Shown here piece after piece: positions 1 to 64,000 of a stretch of DNA of 64,000 nt (position 1 is its first letter; every line of letters begins with the position of its first letter). Location: the NCBI GenBank assembly GCA_030065825.1, contig JASJCY010000029.1, positions 2,548 through 66,547 of the forward strand. Reading direction: 5' to 3'. The stretch comes from Nostocaceae cyanobacterium. Lineage in GTDB: Bacteria > Cyanobacteriota > Cyanobacteriia > Cyanobacteriales > Nostocaceae. The notes under the pieces are model-generated. The model saw only the letters and a list, made by a program, of their open reading frames with translations, did no database searches and was not told the DNA's origin. The position numbers and the translations under genes were made by a program.

Positions 1-741
1 AACGCCTTTAATTCGTTTCCCCTTGCCTCGTTGGAAGTAGGTGAACATTTCTACTGGGAATTAGGCAACCTCAAAATACATGGGCAGGTATTTCTGACCT
101 CTTGGTTCGTGATTGCCTTATTGGTGGTGGCTTCCCTAGCTGCTACAAGTAATGCCCAAAGAATTCCCAAAGGCATCCAAAACTTGATGGAATATGCCTT
201 GGAATTTATTCGGGATTTGGCAAAAAACCAACTGGGAGAGAAAGATTACCGTCCCTGGGTGCCCTTTATTGGCACGTTATTTTTGTTTATTTTCGTATCG
301 AACTGGTCTGGTGCTCTAGTACCGTGGAAGTTAATTGAACTGCCCGAAGGTGAATTAGCAGCTCCGACTAACGACATCAATACGACAGTCGCATTGGCGT
401 TACTGACCTCATTAGCTTACTTCTACGCGGGTTTCAAAAAGCGCGGTTTGGGATACTTTAAGAAGTATATAGAACCGACGCCAATACTATTACCAATCGC
501 GATTCTAGAAGATTTCACCAAGCCCCTCTCCCTTAGCTTCCGTCTATTTGGTAACATTCTGGCGGATGAATTAGTTGTAGCGGTACTGGTTCTGTTGGTT
601 CCTCTATTCATACCTCTACCAGTGATGGCTTTAGGTTTATTTACCAGTGCCATTCAAGCCCTGGTGTTTGCCACCCTAGCTGCAGCCTACATTCATGAGG
701 CGATTGAGGGACATGGTGAAGAAGAGCATGAGGCACACTAA
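1..741 (+). CDS. atpB: F0F1 ATP synthase subunit a (cyanobacterial atpI), 5'-partial: the frame is open from nt 1, so the true start lies upstream of the window
   Basis: Frame 1 reads [19 protein letters not shown] from nt 1. It is a multi-TM protein with the subunit-a motif [14 protein letters not shown] and is the first gene of the atp cluster. Confidence 0.95.
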
Positions 742-773
742 AAGCCGCTCGGTTGATGTAATTTTAGATTTAG

Positions 774-1088
<315 letters not shown>

Positions 1089-1251
1089 GAGTTAAAACCC
1101 TGCCCTAGTGTAGAGACGTTGGATGCAGCGTCTCTGCCTCCGGCAAGGTTTTGCGCTTCTCATCATCGACCATCTGAAAATTTCCCCTTGTGGGGATGGA
1201 GCATCCAAAAGGTCATCAAAAACATCTGTACCATCCGCTTCTAGGAGAGAA

Positions 1252-1680
1252 ATGTTTGATTTCGATGCGACCTTGCCTTTGATGGCATTGCAGTTTTTAC
1301 TGCTGACAGCCTTGTTGAATGTAATTTTCTATAAGCCATTGACCAAGGTGCTAGACGACCGAGACAATTACGTCCGCACCAATCGTCTAGATGCAGCCGA
1401 GAGATTGGCAAATACAGAAAAATTGACCAAAGAATACGAGCAACAGTTAGCAGATGCTCGTAGACAATCCCAGAAAATTATTGCTGATGCTCAAGCTGAA
1501 GCACAAAAAATTACTGGGGAAAGAATAGCCGAGGCACAAAAAGAAGCCCAGGCTCAAAGAGAACAAGCTGCCAAAGAAATAGAACAGCAAAAGCAAGCAG
1601 CTTTAAGTTCCTTAGAACAAGAAGTAGATGCCCTCAGTAGGCAAATACTAGAAAAACTATTGGGACCATCTTTAGTTTAG
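1252..1680 (+). CDS. F0F1 ATP synthase subunit b' (cyanobacterial atpG)
   Basis: ATG at 1252 is preceded by [24 protein letters not shown] forms a TM helix, followed by an Ala/Glu/Gln/Lys coiled coil. The ORF-track start at 1123 only adds a non-conserved extension. Confidence 0.85.
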
Positions 1681-1826
1681 AGCAAGCTTACTAAGTAATT
1701 AGTAAAGCAAGTAACAAAAGAGTTCCGAGAATTTACGCGCAGCAGGGCGTTCGTCTGGCAGCGCTTAACCTATTATTTCCCTTGGGGAAAAAGCAACTGA
1801 ATAGCAAGGGAGCAGCGCAATTGTAG

Positions 1827-2372
1827 ATGGATATTATTGGCACAGTCTTATTATTTGCCACAGAAGCAGCAGAACATGATGAAGGCGGTTTCGGTCTCAA
1901 TTTTGACATTTTAGAAACCAATCTCATCAACCTAGCGCTGCTTATTGGCATCCTATTTTACTTTGGGCGGAAAGTTTTAAGCAATACCTTAAGCGAAAGA
2001 CGCTCAAATATTGAAACCACCATTCAGGAAGCAGAAGCCCGTGCCAAAGAAGCAGCAGTAGCTCTTTCCGAAGCACAGGAGAAGTTGACCCAAGCACAAG
2101 CAGAAGCAAAACGCATCATCGCCGCAGCCCAAGAGAGTGGGAGAGCAGCAAAAGAAGCAATTTTGGCGCAAGCTACAACAGATGTAGAACGCTTGAGGGA
2201 AACAGCAGTCCGGGATTTAAACACCGAAAGAGAGCGAGCGATCGCTCAATTGCGGCAACAAGTAGTGGCAATGTCACTAGAAAAAGTGGAATCCGAACTG
2301 AGTACCGGAATTAGTGAAGAAAATCAACAGACATTAATTGACCGTAGTTTAGCGCTACTGGGAGGCAAATAA
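1827..2372 (+). CDS. atpF: F0F1 ATP synthase subunit b
   Basis: N-terminal TM helix ([14 protein letters not shown]) plus a long charged coiled coil. It sits between b' and delta. Confidence 0.9.
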
Positions 2373-2923
2373 TGGCAAGTAATGTAGCAACAGCCTCAGT
2401 AGCCCAACCCTATGCCCAGGCTTTAATGTCCGTTGCCCAAGCAAACAACCTCACCGAAGAATTAGGGACAGATGTGCGTTCTCTGTTGGGTTTACTCTCA
2501 GAAAATGACGAACTCAGCACCTTTTTGGGGAACCCCTTTATTACAGTTGAGGACAAAAAGGCAGTTATCAACAGAGTCCTCGGTGATGGCGCTAACGCTT
2601 ACTTGCGCAACTTTTTAATGCTGTTAGTAGACAGACGCCGGATTATATTGCTAGCAGATATTTGTCAGGAATATTTGGCATTATTACGGCAGTTGACACA
2701 AACAGCATTAGCAGAAGTAACTTCAGCCGTTCCCCTCACTGAAGAACAACAGCAGACAGTCAAAGAAAAAGTCAAAGCCATGACTGGTGCTGTCAATGTG
2801 GAATTAGAAACCAAAATTGACAGTGACATCATTGGTGGAGTGATTATCAAAGTTGGCTCTCAGGTAATTGACGCGAGTTTGAGAGGTCAACTGCGTCGCC
2901 TTTCCCTGCGCTTAAGTTCCTAA
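2372..2923 (+). CDS. atpH: F0F1 ATP synthase subunit delta (OSCP; cyanobacterial atpD)
   Basis: 183 aa. The start overlaps the atpF stop (TAATG). C-terminal IIGGVIIKVGSQVIDASLRGQL is typical of delta/OSCP. Confidence 0.9.
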   Translation: MASNVATASVAQPYAQALMSVAQANNLTEELGTDVRSLLGLLSENDELSTFLGNPFITVEDKKAVINRVLGDGANAYLRNFLMLLVDRRRIILLADICQEYLALLRQLTQTALAEVTSAVPLTEEQQQTVKEKVKAMTGAVNVELETKIDSDIIGGVIIKVGSQVIDASLRGQLRRLSLRLSS

Positions 2924-2925
2924 TT

Positions 2926-3215
2926 AGGGGTTAGGGGTTAGGTGTTAGGTGTTAGGGATTGTTCCAGAGGTGAGATGTCGCGTCTGTACAGGAGTTAGGA
3001 ATTTGAACTTATAAATTCTGGGGGCAAGCTTTGCGTCCCTACAAACTCATAACTTCTGAGGTCAAGCTTTGCGTCCCTACAAACTCATAACTTCTGAGGA
3101 CAAGCTTTGCTTTCCTACAAACTCATAACTTCTGAGGACAAGCTTTGCGTCCCTACAAACTCATAACTTCTGGGCGCAAGCTTTGCGCCCCTACGCGCCT
3201 TGTAACTCAATAACT
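2926..3215. repeat. Heptamer tract (TTAGGGG/TTAGGTG) followed by a 38-bp tandem repeat x5 carrying a GCGTCCCTAC half-palindrome
   Basis: The CAAGCT register recurs at 3025, 3063, 3101, 3139 and 3177 (period 38). The last copy completes the palindrome GGGCGCAAGCTTTGCGCCCCTAC. Confidence 0.9.
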
Positions 3216-3240
3216 GTCTCTAAATAATAAAGATACAAAC

Positions 3241-4761
3241 ATGAGCATTTCAATCAGACCTGACGAAATTAGTAGCATTATCCAACAGCAAATCGAGCAA
3301 TATGACAAAGAAGTCAAAGTTGCTAATGTTGGTACAGTCCTTCAAGTTGGTGATGGTATTGCCCGTATCTATGGCTTAGAAAAAGCTATGGCTGGTGAAC
3401 TATTAGAATTTGAAGATGGTACCGTTGGCATCGCCCTCAACCTGGAAGAAGATAACGTGGGTGCGGTGTTAATGGGTGAAGGTCGGCAAATTCAAGAAGG
3501 TAGTACCGTTACCGCTACCGGAAAAATCGCTCAGGTACCCGTAGGTGAAGCATTGATTGGACGGGTAGTTGATGGTTTGGGTCGTGCCATTGATGGTAAA
3601 GGAGACCTAAATACCTCCGAAACCCGTCTGATTGAATCCATGGCACCCGGTATTATTGCCCGTCGTTCCGTACACGAACCCATGCAAACCGGGATTACCG
3701 CTATTGATGCGATGATTCCCATTGGTAGAGGTCAGCGGGAATTGATTATTGGTGACCGTCAAACTGGTAAAACTGCGATCGCCATTGACACAATTATTAA
3801 CCAGAAAGAAGAAGACGTAATTTGTGTCTACGTTGCTGTTGGTCAAAAAGCTTCCACAGTTGCCAACGTAGTCCAAACCCTACAAGAAAAGGGTGCAATG
3901 GACTACACCATCGTTGTGGCAGCTAACGCTTCTGACCCCGCAACCCTGCAATACTTAGCACCTTATACCGGTGCAGCCATCGCTGAGTACTTTATGTACA
4001 ACGGTAAGGCAACCCTAATCATCTATGATGACCTCTCCAAGCAAGCTGCGGCTTATCGCCAGATGTCCTTGTTGCTGCGTCGTCCCCCCGGTCGGGAAGC
4101 TTATCCTGGAGACGTATTCTACATCCACTCCCGCTTATTGGAACGTGCTGCTAAACTCAGTGACGAACTGGGTAAAGGTAGCATGACTGCCCTACCAATT
4201 ATTGAAACCCAAGCAGGTGACGTATCTGCTTACATTCCTACCAACGTTATTTCCATTACCGACGGTCAGATTTTCTTATCTGCCGACCTATTCAACGGTG
4301 GTATCCGTCCCGCCATTAACCCTGGTATTTCTGTATCCAGGGTAGGTTCAGCAGCACAAACCAAAGCAATGAAAAAAGTTGCTGGTAAATTGAAGCTGGA
4401 ATTGGCGCAGTTTGACGAATTGCAAGCCTTCGCTCAATTTGCTTCCGACTTAGATAAAGCCACTCAAGACCAATTAGCAAGGGGTGCGCGTCTGCGGGAA
4501 CTGCTGAAACAGCCCCAAAACTCTCCCCTTTCTGTGTATGAGCAAGTAGCTATTCTCTACGCTGGTTTGAACGGTTACCTGGATGACCTGCCTGTAAATA
4601 AAATCACTGAATTTACATCTGGTTTCCGGGAATACTTAAAGACTGGTAAGCCCCAGTACACCCAAGGAGTACAGACACAGAAAGTACTTGGTGATACAGA
4701 AGAAAGTGCTTTGAAAGAAGCGATTAACGAATACAAGAAGACCTTCTTGGCAACCATCTAA
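3241..4761 (+). CDS. atpA: F0F1 ATP synthase subunit alpha
   Basis: 506 aa with Walker A GDRQTGKT and alpha-subunit sequence across the full length. Confidence 0.97.
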
Positions 4762-4858
4762 AAAGTTTAGAAGTGAGGAGTGAAGAGTGAGGAGTAAATC
4801 ACTCCAAACTCCTAACTCCAAACTCCTAATTCCTAACTTCTAACTTCCAAATCAAGTT

Positions 4859-5815
4859 ATGGCAAATCTCAAAGCAATACGCGATCGCATTAAGTCGGTT
4901 AAAAATACCAAGAAAATTACGGAAGCAATGCGGCTGGTGGCTGCTGCTAGGGTACGTCGTGCCCAAGAACAGGTGACTTCTACCCGTCCATTTGCTGACC
5001 GTTTAGCACAAGTACTGTATGGCTTACAAAGCCGTCTGCGGTTTGAAGAAGCAAACCTACCCCTACTGAAACAACGGGAAGTGAAATCGGTGGGATTGCT
5101 GGTAGTTTCCGGGGATAGGGGTTTGTGCGGTGGTTATAATACCAACGTGATTAAGCGTGCCGAACAGCGTGCCCAGGAACTAAAATCACAAGGTATAGAC
5201 TACAAATTTGTGATTGTTGGTCGCAAAGCTTTACAGTATTTCCAACGCCGCAACCAGCCCATTGATGCAAATTATTCTGGCTTAGAGCAAATTCCCACCG
5301 CCAAAGAAGCCAACGAAATCGCCGACGAATTACTTTCTTTGTTTCTATCGGAAAGTGTGGATAGAATTGAGTTAATTTATACTCGGTTTGTTTCCTTGGT
5401 CAGTTCTCGTCCAGTAGTGCAAACCTTGCTACCTTTAGACCCCCAAGGTTTTGAAGCACATGATGACGAAATTTTCCGCTTGACAACCCGTGGTGGTGAA
5501 TTTCAGGTAGAACGGGAGAAAGTTGCCTCTACAGCAGCTGCTCGTCCGTTACCCAGAGACATGATTTTTGAGCAAGATCCAGTACAAATTCTGGATTCTT
5601 TATTGCCACTTTATCTCAGTAACCAGTTATTGCGGGCACTGCAAGAAGCTGCTGCTAGCGAACTCGCAGCGCGGATGACAGCCATGAGTAATGCCAGCGA
5701 CAACGCTGCCCAATTAATCGGCACTCTGACTTTAAGTTATAACAAAGCCCGTCAAGCTGCTATTACCCAGGAAATTCTGGAAGTTGTGGGTGGTGCGGAA
5801 GCCTTGAGTGGTTAG
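4859..5815 (+). CDS. atpG: F0F1 ATP synthase subunit gamma (cyanobacterial atpC)
   Basis: N-terminus [30 protein letters not shown] and C-terminus [15 protein letters not shown] are canonical gamma helices. Confidence 0.95.
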
Positions 5816-6057
5816 AAATTGTAATTGGCAACACAAAGCAAAAAAAACGGATTGATTGGTAGGGGTGCGGTTTCCGCACCCTTACAATTTACAGCAGTTT
5901 TCATCTATTTGAACCACATCTTGATGTAGGGGTAAAGCGCAGTGCTAAACCCCTACAGTGTGCTAAAAATCCCTGTAATTATGAATTTCCTCATTTATTC
6001 AGTTAATAGTGGCAAACTGACAAATAAATAACTATAATAAAAATAGAAGAACCTCGT

Positions 6058-6450
6058 GGGTCCGTACCGGTTTCGACAGGTTGGCGAAAGCTTCTCTGTG
6101 ATACAGGTCGAGAGTGAGTCGTCTCTCGCAAATCAAAGACTCAAAAAAATAGTAACTGCGAACAACATCGTAGCATTCGCTCGTAAGCCTGTTGCAGCTA
6201 TTGCATAGGTCTAAAAATCTCTTATAGATTCGAGCCTCCGTAGTTTGACTCCGTTAAGGACTATGGTGCAACCCCCAACGGATGCTCTAGTACGCGCCTC
6301 TGGTTCGCATACTAGCTAAGACTTAACCAGAGCATCCTAGCGTTCGGGATAATGAACGTTCCCCGCCTCTAGGGTAAAAGAGGCTAAACCTGTGAATGAG
6401 CGGTGGGTCAATACCCAGTCTGGACAGCAGTTCGACTCTGCTCGGATCCA
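6058..6450 (+). ncRNA. ssrA: tmRNA (SsrA), one-piece
   Basis: 5' GGGUCCG pairs with 3' CGGAUCC, including a G3:U pair. The T-arm is GCAGTTCGACTCTGC. The resume codon GCG is at 6158. The tag ORF reads ANNIVAFARKPVAAIA and ends with TAG at 6206-6208. CCA is not encoded. Confidence 0.93.
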
Positions 6451-6539
6451 TTTAATAATTTTTGTTAAATCCACTTGACATTTGTGTGTTGGGTGGGTTT
6501 TGGTTTTGGGGAGAGGAAACTTGGAAGATTTATACCAAC

Positions 6540-6755
6540 CAACGAAAACACCGTAGGGGCGCGGTTTCCACGCCCTTAAAATTGGTTTCCACGCCCTTAA
6601 AATTGGTTTCCACGCCCTTAAAATTGGTTTTCACGCCCTTAAAATTGGTTTTCGCATCCTTAAAATTGCTTTCCGTATCCTTAAAATTGGTTTTCGCATC
6701 CTTAAAATTGGTTTTCACGCCCTTAAAATTGGTTTTCGCATCCTTAAAATTGGAG
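6540..6755. repeat. 21-bp tandem repeat (~10 copies) built from a REP half-site: GGTTT(C/T)CACGCCCTTAAAATT
   Basis: The array starts from a full GTAGGGGCGCGGTTTCCACGCCC copy at ~6545. Both ORFs called here are periodic translation artefacts (STPLKLV repeats). Confidence 0.9.
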
Positions 6756-6803
6756 ATGCTTTCTATTTTTTGATTTGATATTAAGGCAGGGAAACTTGGT
6801 AGA

Positions 6804-7556
6804 TTAGGGCGGGGAAACCCCGCCCCTACGGGGGTTATATAAATCTTTTTTCCAACGGTAGGGATTGTTGATGATGTATTGGCGCATTATGTGCAATGCT
6901 TTTTCTGTGCGGATAATGCGATCGTAAAAATTTCGTTGCCACATACGTTGTCCGGGGGTATCATCAATTTGATTGATGATCTTGGTTGTGCGGTATTTGT
7001 AATATGCAATAATTTGTCCCAAAGTCGGTTTCCGATCCTGTAGGGGCGGGGTTTCCCCGCCCATTTTACGGTGGGTTTCCCCGCCCATTTTGGGATTGGT
7101 TTCCCCGCCCATTTTACGGTGGGTTTCCCCGCCCATTTTGGGATTGGTTTCCCCGCCCATTTTGGGATTGGTTTCCCCGCCCATTTTGGGATTGGTTTCC
7201 CTATTATTAATTTCGCCAATATTATCGCTATCCCTAATTACAATAATGCCGTGAATATGATTAGGCATGAGGATAAATTGATCTAATTCAACATTGGGAA
7301 AATGGTGGGGAATTTCCAGCCAAAATAGAGACGCAATCATACCCCGGACGGTAAATTGAATTTCCCCATTTATCAATTCACCTAAATTGCATTCCCGGTG
7401 TTGGGTGCAAATGGTGATAAAATATGATCCTGGTTGTGAATAATCGTATCCCCGCAGGCGAATAGATTGGCGATGGTGAATATGGGGGTTGTATTTCACG
7501 ATGGGAGTAATTGGTAGATATTGGAATGGATGGGGAAACCCCGCCCCTACATTCAA
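6804..7556 (-). CDS. REP-associated tyrosine transposase (RAYT, IS200-like Y1 HUH enzyme) with an internal in-frame 8-aa repeat insertion
   Basis: YDYSQPGSYFITICT, the HUH motif in MPNHIHGIIVI, and C-terminal WQRNFYDRIIR...YIINNP are present. The gene is flanked by GGGGCGGGGAAACCCCGCCCCTAC-type palindromes at 6807-6829 and 7532-7550. Confidence 0.8.
   Translation of the reverse strand: MNVGAGFPHPFQYLPITPIVKYNPHIHHRQSIRLRGYDYSQPGSYFITICTQHRECNLGELINGEIQFTVRGMIASLFWLEIPHHFPNVELDQFILMPNHIHGIIVIRDSDNIGEINNRETNPKMGGETNPKMGGETNPKMGGETHRKMGGETNPKMGGETHRKMGGETPPLQDRKPTLGQIIAYYKYRTTKIINQIDDTPGQRMWQRNFYDRIIRTEKALHIMRQYIINNPYRWKKDLYNPRRGGVSPP
7048..7203. repeat. 24-bp tandem repeat (~6.5 copies) inside the RAYT ORF: GGTTTCCCCGCCCATTTT(GGGATT/ACGGTG)
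   Basis: The array translates on the minus strand as (GGETNPKM)n. It is seeded by a full GTAGGGGCGGGGTTTCCCCGCCC palindrome at 7042-7064. Confidence 0.9.
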
Positions 7557-8342
7557 ATAATTCCCAACATCAAACCGCCCATAACATCCTTAAAAACAAT
7601 CATTATCAATCTTTATCTACAATTTATAATTATGTTTTGATGCCGATTTCCAAATAACTATAGTAATAGTATTTGAGTTGTATGTAGTTTTTCTGGGTAG
7701 CAACTTATCTTTGTAAATTTCATTATTAATATCCGTAAAAATCAGGATGTCTTCTTATAATTTTTGGTATTTGTAAATAAATAATAATTTTCCTTGGAAT
7801 AGTTTGATTAAACGTGATAAGTAGTAATTGAAATGTAATTTATAGACTTATTATCTTCAAACTTTACTTGTAGAAAGCTATCTCTTCATTTACCGCTTAA
7901 ATTCGTAAAGTTCTAGGTCTAATATCAGTGCTTGTAAAATATTTCATTATGTCCTTGAGTATGAGTAAGAATGCTCATATTTTGTGAAGTTGGATTTGGG
8001 AAAAATAAGAATTTAGATATTGAATGTATCAGGTTGTAGTTAATTTTGTACTCTGGCATTTTTAAGAAATTCGAGAAAATATCAGCTTTAGGAATTATAG
8101 AAATAATAGTTAGAGTTAAGAAGCATTAAATAAACAATTAAGCAAAAAAACAGATATTTTTGACACCAAATAATCGAAAAATTATGATAAAAATTATTGA
8201 GTTTTAAATGATGCTAAGTAATTGTCATATTTGGACAATTTTACAAAAACTAAATAGAATATTCATTACAAATTAAAAAAAAATATCCGGGCACAATAAA
8301 AAGCAGAAAAGAAAACCCATATTTTGTCCTCGGAGATAACTA

Positions 8343-10061
8343 ATGGTTGCGATCTCAGAGAACGCACAACGTCGGCTAACTGTCCAAACTGTCGAAATTG
8401 CGCCCAACACAACGGCGATCCGCTCTCTGGACTGGGACCGTGATCGCTTTGATATAGAATTCGGACTACAAAATGGTACTACTTACAACTCATATCTAAT
8501 CAAGGGAGACAAAATCGCCTTGGTTGACACCTCCCACACTAAGTTCCGGGATTTATATTTAGACACCCTAAAAAGTTTGGTGAATCCCAAGGCGATTGAT
8601 TATATAATTGTTAGCCATACAGAACCAGACCACAGTGGCTTAGTGGAAGATGTTCTCCAATTAGCCCCTAGAGCCACGGTTTTAGCATCTAAGGTAGCGC
8701 TACAATTTCTGGAAAACCTAGTACACGAACCCTTTTCTAAGCGTATTGTCAAAAGTGGCGATCGCGTAGATTTAGGTAAGGGACACGAAATAGAATTCGT
8801 GAGTGCCCCTAACTTGCACTGGCCTGATACAATCTTTAGCTATGATCGCAAAACCCAAGTGCTATATACTTGTGATGCTTTTGGGATGCACTATTGTAGC
8901 GATGAAACCTTTGACAAAAGTCTAGAAGCCATCGAACCAGACTTTAGATTTTACTATGATTGTTTGATGGGTCCCAACGCTCGCTCTTTGTTAAATGCAA
9001 TGAAGAGAATGGGTGACTTAGGTAAGATTAACATCATTGCTAACGGTCATGGACCCCTACTTTATCACCACCTAGAAATACTCAAAGAGTGCTATCAAGT
9101 TTGGAGTCAAAAACAAGCTAAAAACGAAACTACCGTTGGCTTGTACTACGTTCCTGGTTATGGAAATGGCGATCGCCTAGCACAAACCATTACCCACGGC
9201 TTGCAAAAAGCTGGTATTGGGGTGGAAATGCTAGACATCAGCAGTGCAGAAATTCAGGAAGTTAATGAGCTTGCAGGTAGGGCATCTGGCATAATTATCG
9301 GTATGCCTCCTTCTACTAATGCAGCTGCTCATGCTGCGATTTCTTCTCTGCTATCTGTAATCAAAACCAAGCAAGTAGTCGGTTTCTTTGAATGTTACGG
9401 TGGTGATGATGAACCCATTGCTCCCCTACGGAAAAGATTTATCGACCTTGGTGTAAAGGAAGCTTTCCCAGCTATTAAAATTAAGGAAACTCCCACTGAC
9501 CAAACATACCAGCAAGTAGAGACAGCTGCTACTGAAATGGGGCAAAAGTTGGTGCGGGAACGCAATATCAAACAGATTAAAGCCATTGATGCTAATCTGG
9601 AAAAAGCCCTAGGACGGATTAGTAACGGACTTTATATCCTTACCAGTGCTAAAGCTGGCGATAAAAGTGCTATGCTGGCATCATGGGTAGCTCAAGCTAG
9701 TTTACAACCCCTAGGATTCACCGTTGCAGTTGCTAAAGAAAGAGCAATTGAATCCTGCTTACAAGTAGGTGATCGTTTTGTGCTGAATGTTCTGGAAGAA
9801 GGAAACTACAAAGAACTTAAAAAGCACTTTCTCAAGCGCTTGCTTCCCGGTACAGACAGATTTGCTGGTATAAAAACCCAAACTGCTAAAAATGGCGCAC
9901 CAATTTTGTCAGATGCACTAGCATATATGGAATGTGAAGTCACCAGCACTATGGAGTGTAGTGATCACTGGATTATGTATTGTTCCGTCCAAGATGGTCG
10001 CGTTTCTAAACCCGATGGTATCACAGCGGTTCGCCATCGTAAAGTGGGCAACTACTATTAA
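8343..10061 (+). CDS. flv3: Flavodiiron protein, Flv3-type (canonical diiron ligands; beta-lactamase-like, flavodoxin-like and flavin-reductase modules)
   Basis: 572 aa with the canonical H-x-E-x-D-H motif (SHTEPDHSG), a flavodoxin-like middle domain and a C-terminal flavin-reductase domain (GDHW-type, ...RHRKVGNYY). Confidence 0.8.
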   Translation: MVAISENAQRRLTVQTVEIAPNTTAIRSLDWDRDRFDIEFGLQNGTTYNSYLIKGDKIALVDTSHTKFRDLYLDTLKSLVNPKAIDYIIVSHTEPDHSGLVEDVLQLAPRATVLASKVALQFLENLVHEPFSKRIVKSGDRVDLGKGHEIEFVSAPNLHWPDTIFSYDRKTQVLYTCDAFGMHYCSDETFDKSLEAIEPDFRFYYDCLMGPNARSLLNAMKRMGDLGKINIIANGHGPLLYHHLEILKECYQVWSQKQAKNETTVGLYYVPGYGNGDRLAQTITHGLQKAGIGVEMLDISSAEIQEVNELAGRASGIIIGMPPSTNAAAHAAISSLLSVIKTKQVVGFFECYGGDDEPIAPLRKRFIDLGVKEAFPAIKIKETPTDQTYQQVETAATEMGQKLVRERNIKQIKAIDANLEKALGRISNGLYILTSAKAGDKSAMLASWVAQASLQPLGFTVAVAKERAIESCLQVGDRFVLNVLEEGNYKELKKHFLKRLLPGTDRFAGIKTQTAKNGAPILSDALAYMECEVTSTMECSDHWIMYCSVQDGRVSKPDGITAVRHRKVGNYY

Positions 10062-10062
10062 T

Positions 10063-10295
10063 TAGGGGTTAGGGGTTAGGTTTTAGGAGTTAGTAGGGAC
10101 GCAATGCTTGCGTCCAGGAGTTAGGAGTTAGTAGGGACGCAATGCTTGCGTCCAGGAGTTAGGAGTTAAGAGTTAGGAGTTAAAAGTTAGGAGTTAGTTC
10201 TCCCCCCCTCTCCCTTGTCTCCCCCCTCTCCCTTGTCTCCCCCCTCTCCCTTGTCTCCCCCCTCTCCCTTGTCTCCCCCATCTCCCCATCTCCCT
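10063..10295. repeat. Heptamer tracts (TTAGGGG/AGTTAGG), two GTAGGGACGCAATGCTTGCGTCC palindromes and a CTCTCCCTTGTCTCCCCC tandem repeat
   Basis: Seen directly. The tract fills the flv3-flv1 intergenic gap. Confidence 0.9.
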
Positions 10296-10420
10296 ATTTT
10301 TCCATATTTCAAAAAGCATCTACATCCTTTACACATCAGCTTCAAGCTTAACTCTCCAGGCTTGAAGCTTCGGACTAAATCTTGATACCAAGCTATCTTT
10401 CATCTCTCATCAAAATAATC

Positions 10421-12133
10421 ATGAATAATTCTCATCCCCGTGACGTGCAATACGTGCCCATTGCTACGGATAGTTTAGTATTGAGAGCACGTAGTTGGAC
10501 ACGTCTGCGATTTGAAATTGAATTTGCCCGGGCAAAAGGTACTACTGTTAATAGCTATATCATTGAAGGGGATAAAATTGCCGTTATAGACCCATCCCCA
10601 GAAACCTTTACCTCTATATATTTAGAGGCATTGCGGCAGTGTCTTGGTAAGAAAAAGGTAGATTATGTCATATTGGGTCATTTTAATCCTAACAGGTTGG
10701 CAACCCTCAAAGAACTGTTAGACAACTCACCAGATATTACCTTTGTTTGTTCTCTTCCCTGTGCAACTAACTTAACTGCTGCTTTCCCAGACAAAAATTT
10801 AAATATCTTAACCATGCGCGGGAAAGAGACTCTAGATTTAGGCAAGGGTCATGTGTTACGATGTATACCTACTCCTAGTCCCCGCTGGCCCGAAGGACTT
10901 TGCACCTATGACCCCCAAACCCAAATTTTATATACAGGTAAGTTGTTTGGGGCACATGTCTGCGCAGATGAAATGTTTGATGAGAAGTGGGACAGCCTCA
11001 AAGAAGACCAGCGTTACTATTTTGACTGTTTGATGGCTTCCCATGCACCCCACGTCCTGGCTGCATTGGAGAAACTCTCAGAACTACATGTAAGAATGTA
11101 TGCGGTGGGACATGGTCCTTTGGTGCGTTACGGTTTACAGGAATTGACGGAATCCTATGAACATTGGAGTCGTGCTCAAGCTAACCGGGAAATATCCGTA
11201 GCTTTACTGTATGCTTCTGCATACGGTAATACTGCAACCTTAGCCCAGGCGATCGCCTTTGGACTGAATAAGGCTGGGGCTGCTGTTAAATCTATTAACT
11301 GCGAATTTGCGGAACCAGAAGAAATGAAAGCCGCTGTGGAAGAGTCTGATGGCTTTATTATTGGTTCCCCTACCATTGGTGGTCATGCACCAACACCAAT
11401 TTATACTGCTTTGGGTGTGGTATTATCTTTAGCAGACAGGAGTAAACTGGCAGGGGTATTTGGTTCCTATGGTTGGAGTGGGGAAGCCTTTGATTTAATT
11501 GAAGGTAAACTGCGGGAAGCTGGGTATAAATTAGGCTTTGAAACTTTGAAGGTCAAATTCAAGCCTTCCGATGTCACCCTCAAACAATGTGAAGAATTGG
11601 GTACAGACTTTGTACAAACCCTGAAAAAAGCCAGCAAAGTCCGTTTACCACAAAAAGCCGCTACCCCTGTAGAACAGGCTGTGGGTAGAATTGTGGGTTC
11701 TGTTTGTATCATTTCTGCGAAGCAAGGGGATGTATCTACGGGGATGATGAGCGCTTGGGTATCTCAAGCTACTTTTAATCCACCAGGAATTACGGTAGCA
11801 GTTGCCAAAGACAGGGCAGTTGAATCTTTGTTATATTCAGATGCTAAATTTGTCTTGAATATTCTCCCTGAAGGCAGACATCAGGAATATATAAAGCATT
11901 TCCGCAAGTCTTTTGCCCCAGGAGAAGACCGGTTTGCCCCCTTTGATACCACAGTAGCAGATAATGGTTGTCTAGTGTTGTGCGACTCCTCAGCCTATTT
12001 AGAATGTATTGTTCAACAGCGCATGGAATGCGGCGACCACTGGGTATTTTATGCAACTGTTGACAACGGGAAATTACTGGAACCTGATGCCGTCACAGCT
12101 GTCCACCATCGCAAGACTGGTACTCATTATTAA
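10421..12133 (+). CDS. flv1: Flavodiiron protein, Flv1-type (non-canonical diiron site)
   Basis: Same three-module layout as the upstream gene, but the ligand motif is replaced by GHFNPNR. The ATG at 10421 (MNNSHPRDVQY) is preferred over the TTG at 10382. Confidence 0.75.
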   Translation: MNNSHPRDVQYVPIATDSLVLRARSWTRLRFEIEFARAKGTTVNSYIIEGDKIAVIDPSPETFTSIYLEALRQCLGKKKVDYVILGHFNPNRLATLKELLDNSPDITFVCSLPCATNLTAAFPDKNLNILTMRGKETLDLGKGHVLRCIPTPSPRWPEGLCTYDPQTQILYTGKLFGAHVCADEMFDEKWDSLKEDQRYYFDCLMASHAPHVLAALEKLSELHVRMYAVGHGPLVRYGLQELTESYEHWSRAQANREISVALLYASAYGNTATLAQAIAFGLNKAGAAVKSINCEFAEPEEMKAAVEESDGFIIGSPTIGGHAPTPIYTALGVVLSLADRSKLAGVFGSYGWSGEAFDLIEGKLREAGYKLGFETLKVKFKPSDVTLKQCEELGTDFVQTLKKASKVRLPQKAATPVEQAVGRIVGSVCIISAKQGDVSTGMMSAWVSQATFNPPGITVAVAKDRAVESLLYSDAKFVLNILPEGRHQEYIKHFRKSFAPGEDRFAPFDTTVADNGCLVLCDSSAYLECIVQQRMECGDHWVFYATVDNGKLLEPDAVTAVHHRKTGTHY

Positions 12134-12149
12134 GTATATAAGGGCAAGG

Positions 12150-12510
12150 CATTGCCCTGTTTAGCTCCTCGTTCCTTGCCAGAGGCAAGGAATGCAGCGA
12201 TTGAGGCTCCCGCCTCAAATCCTGACTGGAGGCGGGAGCCTCTCGTGAGTGCATTTCCAGGCGGTCGCCTGGAAACGAGAGAAGGGCTGTGTCTTAACTT
12301 ACCTCTCGTTACAAGGTTTTACCTTGCAATGCATTTTAAAGCGGGTTTAGCTGTCATTAGCTCTGGTAGCTCTCGTTACAAGGTTTTACCTTCTGATGCA
12401 TTTAGGGCGGGCTGTTGCCTCCCATTCAGTCTGGAGGCAGAGCCTCCCAGTATAGGTTTCCAGTCTGGAGGCTGGAAACTAGTTGGGGTAAGGGCTGTAT
12501 CTTAACTTAG
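12150..12510. repeat. Cluster of nested hairpin repeats (MITE-like / small dispersed repeats)
   Basis: Inverted repeats include GAGGCTCCCGCCTC...GGAGGCGGGAGCCTC, TTTCCAGGCGGTCGCCTGGAAA and TTTCCAGTCTGGAGGCTGGAAA. The direct repeat GGGCTGT(G/A)TCTTAACTTA occurs at ~12285 and ~12493, and CTCGTTACAAGGTTTTACCTT occurs twice. Confidence 0.7.
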
Positions 12511-13072
12511 TCAATTAAAATATTGTCTGATGAAATTACCCTTTGCTTAGGTGTAGTATTTTGGTTATATAATCAGCAATTTTAACCAGGACAATCCCAT
12601 ATACATTGTGTACGGTTTAACTAGGTAATTAGTGGCTAGTGTCTATAACGCTACTAGCTACTATCACCAGGAGTGTATATTATTGTACTAGTTCCATGAT
12701 TCCAGAACCTAGCAAAATAGAATTTCCCCTTTGGCAGTATCTCAATCAACCCCTGTTTAGTGCTGATGCTAAACTAATCCTAAATCCGCGTCGTTTTGCC
12801 CATCTTCACAGAATAGAACTTTTAGAAAGGTGCTGGGCTAAAAAATGTGATGCTAAGGGTTCTTATTGAAATTTGATATGATGTAAAATTTTAGATTTTT
12901 GATTAACCAATATTAACACCTCCAGTGCTAGCTGTGGAGTGTATAGTCTTTGACAAGAGAGTGGGGGTAAAGAATAAGAAATCTTTCTAAATTTACCCTC
13001 TATTTGTAGAAAACAACGAACTATTTATGTAGTTATTCATACATTTATCAATAAAATTGACATTCCTAATAC

Positions 13073-13193
13073 ACATCTTGCACCTGGGTTGTGAAACCGG
13101 GTTTATGAACGAAAAATTGGGGTTTTAACAAGTCAATATTCGCATCGGAACCCGGTTTCTCGATACTTGCCCTTGAATGGTGCAAGATATGAC
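13073..13193. mobile_element. MITE-like element, family 'CATATCTTGCACC...GGTGCAAGAT(A/G)TG' with internal AAACCGGGTTT inverted repeats
   Basis: The terminal inverted repeats are CACATCTTGCACC / GGTGCAAGATATG. Sibling copies lie at 46953-47069 and 55038-55153, with degenerate copies at 46680-46766, 56486-56527 and 60669-60740. Confidence 0.75.
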
Positions 13194-13269
13194 TTAATTT
13201 ATTTTTAGGATTAATCCCAAATTGAGTTAGGGTAAGATACCATGCTTTTGGAATCTTGCTTTTGGGGGA

Positions 13270-15912
13270 ATGCATATGTCTTTTGTTCCTTTGCACATTC
13301 ACAGTGACTACAGTCTCTTGGATGGTGCTAGTCAGTTACCAAGTTTAATAAATCGTGCCATTGAATTGGGGATAAAAGCGATTGCACTGACGGATCATGG
13401 TGTAATGTATGGTGCAATCGAACTGATAAAAACTTGTCGTAATAAAAATATTAAGCCAATTATTGGCAATGAAATGTATATTATTAATGGGGATATTGAG
13501 AAACAAGAACGTGGTCGTCGTCGTTTTCATCAAGTTGTTTTAGCTAAAAATACTAAAGGTTATAAAAATTTAGTTAAGTTAACTACAATTTCTCATCTCC
13601 AAGGTGTGCAAGGCAAAGGGGTTATTGCGCGTCCTTGTATTAATAAAGATTTACTCAAACAATATCATCAAGATTTGATTGTTACTAGTGCTTGTTTGGG
13701 TGGAGAAATACCCCAAGCAATTCTTAGTGGTAAACTAGATGTAGCTAGAACAGTAGCACAATGGTATAAAGATGTATTTGGTGATGATTTTTATTTAGAA
13801 ATTCAAGACCATGGTTCCCAAGAAGATAGAATTGTCAATGTAGAAATTATTAAAATTGCACGGGAATTAGGAATTAAATTTATTGCTACTAACGACTCGC
13901 ACTATATTTCTTGTTATGACGTAGAAGCACATGACGCTTTGCTATGTATTCAAACCAATAAATTAATTGTTGAAGAAAAGCGGATGCGTTACAGCGGTAC
14001 AGAATATTTAAAATCCGCTGAAGAAATGAAACAATTATTTCGTGACCATTTACCGGATGATGTCATTGAAGAAGCCATAGCTACAACTTTAGAAGTTGCA
14101 GATAAAATTGAACCTTATAATAATATTTTGGGGGAACCGCGTATTCCTGATTATCCCATCCCATCTGGTCATACTGCTGATACCTTTGTGGAAGAAGTTG
14201 CTTGGGAAGGACTTTTAGAAAAGCTGAATCGTAAATTTCGCAGTGAAATCGATTCAACTTATAAAGAAAGGTTGGAATATGAATTAAAAATGATTCAGAG
14301 GATGGGTTTTTCTACATACTTTTTAGTTGTGTGGGACTACATAAAATTTGCCAGAGATAATAATATTCCCGTAGGTCCAGGTCGGGGTTCTGCTGCTGGT
14401 TCTTTGGTTGCTTATGCCATGGGAATTACTAATATTGACCCTGTTCATCATGGGTTATTATTTGAAAGATTTCTCAACCCAGAACGGAAATCCATGCCAG
14501 ACATTGATACGGATTTTTGTATTGAACAACGAGATAAAGTAATTGAATATGTAGCAGATAAATATGGAGTAGATAAAGTAGCGCAAATCATTACTTTTAA
14601 CCGCATGACTTCTAAAGCGGTGTTAAAAGATGTTGCGAGGGTGTTAAATATTCCCTATGCGGAATCAGATAAAATGGCGAAATTAATTCCTGTATCTAGG
14701 GGTAAACCAGCCAAACTAAAAGTGATGATTTCTGATGAAACTCCAGAACCAGAATTTAAGGAAAAATACGATAACGACCCCAGAGTTCGTCATTGGGTCG
14801 ATATGGCAATTAGAATTGAAGGAACTAACAAAACCTTTGGTGTTCATGCAGCAGGAGTGGTAATTTCTGCGGAACCATTAGATGAAATTGTACCCTTACA
14901 AAGAAACAATGATGGTTCTGTAATTACCCAATATTATATGGAAGATTTGGATTCCATGGGCTTGTTAAAAATGGATTTTCTGGGGTTAAAAAACCTGACT
15001 ATGATTCAGAAAACCATTGATTTAATCGAACAAAACCTTGGATATAGAATTGACCCCTATGATATTACAACCCAGGAACGAAAAGCTCAAAAAATATTAG
15101 CTAAAGGTGAACATACTGTTCTCCCCAAAGACGTAGAAAAGACTTACCAACTTTTAGAAGCTGGGGACTTAGAAGGAGTATTTCAATTAGAATCTTCGGG
15201 GATGCGTCAAATAGTCAGAGATTTGAAACCTTCTAACATCGAAGATATTTCTTCTATTTTGGCTTTATATCGACCCGGACCATTAGATGCAGGACTAATT
15301 CCTAAATTTATTAACCGTAAACATGGGAGAGAAAATATTGAGTATGAACACAATATTCTGGAACCAATATTAGATGAGACCTATGGAATTATGGTGTATC
15401 AAGAGCAAATTATGAAAATTGCTCAAGATATGGCTGGTTACTCCCTAGGACAAGCTGATTTACTGCGTCGTGCAATGGGAAAAAAGAAATTAGCAGAAAT
15501 GCAAAAGCATCGAGAAGTCTTTATTGACGGTGCAGCTAAAAATGGAGTTAATAAAAAAGTTGCAGAAGATTTATTCGAGCAAATGCTAAAATTTGCTGAG
15601 TATTGTTTGAGCTATGATACTCCAGTTTTAACCCTAGAATACGGATTAATTCCTATTGGTGAAATTGTAGAGAAAGGAATTGAATGTCAAGTCTTTACTA
15701 TTGATAAAAATGGCAATATTTACAGCCAACCAATTGCCCAATGGCACCAACGGGGAGAACAAGAAGTGTTTGAATATGAATTAGAAGACGGTTCCGTAAT
15801 TCGAGCAACTAAAGACCATAAATTTATGACTACTGATGGACAAATGTTGCCAATAGATGAGATATTTACACAAGGTTTAGACTTGATGCAAGTGAAGGAT
15901 TTACCACAATAA
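13270..15912 (+). CDS. dnaE: DNA polymerase III alpha subunit, N-terminal split fragment (DnaE-N) fused to the N half of the split DnaE intein
   Basis: The PHP domain starts [15 protein letters not shown] and the polymerase core follows. The extein ends at ...KFAEY and is followed by [24 protein letters not shown]...[21 protein letters not shown], which closely resembles the Npu/Ssp DnaE IntN. The stop comes right after the 102-aa intein half. Confidence 0.95.
15604..15909 (+). other. Split-intein N-fragment (IntN, 102 aa) of DnaE
   Basis: Cys1 is at 15604 (TGT) after extein residues AEY. Block A (CLSYDT) and block B (TKDHKF) are present. Confidence 0.9.
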
Positions 15913-16427
15913 AATGTAGGGTGTGTTGTCCCAAAGCGCAACGCACCAATCACAACCTTTTTTAACACAATTGATAACTGAAGGTGGGTTGCCATTCTGC
16001 ATAATGTACCCTAGGTCTTAAAAAGTCTAACAAACCAGATTTCTATAAGTTATACCAATTTGAAAAAAGAATGCGACACATGATTGGTTGCTAGGGGTGC
16101 GGTTTCCGCACCCCTACAATTGGATCTGTCGCAAACATTTTTTGATTTGGTATTATTTTTCACTTTAGCTAGACAGTAGTCATCAAAATAACCCCCCATT
16201 GCGGGGGAGTTAACAATTAGACTACAACCCCCTTCAATTCCTTAAACAATAACCTACAACCGTAAGCAGCAGTTTGGGAAATAACCAAATTACCAAAACC
16301 CCCCCTCACCTCCTTATCTTTAACCCCAGGGGCAATATCACCCCCAACCATTGAGGTTGTTAACCCCATCTGCATGGTTTGTAATCTGAGGTTTAAAGTT
16401 GCCTCCAGTTGCGGTTGGAGTTCCTTA

Positions 16428-16605
16428 CCTGATTGACTGACAAATCTTTTTGATCTAGGTTGGGTTGTAGCTTGCTTCCCCGGAGGGGTAGCATGTAGAC
16501 GCAACAGCGGCTTTGAGCAGAGTAACCCAACAACTGCAACCGATTGCGTTGGGTGGAGGGGCTACGAAATTTCAACACTTCCAAGACTTTTGTCAGTCAA
16601 CCAGG
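16428..16605. mobile_element. MITE-like element, family 'CCTG(A/G)TTGACTGACAAA' TIR
   Basis: The TIRs are CCTGATTGACTGACAAA / TTTGTCAGTCAACCAGG. Siblings lie at 55871-56047 and 60397-60535. Confidence 0.8.
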
Positions 16606-17116
16606 TTCCTTACTGACCATGGGGATAAGATTTTGGGTAAGCGATCGCTTAAATTGCACAAGTGCCTGTTGCTGGAGTCTGGCAACAGCCTTTTGTTTCC
16701 ACAATTCTGAATTGTCCTGAAATTGGGCTTTTCGGGAATCGTAGAACTCCCCCAACTTCTTACCAATATCATTTTTATTAAGAGCGTGTTTTGGTGCGAT
16801 CGCATTCAAAACCCACAAATACAACTGGCAGTTGGAGTACAAAGCAATTTGACCAGAGATGCTTTTGACGCAAATATTGATAGCTCAATTTACACTGAAC
16901 CTGGTTTTTCCCAATTTATTCCCAAGGGTGAAAACAATGATACCTATAGGATTGATGGTATTACTTTTAATCTTGCAAGACTAGACGTAAGCGCATTATT
17001 CCTTTACCTGTGGTTGATAACGGTATTTACAAGGGTGCAATTTACGCTCAAGTCACAAAAAAAGTAAATGTTGACTCGACAGAATATTCTTATCCACAAA
17101 TTTCGCAATAAATACT

Positions 17117-17392
17117 ATGAGCGTTAATGATTTAATTGCTCTATGTGCTTTACTTTTAAGTATTGGAGGTACTGCAATTGCAATTGTTTTTTGGTACGTT
17201 AATTATGAAAAACGAAAATACAGACTAGAAAGAGATTTCGCTCATCTTAAGCGAAACTACGAACAAATTAATCACAATTTGCTGGCAATTCTTTCTGAAT
17301 TAGACAACAGATTTGACCGGGTAGAAAGAGACATTTTAGAGGTCAAATCAAATCTAAGTTTATCTACAAAGCGGAAAAATCAAGAATATTAA
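17117..17392 (+). CDS. Hypothetical small membrane-anchored coiled-coil protein
   Basis: 91 aa with an N-terminal TM helix (LIALCALLLSIGGTAIAIVFWYV) and a charged helix. No family recognised. Confidence 0.45.
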   Translation: MSVNDLIALCALLLSIGGTAIAIVFWYVNYEKRKYRLERDFAHLKRNYEQINHNLLAILSELDNRFDRVERDILEVKSNLSLSTKRKNQEY

Positions 17393-17536
17393 CATCCACT
17401 CTGTTGTAATTTTCCTGATGGTGTTGGGTAGCTTTGGAGATTTAGCACTACCTTGGGAGGTTGTTACCGGAATTGGTTGAATAGGTTCTGTGGGGATTCG
17501 GTATACTTAGTGGAAGTCTGTCTTAGGGTTTAACCA

Positions 17537-18280
17537 ATGAAACAGCTCCTCAATCATATACTAAACTGGAAAACACACCTGCAAAAGCTGATATTGCCAG
17601 CAGCAATCATAACTATCGTTTTCTCTTTGTTCACTACATCTGCTTTAGCTACAGGTGTGTATGAAATGCCAAATCTAACCGCAGGTGATAACACCTGGGT
17701 TGTAGATGAAGCCGATGTCCTTAGTCGTGTGAACAAAGGTAAAATTAGCAACGCTTTTGAAGACTTGGCATCAAAAACTGGAATAGAAGTTAGAATTACT
17801 ACCATTCGCCGTTTAGACTATGGTGAAACCCCCCAAAGCTTCACCCAAGCATTATTTGAAAAATGGTTTCCTACCCCAGAAACTCAAGCAAATCAAGCCA
17901 TCTTAATGATTGATACTCTGACTAACAATAGTGCCATTGTTAGGGGTGAGAAAGTCAAATCTGTATTACCAGATGACATTGCTAGAAGTATCGCTAACGA
18001 AACATTGTTAGTACCCTTACGAGCTGGTAATAAATATAATCAGGCATTTGTAGATGCTAGCGATCGCCTAGCAACAGTGATTTCCGGACAACCCGATCCA
18101 GGACCACCACAGATTACTGAAAATATTCAGGCAGAAAGTACATTCAAGAATGCAGAAGAAACAGAACGAGATCGAGGTAATGCCATTGCTTGGGTAGTAG
18201 GACTATTAATAGCTGCTACCGTTATCCCTATGGCGACTTATTACCTTTATCAGGTAAACCAGCCATCTTCTGATGGTTAA
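17537..18280 (+). CDS. TPM-domain protein, Psb32/TLP18.3-like (photosystem II repair-cycle family)
   Basis: N-terminal signal/TM segment, TPM-like core (VVDEADVLS...IEVRITTIRRLDYGETPQSF...) and a C-terminal TM anchor. This matches the Psb32 topology. Confidence 0.7.
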   Translation: MKQLLNHILNWKTHLQKLILPAAIITIVFSLFTTSALATGVYEMPNLTAGDNTWVVDEADVLSRVNKGKISNAFEDLASKTGIEVRITTIRRLDYGETPQSFTQALFEKWFPTPETQANQAILMIDTLTNNSAIVRGEKVKSVLPDDIARSIANETLLVPLRAGNKYNQAFVDASDRLATVISGQPDPGPPQITENIQAESTFKNAEETERDRGNAIAWVVGLLIAATVIPMATYYLYQVNQPSSDG

Positions 18281-18575
18281 AAAAACCCTGATGACAAAAA
18301 TTTTTCACTATCAAGGATGAAAGTTATTTTACCCTGCTCACTACTCACTCTGAAAAAACACAGGCAATAGGCAACAGGGAATAGGGAATAGCGAACTTTT
18401 AACAGGGTAAGTTTTTCTTCCATTCGTAGCGGGTGGTACACTGCCTCTGGGTTGCTTTCAAATGAAAATACCTCTTAACAGGTAAGAGGTATTTTCAAGT
18501 TAATCCTTCATAAACCTTTATACACAACTTTGCCATGAAGATACCTCTTCCCCAGTGCTTATTTTTAAGCTAGTA

Positions 18576-18720
18576 TGTCAACAAATCATGATAAAAAAAA
18601 TGGCAGGGTAAACCAACCTATACCCATATTATAGCATGAAATTTCGGGACTGCAACCATTGAAATCTCGTTCCCTCAAAAATGAAAATAGTTGTCCCAAA
18701 TCTGGATTTTCGGGAGAAAA
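18576..18720 (-). repeat. Copy F of the promoter-bearing ~170-bp dispersed repeat family (minus orientation)
   Basis: The minus strand reads GGTTGCAG-N16-TATAAT...GGTTTACCCTGCCATTTTTTTTATCATGATTTGTTGACA. The copy is flanked by ~45-bp imperfect direct repeats at 18516-18558 and 18746-18792. Confidence 0.75.
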
Positions 18721-18827
18721 AGAACATTTTGGAAATTGTAATCAAACTTTATTGTATACAAGCTTGCCATGAAAATACCTCTTCTCCACTGCCGACTGTC
18801 TCCAGCAAAGCTTCAAGCTACTCCCTA

Positions 18828-18941
18828 CGTCGGTGTTCTAAGATTACCTATAAAAATTTCTCCCCTTCTTCCCCGTCTTCCCCCTCTTTCCCTCTTAAGG
18901 GTTTCACTCAATTTGGTAATCTTCTAGCGGGAGGGGAGTAG
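18828..18941. mobile_element. MITE-like element, family 'CTACTCCC(C)T...GGTAATCTT' (inverted copy at 52957-53068)
   Basis: The reverse complement aligns almost base-for-base with 52957-53068, and the element has its own ~27-bp TIRs. Confidence 0.8.
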
Positions 18942-19153
18942 TACTCAACCAGATTAATTTTGGGTGAAGTATTTTACCAAGTAATTCGAGAAATTACCGC
19001 ATAAGAATATAGCAGTGTTGGATGATTTTACGTTTTGTTACATAATTTAGTTTTTTTCTGCCTACTTACTCTATTATGTAGGGACGGGGTTACCCTACCC
19101 CTTTACCCTTTACCATTTATCAACTGTTGTGCATCTAAATGCACAACAGCTTA

Positions 19154-19537
19154 TTAATCTTGCACATACTCTTGCCCTGTCACCAAAGCATACTCAGCTT
19201 TGACAAATTCCCTACCTAAATATGCCGCATGATCTAACATGGTCACAACAGAGGGCTGAGTTTGTTCAAAAAGTTTTACACACAATTCCTTAGCAGTTCT
19301 AGCGCTATACAAAGTTGAGTGAGTTCGTTCCACTTTTCCCTTAGCAGGAATCACTTTTCCCGTTTCTGGATCGACAGCTAAACCCCGTTCATCAATCACA
19401 TTGGTGAAATGCTTGGCACAAATTAACCGAGCTTCTCGATCTAGGTAAATAATAAAATATCCACCAGGGTCAAGGTTAATGTGGCGCTGAGAAAGTTTAT
19501 CATCAATTGCTGCCAGGTTTTCTACTGTCAGATCCAT
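19154..19537 (-). CDS. Conserved cyanobacterial protein, probably DUF4346 family
   Basis: 127 aa with LDPGGYFIIYLD... and ...LDHAAYLGREFVKAEYALVTGQEYVQD, which resemble the DUF4346 pattern from memory. Confidence 0.5.
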   Translation of the reverse strand: MDLTVENLAAIDDKLSQRHINLDPGGYFIIYLDREARLICAKHFTNVIDERGLAVDPETGKVIPAKGKVERTHSTLYSARTAKELCVKLFEQTQPSVVTMLDHAAYLGREFVKAEYALVTGQEYVQD

Positions 19538-19666
19538 AATTACTCTAAAAATGAAATTTTATTCAGGGCTTTTACGCTTATTTTTAAGTGTAATAGGTAA
19601 TGAACAATGGGTAAATGAAAAATAAAATTACCAATTACCAATTACCCATTACCAGTTACCAAGTAT

Positions 19667-20845
19667 TTATTTTTTTTGAGAAAAAGGCAACTCTGCATTT
19701 ATGGCTGTAATTTCCTGCTGTTCCAATTGATTTACCTCCCGGATATAAGGACACAAGATTTGTTGTAAACGACTATTGTAAAAGCGGTGCAAACTATAAT
19801 TTGGTCTAGCCGGAAAACCACGGCGTTTTTTGTGACGTCCCCCAGCACCAGGGTCAAAAATTTCGATATTATTGGAAATTGCCCAGTCAATGGGTGCATA
19901 ATAACAAGCGTCAAAATGCAAACAATCTATTTCCTGAAAGCTACCCCAATAACGTCCATATAGGCGATCGCCTTTAAACAGACAAAAGGACATTCCCAAG
20001 GGAAGGCGATTGTCTTGTTCGCTGTATGCTGCTACAAATAATACCCGGTGGCGATAATTGCTATGTAGCTGTTCAAAAAAGCGTTTTGTCAGATATTTGC
20101 TACCCCACCAGCCAAATTTATCACAGGTATCGGCATAAAAATCATACATCAAAGAAAACAGTGACTTGGGTATTTCTTCCCCTGTGAGTGTTTGTAGTTG
20201 TAAACCAGCTTTTGCTACCGCTTTGCGTTCCCGTTTGATATTGCGGCGTTGGTTAGCATTAAACACTTGTAAATAGTCATCAAAACTGTTAAATCCCAGA
20301 TTTTCCCAAATATAGCTATGGTGTAGCCAGGGGGTAAAACCATGGCGTTCGATGACTAGTTGCCATTCGGGATCTACAAACAGAAAATTACAACCACTGA
20401 GGCGGTGTTTGAGGCAAAAGTCGTCAATTTCATGCACCATCATTGCCGTGATTTCATCCTCATCTTCCCTAGGAGAAATCAAAAACCGATAACCTTCTAC
20501 CGGGGTGAATGGTGACATTCCCAGCATTTTCGGGTAGTATTCCACACCCAAACGATGAGCTACTTCTGCCCACTGATGGTCAAAGACAAATTCGCCATAA
20601 CTATGTCCTTTAATGTAAAGTGGGGCAGCAGCAATTAGGGTTCTATCTCGCCACAGGGTTAAGTGATTTGGTAACCATCCAGTTTTCGCGGTTGTACTCC
20701 CAGAAGTTTCCAAATTTTTGAGCCATTCCCACTCTAAAAATGGGGTTTTCAATGGTATTGCCAAAGTATCCCATGCTTGTTGGGGTACTTCCGAAATTTT
20801 GTTAATCCAGGCAACAGAATAGCGAGGCTTGAGTTGTTCCACCAT
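19667..20845 (-). CDS. FemAB-like / GNAT-fold acyltransferase family protein (DUF482, PF04339-like)
   Basis: 392 aa with WEWLKNLETSGS...GWLPNHLTLWRD...YIKGHSYGEFVFDHQWA...YYPKMLGMSPFTP, typical of this family. Confidence 0.65.
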   Translation of the reverse strand: MVEQLKPRYSVAWINKISEVPQQAWDTLAIPLKTPFLEWEWLKNLETSGSTTAKTGWLPNHLTLWRDRTLIAAAPLYIKGHSYGEFVFDHQWAEVAHRLGVEYYPKMLGMSPFTPVEGYRFLISPREDEDEITAMMVHEIDDFCLKHRLSGCNFLFVDPEWQLVIERHGFTPWLHHSYIWENLGFNSFDDYLQVFNANQRRNIKRERKAVAKAGLQLQTLTGEEIPKSLFSLMYDFYADTCDKFGWWGSKYLTKRFFEQLHSNYRHRVLFVAAYSEQDNRLPLGMSFCLFKGDRLYGRYWGSFQEIDCLHFDACYYAPIDWAISNNIEIFDPGAGGRHKKRRGFPARPNYSLHRFYNSRLQQILCPYIREVNQLEQQEITAINAELPFSQKK

Positions 20846-20935
20846 CAGGGGTTCCGCAACAAAAATTTAAGGCACAGCTTTACTTAAGTTAATCCAATTA
20901 AGCCTCCAATTGCAGGCTTAAGGTAACCCAGAACA

Positions 20936-22290
20936 GTAGGTAAAGCCACAACTATAACCAAGGGAGTTTCAAAGGAGAATGACGATTATTCCTTCGACGG
21001 AATAGTTATTTGGGCAGTGAAAGCAAAACTATAGCCAAGGGAGTTTCAAAGGAGAATGACGATTATTCCTTCGACGGAATAGTTGTTCGGGTAGTAAAAG
21101 CAAAACCATAGCCAAGAGAGTTTCAAAGGAGAATGACGATTATTCCTTGGACGGAATAGTTATTTGGGCAGTGAAAGCAAAACTATAACCAAGGCAGTTT
21201 CAAAGGAAAGTGACGATTATTCTCTTAACGGAATAGTTATTTGGGCAGTGAAAGCAAAACTATAACCAAGTGAGTTTCAAAGGAGAGTGACGATTATTCC
21301 TTTGACGGAATAGTTGTTCGGGCAGTAAAAGCAAAACTATAACCAAGTGGGTTTCAAAGGAGAGTGACGATTATTCCTTTGACGGAATAGTTGTTCGGGC
21401 AGTAAAAGCAAAACTATAGCTAAGGGAGTTTCAAAGGAAAGTGACGATTATTCTCTCAACGGAATAGTTATTTGGGTAGTGAAAGCAAAACTATAGCCAA
21501 GGGAGTTTCAAAGGAAAGTGACGATTATTCTCTCAACGGAATAGTTATTTGGGCAGTAAAAGCAAAACTATAACCAAGGCATTTTCTTGGAGAATGACGA
21601 TTATTCTCTCAACGGAATAGTTATTTGGGTAGTGAAAGCAAAACTATAACCAAGGCAGTTTCAAAGGAAAGTGACGATTATTCCTTCGACGGAATAGTTA
21701 TTCGGGCAGTCAAAGCAAAACTATAACCAAGGGAGTTTCAAAGGAAAGTGACGATTATTCCTTTAACGGAATAGTTGTTCGGGCAGTAAAAGCAAAACTA
21801 TAACCAAGTGAGTTTCAAAGGAGAGTGACGATTATTCCTTCGACGGAATAGTTATTCGGGTAGTGAAAGCAAAACTATAGCCAAGGGAGTTTCAAAGGAA
21901 AGTGACGATTATTCTCTCAACGGAATAGTTATTCGGGTAGTGAAAGCAAAACCATAGCCAAGGGAGTTTCAAAGGAGTAACGATTATTCCTTTGACGGAA
22001 TAGTTATTCGGGCAGTAAAAGCAAAACCATAACCAAGGGACTTTCAAAGGAGTAACGATTATTCTCTTAACGGAATAGTTATTTGGGCAGTAAAAGCAAA
22101 ACCATAACCAAGGGACTTTCAAAGGAGTAACGATTATTCTCTCAACGGAATAGTTATTTGGGCAGTAAAAGCAAAACCATAACCAAGGCAGTTTCAAAGG
22201 AAAGTGAGGATTATTCTCTTAACGGAATAGTTATTTGGGCAGTGAAAGCAAAACTATAGCGAAGCGATTTTTTTGGGAAGTAAAACAATT
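20936..22290. repeat. 77-bp tandem satellite, ~17.5 copies (three 75-bp variants near the 3' end)
   Basis: The GAGTTTCAAAGG register recurs at 20964, 21041, 21118 and onward. The array fills the divergent intergenic region between 20845 (-) and 22431 (+). Confidence 0.95.
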
Positions 22291-22430
22291 CTCCATTACC
22301 CATTACCCATTACCCATTACCAATTACCCATTACCAATTACCCAAGAGCGAACTTATGGAAAAAATGACATCAAAACTAAAAAAAAATACAAAGTAAGGG
22401 AACACTGAAATTAACCCCAAGCCTGTTGAG

Positions 22431-23567
22431 GTGATGAGTATGGTGCTATATTTTTGCAAATCTGCCCGCGTATTAGTTGCTTCTAGCCTGCTGGGATTGG
22501 TAACCCTGCCAACTCTAGGTATACTAGGAATGGCACAAGATGCGATCGCTCAAGCAACTAATGAGGCACAAAAGCCATCAAAAATCTTGAATATCGATCC
22601 ATCAGAGTTAACTCCCTCCTATCCCGCTACCGCACCTCCAAAGCGTGTAGAACCCCTGCCCGATGAACGGGAAATGCAAGAAAATAACTTAGAAACCGAT
22701 TATCGAGTTAATGCCTTGCAGCCAGATTACACCGGTAATCTCTGGGTTGGTTCTTGGCGGGGATTGACACGAATCGATCCCAACACAGGAAAAATTATTA
22801 CTCGGGTAAATTTACCCAATCTTGCTATCGGTGCTTTGGCACAGGATAAAGTAGGACGTTTATGGGTAGGAACCTATGAAGGACTAAAACGAGTAGATCC
22901 CCGTAGTAACGAGATTACAGCTCAGAATTTATTTTTGCCTTCTAAAAGAGTATTATCTTTGTTGGTTGACAAAAGAGGTTACTTATGGGTAGGAACCGAT
23001 AACGGTTTAGCCTTAATTAGCCCAGACGAAGGGTTATTAATGACAACATTAAAAAAACTTCCCGGTGTCAGCGCCAACGCCCTAACTTTAGATGCAGAAG
23101 GTCAATTATGGGTAGGAACCCTAGATGGAGTCGTGCGAATCAACACCGCCAGCGCTTTAATCATGAAGCGGATTGATCAAATACCAGGGGCAACAGTGCA
23201 GGCTTTAGCCATCAGTCCAGAAGGGTTAATTTGGGCAGGAATGCCAAATAGTTTACTAGTTATTAACCCCAAAACTGGTGCAGTATTACGATCTGTCACA
23301 CCTCTGCGCGGACGGAACGTTAAATCCATTCGCTTTGCCCAAGATGGTAGTGTATGGGTAGGTACTCACAACGGTTTGCTAAGATTGAATCCACACACTG
23401 GTGCAGTATTAGATCGAGTTCCGGGTCTTCCTTCTAGTCGTGTTCTTGCCTTAGCCCCTGATGTCGGTAATAAATTATGGATTGGTACTACTGAAGGTCT
23501 AGCTTGGTTAATGCCCAAAATGGAACAAGCAAAACCCCATCTGGCTTTTACTCGCGCCGTTGAATGA
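22431..23567 (+). CDS. Secreted beta-propeller protein with two-component-regulator propeller (Reg_prop) repeats
   Basis: It has a signal-peptide-like N-terminus and about 7 repeats of the LWVGTxxGLxRI(D/N)P type. The GTG at 22431 or the ATG at 22434 could be the start. Confidence 0.7.
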   Translation: MMSMVLYFCKSARVLVASSLLGLVTLPTLGILGMAQDAIAQATNEAQKPSKILNIDPSELTPSYPATAPPKRVEPLPDEREMQENNLETDYRVNALQPDYTGNLWVGSWRGLTRIDPNTGKIITRVNLPNLAIGALAQDKVGRLWVGTYEGLKRVDPRSNEITAQNLFLPSKRVLSLLVDKRGYLWVGTDNGLALISPDEGLLMTTLKKLPGVSANALTLDAEGQLWVGTLDGVVRINTASALIMKRIDQIPGATVQALAISPEGLIWAGMPNSLLVINPKTGAVLRSVTPLRGRNVKSIRFAQDGSVWVGTHNGLLRLNPHTGAVLDRVPGLPSSRVLALAPDVGNKLWIGTTEGLAWLMPKMEQAKPHLAFTRAVE

Positions 23568-23700
23568 AGACATGGGAAGATGGGGAGATAGGGTGATAGG
23601 GTGATGGGGAGGAGAACTCACTACTAACTCCGCGCCTCCTGTAGGGGCACAACACTGCTGTGCCCCTACCAACTCCTAACTCCTAACTCCAAAATTGTAA

Positions 23701-24477
23701 ATGCCAGTCACCACTCACCAATTAATCCAATGGAAACAACAACAACGTCCAATTGTGGCGTTGACAGCCTGGAATTATGCGATCGCCCAACTTCTGGATA
23801 ACGCTGGTGTGGATTTAATCTTGGTGGGTGACTCCATGGCAGTAGTATTAGGATATAAAAATACACTTCCAGTTTCTTTGTCAGAAATGATTCACCACGC
23901 CAAAGCTGTGCGTCGTGGTGTTTCCAGAGCATTGATAGTAGTAGATTTACCATTCTTGACGTATCAAGAAAGTGTCAAACAAGCAATGCACTCCGCTGGA
24001 CGAGTATTGAAAGAAACCGGCGCTCAAGCAGTAAAATTAGAAGGTGGTTATCCCGCAATGGTAGAAACCGTTTCCCGTTTGGTGCAAGCTGGAATTCCAG
24101 TTATGGGTCATCTAGGTTTAACTCCCCAATCTATACACCAATTGGGTTTGCGTCAACAGGGAAAAACAGAATTAGATGCCCAGAGGATTCTAACTGAAGC
24201 GATCGCACTCCAACAAGCAGGAGCATTTTCTATAGTCCTAGAACATATTCCCCCTGACTTGGCATTACAAATTACTCAAAAGCTTAGTATTCCTACAATT
24301 GGTATTGGAGCTGGAAAACATTGTGATGGACAAATTTTAGTAACTTCTGATGTTTTGGGACTTTCAGAAAGACAGCCACCATTTGCCAAAGTTTATACAA
24401 ATCTGCGACAGACAATTACCAAAGCTGTAGAAGAATATGCAGCGGAAGTCAGGGAAAAGAAATTCCCAGAATCATGA
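23701..24477 (+). CDS. panB: 3-methyl-2-oxobutanoate hydroxymethyltransferase
   Basis: [32 protein letters not shown]...[10 protein letters not shown]...[14 protein letters not shown] are canonical PanB sequences. Confidence 0.93.
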
Positions 24478-24552
24478 TATTCATTGGTAGTTCGCAATTA
24501 AAAGAAACCGGGTTTCTAATAACCACTTAGACACCAAGTACTTTCAAGTTCT

Positions 24553-25272
24553 ATGGTCCTACAAACTCACCCCGTTCAAATACAACCAAACGTCACTTGG
24601 GAAGCGCTTCCAGCAGACTTTGTTTTACCTGATGACCCAGTGGAAAACATTCAACAACCTCCCTTAGCTGCTGCACTTACCGATGCTTTAGGAGCAGCAA
24701 GGCTCATTCAAAATTATATGCTGATTGGCTCCAATTTTGGACTGGTAGCCACGGTAAATAAAAAAATAGTAGTCAAGGCACCAGACTGGTTTTATGTGCC
24801 TCAAGTGCAGCCTGTAGCAGCGGAGATCGTTCGTCGTAGTTATACACCAAACCTAGAAGGTGAACCAGTGGCTGTGGTGATGGAATTTCTCTCGGATACG
24901 GAGGGGGGAGAACTATCAGTCCGTTCAACTCCACCCTATGGTAAATTATATTTTTATGAACGAATTCTGCAAGTTCCTACCTACGTAACTTACGACCCTT
25001 ATGAAGCAATCATAGAAGTACGCTGTTTGCAAAATGGACAATATATATTGCAGCAAGCAGATACTAATGGGCGTTTTTGGATTCCTGAATTAGAGCTATT
25101 TTTGGGAATTTGGCAAGGTGAAAGACTCTGTCAAACCATGAACTGGTTGCGGTGGTGGGATAAACAAGGCAATTTATTGTTGTGGAGTAGCGAACAAGCA
25201 GAAATTGAACGTCAACGTGCGGAACGTTTAGCGCAAAAGTTAAGGGAAATGGGAATCAATCCAGATGATTGA
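24553..25272 (+). CDS. Uma2-family (DUF820) putative endonuclease
   Basis: Core segments such as KAPDWFYVP and VVMEFLS resemble the Uma2 (DUF820) family. The coiled C-terminal tail (ERQRAERLAQKLREMGINPDD) is typical of cyanobacterial Uma2 proteins. Confidence 0.7.
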   Translation: MVLQTHPVQIQPNVTWEALPADFVLPDDPVENIQQPPLAAALTDALGAARLIQNYMLIGSNFGLVATVNKKIVVKAPDWFYVPQVQPVAAEIVRRSYTPNLEGEPVAVVMEFLSDTEGGELSVRSTPPYGKLYFYERILQVPTYVTYDPYEAIIEVRCLQNGQYILQQADTNGRFWIPELELFLGIWQGERLCQTMNWLRWWDKQGNLLLWSSEQAEIERQRAERLAQKLREMGINPDD

Positions 25273-25713
25273 CCTACCAAAGTTATTAACGAAAACCAAG
25301 TTATTGTTTTGGAAGATTTGAATGTGTCGGGATTGGTTAAAAACCGTAAACTAGCTAGGGCAATTAGCCTACTAGGCTGGAGAGAGTTTAGAACGCTTTG
25401 TGAAGCTAAATCCGAGAAATTTAATCGAGATTTTCGGGTAATAAACCGATGGGAACCCACCAGTCAAATTTGTTCTGAATGTGGATACAAATGGGGCAAG
25501 CTCGATTTAAAAGTTCGGTCGGTTCGATGTATGAATTGTGGCGTTGAACACGACCGAGACGAGAATGCAGCAAAAAATATAAACTTTGTCGGGATAGGGC
25601 ATTGCCACGACTTTAAATGGGCGCAGAGACAGAGTAAGACTACTATCGCCAGTGGCGACGCTGCGCGAACGGTAGCATCAGTCAACGAAGCGTCAAGAAT
25701 CACCGTGGCTTAA
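25273..25713 (+). pseudogene. Orphan C-terminal fragment of an IS200/IS605-family TnpB (RuvC-II / Zn-ribbon / RuvC-III) with retained right-end hairpin
   Basis: The translation reads ...NENQVIVLEDLNVSGLVKN...CSECGYKWGKLDLKVRSVRCMNCGVEHDRDENAAKNI and begins directly after the Uma2 stop codon. There is no N-terminal half and no tnpA. The RE-like hairpin GAATCACCGTGGCTTAAGCCCGGTGAGTATGTCAAGG lies at ~25698-25735. Confidence 0.8.
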
Positions 25714-26018
25714 GCCCGGTGAGTATGTCAAGGAACTATTAAGATTTGGCGGATACCTCCGTAGGGGTAAAGCGCATTGCTAAACCTCTACAAAACTCCT
25801 ACAAACAAAACCCCTACAAACAAAACCCCTACAAAACCCATACCCCGCAAGGAAATTAATTTCCTTGCTTATAAACGAAGTCATCTAAAAGATGACTAAC
25901 TAACCTAGGTTTTCTTCAGTCTACTTCAGTAGACTTTGTCTATTAGCCCAGAACTTTAGTTCAGGGTGGGTGAGAAAGCTAACAGATAATCAAAAATCAC
26001 AGGTTCATCGTCAAGATT

Positions 26019-26187
26019 TTTTTCAATTAGCAAAAAAAGCCTTTTCCTCATCAAAACGTCAATAAACTGACATTTTTATCCATCTCCGGACAATGAGATA
26101 TTAGTAGTTACAGCCCACGATTTTGTGCTAAGATAGAGAAGTCATGGGTTTACTCTGCGATTTTTTTTGTGATAATTTCTTGACATT
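26019..26187 (+). repeat. Copy A of the promoter-bearing ~170-bp dispersed repeat family
   Basis: Hairpin ATCTC-N8-GAGAT, then GTTACA-N16-TAAGAT, then ...GGGTTTACTCTGCGATTTTTTTTGTGATAATTTCTTGACA. Confidence 0.75.
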
Positions 26188-26238
26188 TTGAGAGAGTGCG
26201 TTACACCTTGATAGAGAATACTCTCCGTTACAATTTCT

Positions 26239-27036
26239 TTAGTGCAAACTCTCAGGATCTAAACCTAAAGCACGCAACCTTTCCGCGAACAGTTGTGCTC
26301 GTTGTTCAGCTTGCTGCGCTCTTTGTTCTGCCATGTCAGCTCGTTGAGATTCCTGTTGTGCCCGTTGTGCTTCCTGTTGTGCCCGTTGTGCTTCCTGTTG
26401 TGCCCGTTGGGTTTCCTGCTGAATCTGTTCTTTGGGAGTAGGATATCGCATTCCTGACTCGTCATACCAATACAACCATTCCCGAGTCACCCCGGAATAA
26501 TTACCCCTTTCACAACCAATTCCCAAGCCAATTTCTGGCAACCAAACTGGATTTCCTGACTGCAATTCATACTTCCCATTCACCAACTTATGTATTTCCA
26601 AACGAGGCTTACGGCGACGACGGGAAGAATAAATAACATAATAAAGTACACCTAAAGCTGCATATTCTTCTAATTTAGTGCTGTATTCCTTACGATAGGT
26701 GGAGGAAACTACCTCCAGCACCAAAATCGGTATGACATTTTCATCCCACAACACATAACTGGGACGCAATTCCTCATCATAAAACCGTTCGACCCCCAAG
26801 CTGAGAAAACCATCCGGCACAATGGGAGGTTTATCTGGATGATAATAAATACCCATATCCACCCCAAAGAACCAGTCCATGCGCTCTGACCAAAGTATCA
26901 GTAATATTGCTTTGAGCAACCCTGGTATTAATTCTTGTAGTTCATTATCCACAGGTGTTTCATCAGAGTCTGGTAGTTCTTCGGCAGAAGGCAAATACCT
27001 CGGTAAATCGTACTCTAACATGGCTGGTTTCCCCAA
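26239..27036 (-). CDS. Uma2-family (DUF820) putative endonuclease with a Gln/Ala/Glu/Arg-repeat C-terminal tail
   Basis: The N-terminus reads LPSAEELPDSDETPVDNELQ. Core segments include VPDGFLSLGV and VLEVVS. The tail reads QQEAQRAQQEAQRAQQ...LRALGLDPESL. Confidence 0.7.
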   Translation of the reverse strand: MGKPAMLEYDLPRYLPSAEELPDSDETPVDNELQELIPGLLKAILLILWSERMDWFFGVDMGIYYHPDKPPIVPDGFLSLGVERFYDEELRPSYVLWDENVIPILVLEVVSSTYRKEYSTKLEEYAALGVLYYVIYSSRRRRKPRLEIHKLVNGKYELQSGNPVWLPEIGLGIGCERGNYSGVTREWLYWYDESGMRYPTPKEQIQQETQRAQQEAQRAQQEAQRAQQESQRADMAEQRAQQAEQRAQLFAERLRALGLDPESLH

Positions 27037-27491
27037 ATCTCAGGAAAATTATAACGATTTACAGCTAGAGATAGGTAATCTCAGTAGATCGCAAAGTTTT
27101 TTAGAGCCCTTGCCACATGGACATTTCGGCGAAACACTCCTATAGCAAGAAAGTTGCTATTAAGTAGGTCGGTACAAATAAAGCGAAGCAGTTAGGGTCA
27201 TCATTTGTCATTGGTCATTGGTCATTGGTAAAGGTTTCAGGGCTATATTTACGTTTCGTAACATAGTTATATTTATTTCCGCCGATTTACTTAATCAGCG
27301 TTTCAGCCGATACCGTTAGTTGTCTTCAAGCGATGTCTGGCGACAAGCCGCTCCACGTCTACACTCTTAAACCAATGCTGAATACTCCTTGTTCGCGGTG
27401 GCTGAAACCCTTATTTCTAGGTCAGTTCAGGAAAGTTTGTGATCTACTGAATCTTAGAGCAGGATAGGAGTAATTGAACTGGCAGGTTTAT

Positions 27492-27669
27492 TATCAAGAT
27501 TTGTTGAGCCAGCAAAAAAAGCCTTTCTGTTGTCAAGATAGTAAATGACTGATAAATTTTCCTATCCTCAGGCAAGGATATTTCAGCAGTTACAGCGCCG
27601 CGATTTCCTGCTATAATGTAGAAGTCTTTGGTTTACCCTGCGATTTTTTTTATGATGATTTCTTGACAA
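27492..27669 (+). repeat. Copy B of the promoter-bearing dispersed repeat family
   Basis: Hairpin TATCCT-N6-AGGATA, then GTTACA-N17-TATAAT (27612-27617), then GGTTTACCCTGCGATTTTTTTTATGATGATTTCTTGACA. Confidence 0.8.
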
Positions 27670-27900
27670 AATAGTAAGGTGAGTTAGAGGGTGTTTATAA
27701 AAAAATATAAAACTCTCCTGTCCAAAAACCGGGTTTCTTTTGGTATACATACTCAAATTCTCGCTTCTCCACCTATAGAAACCTGGTTTCTTTGATAAAC
27801 ACGCTCTTAGATGCTTTGATTGTATTTTTAGGGAAAAATTATCTTCAAAGTTCACCTTTAACATGCCCTAGTAGATGCACTGACAGATGCTTTTGGCAGG

Positions 27901-28082
27901 TTGATTGTAAAAATTTGTAAAGCTAATAAAAAAGTATTTTTGTCCTTAAAATAGCTAATGATTGATAAATTTTCTCGTCTTCGGACAACGAGATTTTAGG
28001 GCTTATAGTGCTGTATTTTGGTGGTATAGTAGAAACGTTGTAGGTTTACCCTGGAATTTTTTTTGTCATGATTTTTTGACAT
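27901..28082 (+). repeat. Copy C of the promoter-bearing dispersed repeat family
   Basis: Hairpin TCTCGT-N9-ACGAGA, then CTTATA-N17-TATAGT, then GGTTTACCCTGGAATTTTTTTTGTCATGATTTTTTGACA. Confidence 0.75.
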
Positions 28083-28395
28083 GGTAAATATTGTAATTTG
28101 ATAAACCTGGTTTTTCCATGGTTGTCCTTGAATGTTGCAAGACATACCCATTACTAATTACTAATTACCAATTACCAATTACCAATTACCCAGTTTGTAG
28201 TTTATATTTACCCCGTGAGTGTCGCAATCCTGTTATGTTCAAATATGGAAGACTGCTTCCCCTGGCGCTCTCATGCCATTAACCAGAGGTGTGGCTGTAC
28301 TGGATATGGAAAAATAATGCTTGTTTAATGGGTACAGATAAACCTTAAACTTAATAGTCCACCGACCACATAAGCTCTAACTGAAAAAAGCAATC

Positions 28396-29976
28396 ATGTC
28401 TAAGGTTCTCGTCTCCGATCCAATTGACCAGGCTGGGATTGATATTTTATCTCAAGTCGCCACCGTTGATGTCAAAACAGGACTCAAAAGTGAAGAATTA
28501 GTTAAAATCATTAGTGATTATGACGCGCTGATGATTCGTTCTGGTACTCGGGTTACAGAAGAAATTATTGCCGCTGGCACGAATCTGAAAATTATTGGTC
28601 GTGCTGGCGTGGGTGTGGACAATGTGGATGTTCCTGCTGCTACTCGTCAAGGGATTGTGGTAGTAAATTCTCCCCAAGGGAATACCATAGCCGCTGCTGA
28701 ACATGCCCTGGCAATGATGTTGTCTTTGTCCCGTTATATCCCTGATGCTAATGCTTCCGTCAAAAGTGGTGGCTGGGATCGCAAAAGTTATGTTGGGGCA
28801 GAAATTTACAAGAAAACCATCGGCATCGTCGGCTTGGGTAAAATTGGTTCCCATGTGGCTAAAGTTGCCAAAGCTATGGGAATGAAATTGCTAGCAACCG
28901 ATCCTTTTATTTCCGCAGAACGTGCCGAACAGATTGGCTGTCAATTGGTAGATTTAGATGTCCTACTGCAACAATCAGACTATATCAGCCTACATATTCC
29001 TAAAACCCCAGAATCTACCCATTTAATCAATGCCGAAAGATTGGCAAAGATGAAACCCAATGCCCGGATTATTAACTGCGCTAGGGGTGGGATTATTGAT
29101 GAGGACGCTTTGGCTGCTGCCCTCAAGGAAGGTAAAATTGCTGGTGCAGCTTTAGATGTGTTTGAGTCTGAACCCCTAGAAGAATCCTCTTTAAAGTCCT
29201 TGGGTAAAGAAGTTATTCTCACACCTCATCTTGGTGCATCGACTACAGAAGCACAGGTTAATGTGGCAATTGATGTTGCAGAACAAATTCGGGATGTATT
29301 ATTGGGATTACCTGCACGTTCAGCGGTGAATATTCCCGGACTTAGTCCCGATGTCCTGGAAGAACTCAAACCTTACATGCAGTTGGCGGAAACCTTGGGT
29401 AACCTAGTAGGACAGTTAGCTGGTGGTAGGGTAGAATTGCTTAACGTCAGCTTACAAGGGGAACTAGCAACTAACAAGAGTCAACCTTTGGTGATTGCCT
29501 CCCTTAAAGGTCTACTTTACCAAGCATTGCGAGAAAGGGTAAATTACGTCAATGCTAGCATCGAAGCCAAAGAACGGGGCATTCGCGTTATTGAAACTCG
29601 TGATGCTGGAGTCAAAGACTATGCTGGTTCCTTGCATCTAGAAGCCACAGGTAATTTGGGTACTCACTCCGTAACTGGTGCTTTATTAGGTGATGGTGAA
29701 ATTCGAGTTACCAATATTGATGGTTTCCCCATCAATGTACCTCCCAGCAAGCATATGCTATTTACCCTCCACCGCGATATGCCGGGAATTATTGGTAAAA
29801 TTGGTTCCCTTTTGGGTAGCTTTAATGTCAATATTGCCAGTATGCAGGTGGGACGTAAAATTGTCCGTGGTGAAGCGGTGATGGTTCTGAGTTTGGATGA
29901 TCCCTTACCAGAAGGAATTCTAGAGGAGATTACCAAAGAACCTGGAATCCGTGATGCCTACACCGTAACACTGTAA
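28396..29976 (+). CDS. serA: D-3-phosphoglycerate dehydrogenase (long form with ASB and ACT domains)
   Basis: 526 aa with the NAD-binding motif GIVGLGKIGSHVA, the catalytic region CARGGIIDE...TPHLGAST and a C-terminal ACT-like domain. Confidence 0.93.
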   Translation: MSKVLVSDPIDQAGIDILSQVATVDVKTGLKSEELVKIISDYDALMIRSGTRVTEEIIAAGTNLKIIGRAGVGVDNVDVPAATRQGIVVVNSPQGNTIAAAEHALAMMLSLSRYIPDANASVKSGGWDRKSYVGAEIYKKTIGIVGLGKIGSHVAKVAKAMGMKLLATDPFISAERAEQIGCQLVDLDVLLQQSDYISLHIPKTPESTHLINAERLAKMKPNARIINCARGGIIDEDALAAALKEGKIAGAALDVFESEPLEESSLKSLGKEVILTPHLGASTTEAQVNVAIDVAEQIRDVLLGLPARSAVNIPGLSPDVLEELKPYMQLAETLGNLVGQLAGGRVELLNVSLQGELATNKSQPLVIASLKGLLYQALRERVNYVNASIEAKERGIRVIETRDAGVKDYAGSLHLEATGNLGTHSVTGALLGDGEIRVTNIDGFPINVPPSKHMLFTLHRDMPGIIGKIGSLLGSFNVNIASMQVGRKIVRGEAVMVLSLDDPLPEGILEEITKEPGIRDAYTVTL

Positions 29977-30285
29977 AACAGTTTGAACTCCCTTCGGGAG
30001 AGGGAGGGGGGAACAGGCAAAAGTGGAATTTTTTTGTCAGATACAAAATTTGTTGGTTGTTCTCCCCTCTCCCCAATCCATGGGTTCACATCCCCCACCA
30101 TACTCATCCGCTGTTCCCTGCTGTCTGTTCCCTTTTACTTTTGGATTTGGGAGCGGAAAGTGAGAAATTGGTAATTGGGGATGGAGATTTTTTCTACTCT
30201 TTAATTCCCAGTACCCGTCCTTGACTCTCCAATCTCCAATCTCCAATCTCCAATCTCAAATCTCAAATCTCAAATCTCAAATCCT

Positions 30286-31197
30286 ATGGCAAACACCTGG
30301 TGGGAATTACAAATTATTTGTCAGCCAGAACAAGAAGATTCTATCTTTTGGCGGTTGGAAAATTTTGGCTGTCGTGGTACTGCTAGTGAGAATAAGGACA
30401 ATTACTGTCTAATTAGGGGTTACCTCCCGAAAATCAAAGCAGAAATGCTCGATTTGTCTGCACTGTCCCTGTGGCTACGTCAAGATGCTCTGAGTTTAGG
30501 ATTATCTGAGCCTACCATGCATTGGCAGTTAATTGATGAGGAAGATTGGGCAAGTAGCTGGAAGGAATATTGGCAACCCCAGGAAATTGGCGATCGCTTC
30601 CTCGTCAACCCCGCATGGCTACCAATGCCAAAAGATTCTTCAAGGCTCGTCATTCGTCTAGACCCAGGTGTTGCATTTGGCACAGGAAACCATGCTACTA
30701 CTCAGTTGTGTTTGGAATCGCTGGAAATGCGTTTCAGCAGTAATCCTTTCCTGCAAGAGCCAGAAAATAAACATGTGGTAATTGCTGATATTGGCTGTGG
30801 TTCTGGTATACTTTCTATTGGGGCATTGCTTTTAGGAGCAAAGAAGGTTTATGCTGTAGACACAGATCCGTTAGCAATCAAATCTACTGCTGAAAACTCT
30901 GCTCTCAATCAGATTAATCCCGAAAGTTTAGTAGTAGCTGAGGGGAGTGTAGAGGTTGTAGAACAGCTAATATCCGAACCTGTGGATGGTATAGTCTGTA
31001 ATATTTTGGCACATGTGATTATTGATTTAGTTCCAAAAATGAGTGCGATCGCGAAATCAACTACTTGGGCTATTTTCAGTGGTGTTTTAACTGAACAATC
31101 CAAAGAAGTTATCGATGTTTTAGAACAACATGGTTGGGTAGTTGCAACCCTCTGGAAACGCCAAGAATGGTGTTGCTTAAATGTTAGGCGTTCTTAG
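30286..31197 (+). CDS. prmA: Ribosomal protein L11 methyltransferase
   Basis: WWELQI..., [19 protein letters not shown], and the SAM motif [14 protein letters not shown] are canonical PrmA sequences. Confidence 0.9.
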
Positions 31198-31254
31198 TGT
31201 GTTCGTGTTACAAATCTTAACACTAAGACACTAAGACACGAAGAAGAGAAATAT

Positions 31255-31572
31255 TTAAATTACAGATTGTAAATATTGTACTAAGTCTTTAGCTTTCAAT
31301 GCTCCCTCGATTCGATCTACTTGCTGACCTTGTTTGAATAATACAATGGTTGGGAGGGCGTTGATTTGGTATTTACTTGCTAATTCAGTATATTTTTCGG
31401 TGTCAATTTTGACAATTTGTATCTGACCTTGCATTTGTGCGTTTACCTTTTCTAATTCTCGCGCCATAATTTGACAAGGACCGCACCAGTCAGCATAAAA
31501 ATCTACTAGTACAGGGACATCGGAAGCAGATAGCATTTCTTCAAAGCTGTTAAATTGCTTTTTAGTAGCCAT
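31255..31572 (-). CDS. Thioredoxin
   Basis: It has the WCGPC active site and thioredoxin length when started at MATKKQF (31572). An alternative upstream ATG at 31608 adds 12 aa. Confidence 0.9.
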   Translation of the reverse strand: MATKKQFNSFEEMLSASDVPVLVDFYADWCGPCQIMARELEKVNAQMQGQIQIVKIDTEKYTELASKYQINALPTIVLFKQGQQVDRIEGALKAKDLVQYLQSVI

Positions 31573-31734
31573 ATAATACCTACCATTATTTTGATTGTTT
31601 GATTTCAATAGTAGTTGTTGTAACTAAAAATGGCTGTAACATCATTTTTTTTTAATGGAAGGAAGCCATTGAAATTTCAGATTTGACTGGATTTGACTGG
31701 GAAACTCCAAGAACAAGCATTTTAGAGTTGTAGT

Positions 31735-32292
31735 CTAGTTATTTGCAATTACCAGACACTCGTTTTCAACTTTACTTAGCATATCTTTAAAAGCAGGAGT
31801 ATAGCGACCATCTTTGTCTACAATTTTTTGGAGTGTATAATCACCAATTCCTGGAATTAGACGGAACCAGAGATTCTTGCGTTTCCAAGTATCCCCATTG
31901 TGAGAGTTTTCATCTTGACACATTGTGAAATCTACAATCCATTTAGGAGTGGGTATACCAAATGTCAGGGGTATGATTTGCGCTATCCTCAAAGTTTCGT
32001 CTTCAAATTGAATTTTGTAGGTTAAGCGAGTCAACCAAACAGCAAGAAGTAATAATTGTCCTGGAATAGAGTTGTGAAAAGTCCATTGTACCTCTGCAAA
32101 TACTGGTAGAAACAAAGTTAATTTTTCTGCATCCCATTCTGAGTTATACATAAAAGTCATGCAATCATCTGGAAGTGGATTCCCATCCATAAAAAATACA
32201 CCTTTGAGGATGTCTGGTAAGTTAGTTTCTTTAGTTGGCTTTATCCAGGTTGCGATGTTATCAAGTTGCTGCTTTTCAATTTTTAGAATCAT
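31735..32292 (-). CDS. Hypothetical 185-aa soluble protein, co-oriented downstream of the P450 and lipoxygenase genes
   Basis: Clean ORF with no family recognised. It is separated from the P450 stop by ~300 bp of heptamer repeats. Confidence 0.5.
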   Translation of the reverse strand: MILKIEKQQLDNIATWIKPTKETNLPDILKGVFFMDGNPLPDDCMTFMYNSEWDAEKLTLFLPVFAEVQWTFHNSIPGQLLLLAVWLTRLTYKIQFEDETLRIAQIIPLTFGIPTPKWIVDFTMCQDENSHNGDTWKRKNLWFRLIPGIGDYTLQKIVDKDGRYTPAFKDMLSKVENECLVIANN

Positions 32293-32299
32293 GATTTAA

Positions 32300-32575
32300 G
32301 AATAGTTAGAAGTTTGGAGTTTGGAGTTTGGAGTTTGGAGTTTGGAATTGTTCCAGACACGACATATCGGGTCTGTACTGAATTTGGAATTAGGAGTTTG
32401 GAATTAGGAGTTTGGAATTAGGAGTTTGGAATTAGGAGTTTGGAGTTTGCAGTTTGCAGTTTGGAATTAGGAGTTTGGAATTAGGAGTTTAGAGTTTGGA
32501 GTTTGGAGTTTGGAGTTTGCAATTAGAAGTTTGGAGTTTGGAGTTATGAGTTAGGAATTTAGAATCTAAGACTGA
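32300..32575. repeat. Heptamer STRR-like tract (AGTTTGG / AATTAGG variants)
   Basis: Seen directly. There is a small embedded unique segment at ~32350-32385. Confidence 0.9.
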
Positions 32576-32596
32576 TAACTCCAAATTTATTAATCT

Positions 32597-33940
32597 TTAA
32601 GAACGCGCAAATCCTTTTAAAACTAAATCATTAGGAGTGACATTAGTAAATCTTTCAAATTCCCACTTAACTTCTGTAAATGATTCCCATTTATATTTCT
32701 TAAACAGATATAAACAGAAGATATTAATTAACCCAATAGCAAGACTTCTTCCCGGACAAACTCGTTCATGTTCGTAACCATTCCAGGATAAAATATCCGA
32801 AAAGTCTCGTTCAATATCAAAGCTATCTGGATTTTCATATCTTTGCGCATCTCTATTAGCAGTGAAGATAGAAGCAACTAAACGAGTACCTTTTTGGAAT
32901 GGACATTTGACTTCACCAAAATCAATTTCTCCTTCTTCTTGACTAAGTTGACCGACAAATCTTACTGGTGGATAAAGACGAGCAGTTTCTAGAATTATTT
33001 GATTAATAATAATTGAATTTGAGAGAGCATTTTCATTCAATATTTCTTGCTCACCCCAAACAGCATTCACTTCTGTAATTACCTTATTTCTTAACTCTTC
33101 ATCCAAGCACAAAACCCCAATCACAGAACCCAAAAGCGCACTTGTACCAGCAGTTCCAGCAATATGAATCATGTCGAAAAGTGAATTGCTGATTTGGTGT
33201 TCATTCAGTTGATATTTAGCACCTGTTTCTAAATAAGATGACCATTTGGGAGATTGTTTATATCTTTGAGTTAAATGCTTACGATGTCTAATTACCGGTG
33301 CTGTTAATACCCATAGTAGATACTTAGTGACAAAATTGGGTAAGCTTATCAGACCTATACGTTGAAGAAAATTAACTGATCCGGTCATTTCTAGCTCAGA
33401 TAATGACATTTGGAAAACCAGTTGATGCAAAATTACCAACATCATCTTTGGTAAATCACTAATATGTAATTCACCTTTATTAGCTGCTGTGGCTAAACAT
33501 TTATCGACTAAATTACCCAAAAGTTCCACATTTTCAGATGGTTCTGGTAAAGCTTGCAAAGATACAGCACGAGTACCTGTATGTTCCCTACCATTCATTC
33601 CCAAACTGAGTGGATTATTGAGCAGATAACTAGGGGCTAATACCTTAAAAATACCTAAATCATTTCCCCGTAATTGAGGTTCTACTTGCATCAATTTCTT
33701 AACTTCAGCGTGAGAAGTATATATAATTGCTTGCTCTAAGGCAAAAAATTTGTCTCCAATATTTTCCTTGGCTGTATACAGAAAACTCTTCAATTTTTGG
33801 AGAATGACAAAGGCATCCAGATAATAAAGCCGCAAGCGCAGCAGTTTACCAATTCTACTGTTGTAACCGACTTTTGCTAAAGTCTGTGAAAGTCTAATTT
33901 GGCGTTTATGTGCCTGAATAACTTGTTCTTTGATTGACAT
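32597..33940 (-). CDS. Cytochrome P450-like protein with an atypical Cys-ligand loop
   Basis: It has the ExxR motif (ETARLYPPV), the Cys loop WNGYEHERVCPGRSLAIG (which lacks the canonical FxxGxRxCxG spacing) and an I-helix-like HIAGTAGTSALLG. The start lies 63 bp downstream of the lipoxygenase stop. Confidence 0.7.
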   Translation of the reverse strand: MSIKEQVIQAHKRQIRLSQTLAKVGYNSRIGKLLRLRLYYLDAFVILQKLKSFLYTAKENIGDKFFALEQAIIYTSHAEVKKLMQVEPQLRGNDLGIFKVLAPSYLLNNPLSLGMNGREHTGTRAVSLQALPEPSENVELLGNLVDKCLATAANKGELHISDLPKMMLVILHQLVFQMSLSELEMTGSVNFLQRIGLISLPNFVTKYLLWVLTAPVIRHRKHLTQRYKQSPKWSSYLETGAKYQLNEHQISNSLFDMIHIAGTAGTSALLGSVIGVLCLDEELRNKVITEVNAVWGEQEILNENALSNSIIINQIILETARLYPPVRFVGQLSQEEGEIDFGEVKCPFQKGTRLVASIFTANRDAQRYENPDSFDIERDFSDILSWNGYEHERVCPGRSLAIGLINIFCLYLFKKYKWESFTEVKWEFERFTNVTPNDLVLKGFARS

Positions 33941-34003
33941 AATTTCCCTGTACTATTTAAATAATCAAGATAGATTTTAGGCAGAAAAAGTAACCATCAT
34001 CTC

Positions 34004-35938
34004 CTAAATATTAATACTTTGAGGAATTTTAGTAGGAAGTAGATATTCATATTTGGGACGCTTTTTATTGCGTTCTGTGATGATTTTTTCAATCTCCTGT
34101 AGATTCTTCTGAAATCCCTGCAAAGCTGCTTTGACCGAAGAATCTTGAAAATGTTCTTCAGGGTAATAACTCAGTTGATTGTAATAAATAGACCCCAGTA
34201 AATACCCCAAGTTTAATTGTCCTTGTGCCTGTTCTAGGGGTGGGAGTAAATTTAAATAGTCCTGTTTTTTCACCTCACCTTTGAGAAGGGATATTGGCTG
34301 ATAACCAGCTGTAGGCACCGCTGGGGCATAGCTCATTATATCTTTCTGGGGAAAGTTAACCGCAGCATGTTGGGCACTAGCAGTGAAAATAATCAGGGTT
34401 ATAGCATCAATGAGGTAACCTAAAGTCTGTATGCCTCCATCTTTTTCACCAAAATCAGGAACTCGTCCACCATCATAGGCACCAGCTTCCCTAGCCCAAG
34501 CTTGAAGATAAGTATCATTTTGCACATCTTGGTCACTTTGATAGTAAATGCTCAAATAGTCCGATACCCATTGATGAATCGCATCCCAAATTAGTAAGGC
34601 ATCATCCCGGTAAGGATATACTGGTAACATTTTGGTGTCATCTACACCGCGTTTTTGCAGTTGCTTTGCTAACATCGCTTCATTGAAGCCATAGCTTTGT
34701 AAACCAACTGCTGCTAAAACCCGGGAATTATCAATAGTTGATGACAGTAGTTGATCTACACCACCACCAGGAGCAATTAGAGAACTTTGAGCTGCATCAT
34801 TTATCGCTAAAGTACCCTCAAAATGAGGACGAAGTAGTAAACTTAAGGGATGATTATCCAGTAATTGACGATGAGTGGCGATCGCAAATGGACCAACAAA
34901 TAGGTGAGTTCTCCCCAAATGGGTTACAGCTTCGTGAAAATTCACATCTGCTATCTGCACAATGGTTTTGGCAAATAGCCAAGCATATTTATCGGATTTG
35001 GGGGTCACAATAGGGACATCTCCTGGATTTTGGCTGCACTGAATGGCTACTGGACGCATCAGGGTTGATTCATCTGCACCCTTGGGGACTGCAAATAATG
35101 CTAAGGGAGCATAAATATATTTTTGCTCTTTGGGAAAGGTTCCGTTAACTGCTCCTGCTAAAATTCCATAATCAGCTAGATAAAGTCTTCCTTGTTCTCC
35201 TGCTGCTGCTAAGGAATCATCGCTTCCCATTACTTCTTGATATTGAGTCTCTGTAACTGGAAACCTATCTCCCAGTTTGTTTACCCGCTCAATCATCACC
35301 GGATTATAGCCAGCAACCCGCATATAGGCAAAAACTTCATCATCCTGGAAATTACTGGCTATCTCTGGTAAATCCATATAGGGAAACAAGTTTTTATACT
35401 CCTGTATATCCTGTACATGTCCTGTAGGACGTCCTTGAAACAGAAGTTTGAGAATCCGGTTTAAAGAATCTTGAAAAATTGAAAGTCCCGTGGTTTTGAG
35501 TATCAAGAAGAATAAGTCATCCAGTTCTTTATAATCTTTGGAGAATCCTTTGAGTATTAACTGGGGGAAAATTTGTAGGAACCTGCCAATAACGCTGATT
35601 TGGAAAGGTATGGCTCCTTTTAGTAATACTTCCAGGATAAACATCCTCACATCATCCCTAACCTCCATCGAACCTTGATTTCCCCGGTTCGTAATCAAGC
35701 TATTCACAAAGGTAATCTTTAGTTGCTTAGCTAATAAACGAAACCAACCAGTAGAGAAGTTTTCCCCATCCGGAAGCTTATCCACCATAGCAATGGGTGG
35801 TATGCGAGTATAGCTATATTTATATTTACCCCTTGCAACTTCCAATGTCCTACTAGATATCAAATTTTCTCCTTGGTTTGGTAATCCAGAATTCATAACC
35901 AATTCTCCTTGTATCTCAACTATTGAATAAGACTTCAA
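34004..35938 (-). CDS. Lipoxygenase (iron type)
   Basis: WLFAKTIVQIADVNFHEAVTHLGRTHL carries the His-x4-His ligands, SAQHAAVNFPQ carries the His/Asn ligands, and the C-terminus ends ...IPQSINI with the terminal Ile ligand. An alternative start lies at Met15 (35896). Confidence 0.88.
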   Translation of the reverse strand: MKSYSIVEIQGELVMNSGLPNQGENLISSRTLEVARGKYKYSYTRIPPIAMVDKLPDGENFSTGWFRLLAKQLKITFVNSLITNRGNQGSMEVRDDVRMFILEVLLKGAIPFQISVIGRFLQIFPQLILKGFSKDYKELDDLFFLILKTTGLSIFQDSLNRILKLLFQGRPTGHVQDIQEYKNLFPYMDLPEIASNFQDDEVFAYMRVAGYNPVMIERVNKLGDRFPVTETQYQEVMGSDDSLAAAGEQGRLYLADYGILAGAVNGTFPKEQKYIYAPLALFAVPKGADESTLMRPVAIQCSQNPGDVPIVTPKSDKYAWLFAKTIVQIADVNFHEAVTHLGRTHLFVGPFAIATHRQLLDNHPLSLLLRPHFEGTLAINDAAQSSLIAPGGGVDQLLSSTIDNSRVLAAVGLQSYGFNEAMLAKQLQKRGVDDTKMLPVYPYRDDALLIWDAIHQWVSDYLSIYYQSDQDVQNDTYLQAWAREAGAYDGGRVPDFGEKDGGIQTLGYLIDAITLIIFTASAQHAAVNFPQKDIMSYAPAVPTAGYQPISLLKGEVKKQDYLNLLPPLEQAQGQLNLGYLLGSIYYNQLSYYPEEHFQDSSVKAALQGFQKNLQEIEKIITERNKKRPKYEYLLPTKIPQSINI

Positions 35939-36019
35939 AAGTTAAATCGCAAAAAACGCTTATCTTAATATTTCTTAATAAACTCTGTCTGCAAAATAGG
36001 GAATAAGTAAACTTTTATT

Positions 36020-36180
36020 GCAATTTACAAAAATGATATTTCTCTCCAGTTTCCGAACATTTGTACTAAAAAGTCTCATTTGCGACTAACGAGATTTCAA
36101 TGGTTACAGCAGCATATTTTGTGCTATAATTGGAATCGAGTGGGTTGTCCTGCGCATTTTTTTATGATGATTTCATGACA
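36020..36180 (+). repeat. Copy D of the promoter-bearing dispersed repeat family, ~100 bp upstream of fabG
   Basis: ...ACGAGATTTCAATG-GTTACA-N16-TATAAT...GGGTTGTCCTGCGCATTTTTTTATGATGATTTCATGACA. Confidence 0.75.
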
Positions 36181-36278
36181 TAAGCATGTCATTGTTTATT
36201 GATATTTATCCAGAAAATTTTCTAGTTCCAAATCACCCTATGATAAATAACACGGTGAATTGAAAACACTAAGGAATA

Positions 36279-37040
36279 ATGGAAATATTGCCAGAAAATT
36301 TGCAAACTTTGCACGGACAGGTGGCAATTATCACAGGTGCGTCCCGAGGAATTGGCAGAGCGATCGCTCAAGAATTAGCAAAGTACGGTGCAAGTGTAGT
36401 TATTAATTATGCCAGTTCGAGTCAGGCAGCAGAGGAACTAGTTACAGAAATTACTTCGGCTGGAGGAAGTGCCATTGCTGTGCAAGCTGACGTTTCCAAA
36501 GGGGAACAGGTAGATGCTTTGGTAAAGAGCGTCATGGAAAAGTTTAGTCGTGTGGATATTTTGGTGAATAACGCCGGAATTACCAAGGACACCTTGCTGT
36601 TGCGGATGAAGCCAGAAGACTGGCAAGCAGTGATTGACCTGAATTTGACTGGTGTATTTTTATGTACTCGCGCCATCAGTAAAATCATGCTGAAGCAGAA
36701 ATCCGGACGAATTGTGAATATAGCCTCCGTAGCTGGACAAATGGGTAACCCCGGACAAGCAAACTATAGCGCTGCTAAAGCCGGGGTAATTGGTTTTACC
36801 AAAACCGTAGCCAAAGAATTTGCTTCCCGTGGCATTACGGTCAATGCTGTAGCCCCTGGTTTTATCGCCACCGACATGACTAGCGAACTCAAATCGGAAG
36901 ATATCCTCCAATTTATTCCTTTGGGTCGCTATGGTCAACCAGAGGAAATTGCAGGCATGGTGCGCTTTCTAGCTGCGGATAAGGCTGCGGCATATATTAC
37001 TGGACAGGTGTTTAATGTTGATGGCGGTATGGTGATGTGA
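36279..37040 (+). CDS. fabG: 3-oxoacyl-[acyl-carrier-protein] reductase
   Basis: This is an SDR with TGASRGIGRAIA, NNAG and YSAAKAGVIGFTK motifs, and the FabG-type C-terminus GQVFNVDGGMVM. Confidence 0.88.
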   Translation: MEILPENLQTLHGQVAIITGASRGIGRAIAQELAKYGASVVINYASSSQAAEELVTEITSAGGSAIAVQADVSKGEQVDALVKSVMEKFSRVDILVNNAGITKDTLLLRMKPEDWQAVIDLNLTGVFLCTRAISKIMLKQKSGRIVNIASVAGQMGNPGQANYSAAKAGVIGFTKTVAKEFASRGITVNAVAPGFIATDMTSELKSEDILQFIPLGRYGQPEEIAGMVRFLAADKAAAYITGQVFNVDGGMVM

Positions 37041-37176
37041 TTGGTGATGGGTAATGGGTGATGGGTAATGGGTAATTGGTAATTGGTAATTGGTAATTGG
37101 TAATTGGTAATTGGTAATTGGTAATTGGTAATTTGGCGCCTCATGGGCGCAAGCATTGCGCCCCTACGCGCCTCCC
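37041..37176. repeat. GGTAATT heptamer tract plus the palindrome GGGCGCAAGCATTGCGCCCCTACGCGCC
   Basis: Seen directly. It lies between the convergent fabG and GT4 genes. Confidence 0.9.
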
Positions 37177-38255
37177 TAATTCTTCCGCATTTTGTGCCAG
37201 ACGGTAAAGCCTAACAGGAGGATAATACTTAGGGTAGTAGTAAGTATTACTACCATAGTCATCCCTTTAATTCTCATTGCCAGCCAGTTGCACATCAAGG
37301 CAATTGACCACAAAATCAAAGCCGCACGACGCTGGGATAAACCCCAGGCAAGCAAGCGGTGATGTAAGTGGTCTTTACCGGGGGTGCTAAGGGGGTTTTT
37401 CCCTGCCATCAGCCGTCTGACAAATACTTGGGTGGTGTCTAATACTGGTAAAAGCAAAAACAACACCGGAGGCACTAGGGAGAAAATTGTAGTCACCTGC
37501 AAATCTCCCAAGATGGCTGTAGCCGCTAGCACATAGCCAAAAAAGTATGCCCCGGCATCACCCATAATGATGTGAGAGGGGTGGAAATTATGGCGTAGGA
37601 AACCCAGCGCAGCACCTCCCAAAGCTGCCAAAACCAACGTAGCTGCTGCCCAATTGGGATATTGAGCTGACACGGCTAGCAAACTCATGGCAGTGATAAA
37701 ACTCACCCCTCCTGCTAAGCCGTCCATACCATCCATCAAGTTGATGGCGTTGGTAATTCCTACTACCCACAGCACCGTCACCAATATGGAAATGAGAGAG
37801 TCAACAGGTGTGCCAAAAGTGACATCAATGCTGATGCGATTAGAAACCAACAACAGCGCTGTGAAAATTTGCACAAATAAACGGACTACGGGGGGTAAAC
37901 CAAATTGGTCATCGATAAAGCCCACGAGAACTAAAATCGAACCCCCTAGGAGGACTGTCTGTACTTGAGCTAAGACATTTTGCAGTTCTATGGGTCGTAG
38001 GAGGCTAGCGAGGATAATTGCTGCCACCACCCCCGCATAAATAGCCAAACCGCCAGCATTGGGCAGAGGTTCTCGATTCAAGCGACGGGCATTTGGTTGA
38101 TCTGCCCAACCCACCCGCAAGGCAAATTTGCGGACTGCGGGAATCAAGCGCCATGTAACAGCCCAAGCTAATAAAAATGTAAATACTACCGCCAACCAGC
38201 CGGAACCGCCAGGTTCAGCAATTCCGATTGCTTTGAGGGAGCTGTAAATATCCAT
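37176..38255 (-). CDS. Glycosyltransferase family 4 polyprenyl-phosphate sugar-1-phosphate transferase (WecA/MraY superfamily, WecA-like)
   Basis: About 10 TM segments, with the motifs NAINLMDGMDGLAGG and IIMGDAGAYFFGY. Confidence 0.8.
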   Translation of the reverse strand: MDIYSSLKAIGIAEPGGSGWLAVVFTFLLAWAVTWRLIPAVRKFALRVGWADQPNARRLNREPLPNAGGLAIYAGVVAAIILASLLRPIELQNVLAQVQTVLLGGSILVLVGFIDDQFGLPPVVRLFVQIFTALLLVSNRISIDVTFGTPVDSLISILVTVLWVVGITNAINLMDGMDGLAGGVSFITAMSLLAVSAQYPNWAAATLVLAALGGAALGFLRHNFHPSHIIMGDAGAYFFGYVLAATAILGDLQVTTIFSLVPPVLFLLLPVLDTTQVFVRRLMAGKNPLSTPGKDHLHHRLLAWGLSQRRAALILWSIALMCNWLAMRIKGMTMVVILTTTLSIILLLGFTVWHKMRKN

Positions 38256-38413
38256 CTCCCAATTCCAGTATTAGTACTAATGTTTATTTAATTTCGGGAT
38301 CACATGTATATTAATCAATTTTTTTCCATTTAACTCTAACTTGATTGAGAAAGAGTATTAGCACTCTTGGCATCTGAGTGCTAAATTGTCTAATGGAAGC
38401 GATAGAGAAGTAA

Positions 38414-40090
<1,677 letters not shown>

Positions 40091-40119
40091 CCCCTATCAA
40101 AATAATACGGGAGCGTGAG

Positions 40120-40445
40120 AACCCCTAGCTTTTAAGCAGGGGATGTAGGCGCAGCCTTCCCGCAGGGTAACGCGACGCGACGGGTTTTAACCCGGCGTTT
40201 TCAGTGATAGACTAGAAAATATTCTCCTAACTCAGGATGAAAAACTCCAAAAACAAAACGTGTTAGCAGAATTGAAAGACCCAAAAGTAGCCGCACAGCC
40301 ACGAAAAATGGTCGAGGCGGGTAGAACTGTTTGAGCCAGTCAAAGCCCCTTTGGGGGCAGAACAACGTTACGGAGTGGGGCTTTAGCCCACGTAGTAACA
40401 ACAGTTCGGAATCCTGGTTTTTCAAAGCCAGGAGAGTTCAATTTA
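40120..40445 (+). other. Orphan IS200/IS605-type right-end / omega-RNA-like segment (no tnpB)
   Basis: Two terminal-hairpin motifs have the same architecture as the TnpB fragment's RE: GAGAACCCCTAGCTTTTAAGCAGGGGATGTAGG (~40125-40160) and GAATCCTGGTTTTTCAAAGCCAGGAGAGTTCAA (~40408-40442). About 250 bp of structured sequence lies between them. Confidence 0.4.
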
Positions 40446-40764
40446 ACCCTAATATTTTATAAAGTATAAACAGTTTGTCTTCATCAGACAAGCTGTTTTT
40501 TTCTTTGATGTTTTGAGATGATCAACCCAGACATCATAAACTTATATCTTGTACCAAAGTATTAATACGGAATTTTAATTGTTTGAATAAACATATATTT
40601 TTCTCAATAACACGATAAATTAGGTTTTTGAGCCTGTGTAGGCAGAGAGAAGTTGGGGGTATCGGTTTGGGTCCCACCAAACTTCGGAGCTTAGATTGTA
40701 TGGTTCCTGACCCTTATAGAGTCGAGGTGCAAAATGTCAGATAAACGCCATTAGGTAAAAGCCC

Positions 40765-41904
40765 ATGGTTAAAAAGCGTCGTCAGCGTTCATCCAAAACC
40801 AAAAGCAAAAAAAAGCAGGAATTTTATCACCAACCAAGGAAGATGCCGGGAACAATTATTATTGACGAAAATGCTGAAAGTTCTTCTATGTATTTGATTG
40901 AATATAATTTGACAGAAGTCATTTATCAGCCAATTAAAACACCAGAAGAATGTAGTAATTTTCTGGATAAAACATCAATTTCTTGGATAGATGTACGTGG
41001 TTTGGGTACTGAAGATATCTTGCAAAAGATGGGAGTAGTTTTTGATTTACATCCTTTGGTATTAGAGGATGTTATTAACGTGGTAGAACGCCCAAAAATA
41101 GAAGAACATGAAGGGCAATTAGTGATTATTGTCCGTATGGTAATACCAAAAAAAAATGATGGTTTTCATAGTGAACAAGTCAGCATGATATTGGGAGAAA
41201 ATTACCTGTTGACATTACAAGAGGAACCAGAACATGATTGTTTTAGTCCAGTAAGGCTGAGAATTCGTTATAACAAAGGCATCATTCGTAAACGGGGAGT
41301 TGATTATTTAGTTTACGCACTCTTGGATGCCATTATTGATGGTTTTTTCCCTGTGTTAGAGATGTATGGAGAAAGAATTGAAGATTTAGAATCAGAAGCA
41401 ATTTTTAATCCCAGCCGCGAAACACTACAAAAAATATATAGAATTCGCCGAGAATTACTACAATTACGTCGTAGTATTTGGCCCCAGCGGAATGTGATTA
41501 ATTCGTTAATTCGAGATAGTAATGAATTAATTAGTGATGAAGTCAGAATTTACCTGCGAGATTGTTACGATCATACAGTACAGGTTATGGATATGGTAGA
41601 AACTTACCGAGAACTTTCTTCTAGTTTAATGGATGTATATTTGTCAGCAGTTGGGAATAAAATGAATGAAATTATGAAGGTATTAACTGTAGTTTCATCT
41701 ATCTTTATTCCCTTGACTTTTATTGCTGGAATATATGGGATGAATTTCAATACGCAAAAATCACCGTATAATATGCCTGAACTAAATTGGTATTGGGGTT
41801 ATCCCCTTTGCTTGACACTAATGGTAATTATCGCCATTAGCTTGCTTGTATTTTTTTGGAAACGAGGCTGGTTAGAAAATTCTTCGACGATTAAACATGA
41901 TTAA
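40765..41904 (+). CDS. corA: CorA-family magnesium/cobalt transporter
   Basis: YGMNF signature, two C-terminal TM helices and a large acidic N-terminal domain. Confidence 0.9.
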   Translation: MVKKRRQRSSKTKSKKKQEFYHQPRKMPGTIIIDENAESSSMYLIEYNLTEVIYQPIKTPEECSNFLDKTSISWIDVRGLGTEDILQKMGVVFDLHPLVLEDVINVVERPKIEEHEGQLVIIVRMVIPKKNDGFHSEQVSMILGENYLLTLQEEPEHDCFSPVRLRIRYNKGIIRKRGVDYLVYALLDAIIDGFFPVLEMYGERIEDLESEAIFNPSRETLQKIYRIRRELLQLRRSIWPQRNVINSLIRDSNELISDEVRIYLRDCYDHTVQVMDMVETYRELSSSLMDVYLSAVGNKMNEIMKVLTVVSSIFIPLTFIAGIYGMNFNTQKSPYNMPELNWYWGYPLCLTLMVIIAISLLVFFWKRGWLENSSTIKHD

Positions 41905-41971
41905 ATATTGGCAATCACTCATCGTCATTGACAATCAACAGTATATACACAAATAGTTAACATTTTAGATC

Positions 41972-42634
41972 ATGAACACTACTGCTGACCAAAATTTACT
42001 TGTTTTGACACTGTACATCATCGGGGTCATTTATACGTTTAATCGGATGATTGACTCAATTGCTGACAAAATTAAAATTGAGTTCGACCCGAAAAAGACT
42101 GTTGCTGAACAATTGAAAAAAGCTGAACTCGAAGACAAAATAGAGATTTCTTTCGGGATGAATGCTATGTACTCTCTAGATGAGTTAAAAGAGTTATCCC
42201 TGAGTCTGAAAAATAAATCTAAGGAGTTGGTTGTATATGTTGACTGGGATAATAGTTCTTTTGTGGGAGTTGATGGGCGATCGCGACGATTAATTCGCAA
42301 GTCACCTGGCATGATTCGCGACCTTGCTGTATCCCAAACACCAAGTCCAATTGTTCCTGAGAAAACCCTCAAAGAAACAGTGACGGCAGAAGATGCTCTC
42401 AAGCGGGAAGAAAATGGAACTTATACCGTAGACAGTCCCATTGCTACTATCCCAGGGTTGAAGAAGGGTGTAAAGCAAAGCAATTTTTCTGTAGATTTAG
42501 TGTTACGGATATCTGAAGCTGCTTACGGTGTCGCTTACGGTAAAAATATTCCTCCTGTATGTAGCATTAATTGTCCCTTTAATGTCACCAAACTACATTG
42601 GACTTATGCTTTACCTTGGAATAAAAAGCGGTAA
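41972..42634 (+). CDS. Hypothetical protein with an N-terminal TM anchor
   Basis: 220-aa ORF containing a HIP1 site. No family recognised. Confidence 0.5.
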   Translation: MNTTADQNLLVLTLYIIGVIYTFNRMIDSIADKIKIEFDPKKTVAEQLKKAELEDKIEISFGMNAMYSLDELKELSLSLKNKSKELVVYVDWDNSSFVGVDGRSRRLIRKSPGMIRDLAVSQTPSPIVPEKTLKETVTAEDALKREENGTYTVDSPIATIPGLKKGVKQSNFSVDLVLRISEAAYGVAYGKNIPPVCSINCPFNVTKLHWTYALPWNKKR

Positions 42635-42782
42635 TGGGTAAAACAGGGAACAGGGAATAGGGAATAGGGAATAGGGAACAGGGAATAGGGAATAGGGAGT
42701 AGTATATGTAGGGTGCGTTACGGACTTCCTCCTAACGCAACCTTCTAAAATCTGCGATTGTTTACGTAAATATATTGGAAAT

Positions 42783-44327
42783 ATGATGAAAGTAACTGAA
42801 AAAATCCTCTCCCAACTACCAGGTGATGTTTTGGGGGGGTTACGTCGTGGCGATCGCGTGTTGACAGGATTGCGGGAAGGTAGTACTGCAGTACCAGTGG
42901 CAGTTACAGAAAGTTCAGAATCTTTGGATACCCTGGATTGGGATGTTGTCATTTGCGGGGGTACTTTAGGGATTGTAATTGGTTGTGCTTTAGCTGTGAG
43001 GGGATTGCGGGTAGCTATACTTGAAAGGGGAGTTTTGCAGGGAAGGGAACAAGAATGGAATGTCTCTCGCAAAGAGTTAGAGGTGTTATTGGAATTGAAT
43101 TTGCTGAGGGAGGAGGAATTAGAACAAGCTATTGTTACAGAATACAATCCAGCAAGAGTTAGTTTTGCGACTGGTTCAGAGGTTTGGGTACGGGATATAC
43201 TGAATATAGGGATAGATCCAGTTTATCTGTTGGAAACCCTCAAACAACGATTTTTGGCTAGTGGGGGTAAGTTATTTGAGAATACCCCCTTTCAGGAAGC
43301 GGTAGTACATACAGATGGAGTACGAGTAAACCAGGAATTTAGCACCAGGTTGTTGTTAGATGTGATGGGACATTTTTCTCCCATGGCTAAACAAGTGCGT
43401 CAGGGGAAAAAACCGGATGCATTGTGTGTGGTTGTGGGAACTTGTGCAGAAGGTTTTCCGGAAAACCCAACTGGGGACTTGTTGTTATCATTCACACCCT
43501 TAGAAAACCAGTGTCAATACTTCTGGGAAGCTTTCCCAGCCAAAGATGGGAGAACAACTTACTTGTTTACCTACATGGATGCACATCCACAAGCCATGGG
43601 ATTAGAAGCAATGTTTGAGGAGTATTTCCGCTTGCTACCAGAATATCAAGGGGTGACATTAGACCAGCTTACCTTTAAACGGGCACTGTTTGGCTTTTTT
43701 CCTTCCTATCGTCAAAGTCCCCTGAAAACCCCTTGGAATCGCATTCTACCAGTGGGAGATGCTAGCGGTAGTCAATCTCCTTTAAGTTTTGGTGGTTTTG
43801 GTGCAATGTTACGTCATTTAAAACGTTTAACATTGGGGATTGAAGAAGCATTACAAACGGAACAATTATCAGCAAAAGCCCTATCACTCCTACAACCATA
43901 TCAACCTAGTTTAAGCGTAACTTGGTTATTTCAAAAAGCAATGAGTGTTGGTATCAATCAAAAAATTGCTCCGCATCAAATCAATCAGTTGCTATCAGCA
44001 GTGTTTCAGGAAATGCAAGGCTTAGGTGAAGGGGTACTCAAGCCATTTTTACAAGATGTGGTGCAATTTAGCGGATTAACAAAAAGTCTTTTAAAAACTA
44101 ATTTATCTCATCCCGGAGTAGTTATCAAAGTAATTCCCCAAGTGGGTTTTATGAGTCTATTAGATTGGATGGTGCATTATGTCAATTTAGGTGTTTATTC
44201 TATCCTCTTTTCTCTGAGTCCTATGTTAGAAAATTGGATAAAAACATTACCTAGTTCTTCCCAATATTATTGGCATCGCCGTATTGATGCTTGGAAGTAT
44301 GGTTCAGGTGCAGATTACTCAGATTAA
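42783..44327 (+). CDS. FAD-dependent oxidoreductase (lycopene-cyclase/CruP-like family, tentative)
   Basis: Rossmann dinucleotide motif VVICGGTLGIVIGCALAVRGLRVAILERG, then GREQEWNVSRKEL and later a PVGDASG motif. Confidence 0.6.
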   Translation: MMKVTEKILSQLPGDVLGGLRRGDRVLTGLREGSTAVPVAVTESSESLDTLDWDVVICGGTLGIVIGCALAVRGLRVAILERGVLQGREQEWNVSRKELEVLLELNLLREEELEQAIVTEYNPARVSFATGSEVWVRDILNIGIDPVYLLETLKQRFLASGGKLFENTPFQEAVVHTDGVRVNQEFSTRLLLDVMGHFSPMAKQVRQGKKPDALCVVVGTCAEGFPENPTGDLLLSFTPLENQCQYFWEAFPAKDGRTTYLFTYMDAHPQAMGLEAMFEEYFRLLPEYQGVTLDQLTFKRALFGFFPSYRQSPLKTPWNRILPVGDASGSQSPLSFGGFGAMLRHLKRLTLGIEEALQTEQLSAKALSLLQPYQPSLSVTWLFQKAMSVGINQKIAPHQINQLLSAVFQEMQGLGEGVLKPFLQDVVQFSGLTKSLLKTNLSHPGVVIKVIPQVGFMSLLDWMVHYVNLGVYSILFSLSPMLENWIKTLPSSSQYYWHRRIDAWKYGSGADYSD

Positions 44328-44366
44328 CGATGTTTTAAAACCTCTATTAATAGGTGTGAGAAAAAC

Positions 44367-45074
44367 ATGATTGAGAAACCATCCTCAGAGATAAAATACT
44401 TTGCCGTGCTGATTAGTTTACTACGTGATCGGCAAATATTTCTAGAGGAAATTCGCCAGGAAATCAGATTACCAATTAAAATCATTTCCTTATTAGTGTG
44501 TAGTTCCTTATTTCTGGCTATTTATGGAGGTATAATTGGTGCTTTTCATAGCTGGATGCAAGCTTTTTCTTCCGCAGTTAAACTACCAGCACTATATTTA
44601 ATTACCCTCTTGATTTGTCTACCGACATTGTACTTTGCTAATATCATTTTTGGTTCCAAACGAACATTTCCTCAACATTTTGCTTTAGTACTAACAGCAC
44701 TTGCAATCACCAGTGTGTTGTTATTTAGTTTTGCACCCATCACGCTGTTCTTTATGCTGAGTACCAACAATTATCAGTTCTTAATTTTGTTGAATGTCAT
44801 CATTTTTTCTGCAACTGGTTTTGTAGGAGTTTCAGCCTTATATAAAGCCACAACCATAGTTTTAGAACAGGATGGTGAAGGCATAGATAACCGGAGAAAA
44901 CTTATCCGTTCTTGGTTATTTCTTTATGCTTTTGTAGGTAGCCAATTAGGATGGACACTCAGACCTTTTTTTGGTACACCAAACTCCCCATTTCAACTAT
45001 TTCGAGAAAAGGAAGGCAACTTTTATATGAGTATTATTCAAGCTTTAGGTTACCTATTTGGAATTAGAAACTAG
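44367..45074 (+). CDS. Conserved multi-pass membrane protein (paralog 1 of a tandem pair)
   Basis: 235 aa with about 5 TM segments. It shares LLRDRQ.FLEEIRQEIRL...FGSK...RSWLFLYAFVG.QLGW.LRPFFG...F.LFRE..GNFY with the next gene. Confidence 0.7.
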   Translation: MIEKPSSEIKYFAVLISLLRDRQIFLEEIRQEIRLPIKIISLLVCSSLFLAIYGGIIGAFHSWMQAFSSAVKLPALYLITLLICLPTLYFANIIFGSKRTFPQHFALVLTALAITSVLLFSFAPITLFFMLSTNNYQFLILLNVIIFSATGFVGVSALYKATTIVLEQDGEGIDNRRKLIRSWLFLYAFVGSQLGWTLRPFFGTPNSPFQLFREKEGNFYMSIIQALGYLFGIRN

Positions 45075-45275
45075 TAGGGGCGCAATGCTTGCGCCCAATA
45101 GTTATCAATTAGGAATTAGTAGGGGTACAATGCTTGCGCCCAATAGTTATCAATTAGGAATTAGGAATGATGAATTAAGAATTAGTAGGGCTACAATCTT
45201 TGCGCCCAATAGTTATCAATTAGGAATTAGTTATCAATTAGGAATTAGGAATGAATTAGGAATTAGGAGTTAGAA
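45075..45275. repeat. ~52-bp tandem repeat x3 carrying GTAGGGGCGCAATGCTTGCGCCC palindromes plus AATTAGG heptamers
   Basis: Seen directly. The ORF at 45058-45273 is a repeat artefact. Confidence 0.9.
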
Positions 45276-45365
45276 ATTAACTTTTTTCATGTTTGTAAGT
45301 CTAGGTAAAATTCAAATAGTTTGTCAATTCATTTACAATTCTCACAAATATAAATTTAAATCCCT

Positions 45366-46079
45366 ATGTTAGAAAAAAAATCAAAATCCCAAGGTATTCA
45401 ACATTTTGGTGTTCTCCTCAATTTACTACGCGATCGCCAAGGTTTTCTAGAAGAAATTCGCCAAGAAATACGATTACAAAATAAAACCACTTCTCTCTTA
45501 GTTTCCAGTTCCATATTCTTTGCTATTTATGGGGCAATTATTGGTGCATCTAATAGTTTACCCCAGGCATTATCTAGTGCAATAAAAATGCCTGCATTCT
45601 ACCTCTTAACCCTGATAATTTGTTTCCCAACCTTGTTCTTTTTTAATGTCTTATTTGGTTCCAAAAGTACTGTTCAACAACATTTTGTAGTTCTACTCAC
45701 AGCAGTATCGGTAATTAGCGTTTTACTATTTAGCTTTGCACCAGTAGCACTCTTCTTTTTAATCACTACCCCCGATTCCTATCAATTTTTCAAGATTTTA
45801 AATGTCTTGATTTTCGGAATCACAGGTTCTTTTGGAGTGAAGTTTTTATATGATGGAATGCAGTTACTATCACAACAAGATGAAGTCGGTAAAGGTACTC
45901 GCACCACAATTTTAAGATCCTGGTTATTTCTATATGCTTTTGTAGGTATGCAATTGGGATGGTTTCTCAGACCATTTTTTGGCGCACCAGATAACAAATT
46001 TGAATTATTTCGAGAAGTTCAGGGAAACTTTTATCTTGATATCGTATCAGCAATTTCAGAAATTCTAGGTTTTCGTTAA
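45366..46079 (+). CDS. Conserved multi-pass membrane protein (paralog 2 of the tandem pair)
   Basis: 237 aa, colinear with the 44367-45074 product. Confidence 0.7.
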   Translation: MLEKKSKSQGIQHFGVLLNLLRDRQGFLEEIRQEIRLQNKTTSLLVSSSIFFAIYGAIIGASNSLPQALSSAIKMPAFYLLTLIICFPTLFFFNVLFGSKSTVQQHFVVLLTAVSVISVLLFSFAPVALFFLITTPDSYQFFKILNVLIFGITGSFGVKFLYDGMQLLSQQDEVGKGTRTTILRSWLFLYAFVGMQLGWFLRPFFGAPDNKFELFREVQGNFYLDIVSAISEILGFR

Positions 46080-47150
46080 TTGAATGGAAAAATAAAGAAC
46101 TAATAATCAATTAATTAATTTGTAGGGTGTGTTATGCCATAAGCTAACGCACCTTGAATTATAATTTTAGTTATATAAATGTGCATCACCATAACACACC
46201 GGAATGCACCTCCCTAAAAACGGGGTTTATTGGGAATATTGACGGTTTCGACCTGCTTACCCTCGAATCGTGCAAGATATGACCTAAATAACCCACCCTA
46301 CTTTTGGTTAATTGAATGGAAAAATAAAGAACTAATAATCAATTAATTAATTTGTAGGGTGTGTTATGCCATAGGTTAACGCACCTTGAATTATAATTTT
46401 AGTTATATAAATGTGCATCACCATAACACACCGGAATGCACCTCCCTGAAAACGGGGTTGATTGGGAATATTGACTGTTTCGACCTGCTTACCCTGGAAT
46501 CGTGCAAGATATGACCTAAATAACCCACCCTACTTTTGGTTAATTGAATGGAAAAATAAAGAACTAATAATCAATTAATTAATTTGTAGGGTGTGTTATG
46601 CCATAAGCTAACGCACCTTGAATTATAATTCTAGTTATATAAATGTGCATCATCCTAACACACCGGAATGCACCTCCCTCAGAGACCGGGTTTATTGGGA
46701 ATATAGACCTGTCAAAACCCTAATTTTTCCTTCATAAACCCGGTTTCTAACCCAGGTGCAAGATGTGTGTTACGCTAAAGTGATAACATACCCTAGTTTT
46801 ATAACTATAGCTATATCGATACCTATGACTAAGTTTTCGTCAATAGAATGGGAAAATAAAAAATTAATAATCAATTAATGAATTTATAGTAGGGTGTGTT
46901 ATAAAGTAGGCTAACGCACCTTGAATTTTCATTATATAAATGTGCGTTACCTCATATCTTGCACCATTCTCAACAAAATCAAAAAAACCGGGTTTCTAAA
47001 CGAAAAATTAAGGTTTTGAGACTGAGAGATTTGCAAGAAACCCGGTTTTTAGTCCAGGTGCAAGATGTGCGTTACGCTAAAGCGATAACGCATCCTACTT
47101 TTCTAGTTTTCTAGGTTTTGGTTAATTAAATGGAAAAACAAATAATTAAT
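46076..47150. repeat. 232-bp tandem repeat (3 near-identical units at 46076, 46308 and 46540, plus 2 degenerate units), each unit embedding MITE-like sequence
   Basis: The TTAATTGAATGG register has a period of exactly 232. Unit 1 starts inside the last codons of the upstream gene. The units contain GTAGGGTGTGTTA...TAACGCACC and ...CGTGCAAGATATGAC. Confidence 0.92.
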
Positions 47151-47236
47151 CATGCATAAATTTATAATGCTGTATTGCTATCTGTTTATATCCAAATTCG
47201 ACCAGGGGACAGTACCACTTTACATCTACCACAGAG

Positions 47237-49357
47237 TTAATTAGCAACGTCAAAATTCTTATACTCTCTAATGTACTTAAATGGAAAAGGGATTACGGTA
47301 CTTTGTCCGGTGCGGACAAAATCAACATCCATAGTTGGAAGAAGTTGTCTAAAAATTAGCTTTGATCCTTTCACCGCAGCAATTCTACGGACATGACATG
47401 CATCCTTGAAAGAAAATTGTACATTTTCTCTTCTTCCTCCAACAAAGTAATAAGCTTCTTCTTCAGTTTCGCTGAAATATTTTATGTTGAGAGAAGCATC
47501 GAATAAATCTTCAAGGGTTTCTTTCTGTTTTGGAAAACTCAGTCTAATTTGATGTTGATTAACAAGATATTCTCTAAATTCTCTTGCTACTTTTGTAGTT
47601 TTTCCCAGTTTATTATTTAAAAGTATTCGGAATCTCTCTTTGTCTAATTCACTGTTCCCTAATCTTTGCAATTCATCAAATAAAGCTACAAGTTTATCAC
47701 TATCTTCCTGAAAATAATCAGTCATGAATTCTTTGATTAAGTTTGCCAAATCACTTCCAGTTTGTTTGTTTTGGGGAAGATCCATTTTGACTTCCTTAAT
47801 AATATCTTCAATTTTATCAAGGTTAGGAATAGTGACTTCATCGGTACGAAATATCCGATTTATATCACCTGTATTTGACTCAACTAGTCCTTCCAAATTT
47901 TTAAGTTTCTTGCCAGATTTATCATCTATCATTAAGTCTATATATTTTTGAAATTCTTGATAGTTAAATAAATTTTGCTCATGTATCTGATGACATTCAA
48001 AACTACCATCAGGTTGAATTTCCATAAAAACAACATGTTCTGCATCTTCATCCCAAGCAGCAAAAGTCCACATTCCTTTTAATTGAAGGTTATTCCAATC
48101 AAAAAGGTTAAATTTGCCATGACTAATATCACGTTTTATCAATAATTCCTTAAGGATTGTTTTTAGGACAGCGTCGGATGTCGTTTCGATAGATTCAATT
48201 GTAATATGCTGTCGATAAGTTTTCTTTGTTGAAGGACGATACTCATCATCTAGCTTCATCCTCTCATAATAATCAGCATCGTGAATAATTCTCAAGTTCA
48301 AAGCACCATCTTTATCACGTTTTCTACAAGTAATATTTTTTTTCTCTGTCACATATTGAGGATGGAGAAATGTTTTGATTTGAGTGACCAAATCACGAGA
48401 TTCTTCATTGTTTACTGTATCTACTATATTAATTAGCTCTCCATCTAGTAGTGAACGAAGTTTTTCTGGTTTTTGAAGTAAAGTGTTATTGAGTTCGATA
48501 GTATCTTCAATTTCAAGGGTGGATAACTTAACATCCATGTACTTTGATAAATCTGCTTGAATTGTCGATATAAGTTTATGTAAAATACCTGCACGACTTT
48601 TCTCAAAATTATCAGTACTGCTAAAATCAAGAAATTGCTTAGATGCTTTTTTACCTTTTAAACCGCATTTAATATATCTTGAGTTTAACTCAACTTCCCC
48701 ATCACGCTGTAAAAAATATCTCCGCAAGCTTCCAGTTGAAGCTTCAAATATATACTTAGGCTTTTCAAGAGCATTTTGGAGTTGTTGCTTACGTTTGGAA
48801 TCACTAGTCTTTTTGAGTTCTGAACGAATCGAAATTTCCGTTCGGTAACGAACAGTTTCTACTTTGAGGAAGTATTCAGATGTTAAAGTTATTTTCGCAA
48901 TATCAAGATAGGCTTTATTTTTACCTTCAAAATCTGGGACAAGTAACAATGAACCAGTTAAATTAGAGTAATTAAACTTAGCAAAACGTGATTTGGAGGA
49001 AGATAGTGAATTCAATAAAATCTGACCTAACCATGCTTCACAAATGCACTCTTCAGACTTGTCGCATATAGCTTTCGGAACAACTTCAATAACAGCATTG
49101 TCATCGAATTCTTTGTTATTTCTAATGTTGTGAAGAAGTTGATAAACATCAATTGGTTTGTTGAACATAGCATAGGCATATTTCTCATCCTGAGACATGA
49201 CAGCAGCAGCATTGAAATCTTGACCAATAAGATAATCTAATTCTGCTGCTCCATACCAGTTTTTGTTGCTATCACGAGTCAAACGAATAAAAGCAAAGTC
49301 TTCTTTAATAGCGTCAATATTAAAATTGATTTCCAGACGGTTTGTAAAAATGGTCAT
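47237..49357 (-). CDS. 706-aa protein of unknown function, Argonaute-sized; candidate DdmE/pAgo-like or pPIWI-RE-like partner of the upstream helicase-nuclease
   Basis: A long clean ORF in very AT-rich DNA. Its ATG overlaps the helicase stop (ATGA at 49354-49357). I recognise no catalytic motif. The functional call rests on size, gene order and a C-terminal ...TVIPFPFKYIREY segment. Confidence 0.55.
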   Translation of the reverse strand: MTIFTNRLEINFNIDAIKEDFAFIRLTRDSNKNWYGAAELDYLIGQDFNAAAVMSQDEKYAYAMFNKPIDVYQLLHNIRNNKEFDDNAVIEVVPKAICDKSEECICEAWLGQILLNSLSSSKSRFAKFNYSNLTGSLLLVPDFEGKNKAYLDIAKITLTSEYFLKVETVRYRTEISIRSELKKTSDSKRKQQLQNALEKPKYIFEASTGSLRRYFLQRDGEVELNSRYIKCGLKGKKASKQFLDFSSTDNFEKSRAGILHKLISTIQADLSKYMDVKLSTLEIEDTIELNNTLLQKPEKLRSLLDGELINIVDTVNNEESRDLVTQIKTFLHPQYVTEKKNITCRKRDKDGALNLRIIHDADYYERMKLDDEYRPSTKKTYRQHITIESIETTSDAVLKTILKELLIKRDISHGKFNLFDWNNLQLKGMWTFAAWDEDAEHVVFMEIQPDGSFECHQIHEQNLFNYQEFQKYIDLMIDDKSGKKLKNLEGLVESNTGDINRIFRTDEVTIPNLDKIEDIIKEVKMDLPQNKQTGSDLANLIKEFMTDYFQEDSDKLVALFDELQRLGNSELDKERFRILLNNKLGKTTKVAREFREYLVNQHQIRLSFPKQKETLEDLFDASLNIKYFSETEEEAYYFVGGRRENVQFSFKDACHVRRIAAVKGSKLIFRQLLPTMDVDFVRTGQSTVIPFPFKYIREYKNFDVAN

Positions 49358-52300
49358 TTGTGAAATTCCTTCAAAATAAATGTAAGTGCTTCATCGTCAA
49401 CTTTATCATTTTTACACAGATAAGGTACTTCAATGATTTTCCTGTCAGATGAGATATATGGACGAAAAATTGTATTTGAACTACCAAGAATATTGATGAT
49501 AAAAACTCTCTCTGCTTTAACATCAGTTATTTTTTCACGGATTTTTTGAATTTCTTTATTAGCGGGTACTTTAACCTGATCATTCCAAAATTTGAAATCT
49601 ACATAAATGTTCTCATCCGTTTTAAAGTCAAAGCATTCAAATTCGTCTACCCCTAGTTCTAGCAGCTTAATCTTTAAGTACTTTTCCAGAATATGTTTTC
49701 CACAAACTTCACCTAATACTCCTTTATAAATATTATTGAAAATTGGGGGTGTTAACATAAGTTCTGATTCAGGAAATGTTGTTGCCCAGCCAGAATCAAG
49801 GAACAATTTATGTAAGATATCAATTCTCATCAAATCTGTAAGACGAGCGCTTCGTTCACTCACTTCTTTGACTTGTTTTTTACCATATTCTTCAGAGAAG
49901 AAAACTTCAATTTCTCTATAGTCATTTGTCTCTGAATAAAGATATGAACAGCCTGGTTTTGGCAATTTGAGATAAATATTATTCCAGTTTGGATTGCATT
50001 CTGTTTCTTTTGCAATCACAGGTTGACGGAGAACTTGTTTTCTCAGTCCTTGCCATTCTTTAACACTCTGAGGAGTCCATGGTGTATTCAATTGACGACG
50101 TATGTAAGCAGAAATGTGATTACTTCTTCTGGATGCACAATTTTGTAGTTCTCTTAAATCGTCGGATTCGTTTGTTGATTTTTCAACTGATTCAAGAAGA
50201 GCAGTATATTCACGAACAGGAATTACATCCTCTGGCAAAGAAAATCCAGCTAAGTGTTTTCGGATTGAAGCATCAGCAAGAATATGAATTGTTGGAGATT
50301 TCATATTAGTTCGGCATATGCGACCTATTGCCTGAATGATTACTTTATTCAAGTAGCGTGAATAAGCATTGGTATTATATAAACTGCTAAAATCCTTATT
50401 TTTATTAGTGTTTCTTCCTACATAACGCTGACAACAATTCTCTAACTTACTTTTAAAGTTACTTCGTGAAATCGCTCCATTTTCAACTAAAAATTCTAAT
50501 TGAAAAAGGTATTTGATAAAATTTTCATCATCAATGGTATCACTGTAAATATTAACAAGTAAATTTGTTGGTTTATCCAGATAAATTCCGTTTATATCCA
50601 TATTTTGATGCTTTGGTAAGCCATTAATATGTATTCGTTCTATAGAAGATGGAATAGGGAATTGTAGATTTTGCCCAACTCCAGTTGTTTGATATGAAGA
50701 GATAATAAATCGACGTTGATTATCTTTCAAGTCATTGAGCAATTGTTTTTTATTTGCCTCAAATTCATCTCCACTAAGCACAACAATCATATCAATATCT
50801 TTCTTATCATTTAATAGTAATTCAGCGTACTTATATAATATATCTAAATCGAACTCTGAATCTCCAGACTTTGGTAATTTGTTAAACAGGCAAAGAAACC
50901 CATGACAATCAGGATGGTCGAGAAAATATTTCCATACAGTTAGCAGTCTTACATAACGACAAAACAAAAATTTAATATAGTTTTTATTATCGTCTTTGAT
51001 TCTATATTGAAGAGTGTTCCATAGGGAATTAGCTGCTGCTTTGTCATTAAAAACTTCCTCAAGTTGTTTGATTGCTTCCTCCTGTAAATCCGTTCCAATA
51101 AATTCAGTTTTGATATCGACTTGACTATACCCTTGAGTTCTTTGAGAATATTCATCCTTGAGATGAACAAGAGCATCATCTTTAATCCGTATAAATGAAT
51201 CTCCCAAACGGGATTTCAAATATTCAATATCATAATTTCCAATGTTTGTATTAAGTCCAGCAGTCGCAGAAATTCCCACAACCATAGCTTTTGAACAGAC
51301 TCCAATCAAAAAAGATTCGGGTGTACGGTTGAACTTAAACATATATATCTTCGACAAGGTATCATGCTCATCACTATCGACGATATCGTAGTAACTAAAG
51401 CCTGTATCATAAAACCCCTGACGTTGGATTGTTAATCTGTCTGTTTGCAGTCCATAAGGTAAATCACCTTCAAGAATGTTATTGGTCAAAAATTCAATAT
51501 CTTTACTATCAAGACGAAAATGATTAAGAACTGTCTTTACAGCAGATTCGAGGGGAAAAATTTCTTCAACACTGTCATCTTCGTCTTTCAAATGGCAATA
51601 GTTCTCGGCTAAATACCCAATTCCTATCTGAAAGTAGGTCAAAAATCCGGCAATATCCCTTAGCAATGAGTAAAGGTTGACACCAGTTTTTTCTATTTTA
51701 GTATCAACAGGTTTAATCCAATTTATACATTTTTTTAAATCTTCAATAATATTGATTTGCTGATGACGGTCTAATACATTATGGAATTCATAATCATAGA
51801 ATAAAAAGTTTCTTTTATTTGTCGAAAAGTCTTCATGTGATTTACATGTATGCTGTAATCTATATGTGTTAAATATGTAATCAGCTTTATCTCGGAAGGA
51901 TTTAATCTGTTCTTGTAGGGTTAGCCAGTTCTTTCCTAAAGATTTTTGCTTTCGCCATTTGGATTCTTTCAATAGTGCTTCAGGACATTCATTTTGCATC
52001 AAATGGTTATGAATGTTCAAGAATAAATCAAGAATATCCACCCGATGCCGTAACCCTGATTTAATGATATTATTGAGGACAGCTTCTTTGGTAGTGTCAA
52101 ACTCATCAATAAAAATAAGTGATTTATTAATTAACCGTTCATAAAAGTAATACGATGGTTCAACAAGTGTGGTATTTTTAGCCACGAACTTATCTATACT
52201 CAGAAACAAAACGGTTTTCTCATCTGTAAATACTGCGGGATAGAGTTTTCCAATCCATTGATACTCTTGATTAGTCTTTATGGCTGACAGACGGTCTTTT

Positions 52301-52722
52301 TTCGTTTGAAAATTTTCGTCTAATACTTTTTTGATAGATTTTCGGAATGTTGGTTCAAGATTTTCCCGAATTTCCGTTTCAATCTTATCTCTCAATGTTT
52401 TTGGAATTTGACTATTTTCGACAATTTCTATATAAGATTTTAATTGGGAATAAACTTCTGTCTGAAAATATTCTGGAATTTCATCATCTACTGCCAGTAA
52501 TTGCTTAACAACATTCTCATAATTAGAATTAATAAAAAGTACATGTTTTTCAAAAGCATCTTCATTACCATCAGCAATAAAGTGGTTCCTTAACTCATCA
52601 ATCGGCAAATTTTTCTTGAGATTGGTCAGAACAATAATCTTTCTTTTTTGAGCAGCAAATTCCCGGTAATTAGAATAGATAAATTTGATGACATTATATG
52701 TTTTTCCAAAACCAGTAGGCAT
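49354..52722 (-). CDS. SF2 helicase (DinG/XPD-like motif layout, no Fe-S cysteines) fused to a C-terminal PD-(D/E)xK-like nuclease motif; candidate DdmD-like defence helicase-nuclease
   Basis: Motif I is PTGFGKT at residues 2-8. Motif II is IDEFD at 205-209. Further motifs are GISATAG (III), TTGVGQNLQ (V-like) and QAIGRICR (VI). The C-terminal segment GEVCGKH...FDFK...IYVDFKFW covers residues ~1001-1046. The annotated Met sits directly on the P-loop (see findings). Confidence 0.7.
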   Translation of the reverse strand: MPTGFGKTYNVIKFIYSNYREFAAQKRKIIVLTNLKKNLPIDELRNHFIADGNEDAFEKHVLFINSNYENVVKQLLAVDDEIPEYFQTEVYSQLKSYIEIVENSQIPKTLRDKIETEIRENLEPTFRKSIKKVLDENFQTKKDRLSAIKTNQEYQWIGKLYPAVFTDEKTVLFLSIDKFVAKNTTLVEPSYYFYERLINKSLIFIDEFDTTKEAVLNNIIKSGLRHRVDILDLFLNIHNHLMQNECPEALLKESKWRKQKSLGKNWLTLQEQIKSFRDKADYIFNTYRLQHTCKSHEDFSTNKRNFLFYDYEFHNVLDRHQQINIIEDLKKCINWIKPVDTKIEKTGVNLYSLLRDIAGFLTYFQIGIGYLAENYCHLKDEDDSVEEIFPLESAVKTVLNHFRLDSKDIEFLTNNILEGDLPYGLQTDRLTIQRQGFYDTGFSYYDIVDSDEHDTLSKIYMFKFNRTPESFLIGVCSKAMVVGISATAGLNTNIGNYDIEYLKSRLGDSFIRIKDDALVHLKDEYSQRTQGYSQVDIKTEFIGTDLQEEAIKQLEEVFNDKAAANSLWNTLQYRIKDDNKNYIKFLFCRYVRLLTVWKYFLDHPDCHGFLCLFNKLPKSGDSEFDLDILYKYAELLLNDKKDIDMIVVLSGDEFEANKKQLLNDLKDNQRRFIISSYQTTGVGQNLQFPIPSSIERIHINGLPKHQNMDINGIYLDKPTNLLVNIYSDTIDDENFIKYLFQLEFLVENGAISRSNFKSKLENCCQRYVGRNTNKNKDFSSLYNTNAYSRYLNKVIIQAIGRICRTNMKSPTIHILADASIRKHLAGFSLPEDVIPVREYTALLESVEKSTNESDDLRELQNCASRRSNHISAYIRRQLNTPWTPQSVKEWQGLRKQVLRQPVIAKETECNPNWNNIYLKLPKPGCSYLYSETNDYREIEVFFSEEYGKKQVKEVSERSARLTDLMRIDILHKLFLDSGWATTFPESELMLTPPIFNNIYKGVLGEVCGKHILEKYLKIKLLELGVDEFECFDFKTDENIYVDFKFWNDQVKVPANKEIQKIREKITDVKAERVFIINILGSSNTIFRPYISSDRKIIEVPYLCKNDKVDDEALTFILKEFHK

Positions 52723-52850
52723 ACTCAGGAGAAGGAGTCCAGAATTATATTGTTTACAATATTATTTTAATATTTCTTCCATATTTTTTATAACCTTAGT
52801 AAAGTTTAAATCTGAAATAATTACCCCAATAATTAGGGAAAAACTGCCAT

Positions 52851-52859
52851 ATAATAGCA
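52851..52859 (-). promoter_or_regulatory. Possible extended -10 element (TGCTATTAT) upstream of the helicase operon
   Basis: The minus strand reads ...AAAATTTGTGCTATTATATGG. The element lies ~70 nt upstream of the ATG at 52782. No convincing -35 element was seen. Confidence 0.3.
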
Positions 52860-52956
52860 CAAATTTTCTGTTTCGGCTTCAGGTTCAGGGAAAAAAAACA
52901 AAAAACTGAAGCGAAATCGTTACCCAGGATGAAGCAACATATTATATCTCCTGAAG

Positions 52957-53068
52957 CTACTCCCCTCCCGCTAGAAGATTACCGAATTGAGTGAGACTAA
53001 CAAGAGGGGGAAGAGGGGCAAGAGGGGGAGAAATTTTTATAGGTAATCTTAGAACGAGAAGGGAGTAG
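52957..53068. mobile_element. MITE-like element (inverted sibling of 18828-18941)
   Basis: TIRs are CTACTCCCCTCCCGCTAGAAGATTACC / GGTAATCTTAGAACGAGAAGGGAGTAG. It aligns near-identically to the reverse complement of the copy at 18.8 kb. Confidence 0.8.
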
Positions 53069-53132
53069 TCAAGATTTATAGGAGATTATTGATTATTTTG
53101 CTCGTAGAAATATTGATGCTGGAGAACCTTTT

Positions 53133-53179
53133 GTTAACGCACCTTGAATTATAACTTTAGTTATATAAATGTACGTTAC
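53133..53179 (+). repeat. Solo copy of the 'TAACGCACCTTGAATTATAA(C/T)TTTAGTTATATAAATGT' segment that recurs in the 232-bp repeats left of the island
   Basis: It is in the same orientation as the copies at 46143-46190, ~46375, ~46607 and ~46910. Confidence 0.8.
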
Positions 53180-53229
53180 TTTTAGTAGGTTGAATTTTAT
53201 TGCTGATTTAATTATGTAAAATTAAACCT

Positions 53230-53829
53230 TCAACTATTTTCTACTGTTATTTGTTGACAAGGACGGAACAGTCGCATATAAAAATACCCCGTTAAATAAA
53301 CAAAATTAACTGCTATCAATAATCCTTTAGTAATCCAAGATTGCTGTAGGGGAAATACATAAAGAGTTGCAACTAAAACCAACAGCTTTTCAATTAAAGA
53401 CACAACCCTACCATGATATTTGGGATTCCAATAGGAAATCGGACTAATAAAACGATAATGACTAAAGGGGAAAAAATGTCTATGTGCATCGTCATTATGT
53501 ACAGGAAAATCAAATACAGAATGCACTAAGGCACTAATCCCAATAATTTCTAAATACCAATAACCCAAATAATGAGTAATCAAAATGCCAATCAAAGCTA
53601 ATGGAATCGAGTGAAAACCATGGGTAATATTTTGCCAAAATGGATGATAGTAAATATTAGACCAAATTTTCTGTTCCGGTTGACGACAGATGAATTTTGC
53701 CCAAAAATACATCACAAACATCGGCATATCTGGTAACAATGCACCGACAACTATAGGTAAAGTAGCTGTCGGATGCTGTTGTGCTGTCAAAATCGCCAGG
53801 TTAAGGATAGCGTGACTGGGGGTGTTCAT
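53230..53829 (-). CDS. His-rich integral membrane protein, possibly a membrane-bound metal-dependent hydrolase (DUF457/YdjM-like)
   Basis: 199 aa with about 5 TM segments, an N-terminal MNTPSHAILN and the segment HSVFDFPVHNDDAHRHFFP. Confidence 0.45.
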   Translation of the reverse strand: MNTPSHAILNLAILTAQQHPTATLPIVVGALLPDMPMFVMYFWAKFICRQPEQKIWSNIYYHPFWQNITHGFHSIPLALIGILITHYLGYWYLEIIGISALVHSVFDFPVHNDDAHRHFFPFSHYRFISPISYWNPKYHGRVVSLIEKLLVLVATLYVFPLQQSWITKGLLIAVNFVYLTGYFYMRLFRPCQQITVENS

Positions 53830-53977
53830 ATTGGATAATTTATCTTGTTCACCTCCATTAGTTTACACTTTGTAATAGTGCTTGACTATGCAAAAGAAAC
53901 CGCGTTTCTTTGAAATTTAAGACTCAAAGATACCCAACTAATAGAAACCTAGTTTCTTATATAATTGCTAGAAAAGA

Positions 53978-54919
53978 TTATTTCCAGCGATTTCTCCCAT
54001 CTAAAAATTTCAACTGTCTATACAAACAACCAATCAACGGTAAATTGACACCTGCTGCTTGCGCTTTTCTCAAAGGATTACCCACAATTGCTTCGACTTC
54101 CAAGGGACGGTGTTCGTCATAATCAATTTTCATACTGGTGCGGTAAGGCTTCATTTTTACAGTGTAATCAAGCATCATTTCAATGAAACCAACAGAGATA
54201 ATACGTCCCCCACTTTTTGCACCTAACGCAACTTCATACATTAACTGTTCCACTAATTCACGAGTGTGAACATCTGCCATTAACTCATCTGTTGTAGCGT
54301 CAAGAATTACAGATAACCCATTGTAGGGAATATTCCACACTAACTTTTGCCAACGTCCTAATAGTAAATCCTCAGCTAATTCTATCCTAACCCCCGCAGT
54401 TTCAAAGTCCTTTTGTATTTGCTGCATTCTTTGGGTAATTCCCACGGGATAATAATCAACAGCATATTCTCCCAAAGTAATTTGTCCATAGTCTAAATGG
54501 CGAATATGTCCTAATCCTACTTTATTAGAACACAAAAAACACAACCCACCCATGACGCGATTACTACCAACAATATTCGCAACTTCTTCCTCAATTCCTA
54601 GTCCATTTTGTAATACCAATACCACCCCATCATCCTTAACCACAGACGGTAACATTTGCGGTAGTAAATCGTTTTGTGTCGTCTTGAATGCGACTATCAC
54701 CACATCACATTTTGGCATTTTCGCCACATCACAGTAAGCCTTAACTTTGGGAAGGGTAAAATCACCATCTTTCGAGTCAATAATTAAACCATTTTTAGTT
54801 ACATGTTCATAATCACGACGTAGTAAAAAATGAACATCAAATCCCCCTTTTTGCAACTTCGCACCGTAGAAACCACCTAAAGCACCAGTTCCTAAAATTG
54901 CATATTTGTAATTAGACAT
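53978..54919 (-). CDS. panE: 2-dehydropantoate 2-reductase (ketopantoate reductase)
   Basis: The N-terminus is YAILGTGALGGFYGAKLQKGG (Rossmann fold), followed by an ApbA/PanE-type core and C-terminal domain. The ATG at 54919 is preferred over 54943. Confidence 0.85.
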   Translation of the reverse strand: MSNYKYAILGTGALGGFYGAKLQKGGFDVHFLLRRDYEHVTKNGLIIDSKDGDFTLPKVKAYCDVAKMPKCDVVIVAFKTTQNDLLPQMLPSVVKDDGVVLVLQNGLGIEEEVANIVGSNRVMGGLCFLCSNKVGLGHIRHLDYGQITLGEYAVDYYPVGITQRMQQIQKDFETAGVRIELAEDLLLGRWQKLVWNIPYNGLSVILDATTDELMADVHTRELVEQLMYEVALGAKSGGRIISVGFIEMMLDYTVKMKPYRTSMKIDYDEHRPLEVEAIVGNPLRKAQAAGVNLPLIGCLYRQLKFLDGRNRWK

Positions 54920-55037
54920 AACCAAAACAAAAGATTTCAACAATAAAGTATAATAATTTTTTACCCTTATACTAAAACAACTTGATATACCTCCGTTAAA
55001 TTACATGCGGAAATAAACACAACTATATTAGGAAAGT

Positions 55038-55153
55038 CATATCTTGCACCACCCTAAGAAACCGGGTTTATTGATAATCACTAACTGAAAAACCTTAATT
55101 TTTGGTTGATAAACCCGGTTTCTCTGCGCTTGTTGCAACTGGTGCAAGATGTC
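55038..55153. mobile_element. MITE-like element, CATATCTTGCACC family
   Basis: TIRs are CATATCTTGCACC / GGTGCAAGATGTC, with internal AAACCGGGTTT...AAACCCGGTTT inverted repeats. Confidence 0.8.
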
Positions 55154-55377
55154 AGGAAACGTAAATAACCCTGAAACCTTTACCAATGACATAGCTTGCT
55201 TCTCGCATGATTGCGAGTGTGACAAATGACGACCCTAAAAGCGTTCGCTTTATTTGTACCTACCTACTTATTCATATAAATTATTAATAACTTCCTGGTT
55301 CAAGATTGATAATTTATCTCAATTTGTTTAAAGACTAAAATAAAAATTATAATATATTTAAGTTATCAAATTACGTA

Positions 55378-55707
55378 ATGCTAGACTTAAATTACTTAGC
55401 TGAGTTTTCCCGTACCAACTGCGTTGCTATTTGTGCATTCCTGGTACCAGCTAATTTACTTGCTACACTATTAACGATGATTCTAACTGGAATTTGTCGT
55501 CCATTATATCAAATCTGGCAAGCCGCAGTCATCGCTAGCTTTTTTGCTTTTGTGATGATGTTACATGTCTACAGCTGGTTTGCAATTGGTGTAGTCATGC
55601 TTCCCACATATATTTTGCTATCCCTAGCAATCACCTGCGTTTTAATTAATTTAGGAGCAATCTTCTATCACAAACACTACCTAAATAACCCTACTTTTGG
55701 ACAATAG
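55378..55707 (+). CDS. Hypothetical small membrane protein (3 TM segments)
   Basis: 109-aa hydrophobic ORF. No family recognised. Confidence 0.45.
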   Translation: MLDLNYLAEFSRTNCVAICAFLVPANLLATLLTMILTGICRPLYQIWQAAVIASFFAFVMMLHVYSWFAIGVVMLPTYILLSLAITCVLINLGAIFYHKHYLNNPTFGQ

Positions 55708-55870
55708 AACGATTATAAGTAAAACTTTTTGGTGATATCAAATTCGACTGATTACTTATATAATTAGCACTTGCTGGTAAATGGTAAAGGATAAATGCTA
55801 AAAGGTGAAAATAAAACGATACTGAGTTTATCTTTCCCAAAACACACCAGTTCATATAATGGGTAATTAG

Positions 55871-56047
55871 ATGTAGGTTGGGTTACTCTGCGAGAAGCCG
55901 CACTCAAAGAGAAGCCACGACCTGTCTTGCGCGTCTACATGCTACCCCTCCGGGGAAGCAAGCTACAACCCAACAACCGCAACCGATTGCGTTGGGTGGA
56001 GGGGCTAGGAAATTTCAACACTTCCAAGACTTTTGTCAGTCAACCAG
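55871..56047. mobile_element. MITE-like element (TTGACTGACAAA family) lacking the left TIR, flanked by a 35-bp perfect direct repeat
   Basis: The direct repeat CCCAAAACACACCAGTTCATATAATGGGTAATTAG occurs at 55836-55870 and 56048-56082. The right arm is identical in orientation to the copy at 16428-16605, but the internal segment is inverted. Confidence 0.8.
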
Positions 56048-56149
56048 CCCAAAACACACCAGTTCATATAATGGGTAATTAGTCGGACTTGATATCAGAA
56101 AAATTTTCATTCTCCCCTTTAATTGTAAAATTTTGTTAAAATTTCCAAA

Positions 56150-56300
56150 ATCATACTTTTCTTGCCAATCTGGCTATTTGAAAGAACTGTTCTCCATCGT
56201 CAGGGAACGAGATTTTAGGGTTTACAGCAACCTATTTTATGCTATAATGATGCTATCCGTTGTCTTTTCCTGCCATTTTTTATATCAAGGTTTCGTGACA
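56150..56300 (+). repeat. Copy E of the promoter-bearing dispersed repeat family
   Basis: ...ACGAGATTTTAGG-GTTTACA-N16-TATAAT...TTTTCCTGCCATTTTTTATATCAAGGTTTCGTGACA. Confidence 0.7.
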
Positions 56301-56694
56301 TAGTGAAATTATTGTTTCATGACATTTTGAACTCTTATAAAGAAACCGGGTGTTTCAAAAATAGATATAAAACTCTCTGGAGGGTGTAGAAACTGGGTTT
56401 GTTTATTTGGTATAAGCGCTTTTGTTGATTCTTTATAAAGCTTTTCACTTTTGATCAAATACAATCTTGTGTGGGATGGGCATGTCATATCTTGCACCAT
56501 TCTCAACAAACATGGAGAAACCGAGGCAGACGCTAACAGCGTCTACCCAGAGTCAAGTCTTGGTTTACTTCAGCTATTTGGGAGACTCGTAAAATGCGAT
56601 AAAAATGCATAAAACGGTACAAAATTGTTGTCTGAGTGAGGGGTGGTAAACGGTAATAGGAGTTGAACCTCCCACCCATCTTTCTAGACGTTGG

Positions 56695-58149
56695 TTAGCT
56701 CCCACTAGCCAGCTTTTTGAAAGCCTTACTTTTGGTATGCTTAGAATCAAGCCATCCAAGCTCAACAGCTTCTACCAAAGTAAACCCCAATCCTTTCAAA
56801 AAACACGCGGTGCGGCGTATTAATACTGCTTGTACTTCCTCTTTACGCATAAAGCGCGTAATATCCTTATCAGCACCACGAACAAGGATGTTCCTAGCAG
56901 CATTTAGGTCAGCCTGTAATACACCCCCAGTAAACCTGATAAAATTGTCTCCTTTCCTCGCTCCTAACAAGGTGCCAGTTACGGAGTCAACTTGCGATGT
57001 ATAACTTGGTTGAACCTCTGTGATAACTGAACCAGTCCAGTTAGCCCATTTTTGTAATGAGTCCCGCATGTAGCCTTTCATCCATGCGTTTAACTTGCGG
57101 GACATTGCTTTTGATTGACGCTTACCTTTAATAGGTTTGGTCAAATCTTCTGCAAAAACTTTTACTTGTCCTGAGAACAAAGACCTGGAAGCACTGCCAA
57201 TTAACGAAGTGATTTCTGCCTGATCTCGTCTGTAGCGTCGATTTTCAGTTTTTCTAGTTAAATTATTTTCTAAGATCCTGGCAGATTTAGCAGGGTCTGT
57301 TGTCTTATGCTTACGACTCAATGCCCAGAGCTTCCCTCTGTTACGGTTTTTAGCGGTTATGCTTAAAGATTTTCTTGAAGCAAGCTTGCCTAACCCTGCA
57401 CCGTGAACATTGCCGTCAGAATCGTAGTAAGCTTCTGTATAGCCTTTGTCGATTCCAATTGTCTTTAATTCTTTAGGGACGCTCACGGTACCGTAATTAA
57501 CTAGCATGTGAATCTCAAAACGATCTAAATCCTGATTGTGGATTAAACGAATTTGACCTTTAATTTTACGGTTAGAACGAACAATGATTCTATTCCTTTT
57601 ACCACGCTGCAAACCCGCTAGCTCTAATTGGTAAATATAACGGTCAATACGTTTGCATGTATAACCACCTTGTTGGTAAACAATTTGATTTCTTGCCCAA
57701 GAATGACCGCGCTGATATTGTTTCCTGACAATACGATGCAAAAAAGAATCAGTCAAAAACTCAGTACTAGAAAGCTTTTTATAGCAGTCTTTGCGTTTAC
57801 TTTCGTTCTCATTACCCGGATAGCGATGCCATATGTTACTACGCAAAGCTTCAATACATGCAGCTTGTTGAGCGTTAATAGCTTTAGAAACATCTGATAC
57901 TGTCCATTCCATTAGTTTTGACGGCAGTCCTAATGATTCTGGAGTCCGAAAAGCCCTTACTAGCGGGTAAGCCTTTCTCCAGTCTAAACCCCAATAGTTA
58001 ACACTTCCAAGCTTGTTATAAGTCTCAGAGCGAACAACACCTAGACGCTGCATCGTAGCCAGTAACTCAGCTTTAACATAATCTGGCATACTAGTTACAA
58101 GTAATATTTGAGTTGATATTTTGTCTGTTTTTTTGTTGCGTTTAGGCAT
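56695..58149 (-). CDS. tnpB: TnpB-like RNA-guided nuclease (IS607-associated), RuvC triad present, Zn-ribbon cysteines absent
   Basis: RuvC-I is TIGIDKGY, RuvC-II is KVFAEDL and RuvC-III is LQADLNAARNI. The segment SYTSQVDSVTGTLLGARKGDNFIRFTGG replaces the usual CxxC...CxxC. Confidence 0.8.
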   Translation of the reverse strand: MPKRNKKTDKISTQILLVTSMPDYVKAELLATMQRLGVVRSETYNKLGSVNYWGLDWRKAYPLVRAFRTPESLGLPSKLMEWTVSDVSKAINAQQAACIEALRSNIWHRYPGNENESKRKDCYKKLSSTEFLTDSFLHRIVRKQYQRGHSWARNQIVYQQGGYTCKRIDRYIYQLELAGLQRGKRNRIIVRSNRKIKGQIRLIHNQDLDRFEIHMLVNYGTVSVPKELKTIGIDKGYTEAYYDSDGNVHGAGLGKLASRKSLSITAKNRNRGKLWALSRKHKTTDPAKSARILENNLTRKTENRRYRRDQAEITSLIGSASRSLFSGQVKVFAEDLTKPIKGKRQSKAMSRKLNAWMKGYMRDSLQKWANWTGSVITEVQPSYTSQVDSVTGTLLGARKGDNFIRFTGGVLQADLNAARNILVRGADKDITRFMRKEEVQAVLIRRTACFLKGLGFTLVEAVELGWLDSKHTKSKAFKKLASGS

Positions 58150-58184
58150 TGCTCGACCTCCAATACTTTTTGTATATTATATCG

Positions 58185-58775
58185 CTACTTGTCCTTTTTG
58201 TCCGTTTCCGTAATATGGCGTTTAATTTCTTTTTCGTAGCGACGCAAAAAATATAACTTAGAGCTAAATGAATGCATAATCGCTAAAAAATCATCCATCA
58301 TTTCTTGGTGTGGCGTTTTATAAGCATTGTTAAGAACCACAATTTTGCATCGATTGAGGTTGCAAAACCACTCTACAAAGTCAAAGCCAAACCTGCATAA
58401 CCTGTCTTTGTGGGCTACAACAATTGTCTTTATCTGTGACTTGGCAACGCGCTCCATAATACTGATAAATTTTTTGCGCTTAAAATTCATTCCAGAACCA
58501 TATTCTGAGAAACATCGGCAGTTTGGATAATTTTTAGCTAAGTATTTAATCTGCGATTCTAAATCATCTTGTTGGGTTTTGGTTGACACTCTGGCGTATA
58601 AAATAACAGGTCGAATATCTTCTTGAGATATGACGCGTTCCAGCGATTTAACGGAATATCTGCGGTGTCCCCCAGGTGACTTGATGAAATCAATTTTCCC
58701 ATCGTCAGCCCACCTGCTCAAAGTTCGACGATGATATCCATAACGTTTTTGCGCTTCAATCGGAGTAAGGTACAT
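58185..58775 (-). CDS. tnpA: IS607-family serine recombinase transposase (MerR-like HTH plus resolvase catalytic domain)
   Basis: It has the HTH segment YGYHRRTLSRWADDGKIDFIKSPGGHRRY and the catalytic serine segment ILYARVSTKTQQDDLESQ. Confidence 0.88.
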   Translation of the reverse strand: MYLTPIEAQKRYGYHRRTLSRWADDGKIDFIKSPGGHRRYSVKSLERVISQEDIRPVILYARVSTKTQQDDLESQIKYLAKNYPNCRCFSEYGSGMNFKRKKFISIMERVAKSQIKTIVVAHKDRLCRFGFDFVEWFCNLNRCKIVVLNNAYKTPHQEMMDDFLAIMHSFSSKLYFLRRYEKEIKRHITETDKKDK

Positions 58776-58981
58776 AACTTGTCCAATTTATGTCGTTATG
58801 TACCATTTTAGGCTTATTTATTCTTGCCTAATCAAACGGCGTTACCATTACCTGTGGGGGAATAGCAAGAAATAAATTATCTCATATTGTGGGGTAGGCA
58901 TCCTTGCCTGCCCTCACACACAGGCAAAGATGCCTATACCACTATCAAATTTTGGGATATTTTTATTTGCAAGTCCCTGAA

Positions 58982-60334
58982 TTAGCTTGCTTCAGCCCGT
59001 AACTGATTCACAACCTGATCCAATCCTACAGAGTGCGCTGCTTTAAACAAAATGCGATCGCCTGCTTTCACAGACTTCTTCAACCCTGTCACTAACTCTG
59101 CATGGCTAGTAAAGCATTCTGTGGGGATACCTGAAGCACTCTCAGCTATTAATTGAGCATCAGCGCAGTCAGCCAAAACCAGCAAAGCATCTAAATTTAA
59201 CTTCCGTACTGCTTCCCCGACTTGCTTGTGTAATTGCCCAGACTTCTCTCCCAATTCTTTCATCGCTCCCAAAACAGCAATTCGTCGCTTTCCTGGGGTT
59301 TGTGCTAACAAATTTAAAGCTGCTACCATAGCTTCTGGTGCAGCATTATAAGTCTCATCTAACAGTACCACATCATTGGGCAAAGTAAAACATTGCGATC
59401 GCCCTCCTGGCATATCCACAGTTACCCCTGATTGCAAACATGACCAATCAATACCCAATATTTGCGCCACAGCCAAAGCAGCCATATAATTAGCGCCAAT
59501 GTGACGTCCCGGCATGGGCAGAGGTAAGCGCATTCCTGCAACTTCCAGAGTGTGGTTATCAATTAATTTACCGTGGATATCGCCCCCAGTAAAGCCGAAA
59601 CTTATAACTTGACCTTGCCAAACTTTAGCTGCCGTTTCCATCAACAAGGGGTTGTCATAATTGAGAATTGCTACGCCATCGGTAGGCATTTCTTCCAAGA
59701 GTTCGCATTTTGCGGCAGCAATTGCAGTTTCCGAACCCAATAATTCGATGTGTGCTGTACCTACATTAGTAATTACACCAATATTTGGATGTGCTATTTG
59801 TGTTAATTCTGCAATTTGTCCGACTCCCCGCATCGCCATTTCAATGACAGCAAAATCATGGTCTGTAGATAGTTCTAGGAGAGTTTTGGGGACACCGATT
59901 TCATTGTTAAAATTAGCATGAGTTTTGTGGACTCGTCCTTGGGTTGCCAAAACAGCGGCGATTAGTTCCTTAGTAGTAGTTTTACCGACAGAACCTGTTA
60001 CCCCGATTACTGGTATATTAAAGCGATCACGCCACCATCTGCCAATTTGTTGATACGCTTTGAGAGTATCCTTTACCTGCAAAATTGGGTATTGTGGATC
60101 TTGATAATCAAAATCAACAATTGCTGCTAAAGCACCCTTAGCAATGGCAGAACAGACAAACTCATGTCCATCAAACTTCTCCCCCCGTAAAGCCACAAAC
60201 ACTTCTCCTGGCTTGATGATACGGGTATCTGTTTGGATACCTTGACTTAATTGTCCTAAGGCTGCTGTTGATAAGTTTGCAGCCTTGGCATTGAGAACGT
60301 CAATTAGTTGGTTGAGGGTGGCAGAACAAGCCAT
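58982..60334 (-). CDS. murF: UDP-N-acetylmuramoyl-tripeptide--D-alanyl-D-alanine ligase
   Basis: It has the Mur ligase P-loop GVTGSVGKTTTKE, and the segments FAVIEMAMRGVGQI and LLDETYNAAPEAM. Confidence 0.93.
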   Translation of the reverse strand: MACSATLNQLIDVLNAKAANLSTAALGQLSQGIQTDTRIIKPGEVFVALRGEKFDGHEFVCSAIAKGALAAIVDFDYQDPQYPILQVKDTLKAYQQIGRWWRDRFNIPVIGVTGSVGKTTTKELIAAVLATQGRVHKTHANFNNEIGVPKTLLELSTDHDFAVIEMAMRGVGQIAELTQIAHPNIGVITNVGTAHIELLGSETAIAAAKCELLEEMPTDGVAILNYDNPLLMETAAKVWQGQVISFGFTGGDIHGKLIDNHTLEVAGMRLPLPMPGRHIGANYMAALAVAQILGIDWSCLQSGVTVDMPGGRSQCFTLPNDVVLLDETYNAAPEAMVAALNLLAQTPGKRRIAVLGAMKELGEKSGQLHKQVGEAVRKLNLDALLVLADCADAQLIAESASGIPTECFTSHAELVTGLKKSVKAGDRILFKAAHSVGLDQVVNQLRAEAS

Positions 60335-60396
60335 AATCTTAGAGAGTGTTTAGATTGTAAAATAATAGTTTATTCAATTGTGTAAATATACCTTCC

Positions 60397-60535
60397 CTGG
60401 TTGACTGACAAAAGTCTTGGAAGTGTTGAAATTTCGTAGGTTGGGTGTCGTCCCTCCACCCAACGCAATCGGTTGCGGTTGTTGGGTTGAAGCATCAAAC
60501 CCAAGCTACATCAAAACGATTTGTCAGTCAATCAG
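60397..60535. mobile_element. MITE-like element (TTGACTGACAAA family), short variant, reverse orientation
   Basis: TIRs are CTGGTTGACTGACAAAAG / GATTTGTCAGTCAATCAG. Confidence 0.8.
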
Positions 60536-60781
60536 CCTTGTTCCCAGTTGTTAGCAAGATAATCTCCCTTTCATCCTATAATTTTTTGGCAAATAAAATA
60601 AACTAATAAAGTAAATATTATCACACATACTTCTCCATTCAGATATAAATTCACCTCAACAAGAACACAGAAACCGGGTTTATTGAAAATAGTTAACTGC
60701 AAACAGCCTAATTTTTGATTTAATAAACCTGGTTTCTCAAGCAAGTTAAATGTTGCTTTTTTTCCCACAACTTTTCCAGTT

Positions 60782-61159
60782 TTGGGGAATGCAAGTCCTT
60801 TAACGATTACATTTGATACTCCTGTTACTGGTGCGGGAACTCAGATAGCTGTAGACGACACTGCCAATTTTACTGTTTTTATCTCAGCTTTTGACGAAAA
60901 TAATCATCTTTTAGGAACTTTTGCACAGCCTGGAACCTCTTCCCTAGAACTAGATAATTCCGCAATATTTCTAGGGGTTGTGAGTCACACTTCCAACATT
61001 AAAACTCTAGTCTATAGTTCCTCTGAACCGGAAAAAACATTTGCCATTAACAAACTTAGCTTGGTGAGAGTACCCGATTCTTCTTCTACCATCGGTCTGC
61101 TAGCCTTTGGTATTTTAGGCACAAATTCAATTCTTAAGCGCAAACTCAAACAGTCCTAA
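60782..61159 (+). CDS. PEP-CTERM sorting-domain protein, probably 5'-truncated (no signal peptide; degenerate MITE immediately upstream)
   Basis: The C-terminus VPDSSSTIGLLAFGILGTNSILKRKLK is a PEP-CTERM-type anchor. The ORF opens with TTG and lacks an N-terminal leader. Confidence 0.55.
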   Translation: MGNASPLTITFDTPVTGAGTQIAVDDTANFTVFISAFDENNHLLGTFAQPGTSSLELDNSAIFLGVVSHTSNIKTLVYSSSEPEKTFAINKLSLVRVPDSSSTIGLLAFGILGTNSILKRKLKQS

Positions 61160-61249
61160 TTAGATAGATTCATAGTATTTCTCTCTCAAATGAGTAAATT
61201 TTTGTAATACTGTTCTAATAAGTGTTGGTTACACTAGGAGAATATACTC

Positions 61250-61453
61250 ATGTTTTTATTAATGGAAGCAGGGGTGACAGCAGCGGGGAACCAATTTCCT
61301 TTAGCTTTTACATTGGTCTATGTGGTGGGTTTTATTGCAGCTGTGACTATTGGTTCGATTGCTTGGTACAACTCCAAACGTCCCCCCGGTTGGGAAAATA
61401 AAGATCGTCCCAACTTTATTCCTGGACTCGACGAAGAAAAAAATCAGGAATAG
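61250..61453 (+). CDS. Small conserved single-TM protein
   Basis: 67 aa with the TM helix FTLVYVVGFIAAVTIGSIAWY followed by NSKRPPGWE. Family name not recalled with confidence. Confidence 0.5.
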   Translation: MFLLMEAGVTAAGNQFPLAFTLVYVVGFIAAVTIGSIAWYNSKRPPGWENKDRPNFIPGLDEEKNQE

Positions 61454-61454
61454 T

Positions 61455-62020
61455 TAGGAGTTTGGAGTTAGGAGTTTGGAGTTTGGAGGTAGGAGTTTGG
61501 AGTTTGAAATTAGGAGTTTGGAGTTTGGAGTTTGGAGTTTGAAATTAGGAGTTTGAAATTAGGAGTTTGGAGTTTGGAGTTAGGAGTTTGAAATTAGGAG
61601 TTTGGAATTAGGAATTAGAAGTTTGGAATTAGGAATTAGAAGTTTGGAGTTTGGAATTAGGAGTTAGGAATTAGGAGTTTGGAGTTTGGAGTTTGGAGTT
61701 TGGAGTTTGGAATTAGGAGTTTGGAATTAGGAGTTTGGAATTAGGAGTTTGGAATTAGGAGTTTGGAATTAGGAATTAGGAATTAGGAGTTTGGAGTTTG
61801 GAATTAGGAGTTAGGAATTAGGAATTAGAACTGATGAATTGTTAATCCCACCTTGTCTTCCTTGTCTTCCTTGTCTTCCTTGTCCTCCTACTCCCCCATC
61901 TCCCCACTCTCCCCACTCTCCCCACTCTCCCCATCTTTCCATCTCCCCACTCTCCCCATCTTTCCATCTCCCCACTCTCCCCATCTTTCCATCTCCCCAC
62001 TCTCCCCATCACCCCAGTCC
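61455..62020. repeat. ~570 bp of heptamer STRR-like repeats (AGTTTGG/AATTAGG) followed by CCTTGTCTT and CTCCCCA(C/T)-type repeats
   Basis: Seen directly. The Pro/Ser-rich ORF at 61839-62027 is an artefact. Confidence 0.95.
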
Positions 62021-62023
62021 TAA

Positions 62024-62491
62024 CTAATTTTGCACCTCAATCCAACGACGGTATAGCTTTTGAATCCTTTTCAATAAAGAATTCAAACCAGAGTGGCTTG
62101 ACTCTTTTTCGTGAGATAATTCTTGCAACTTCGTTAACAATTTTGCTTCTTCCATAGCTACTTCACCATCACTGTAAATTAAGCCGCTAATAGCTTGAAT
62201 TAATTGTTGGTAATCTTCCTCTGTGGGCTTATTTCCTAAATATTCATTTACCCACTGATAGCATTGTTCTGGCTTAACAACTCGCAATTCATAAAGCCAA
62301 GGCTTAATCTCTGGGTCATCATTCAAGCCTTGTTCCTCGGCTATTTTACGTAGATATTCCCTTTCTTCTACTTGAATTTTACCATCCAGCCAAGCAGCTC
62401 CAATTAAGATTTTTACTAAGTTTTTGACGTGAGAACTATTAACCATTTTTTTGTCCTTTTTGATTTGTTTTTGCAATTTTGAGAAAATCAT
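62024..62491 (-). CDS. TerB-like (tellurite-resistance TerB / DjlA N-domain fold) family protein
   Basis: LIGAAWLDGKIQVEEREYLRKIA... and ...LIYSDGEVAMEEAKLL form the typical duplicated TerB helix pattern. An alternative start lies at 62446. Confidence 0.55.
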   Translation of the reverse strand: MIFSKLQKQIKKDKKMVNSSHVKNLVKILIGAAWLDGKIQVEEREYLRKIAEEQGLNDDPEIKPWLYELRVVKPEQCYQWVNEYLGNKPTEEDYQQLIQAISGLIYSDGEVAMEEAKLLTKLQELSHEKESSHSGLNSLLKRIQKLYRRWIEVQN

Positions 62492-62621
62492 TTTTTCATT
62501 TTTTAATGATTAATGACTAAAATTCCAAATTGGTAATAGAGTAAATTTTGGTAATTACCAATTACTAATTACCAATTACCAATTACGTAACTAATTCTAC
62601 AATCACATATATTCTGAACCA

Positions 62622-64000
<1,379 letters not shown>

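What the first reader, a model, noticed from the sequence alone, without database searches (positions are those of the whole stretch)
47237..52782. AT-rich two-gene operon: helicase-nuclease fusion translationally coupled to an Argonaute-sized unknown protein (candidate DdmDE-like / pPIWI-RE-like defence system)
Seen in sequence: there are two long minus-strand ORFs (1122 aa and 706 aa) whose stop and start overlap as ATGA at 49354-49357. The DNA is visibly more AT-rich than its surroundings. Spot counts of single 60-nt lines gave 16/60 G+C at 50341-50400 against 26/60 at 59041-59100 in murF. I saw no HIP1 (GCGATCGC) site in the insert, although HIP1 is common in flanking genes. Gene 1 has SF2 motifs I (PTGFGKT), II (DEFD), III (SAT), V-like (TTGVGQNLQ) and VI (QAIGRICR). 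Long insertions lie between motifs I-II and II-III, as in DinG/XPD helicases, but without an Fe-S cysteine cluster. It also carries a C-terminal E...D...DxK motif. Gene 2 has no motif I can name. Established knowledge: the Vibrio cholerae DdmDE plasmid-defence module pairs a ~1190-aa helicase-nuclease (DdmD) with a ~700-aa catalytically inactive pAgo-like protein (DdmE), in the same gene order. pPIWI-RE operons combine a PIWI-like protein, a DinG-type helicase and a REase-fold nuclease. Inference: this is a defence module of that architectural class acquired horizontally by a filamentous cyanobacterium. Because I cannot see sequence-level similarity, gene 2 could equally be an undescribed effector or sensor.
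Basis: partly seen in the sequence, partly recalled or inferred. Interest (0 to 1): 0.9.

Follow-up and report, generated by a model that had tools for sequence, protein, structure and literature searches.

The report
Cyanobacterial DdmDE anti-plasmid cassette, ddmD stop-mutated
The two genes are a divergent copy of the known DdmDE plasmid-destroying defence system (an Argonaute-like DNA sensor plus a helicase-nuclease), and here the helicase gene carries a premature stop codon at codon 7 that probably disables it.

Summary

- **Gene 1** (49354-52722, minus strand) is a DdmD homologue. PADLOC DdmD gives E 4.5e-46. Solved L. casei and V. cholerae DdmD give E 1e-51 and 1.4e-41. The model of an 80%-identical homologue matches DdmD at TM 0.78-0.82. 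All five PD-(D/E)xK catalytic residues are present.
- **Gene 2** (47237-49357, minus strand) is a DdmE-type ("long-C") Argonaute. A profile matches only DdmE in the PDB (6.6e-28 and 4.5e-11). The AlphaFold model's six best PDB matches are DdmE (TM 0.53-0.65). The guide 5'-phosphate pocket residues are invariant.
- **Alternative rejected:** the pPIWI-RE reading is not supported.
- **Mobility:** the unit is a compact, AT-rich 5.6-kb cassette (47235-52835) that sits in a different context in every genome examined.
- **Not new as a kind:** cyanobacterial members of this clade already appear as DdmD-like/DdmE-like pairs in a supplement of the ApsAB paper (PMC11096173).
the ancestral ddmD start is at 52782, and codon 7 is TAA in all five assemblies of this population. 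The 1122-aa ORF restarts at Met21 and lacks the strand that leads into the Walker A loop. Nothing else in either gene looks decayed, so the inactivation is probably recent.

The parts
47237..49357 (-). ddmE-like gene (706 aa): catalytically inactive long-C Argonaute, the DNA-guided sensor. Pocket residues Q383, E404, K408, K694 and E698 are present. A helical insertion lies at about residues 513-602.
   Evidence: ORF. phmmer against the PDB: L. casei DdmE 8.7e-15, V. cholerae DdmE 1.2e-4. A profile of 28 homologues matches only DdmE (6.6e-28 and 4.5e-11). AlphaFold model pLDDT 82, pTM 0.72. Foldseek top six are all DdmE: TM 0.61-0.65 for five, 0.53 for a shorter chain; Argonautes come next. 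Pocket residues are invariant in alignment A1 and correspond to Vc Q376/E401/K405/K674/E678.
49354..52722 (-). Annotated ddmD ORF (1122 aa), starting at what is Met21 of the ancestral protein. It is a DinG/XPD-like SF2 helicase fused to a C-terminal PD-(D/E)xK nuclease.
   Evidence: ORF. PADLOC DdmD 4.5e-46. PDB 9ix4 DdmD 1e-51 and 8u0u 1.4e-41. Nuclease residues E1005, E1029, D1032, D1042 and K1044 align with Vc E1059, E1082, D1085, D1100 and K1102. Helicase motif positions.
52723..52782 (-). Ancestral first 20 codons of ddmD (MEEILK*YCKQYNSGLLLLS), now cut off from the ORF.
   Evidence: Translation. Homologue N-termini. G15, L16 and L18 are invariant, and L5, C9 and L19 are at least 90% conserved, in 29 homologues.
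52762..52764 (-). In-frame TAA at codon 7 of ancestral ddmD. Close homologues read AAC GAA at codons 6-7; the window reads AAA TAA.
   Evidence: The TAA is present in all five contigs from different assemblies and samples. Those contigs are 99.98-100% identical to the window, so they represent one clonal population.
49354..49357 (-). ATGA stop/start overlap of ddmD and ddmE.
   Evidence: The same 4-nt overlap occurs in L087, L089 and L093. L086, L088 and L091 have a 2-nt gap and L090 a 1-nt overlap.
52783..52835 (-). Leader of about 53 nt that travels with the cassette. It contains TAATTATT-N4-TAATTATT.
   Evidence: blastn similarity to other ddmDE loci ends at 52791-52835 upstream and at 47235-47253 downstream. 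Alignment A2.

Best explanation
This is a horizontally acquired two-gene DdmDE cassette (47235-52835, minus strand) of a clade shared by cyanobacteria and some archaea.

**Mechanism, inferred from the solved V. cholerae and L. casei systems.**
1. The DdmE-like long-C Argonaute holds a short single-stranded DNA guide, with its 5' end in the MID pocket (Q383, E404, K408, K694, E698).
2. It binds complementary DNA on an invading plasmid without cutting it.
3. Through the helical insertion in its PIWI domain it recruits the auto-inhibited DdmD dimer.
4. One DdmD protomer loads on the displaced strand and translocates 5'->3' by ATP hydrolysis.
5. Its PD-(D/E)xK domain (E1005, E1029, D1032, D1042, K1044) degrades that strand, and the plasmid is lost.

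**State in this genome.** ddmD has a TAA at codon 7. The only in-frame restart is Met21. A product starting there lacks the N-terminal helix and the beta-strand that feeds the Walker A loop. The ATPase, which is essential in V. cholerae, is therefore most likely dead, and the system is most likely a recently inactivated allele.

**Shown versus inferred.** Shown: homology, fold, conserved residues, the stop codon, and mobility of the cassette. Inferred: the mechanism, and loss of function.

**Sub-confidences.** DdmDE family membership is about 0.95. 'Inactive allele' is about 0.65.
For: **Identity.**
- DdmD. The model of the 80%-identical P0122 has pLDDT 85, and its top 20 PDB matches are all DdmD at TM 0.73-0.82. 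DinG/XPD come next at about 0.3.
- DdmE.
- Functional residues: read against the mutational data in bioRxiv 10.1101/2024.05.10.593530.

**Pairing.** The pair is adjacent, in the same order and tightly coupled in all 7 other loci read. Many further contigs are shared between the two hit lists.

**Mobility.**

**Stop codon.**
- Present in all five assemblies.
- No other homologue has it. The two 'MPTGFGKT' starts elsewhere are gene-calling differences over intact upstream codons.
- The N-terminal 20 residues are conserved. In the model they form helix 2-9 and strand 15-20 at pLDDT about 90.
- The strand aligns with residues 20-26 of the solved L. casei DdmD HD1 domain, with K27 aligned to Lc K33.

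**Recency.** The window's DdmD has only 1 private change in 124 near-invariant columns, and DdmE has 0 in 84.
Against: - No experiment exists on any member of this clade.
- Identity to the characterised systems is only 17-22%. Guide type, guide length and targets could differ, as they already do between Vc and Lc.
- The lack of any other decay fits a tolerated or functional truncated allele as well as a recent loss.
- All five contigs come from one clonal population. Read-level support for the TAA was not examined.
- Absence of the DEDX tetrad in the PIWI domain was not tested rigorously here.
- The PADLOC DdmE model does not match gene 2 even at E<=1.
Confidence: 0.65

Rival explanations
1. 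The system is active. After the 6-codon remnant ORF (MEEILK*), ribosomes reinitiate at Met21, 39 nt (13 codons) downstream. The N-terminally shortened DdmD still works, or works at a reduced, less toxic level.
For: The rest of ddmD and all of ddmE are intact, with essentially no private changes at conserved sites. Walker A, DEFD, SAT, motif VI and the nuclease residues are all retained. The allele is the consensus in every assembly of this population.
Against: All of the roughly 100 full-length homologues keep the 20-residue N-terminus, with invariant G15, L16 and L18. In the model these residues form the strand that leads into the P-loop, and they align with the ordered HD1 domain of solved L. 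casei DdmD. In P-loop NTPases this strand is part of the core sheet (established knowledge). There is no ATG, GTG or TTG between the TAA and Met21.
Confidence: 0.2
2. The TAA is a systematic sequencing or assembly error. In the organism the gene is an intact 1142-aa ddmD, and the system is a normal active DdmDE.
For: All contigs come from one clonal population, probably sequenced with one technology. No reads were inspected.
Against: The same two adjacent substitutions (AAC GAA -> AAA TAA) appear in five contigs from different assemblers and samples: NCBI MAG GCA_029976255.1, GCA_013332805.1, two ENA assemblies, and a Logan assembly of SRR11343830. A substitution error in a non-homopolymer codon is unlikely to recur in this way.
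Confidence: 0.08
3. The pair belongs to a different helicase-nuclease plus Argonaute-like family, either pPIWI-RE or ApsAB, rather than DdmDE.
For: The overall logic is the same in all three. The ApsAB paper shows ApsA-like and DdmD-like helicase-nucleases forming one broad superfamily, and cyanobacteria also carry ApsAB-like pairs.
Against: - No pPIWI_RE Pfam model matches at E<=1, and helicase and nuclease are fused.
- ApsA-like proteins are about 1300-1450 aa, with Walker A near residue 220. Here Walker A is at residue 27 of about 1145.
- The ApsB motif Y-x3-K...QG...K is absent.
- That paper itself labels partners of this clade as DdmE-like: WP_127055915.1 = P0177, and partners of P0041 and P0109.
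- Only DdmD and DdmE match in the PDB.
Confidence: 0.02

Closest known systems
Lactobacillus casei DdmDE (PDB 9ix4, 9iw3, 9ixm; bioRxiv 10.1101/2024.10.09.617351)
   Same: This is the closest solved relative of both proteins. DdmD: E 1e-51, TM 0.78. DdmE: profile E 6.6e-28, TM 0.65. Gene order and sizes match (1192 and 715 aa). The helicase has the same Insertion and Arch domains, the same C-terminal PD-(D/E)xK domain, an inactive pAgo with a helical insertion, and the Walker A lysine a similar distance from the N-terminus (Lc K33 against K27).
   Different: Identity is only about 18-22%. The host phylum differs. Here ddmD is interrupted at codon 7. Guide preference is unknown; Lc accepts both 5'-P and 5'-OH guides of 14-21 nt.
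Vibrio cholerae DdmDE (VC1771/VC1770; PDB 8u3k, 9ezy, 9bgk)
   Same: Both proteins are homologous. DdmD: 1.4e-41, TM 0.80. DdmE: profile 4.5e-11, TM 0.63. All five nuclease residues and five of the six named MID-pocket residues are conserved, as is the Walker A lysine whose mutation (K55A) abolishes plasmid elimination.
   Different: Identity is about 17-19%. Vc DdmD has about 28 more residues before Walker A. The Vc system lies in a pathogenicity island with other defences, whereas here it is a solitary cassette among ordinary genes. The PADLOC DdmE model, built around Vibrio-like sequences, misses this gene. The equivalent of Vc Y363 is ambiguous (Y364 or Y373).
Cyanobacterial DdmD-like/DdmE-like pairs listed in Supplementary Data 8 of the ApsAB paper (PMC11096173)
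   Same: They are the same clade. WP_127055915.1 (Trichormus) is P0177, 58% identical to the window's DdmD. WP_017296086.1 (Geminocystis) is P0217. The Nodularia and Sphaerospermopsis entries are the neighbours of P0041 and P0109.
   Different: Those entries are only catalogued; they are uncharacterised and annotated 'hypothetical protein'. None of the full-length members carries the stop codon.
ApsAB (E. coli ST38 anti-plasmid system)
   Same: A helicase-nuclease plus an Argonaute-like partner with anti-plasmid activity. ApsA and DdmD fall in one PSI-BLAST superfamily.
   Different: ApsA is larger, with Walker A at 218-222. ApsB lacks PIWI and PAZ and has a Y-x3-K...QG...K motif that is absent here.
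pPIWI-RE operons
   Same: A PIWI-like protein is associated with DinG-type helicase and restriction-endonuclease-fold functions.
   Different: Helicase and nuclease are separate genes in pPIWI-RE and fused here. No pPIWI_RE Pfam family matches either protein at E<=1.

Membership tests
DdmDE | Two adjacent, co-oriented genes in the order ddmD then ddmE | tested here: met
   ORFs 49354-52722 and 47237-49357 lie on the minus strand with a 4-nt overlap. The same order holds in 7 other loci.
DdmDE | DdmD: DinG/XPD-like SF2 helicase with Insertion and Arch domains, fused to a C-terminal PD-(D/E)xK nuclease, homologous to solved DdmD | tested here: met
   PADLOC DdmD 4.5e-46 over profile positions 239-1148 of 1190. 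PDB DdmD 1e-51 and 1.4e-41. The model of 80%-identical P0122 has all top 20 Foldseek hits as DdmD at TM 0.73-0.82.
DdmDE | DdmD nuclease catalytic residues (Vc E1059, E1082, D1085, D1100, K1102) | tested here: met
   E1005, E1029, D1032, D1042 and K1044 align with them.
DdmDE | Intact DdmD ATPase core (Walker A lysine with its preceding strand, and Walker B) | tested here: not met
   GFGKT and DEFD are present. However, a TAA at codon 7 separates the first 20 codons, which encode helix 2-9 and strand 15-20, from the ORF. This bears on function of this copy, not on ancestry.
DdmDE | DdmE: long-C pAgo fold (N, L1, small PAZ analogue, L2, MID, PIWI with helical insertion) | tested here: met
   The top six Foldseek hits are DdmE over the full length, with E 2.6e-31 to 1.2e-21 and TM 0.53-0.65. 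Canonical Argonautes reach only TM 0.28-0.35. Five helices at 513-602 lie inside the C-terminal domain. The profile matches only DdmE in the PDB.
DdmDE | DdmE MID pocket for the guide 5' end (Vc Y363, Q376, E401, K405, K674, E678) | tested here: met
   Q383, E404, K408, K694 and E698 align and are invariant in 28 homologues. The tyrosine equivalent is ambiguous: either invariant Y364 or Y373.
DdmDE | PIWI domain without the DEDX catalytic tetrad | tested here: inconclusive
   No invariant acidic residue lies in the first PIWI strand (430-436; only W430 and F432 are invariant). The only invariant acidic residues after 420 are E489, D679 and E698. No residue-level structural superposition on an active Argonaute was made.
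DdmDE | DNA-guided plasmid elimination | not testable with these tools
   This needs expression and plasmid-loss assays.
pPIWI-RE | PIWI-RE module with separate DinG-type helicase and REase genes, recognised by the Pfam pPIWI_RE models | tested here: not met
   No pPIWI_RE family matches at E<=1 for either protein, and helicase and nuclease are one polypeptide.
ApsAB | ApsA of about 1300-1450 aa with Walker A near residue 220; ApsB with Y-x3-K...QG...K and no PIWI fold | tested here: not met
   Walker A is at residue 27 of about 1145 aa in full-length homologues. The motif is absent. A PIWI-containing DdmE fold is found. The paper's own table labels this clade's partners DdmE-like. ApsA and ApsB sequences were not compared directly.

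The most novel reading that the evidence does not exclude
The cyanobacterial/archaeal clade could be a functionally distinct DdmDE subtype. It is about 20% identical to the studied systems and is invisible to Pfam, NCBIfam and the PADLOC DdmE model. It might have its own guide or target rules in polyploid, plasmid-rich cyanobacteria. On this reading, the stop-codon allele fixed in this population is a natural, selected switch-off that permits plasmid carriage, or leaves DdmE acting alone as a guided DNA binder, rather than neutral decay.
Probability: 0.12. Interest if true: 0.55.

Novelty: new member of a known kind. Interest (0 to 1): 0.3.

Why it matters
**Annotation gap.**
- RefSeq/PGAP calls both genes 'hypothetical protein'.
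- Pfam and NCBIfam give no hit.
- PADLOC finds only DdmD.
- DdmDE is therefore likely under-counted in cyanobacteria and archaea.
- The DdmE-like family is large: 994 clusters at 50% identity with E<=1e-3.

**Practical interest.** DdmDE-type systems remove plasmids, so they are plausible barriers to genetic manipulation of filamentous cyanobacteria. Knowing which strains carry intact or broken copies is useful.

**A ready-made comparison.** The single-codon inactivation in an otherwise pristine cassette is a natural loss-of-function allele. Comparing it with a repaired version would be a clean first test of this clade.

**Limits.** None of this changes the current picture of how such systems work.

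Tried and rejected
- **pPIWI-RE and ApsAB membership.** Both rejected.
- **Empty-site comparison.** I fetched 80 genome loci carrying the neighbouring 199-aa gene. None has ddmDE beside it, but synteny around that gene is not conserved at all. Only Calothrix rhizosoleniae shares a second neighbour. No true empty site could be shown.
- **Promoter and terminator scan.** It found no more sites than in shuffled sequence, so it is uninformative.
- **Rfam.** Nothing was found on the flanking repeat region. Over the whole window only tmRNA was found.
- **Viral contigs.** No DdmE relative.
- **PLSDB plasmids.** One hit, Nostoc sp. UHCC 0926 plasmid pn2.
- **Flanking-repeat core in JGI metagenome contigs.** No match.
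- **Defence island in the window.** No neighbour hits PADLOC, apart from a weak HTH match of the IS607-type recombinase.
- **Shorter homologues starting at MPTGFGKT.** I considered whether P0147 and P0153 show that Met21 is a natural start. Their DNA has intact upstream codons, so they are gene-calling differences.
- **HIP1 absence as evidence of foreign origin.** Not significant for the insert alone.

Full report
**Observation.**

The two minus-strand ORFs are real: 49354..52722 (1122 aa) and 47237..49357 (706 aa). Their stop and start overlap as ATGA at 49354-49357.

The pair has G+C 0.325 against 0.405 for the rest of the window. It is the lowest 5.5-kb stretch of the window.

No HIP1 site lies in the pair. 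Only 2.4 are expected there, so P is about 0.09. The HIP1-free gap is in fact 13.6 kb wide, 45431-59053. HIP1 absence is therefore not specific to the insert.

There is no cysteine between motifs I and II, so there is no Fe-S cluster.

**What gene 1 is.**

- PADLOC's DdmD model matches at E 4.5e-46 over residues 171-1091.
- phmmer against all PDB chains finds only DdmD: L. casei 9ix4 at 1e-51 and V. cholerae 8u0u/9bf1/9ezx at about 1.4e-41.
- An AlphaFold model of the 80%-identical full-length homologue P0122 has pLDDT 85 and pTM 0.85. Its 20 best PDB matches are all DdmD chains (TM 0.73-0.82). DinG and XPD follow at TM about 0.3.
- The C-terminal alignment places E1005, E1029, D1032, D1042 and K1044 opposite V. 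cholerae E1059, E1082, D1085, D1100 and K1102. Alanine substitution of each of those abolishes plasmid elimination (bioRxiv 10.1101/2024.05.10.593530).

**What gene 2 is.**

Pfam, NCBIfam and PADLOC give nothing. Plain phmmer already finds L. casei DdmE (9iw3) at 8.7e-15 and V. cholerae DdmE at 1.2e-4. A profile of 28 homologues (alignment A1) matches only DdmE chains in the whole PDB, at 6.6e-28 and 4.5e-11.

The AlphaFold model has pLDDT 82 and pTM 0.72. Its six best PDB matches are DdmE over the full length, with E 2.6e-31 to 1.2e-21 and TM 0.53-0.65. Human Ago2, MpAgo and AfPiwi follow at TM 0.20-0.35.

The residues that hold the guide's 5' phosphate and Mg2+ in V. cholerae DdmE are Q376, E401, K405, K674 and E678. 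They align with Q383, E404, K408, K694 and E698. All five are invariant in A1. The tyrosine partner is either invariant Y364 or Y373; the alignment does not decide.

Five helices at 513-602 sit inside the PIWI-like domain. The solved systems have their DdmD-binding insertion at that place.

I did not rigorously test for absence of the DEDX tetrad. No acidic residue is invariant in the first PIWI strand.

**The missed feature: a stop codon in ddmD.**

Homologues are about 1145-1150 aa and begin MEEILNEYCKQ..GLLLLSMPTGFGKT. In the window the same frame reads MEEILK*YCKQYNSGLLLLSMPTGFGKT. The ATG is at 52782 and a TAA lies at 52764-52762. Close homologues have AAC GAA where the window has AAA TAA.

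The TAA is present in all five contigs retrieved from different assemblies and samples. Those contigs are 99.98-100% identical to the window, so this is one clonal population.

Among about 100 full-length homologues, none other is interrupted. Two that appear to start at MPTGFGKT have intact upstream codons and are gene-calling differences.

The lost 20 residues are conserved: G15, L16 and L18 are invariant. In the model they form helix 2-9 and strand 15-20 at pLDDT about 90. The strand aligns with residues 20-26 of the solved L. casei HD1 domain, just before its Walker A K33. In P-loop NTPases that strand is part of the core sheet (established knowledge). The Walker A mutant K55A of V. cholerae DdmD is inactive.

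I therefore infer that a Met21-start product is probably ATPase-dead and the system non-functional.

Everything else looks pristine. The window's DdmD has one private substitution in 124 near-invariant columns, and DdmE has none in 84. Both values are within the range of the other sequences. So the loss is recent, or the allele is tolerated. I cannot distinguish these two.

**Mobility and context.**

- Nucleotide similarity to seven other ddmDE loci spans window 47235-52835 and stops there. That is the two genes plus a leader of about 53 nt.
- The flanks differ in every case:
  - Scytonema: NACHT/CHAT/TIR and ParB genes.
  - Synechocystis sp. PCC 7509: Cap2/JAB and Mrr.
  - Methanoperedens: integrase, UvrD-PDDEXK and SLFN genes.
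  - Gloeotrichia: housekeeping genes.
  - Nostoc sp. UHCC 0926: a 292-kb plasmid.
- The cassette is 7-12 G+C points below its flanks in six of the seven.
- None of 80 genomes with the neighbouring 199-aa gene has ddmDE beside it. Synteny there is too poor for a true empty-site test.
- In this window the cassette is solitary. Neighbours are a PanE reductase, small membrane proteins and CorA, and none hits PADLOC.

**Comparison with what is known.**

DdmDE was defined in V. cholerae and solved for V. cholerae and L. casei. The L. casei paper still describes the system as found in Vibrionaceae and Lactobacillaceae.

The ApsAB paper (PMC11096173) assembled a broad ApsA/DdmD superfamily. Its Supplementary Data 8 lists cyanobacterial proteins with 'DdmE-like' partners. 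By accession these are members of the present clade: WP_127055915.1 is P0177 and WP_017296086.1 is P0217. The Nodularia and Sphaerospermopsis entries are the neighbours of P0041 and P0109.

Cyanobacteria also carry a separate ApsAB-like family of about 1300 aa, which is not this one. The pPIWI-RE and ApsAB membership tests fail.

The DdmE-like family as a whole is large: 994 representatives of 50%-identity clusters at E<=1e-3, and 745 at E<=1e-10.

**Verdict.**

It is a new, uncharacterised member of a known kind whose clade is already catalogued.

Two additions are new here:
- Solid homology for gene 2, which standard annotation resources miss.
- The codon-7 nonsense mutation, which probably makes this particular copy non-functional.

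Interest is modest, at 0.3.

Noticed in passing
window 46070-47165 and 53133-53179: A 232-bp tandem repeat (2.8 copies at 95% match, then degenerate copies) fills the gap between the 237-aa gene and the ddmE stop. A 47-nt core of it (GTTAACGCACCTTGAATTATAAYTTTAGTTATATAAATGT...) recurs once, in the same orientation, upstream of ddmD. The cassette is therefore bracketed by direct copies. Copy number differs between assemblies. There is no Rfam match, no match in JGI metagenome contigs, and no match in the other ddmDE loci.
   Followed up: partly
window 52815-52838 (minus strand): The roughly 53-nt leader that moves with the cassette contains TAATTATT-N4-TAATTATT within a small hairpin-like element. 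It is partly conserved upstream of ddmD in Scytonema and Synechocystis sp. PCC 7509. It may be a promoter or operator.
   Followed up: no
window 44367-45074 and 45366-46079; repeats 45062-45280: Two paralogous 235-aa and 237-aa multi-pass membrane proteins have no Pfam or PADLOC match. They are separated by AATTAGG heptamer (STRR-like) and 45/66-nt tandem repeats.
   Followed up: no
window 56695-58775 (minus strand): An IS607-type pair lies next to murF, about 4 kb from the cassette. It consists of a serine recombinase with an HTH (196 aa) and a TnpB/Cas12f-like protein (484 aa).
   Followed up: no
window 45431-59053: A 13.6-kb stretch has no HIP1 (GCGATCGC) site, where about 7 are expected (P about 0.0009). 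It is much wider than the ddmDE cassette and includes apparently ordinary genes such as panE.
   Followed up: partly
proteins P0288, P0294, P0299 and many others (not in the window): A subgroup of DdmE-like proteins of about 600 aa matches the profile in two stretches. It skips roughly positions 530-620, the helical insertion that contacts DdmD in solved complexes. These may be DdmE relatives with a different partner.
   Followed up: no
L089 (Methanoperedens contig JAIOIS010000048.1) 10001-15579; P0099/P0230 (Methanolobus): DdmD and DdmE are 58% and about 48% identical to the cyanobacterial proteins in archaea, including a record labelled as a Methanoperedens plasmid. They sit beside integrase, UvrD-PDDEXK and SLFN-like genes. 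This indicates recent cross-domain transfer of the cassette.
   Followed up: partly
window 6058-6453: A tmRNA gene with tag peptide ANNIVAFARKPVAAIA.
   Followed up: no
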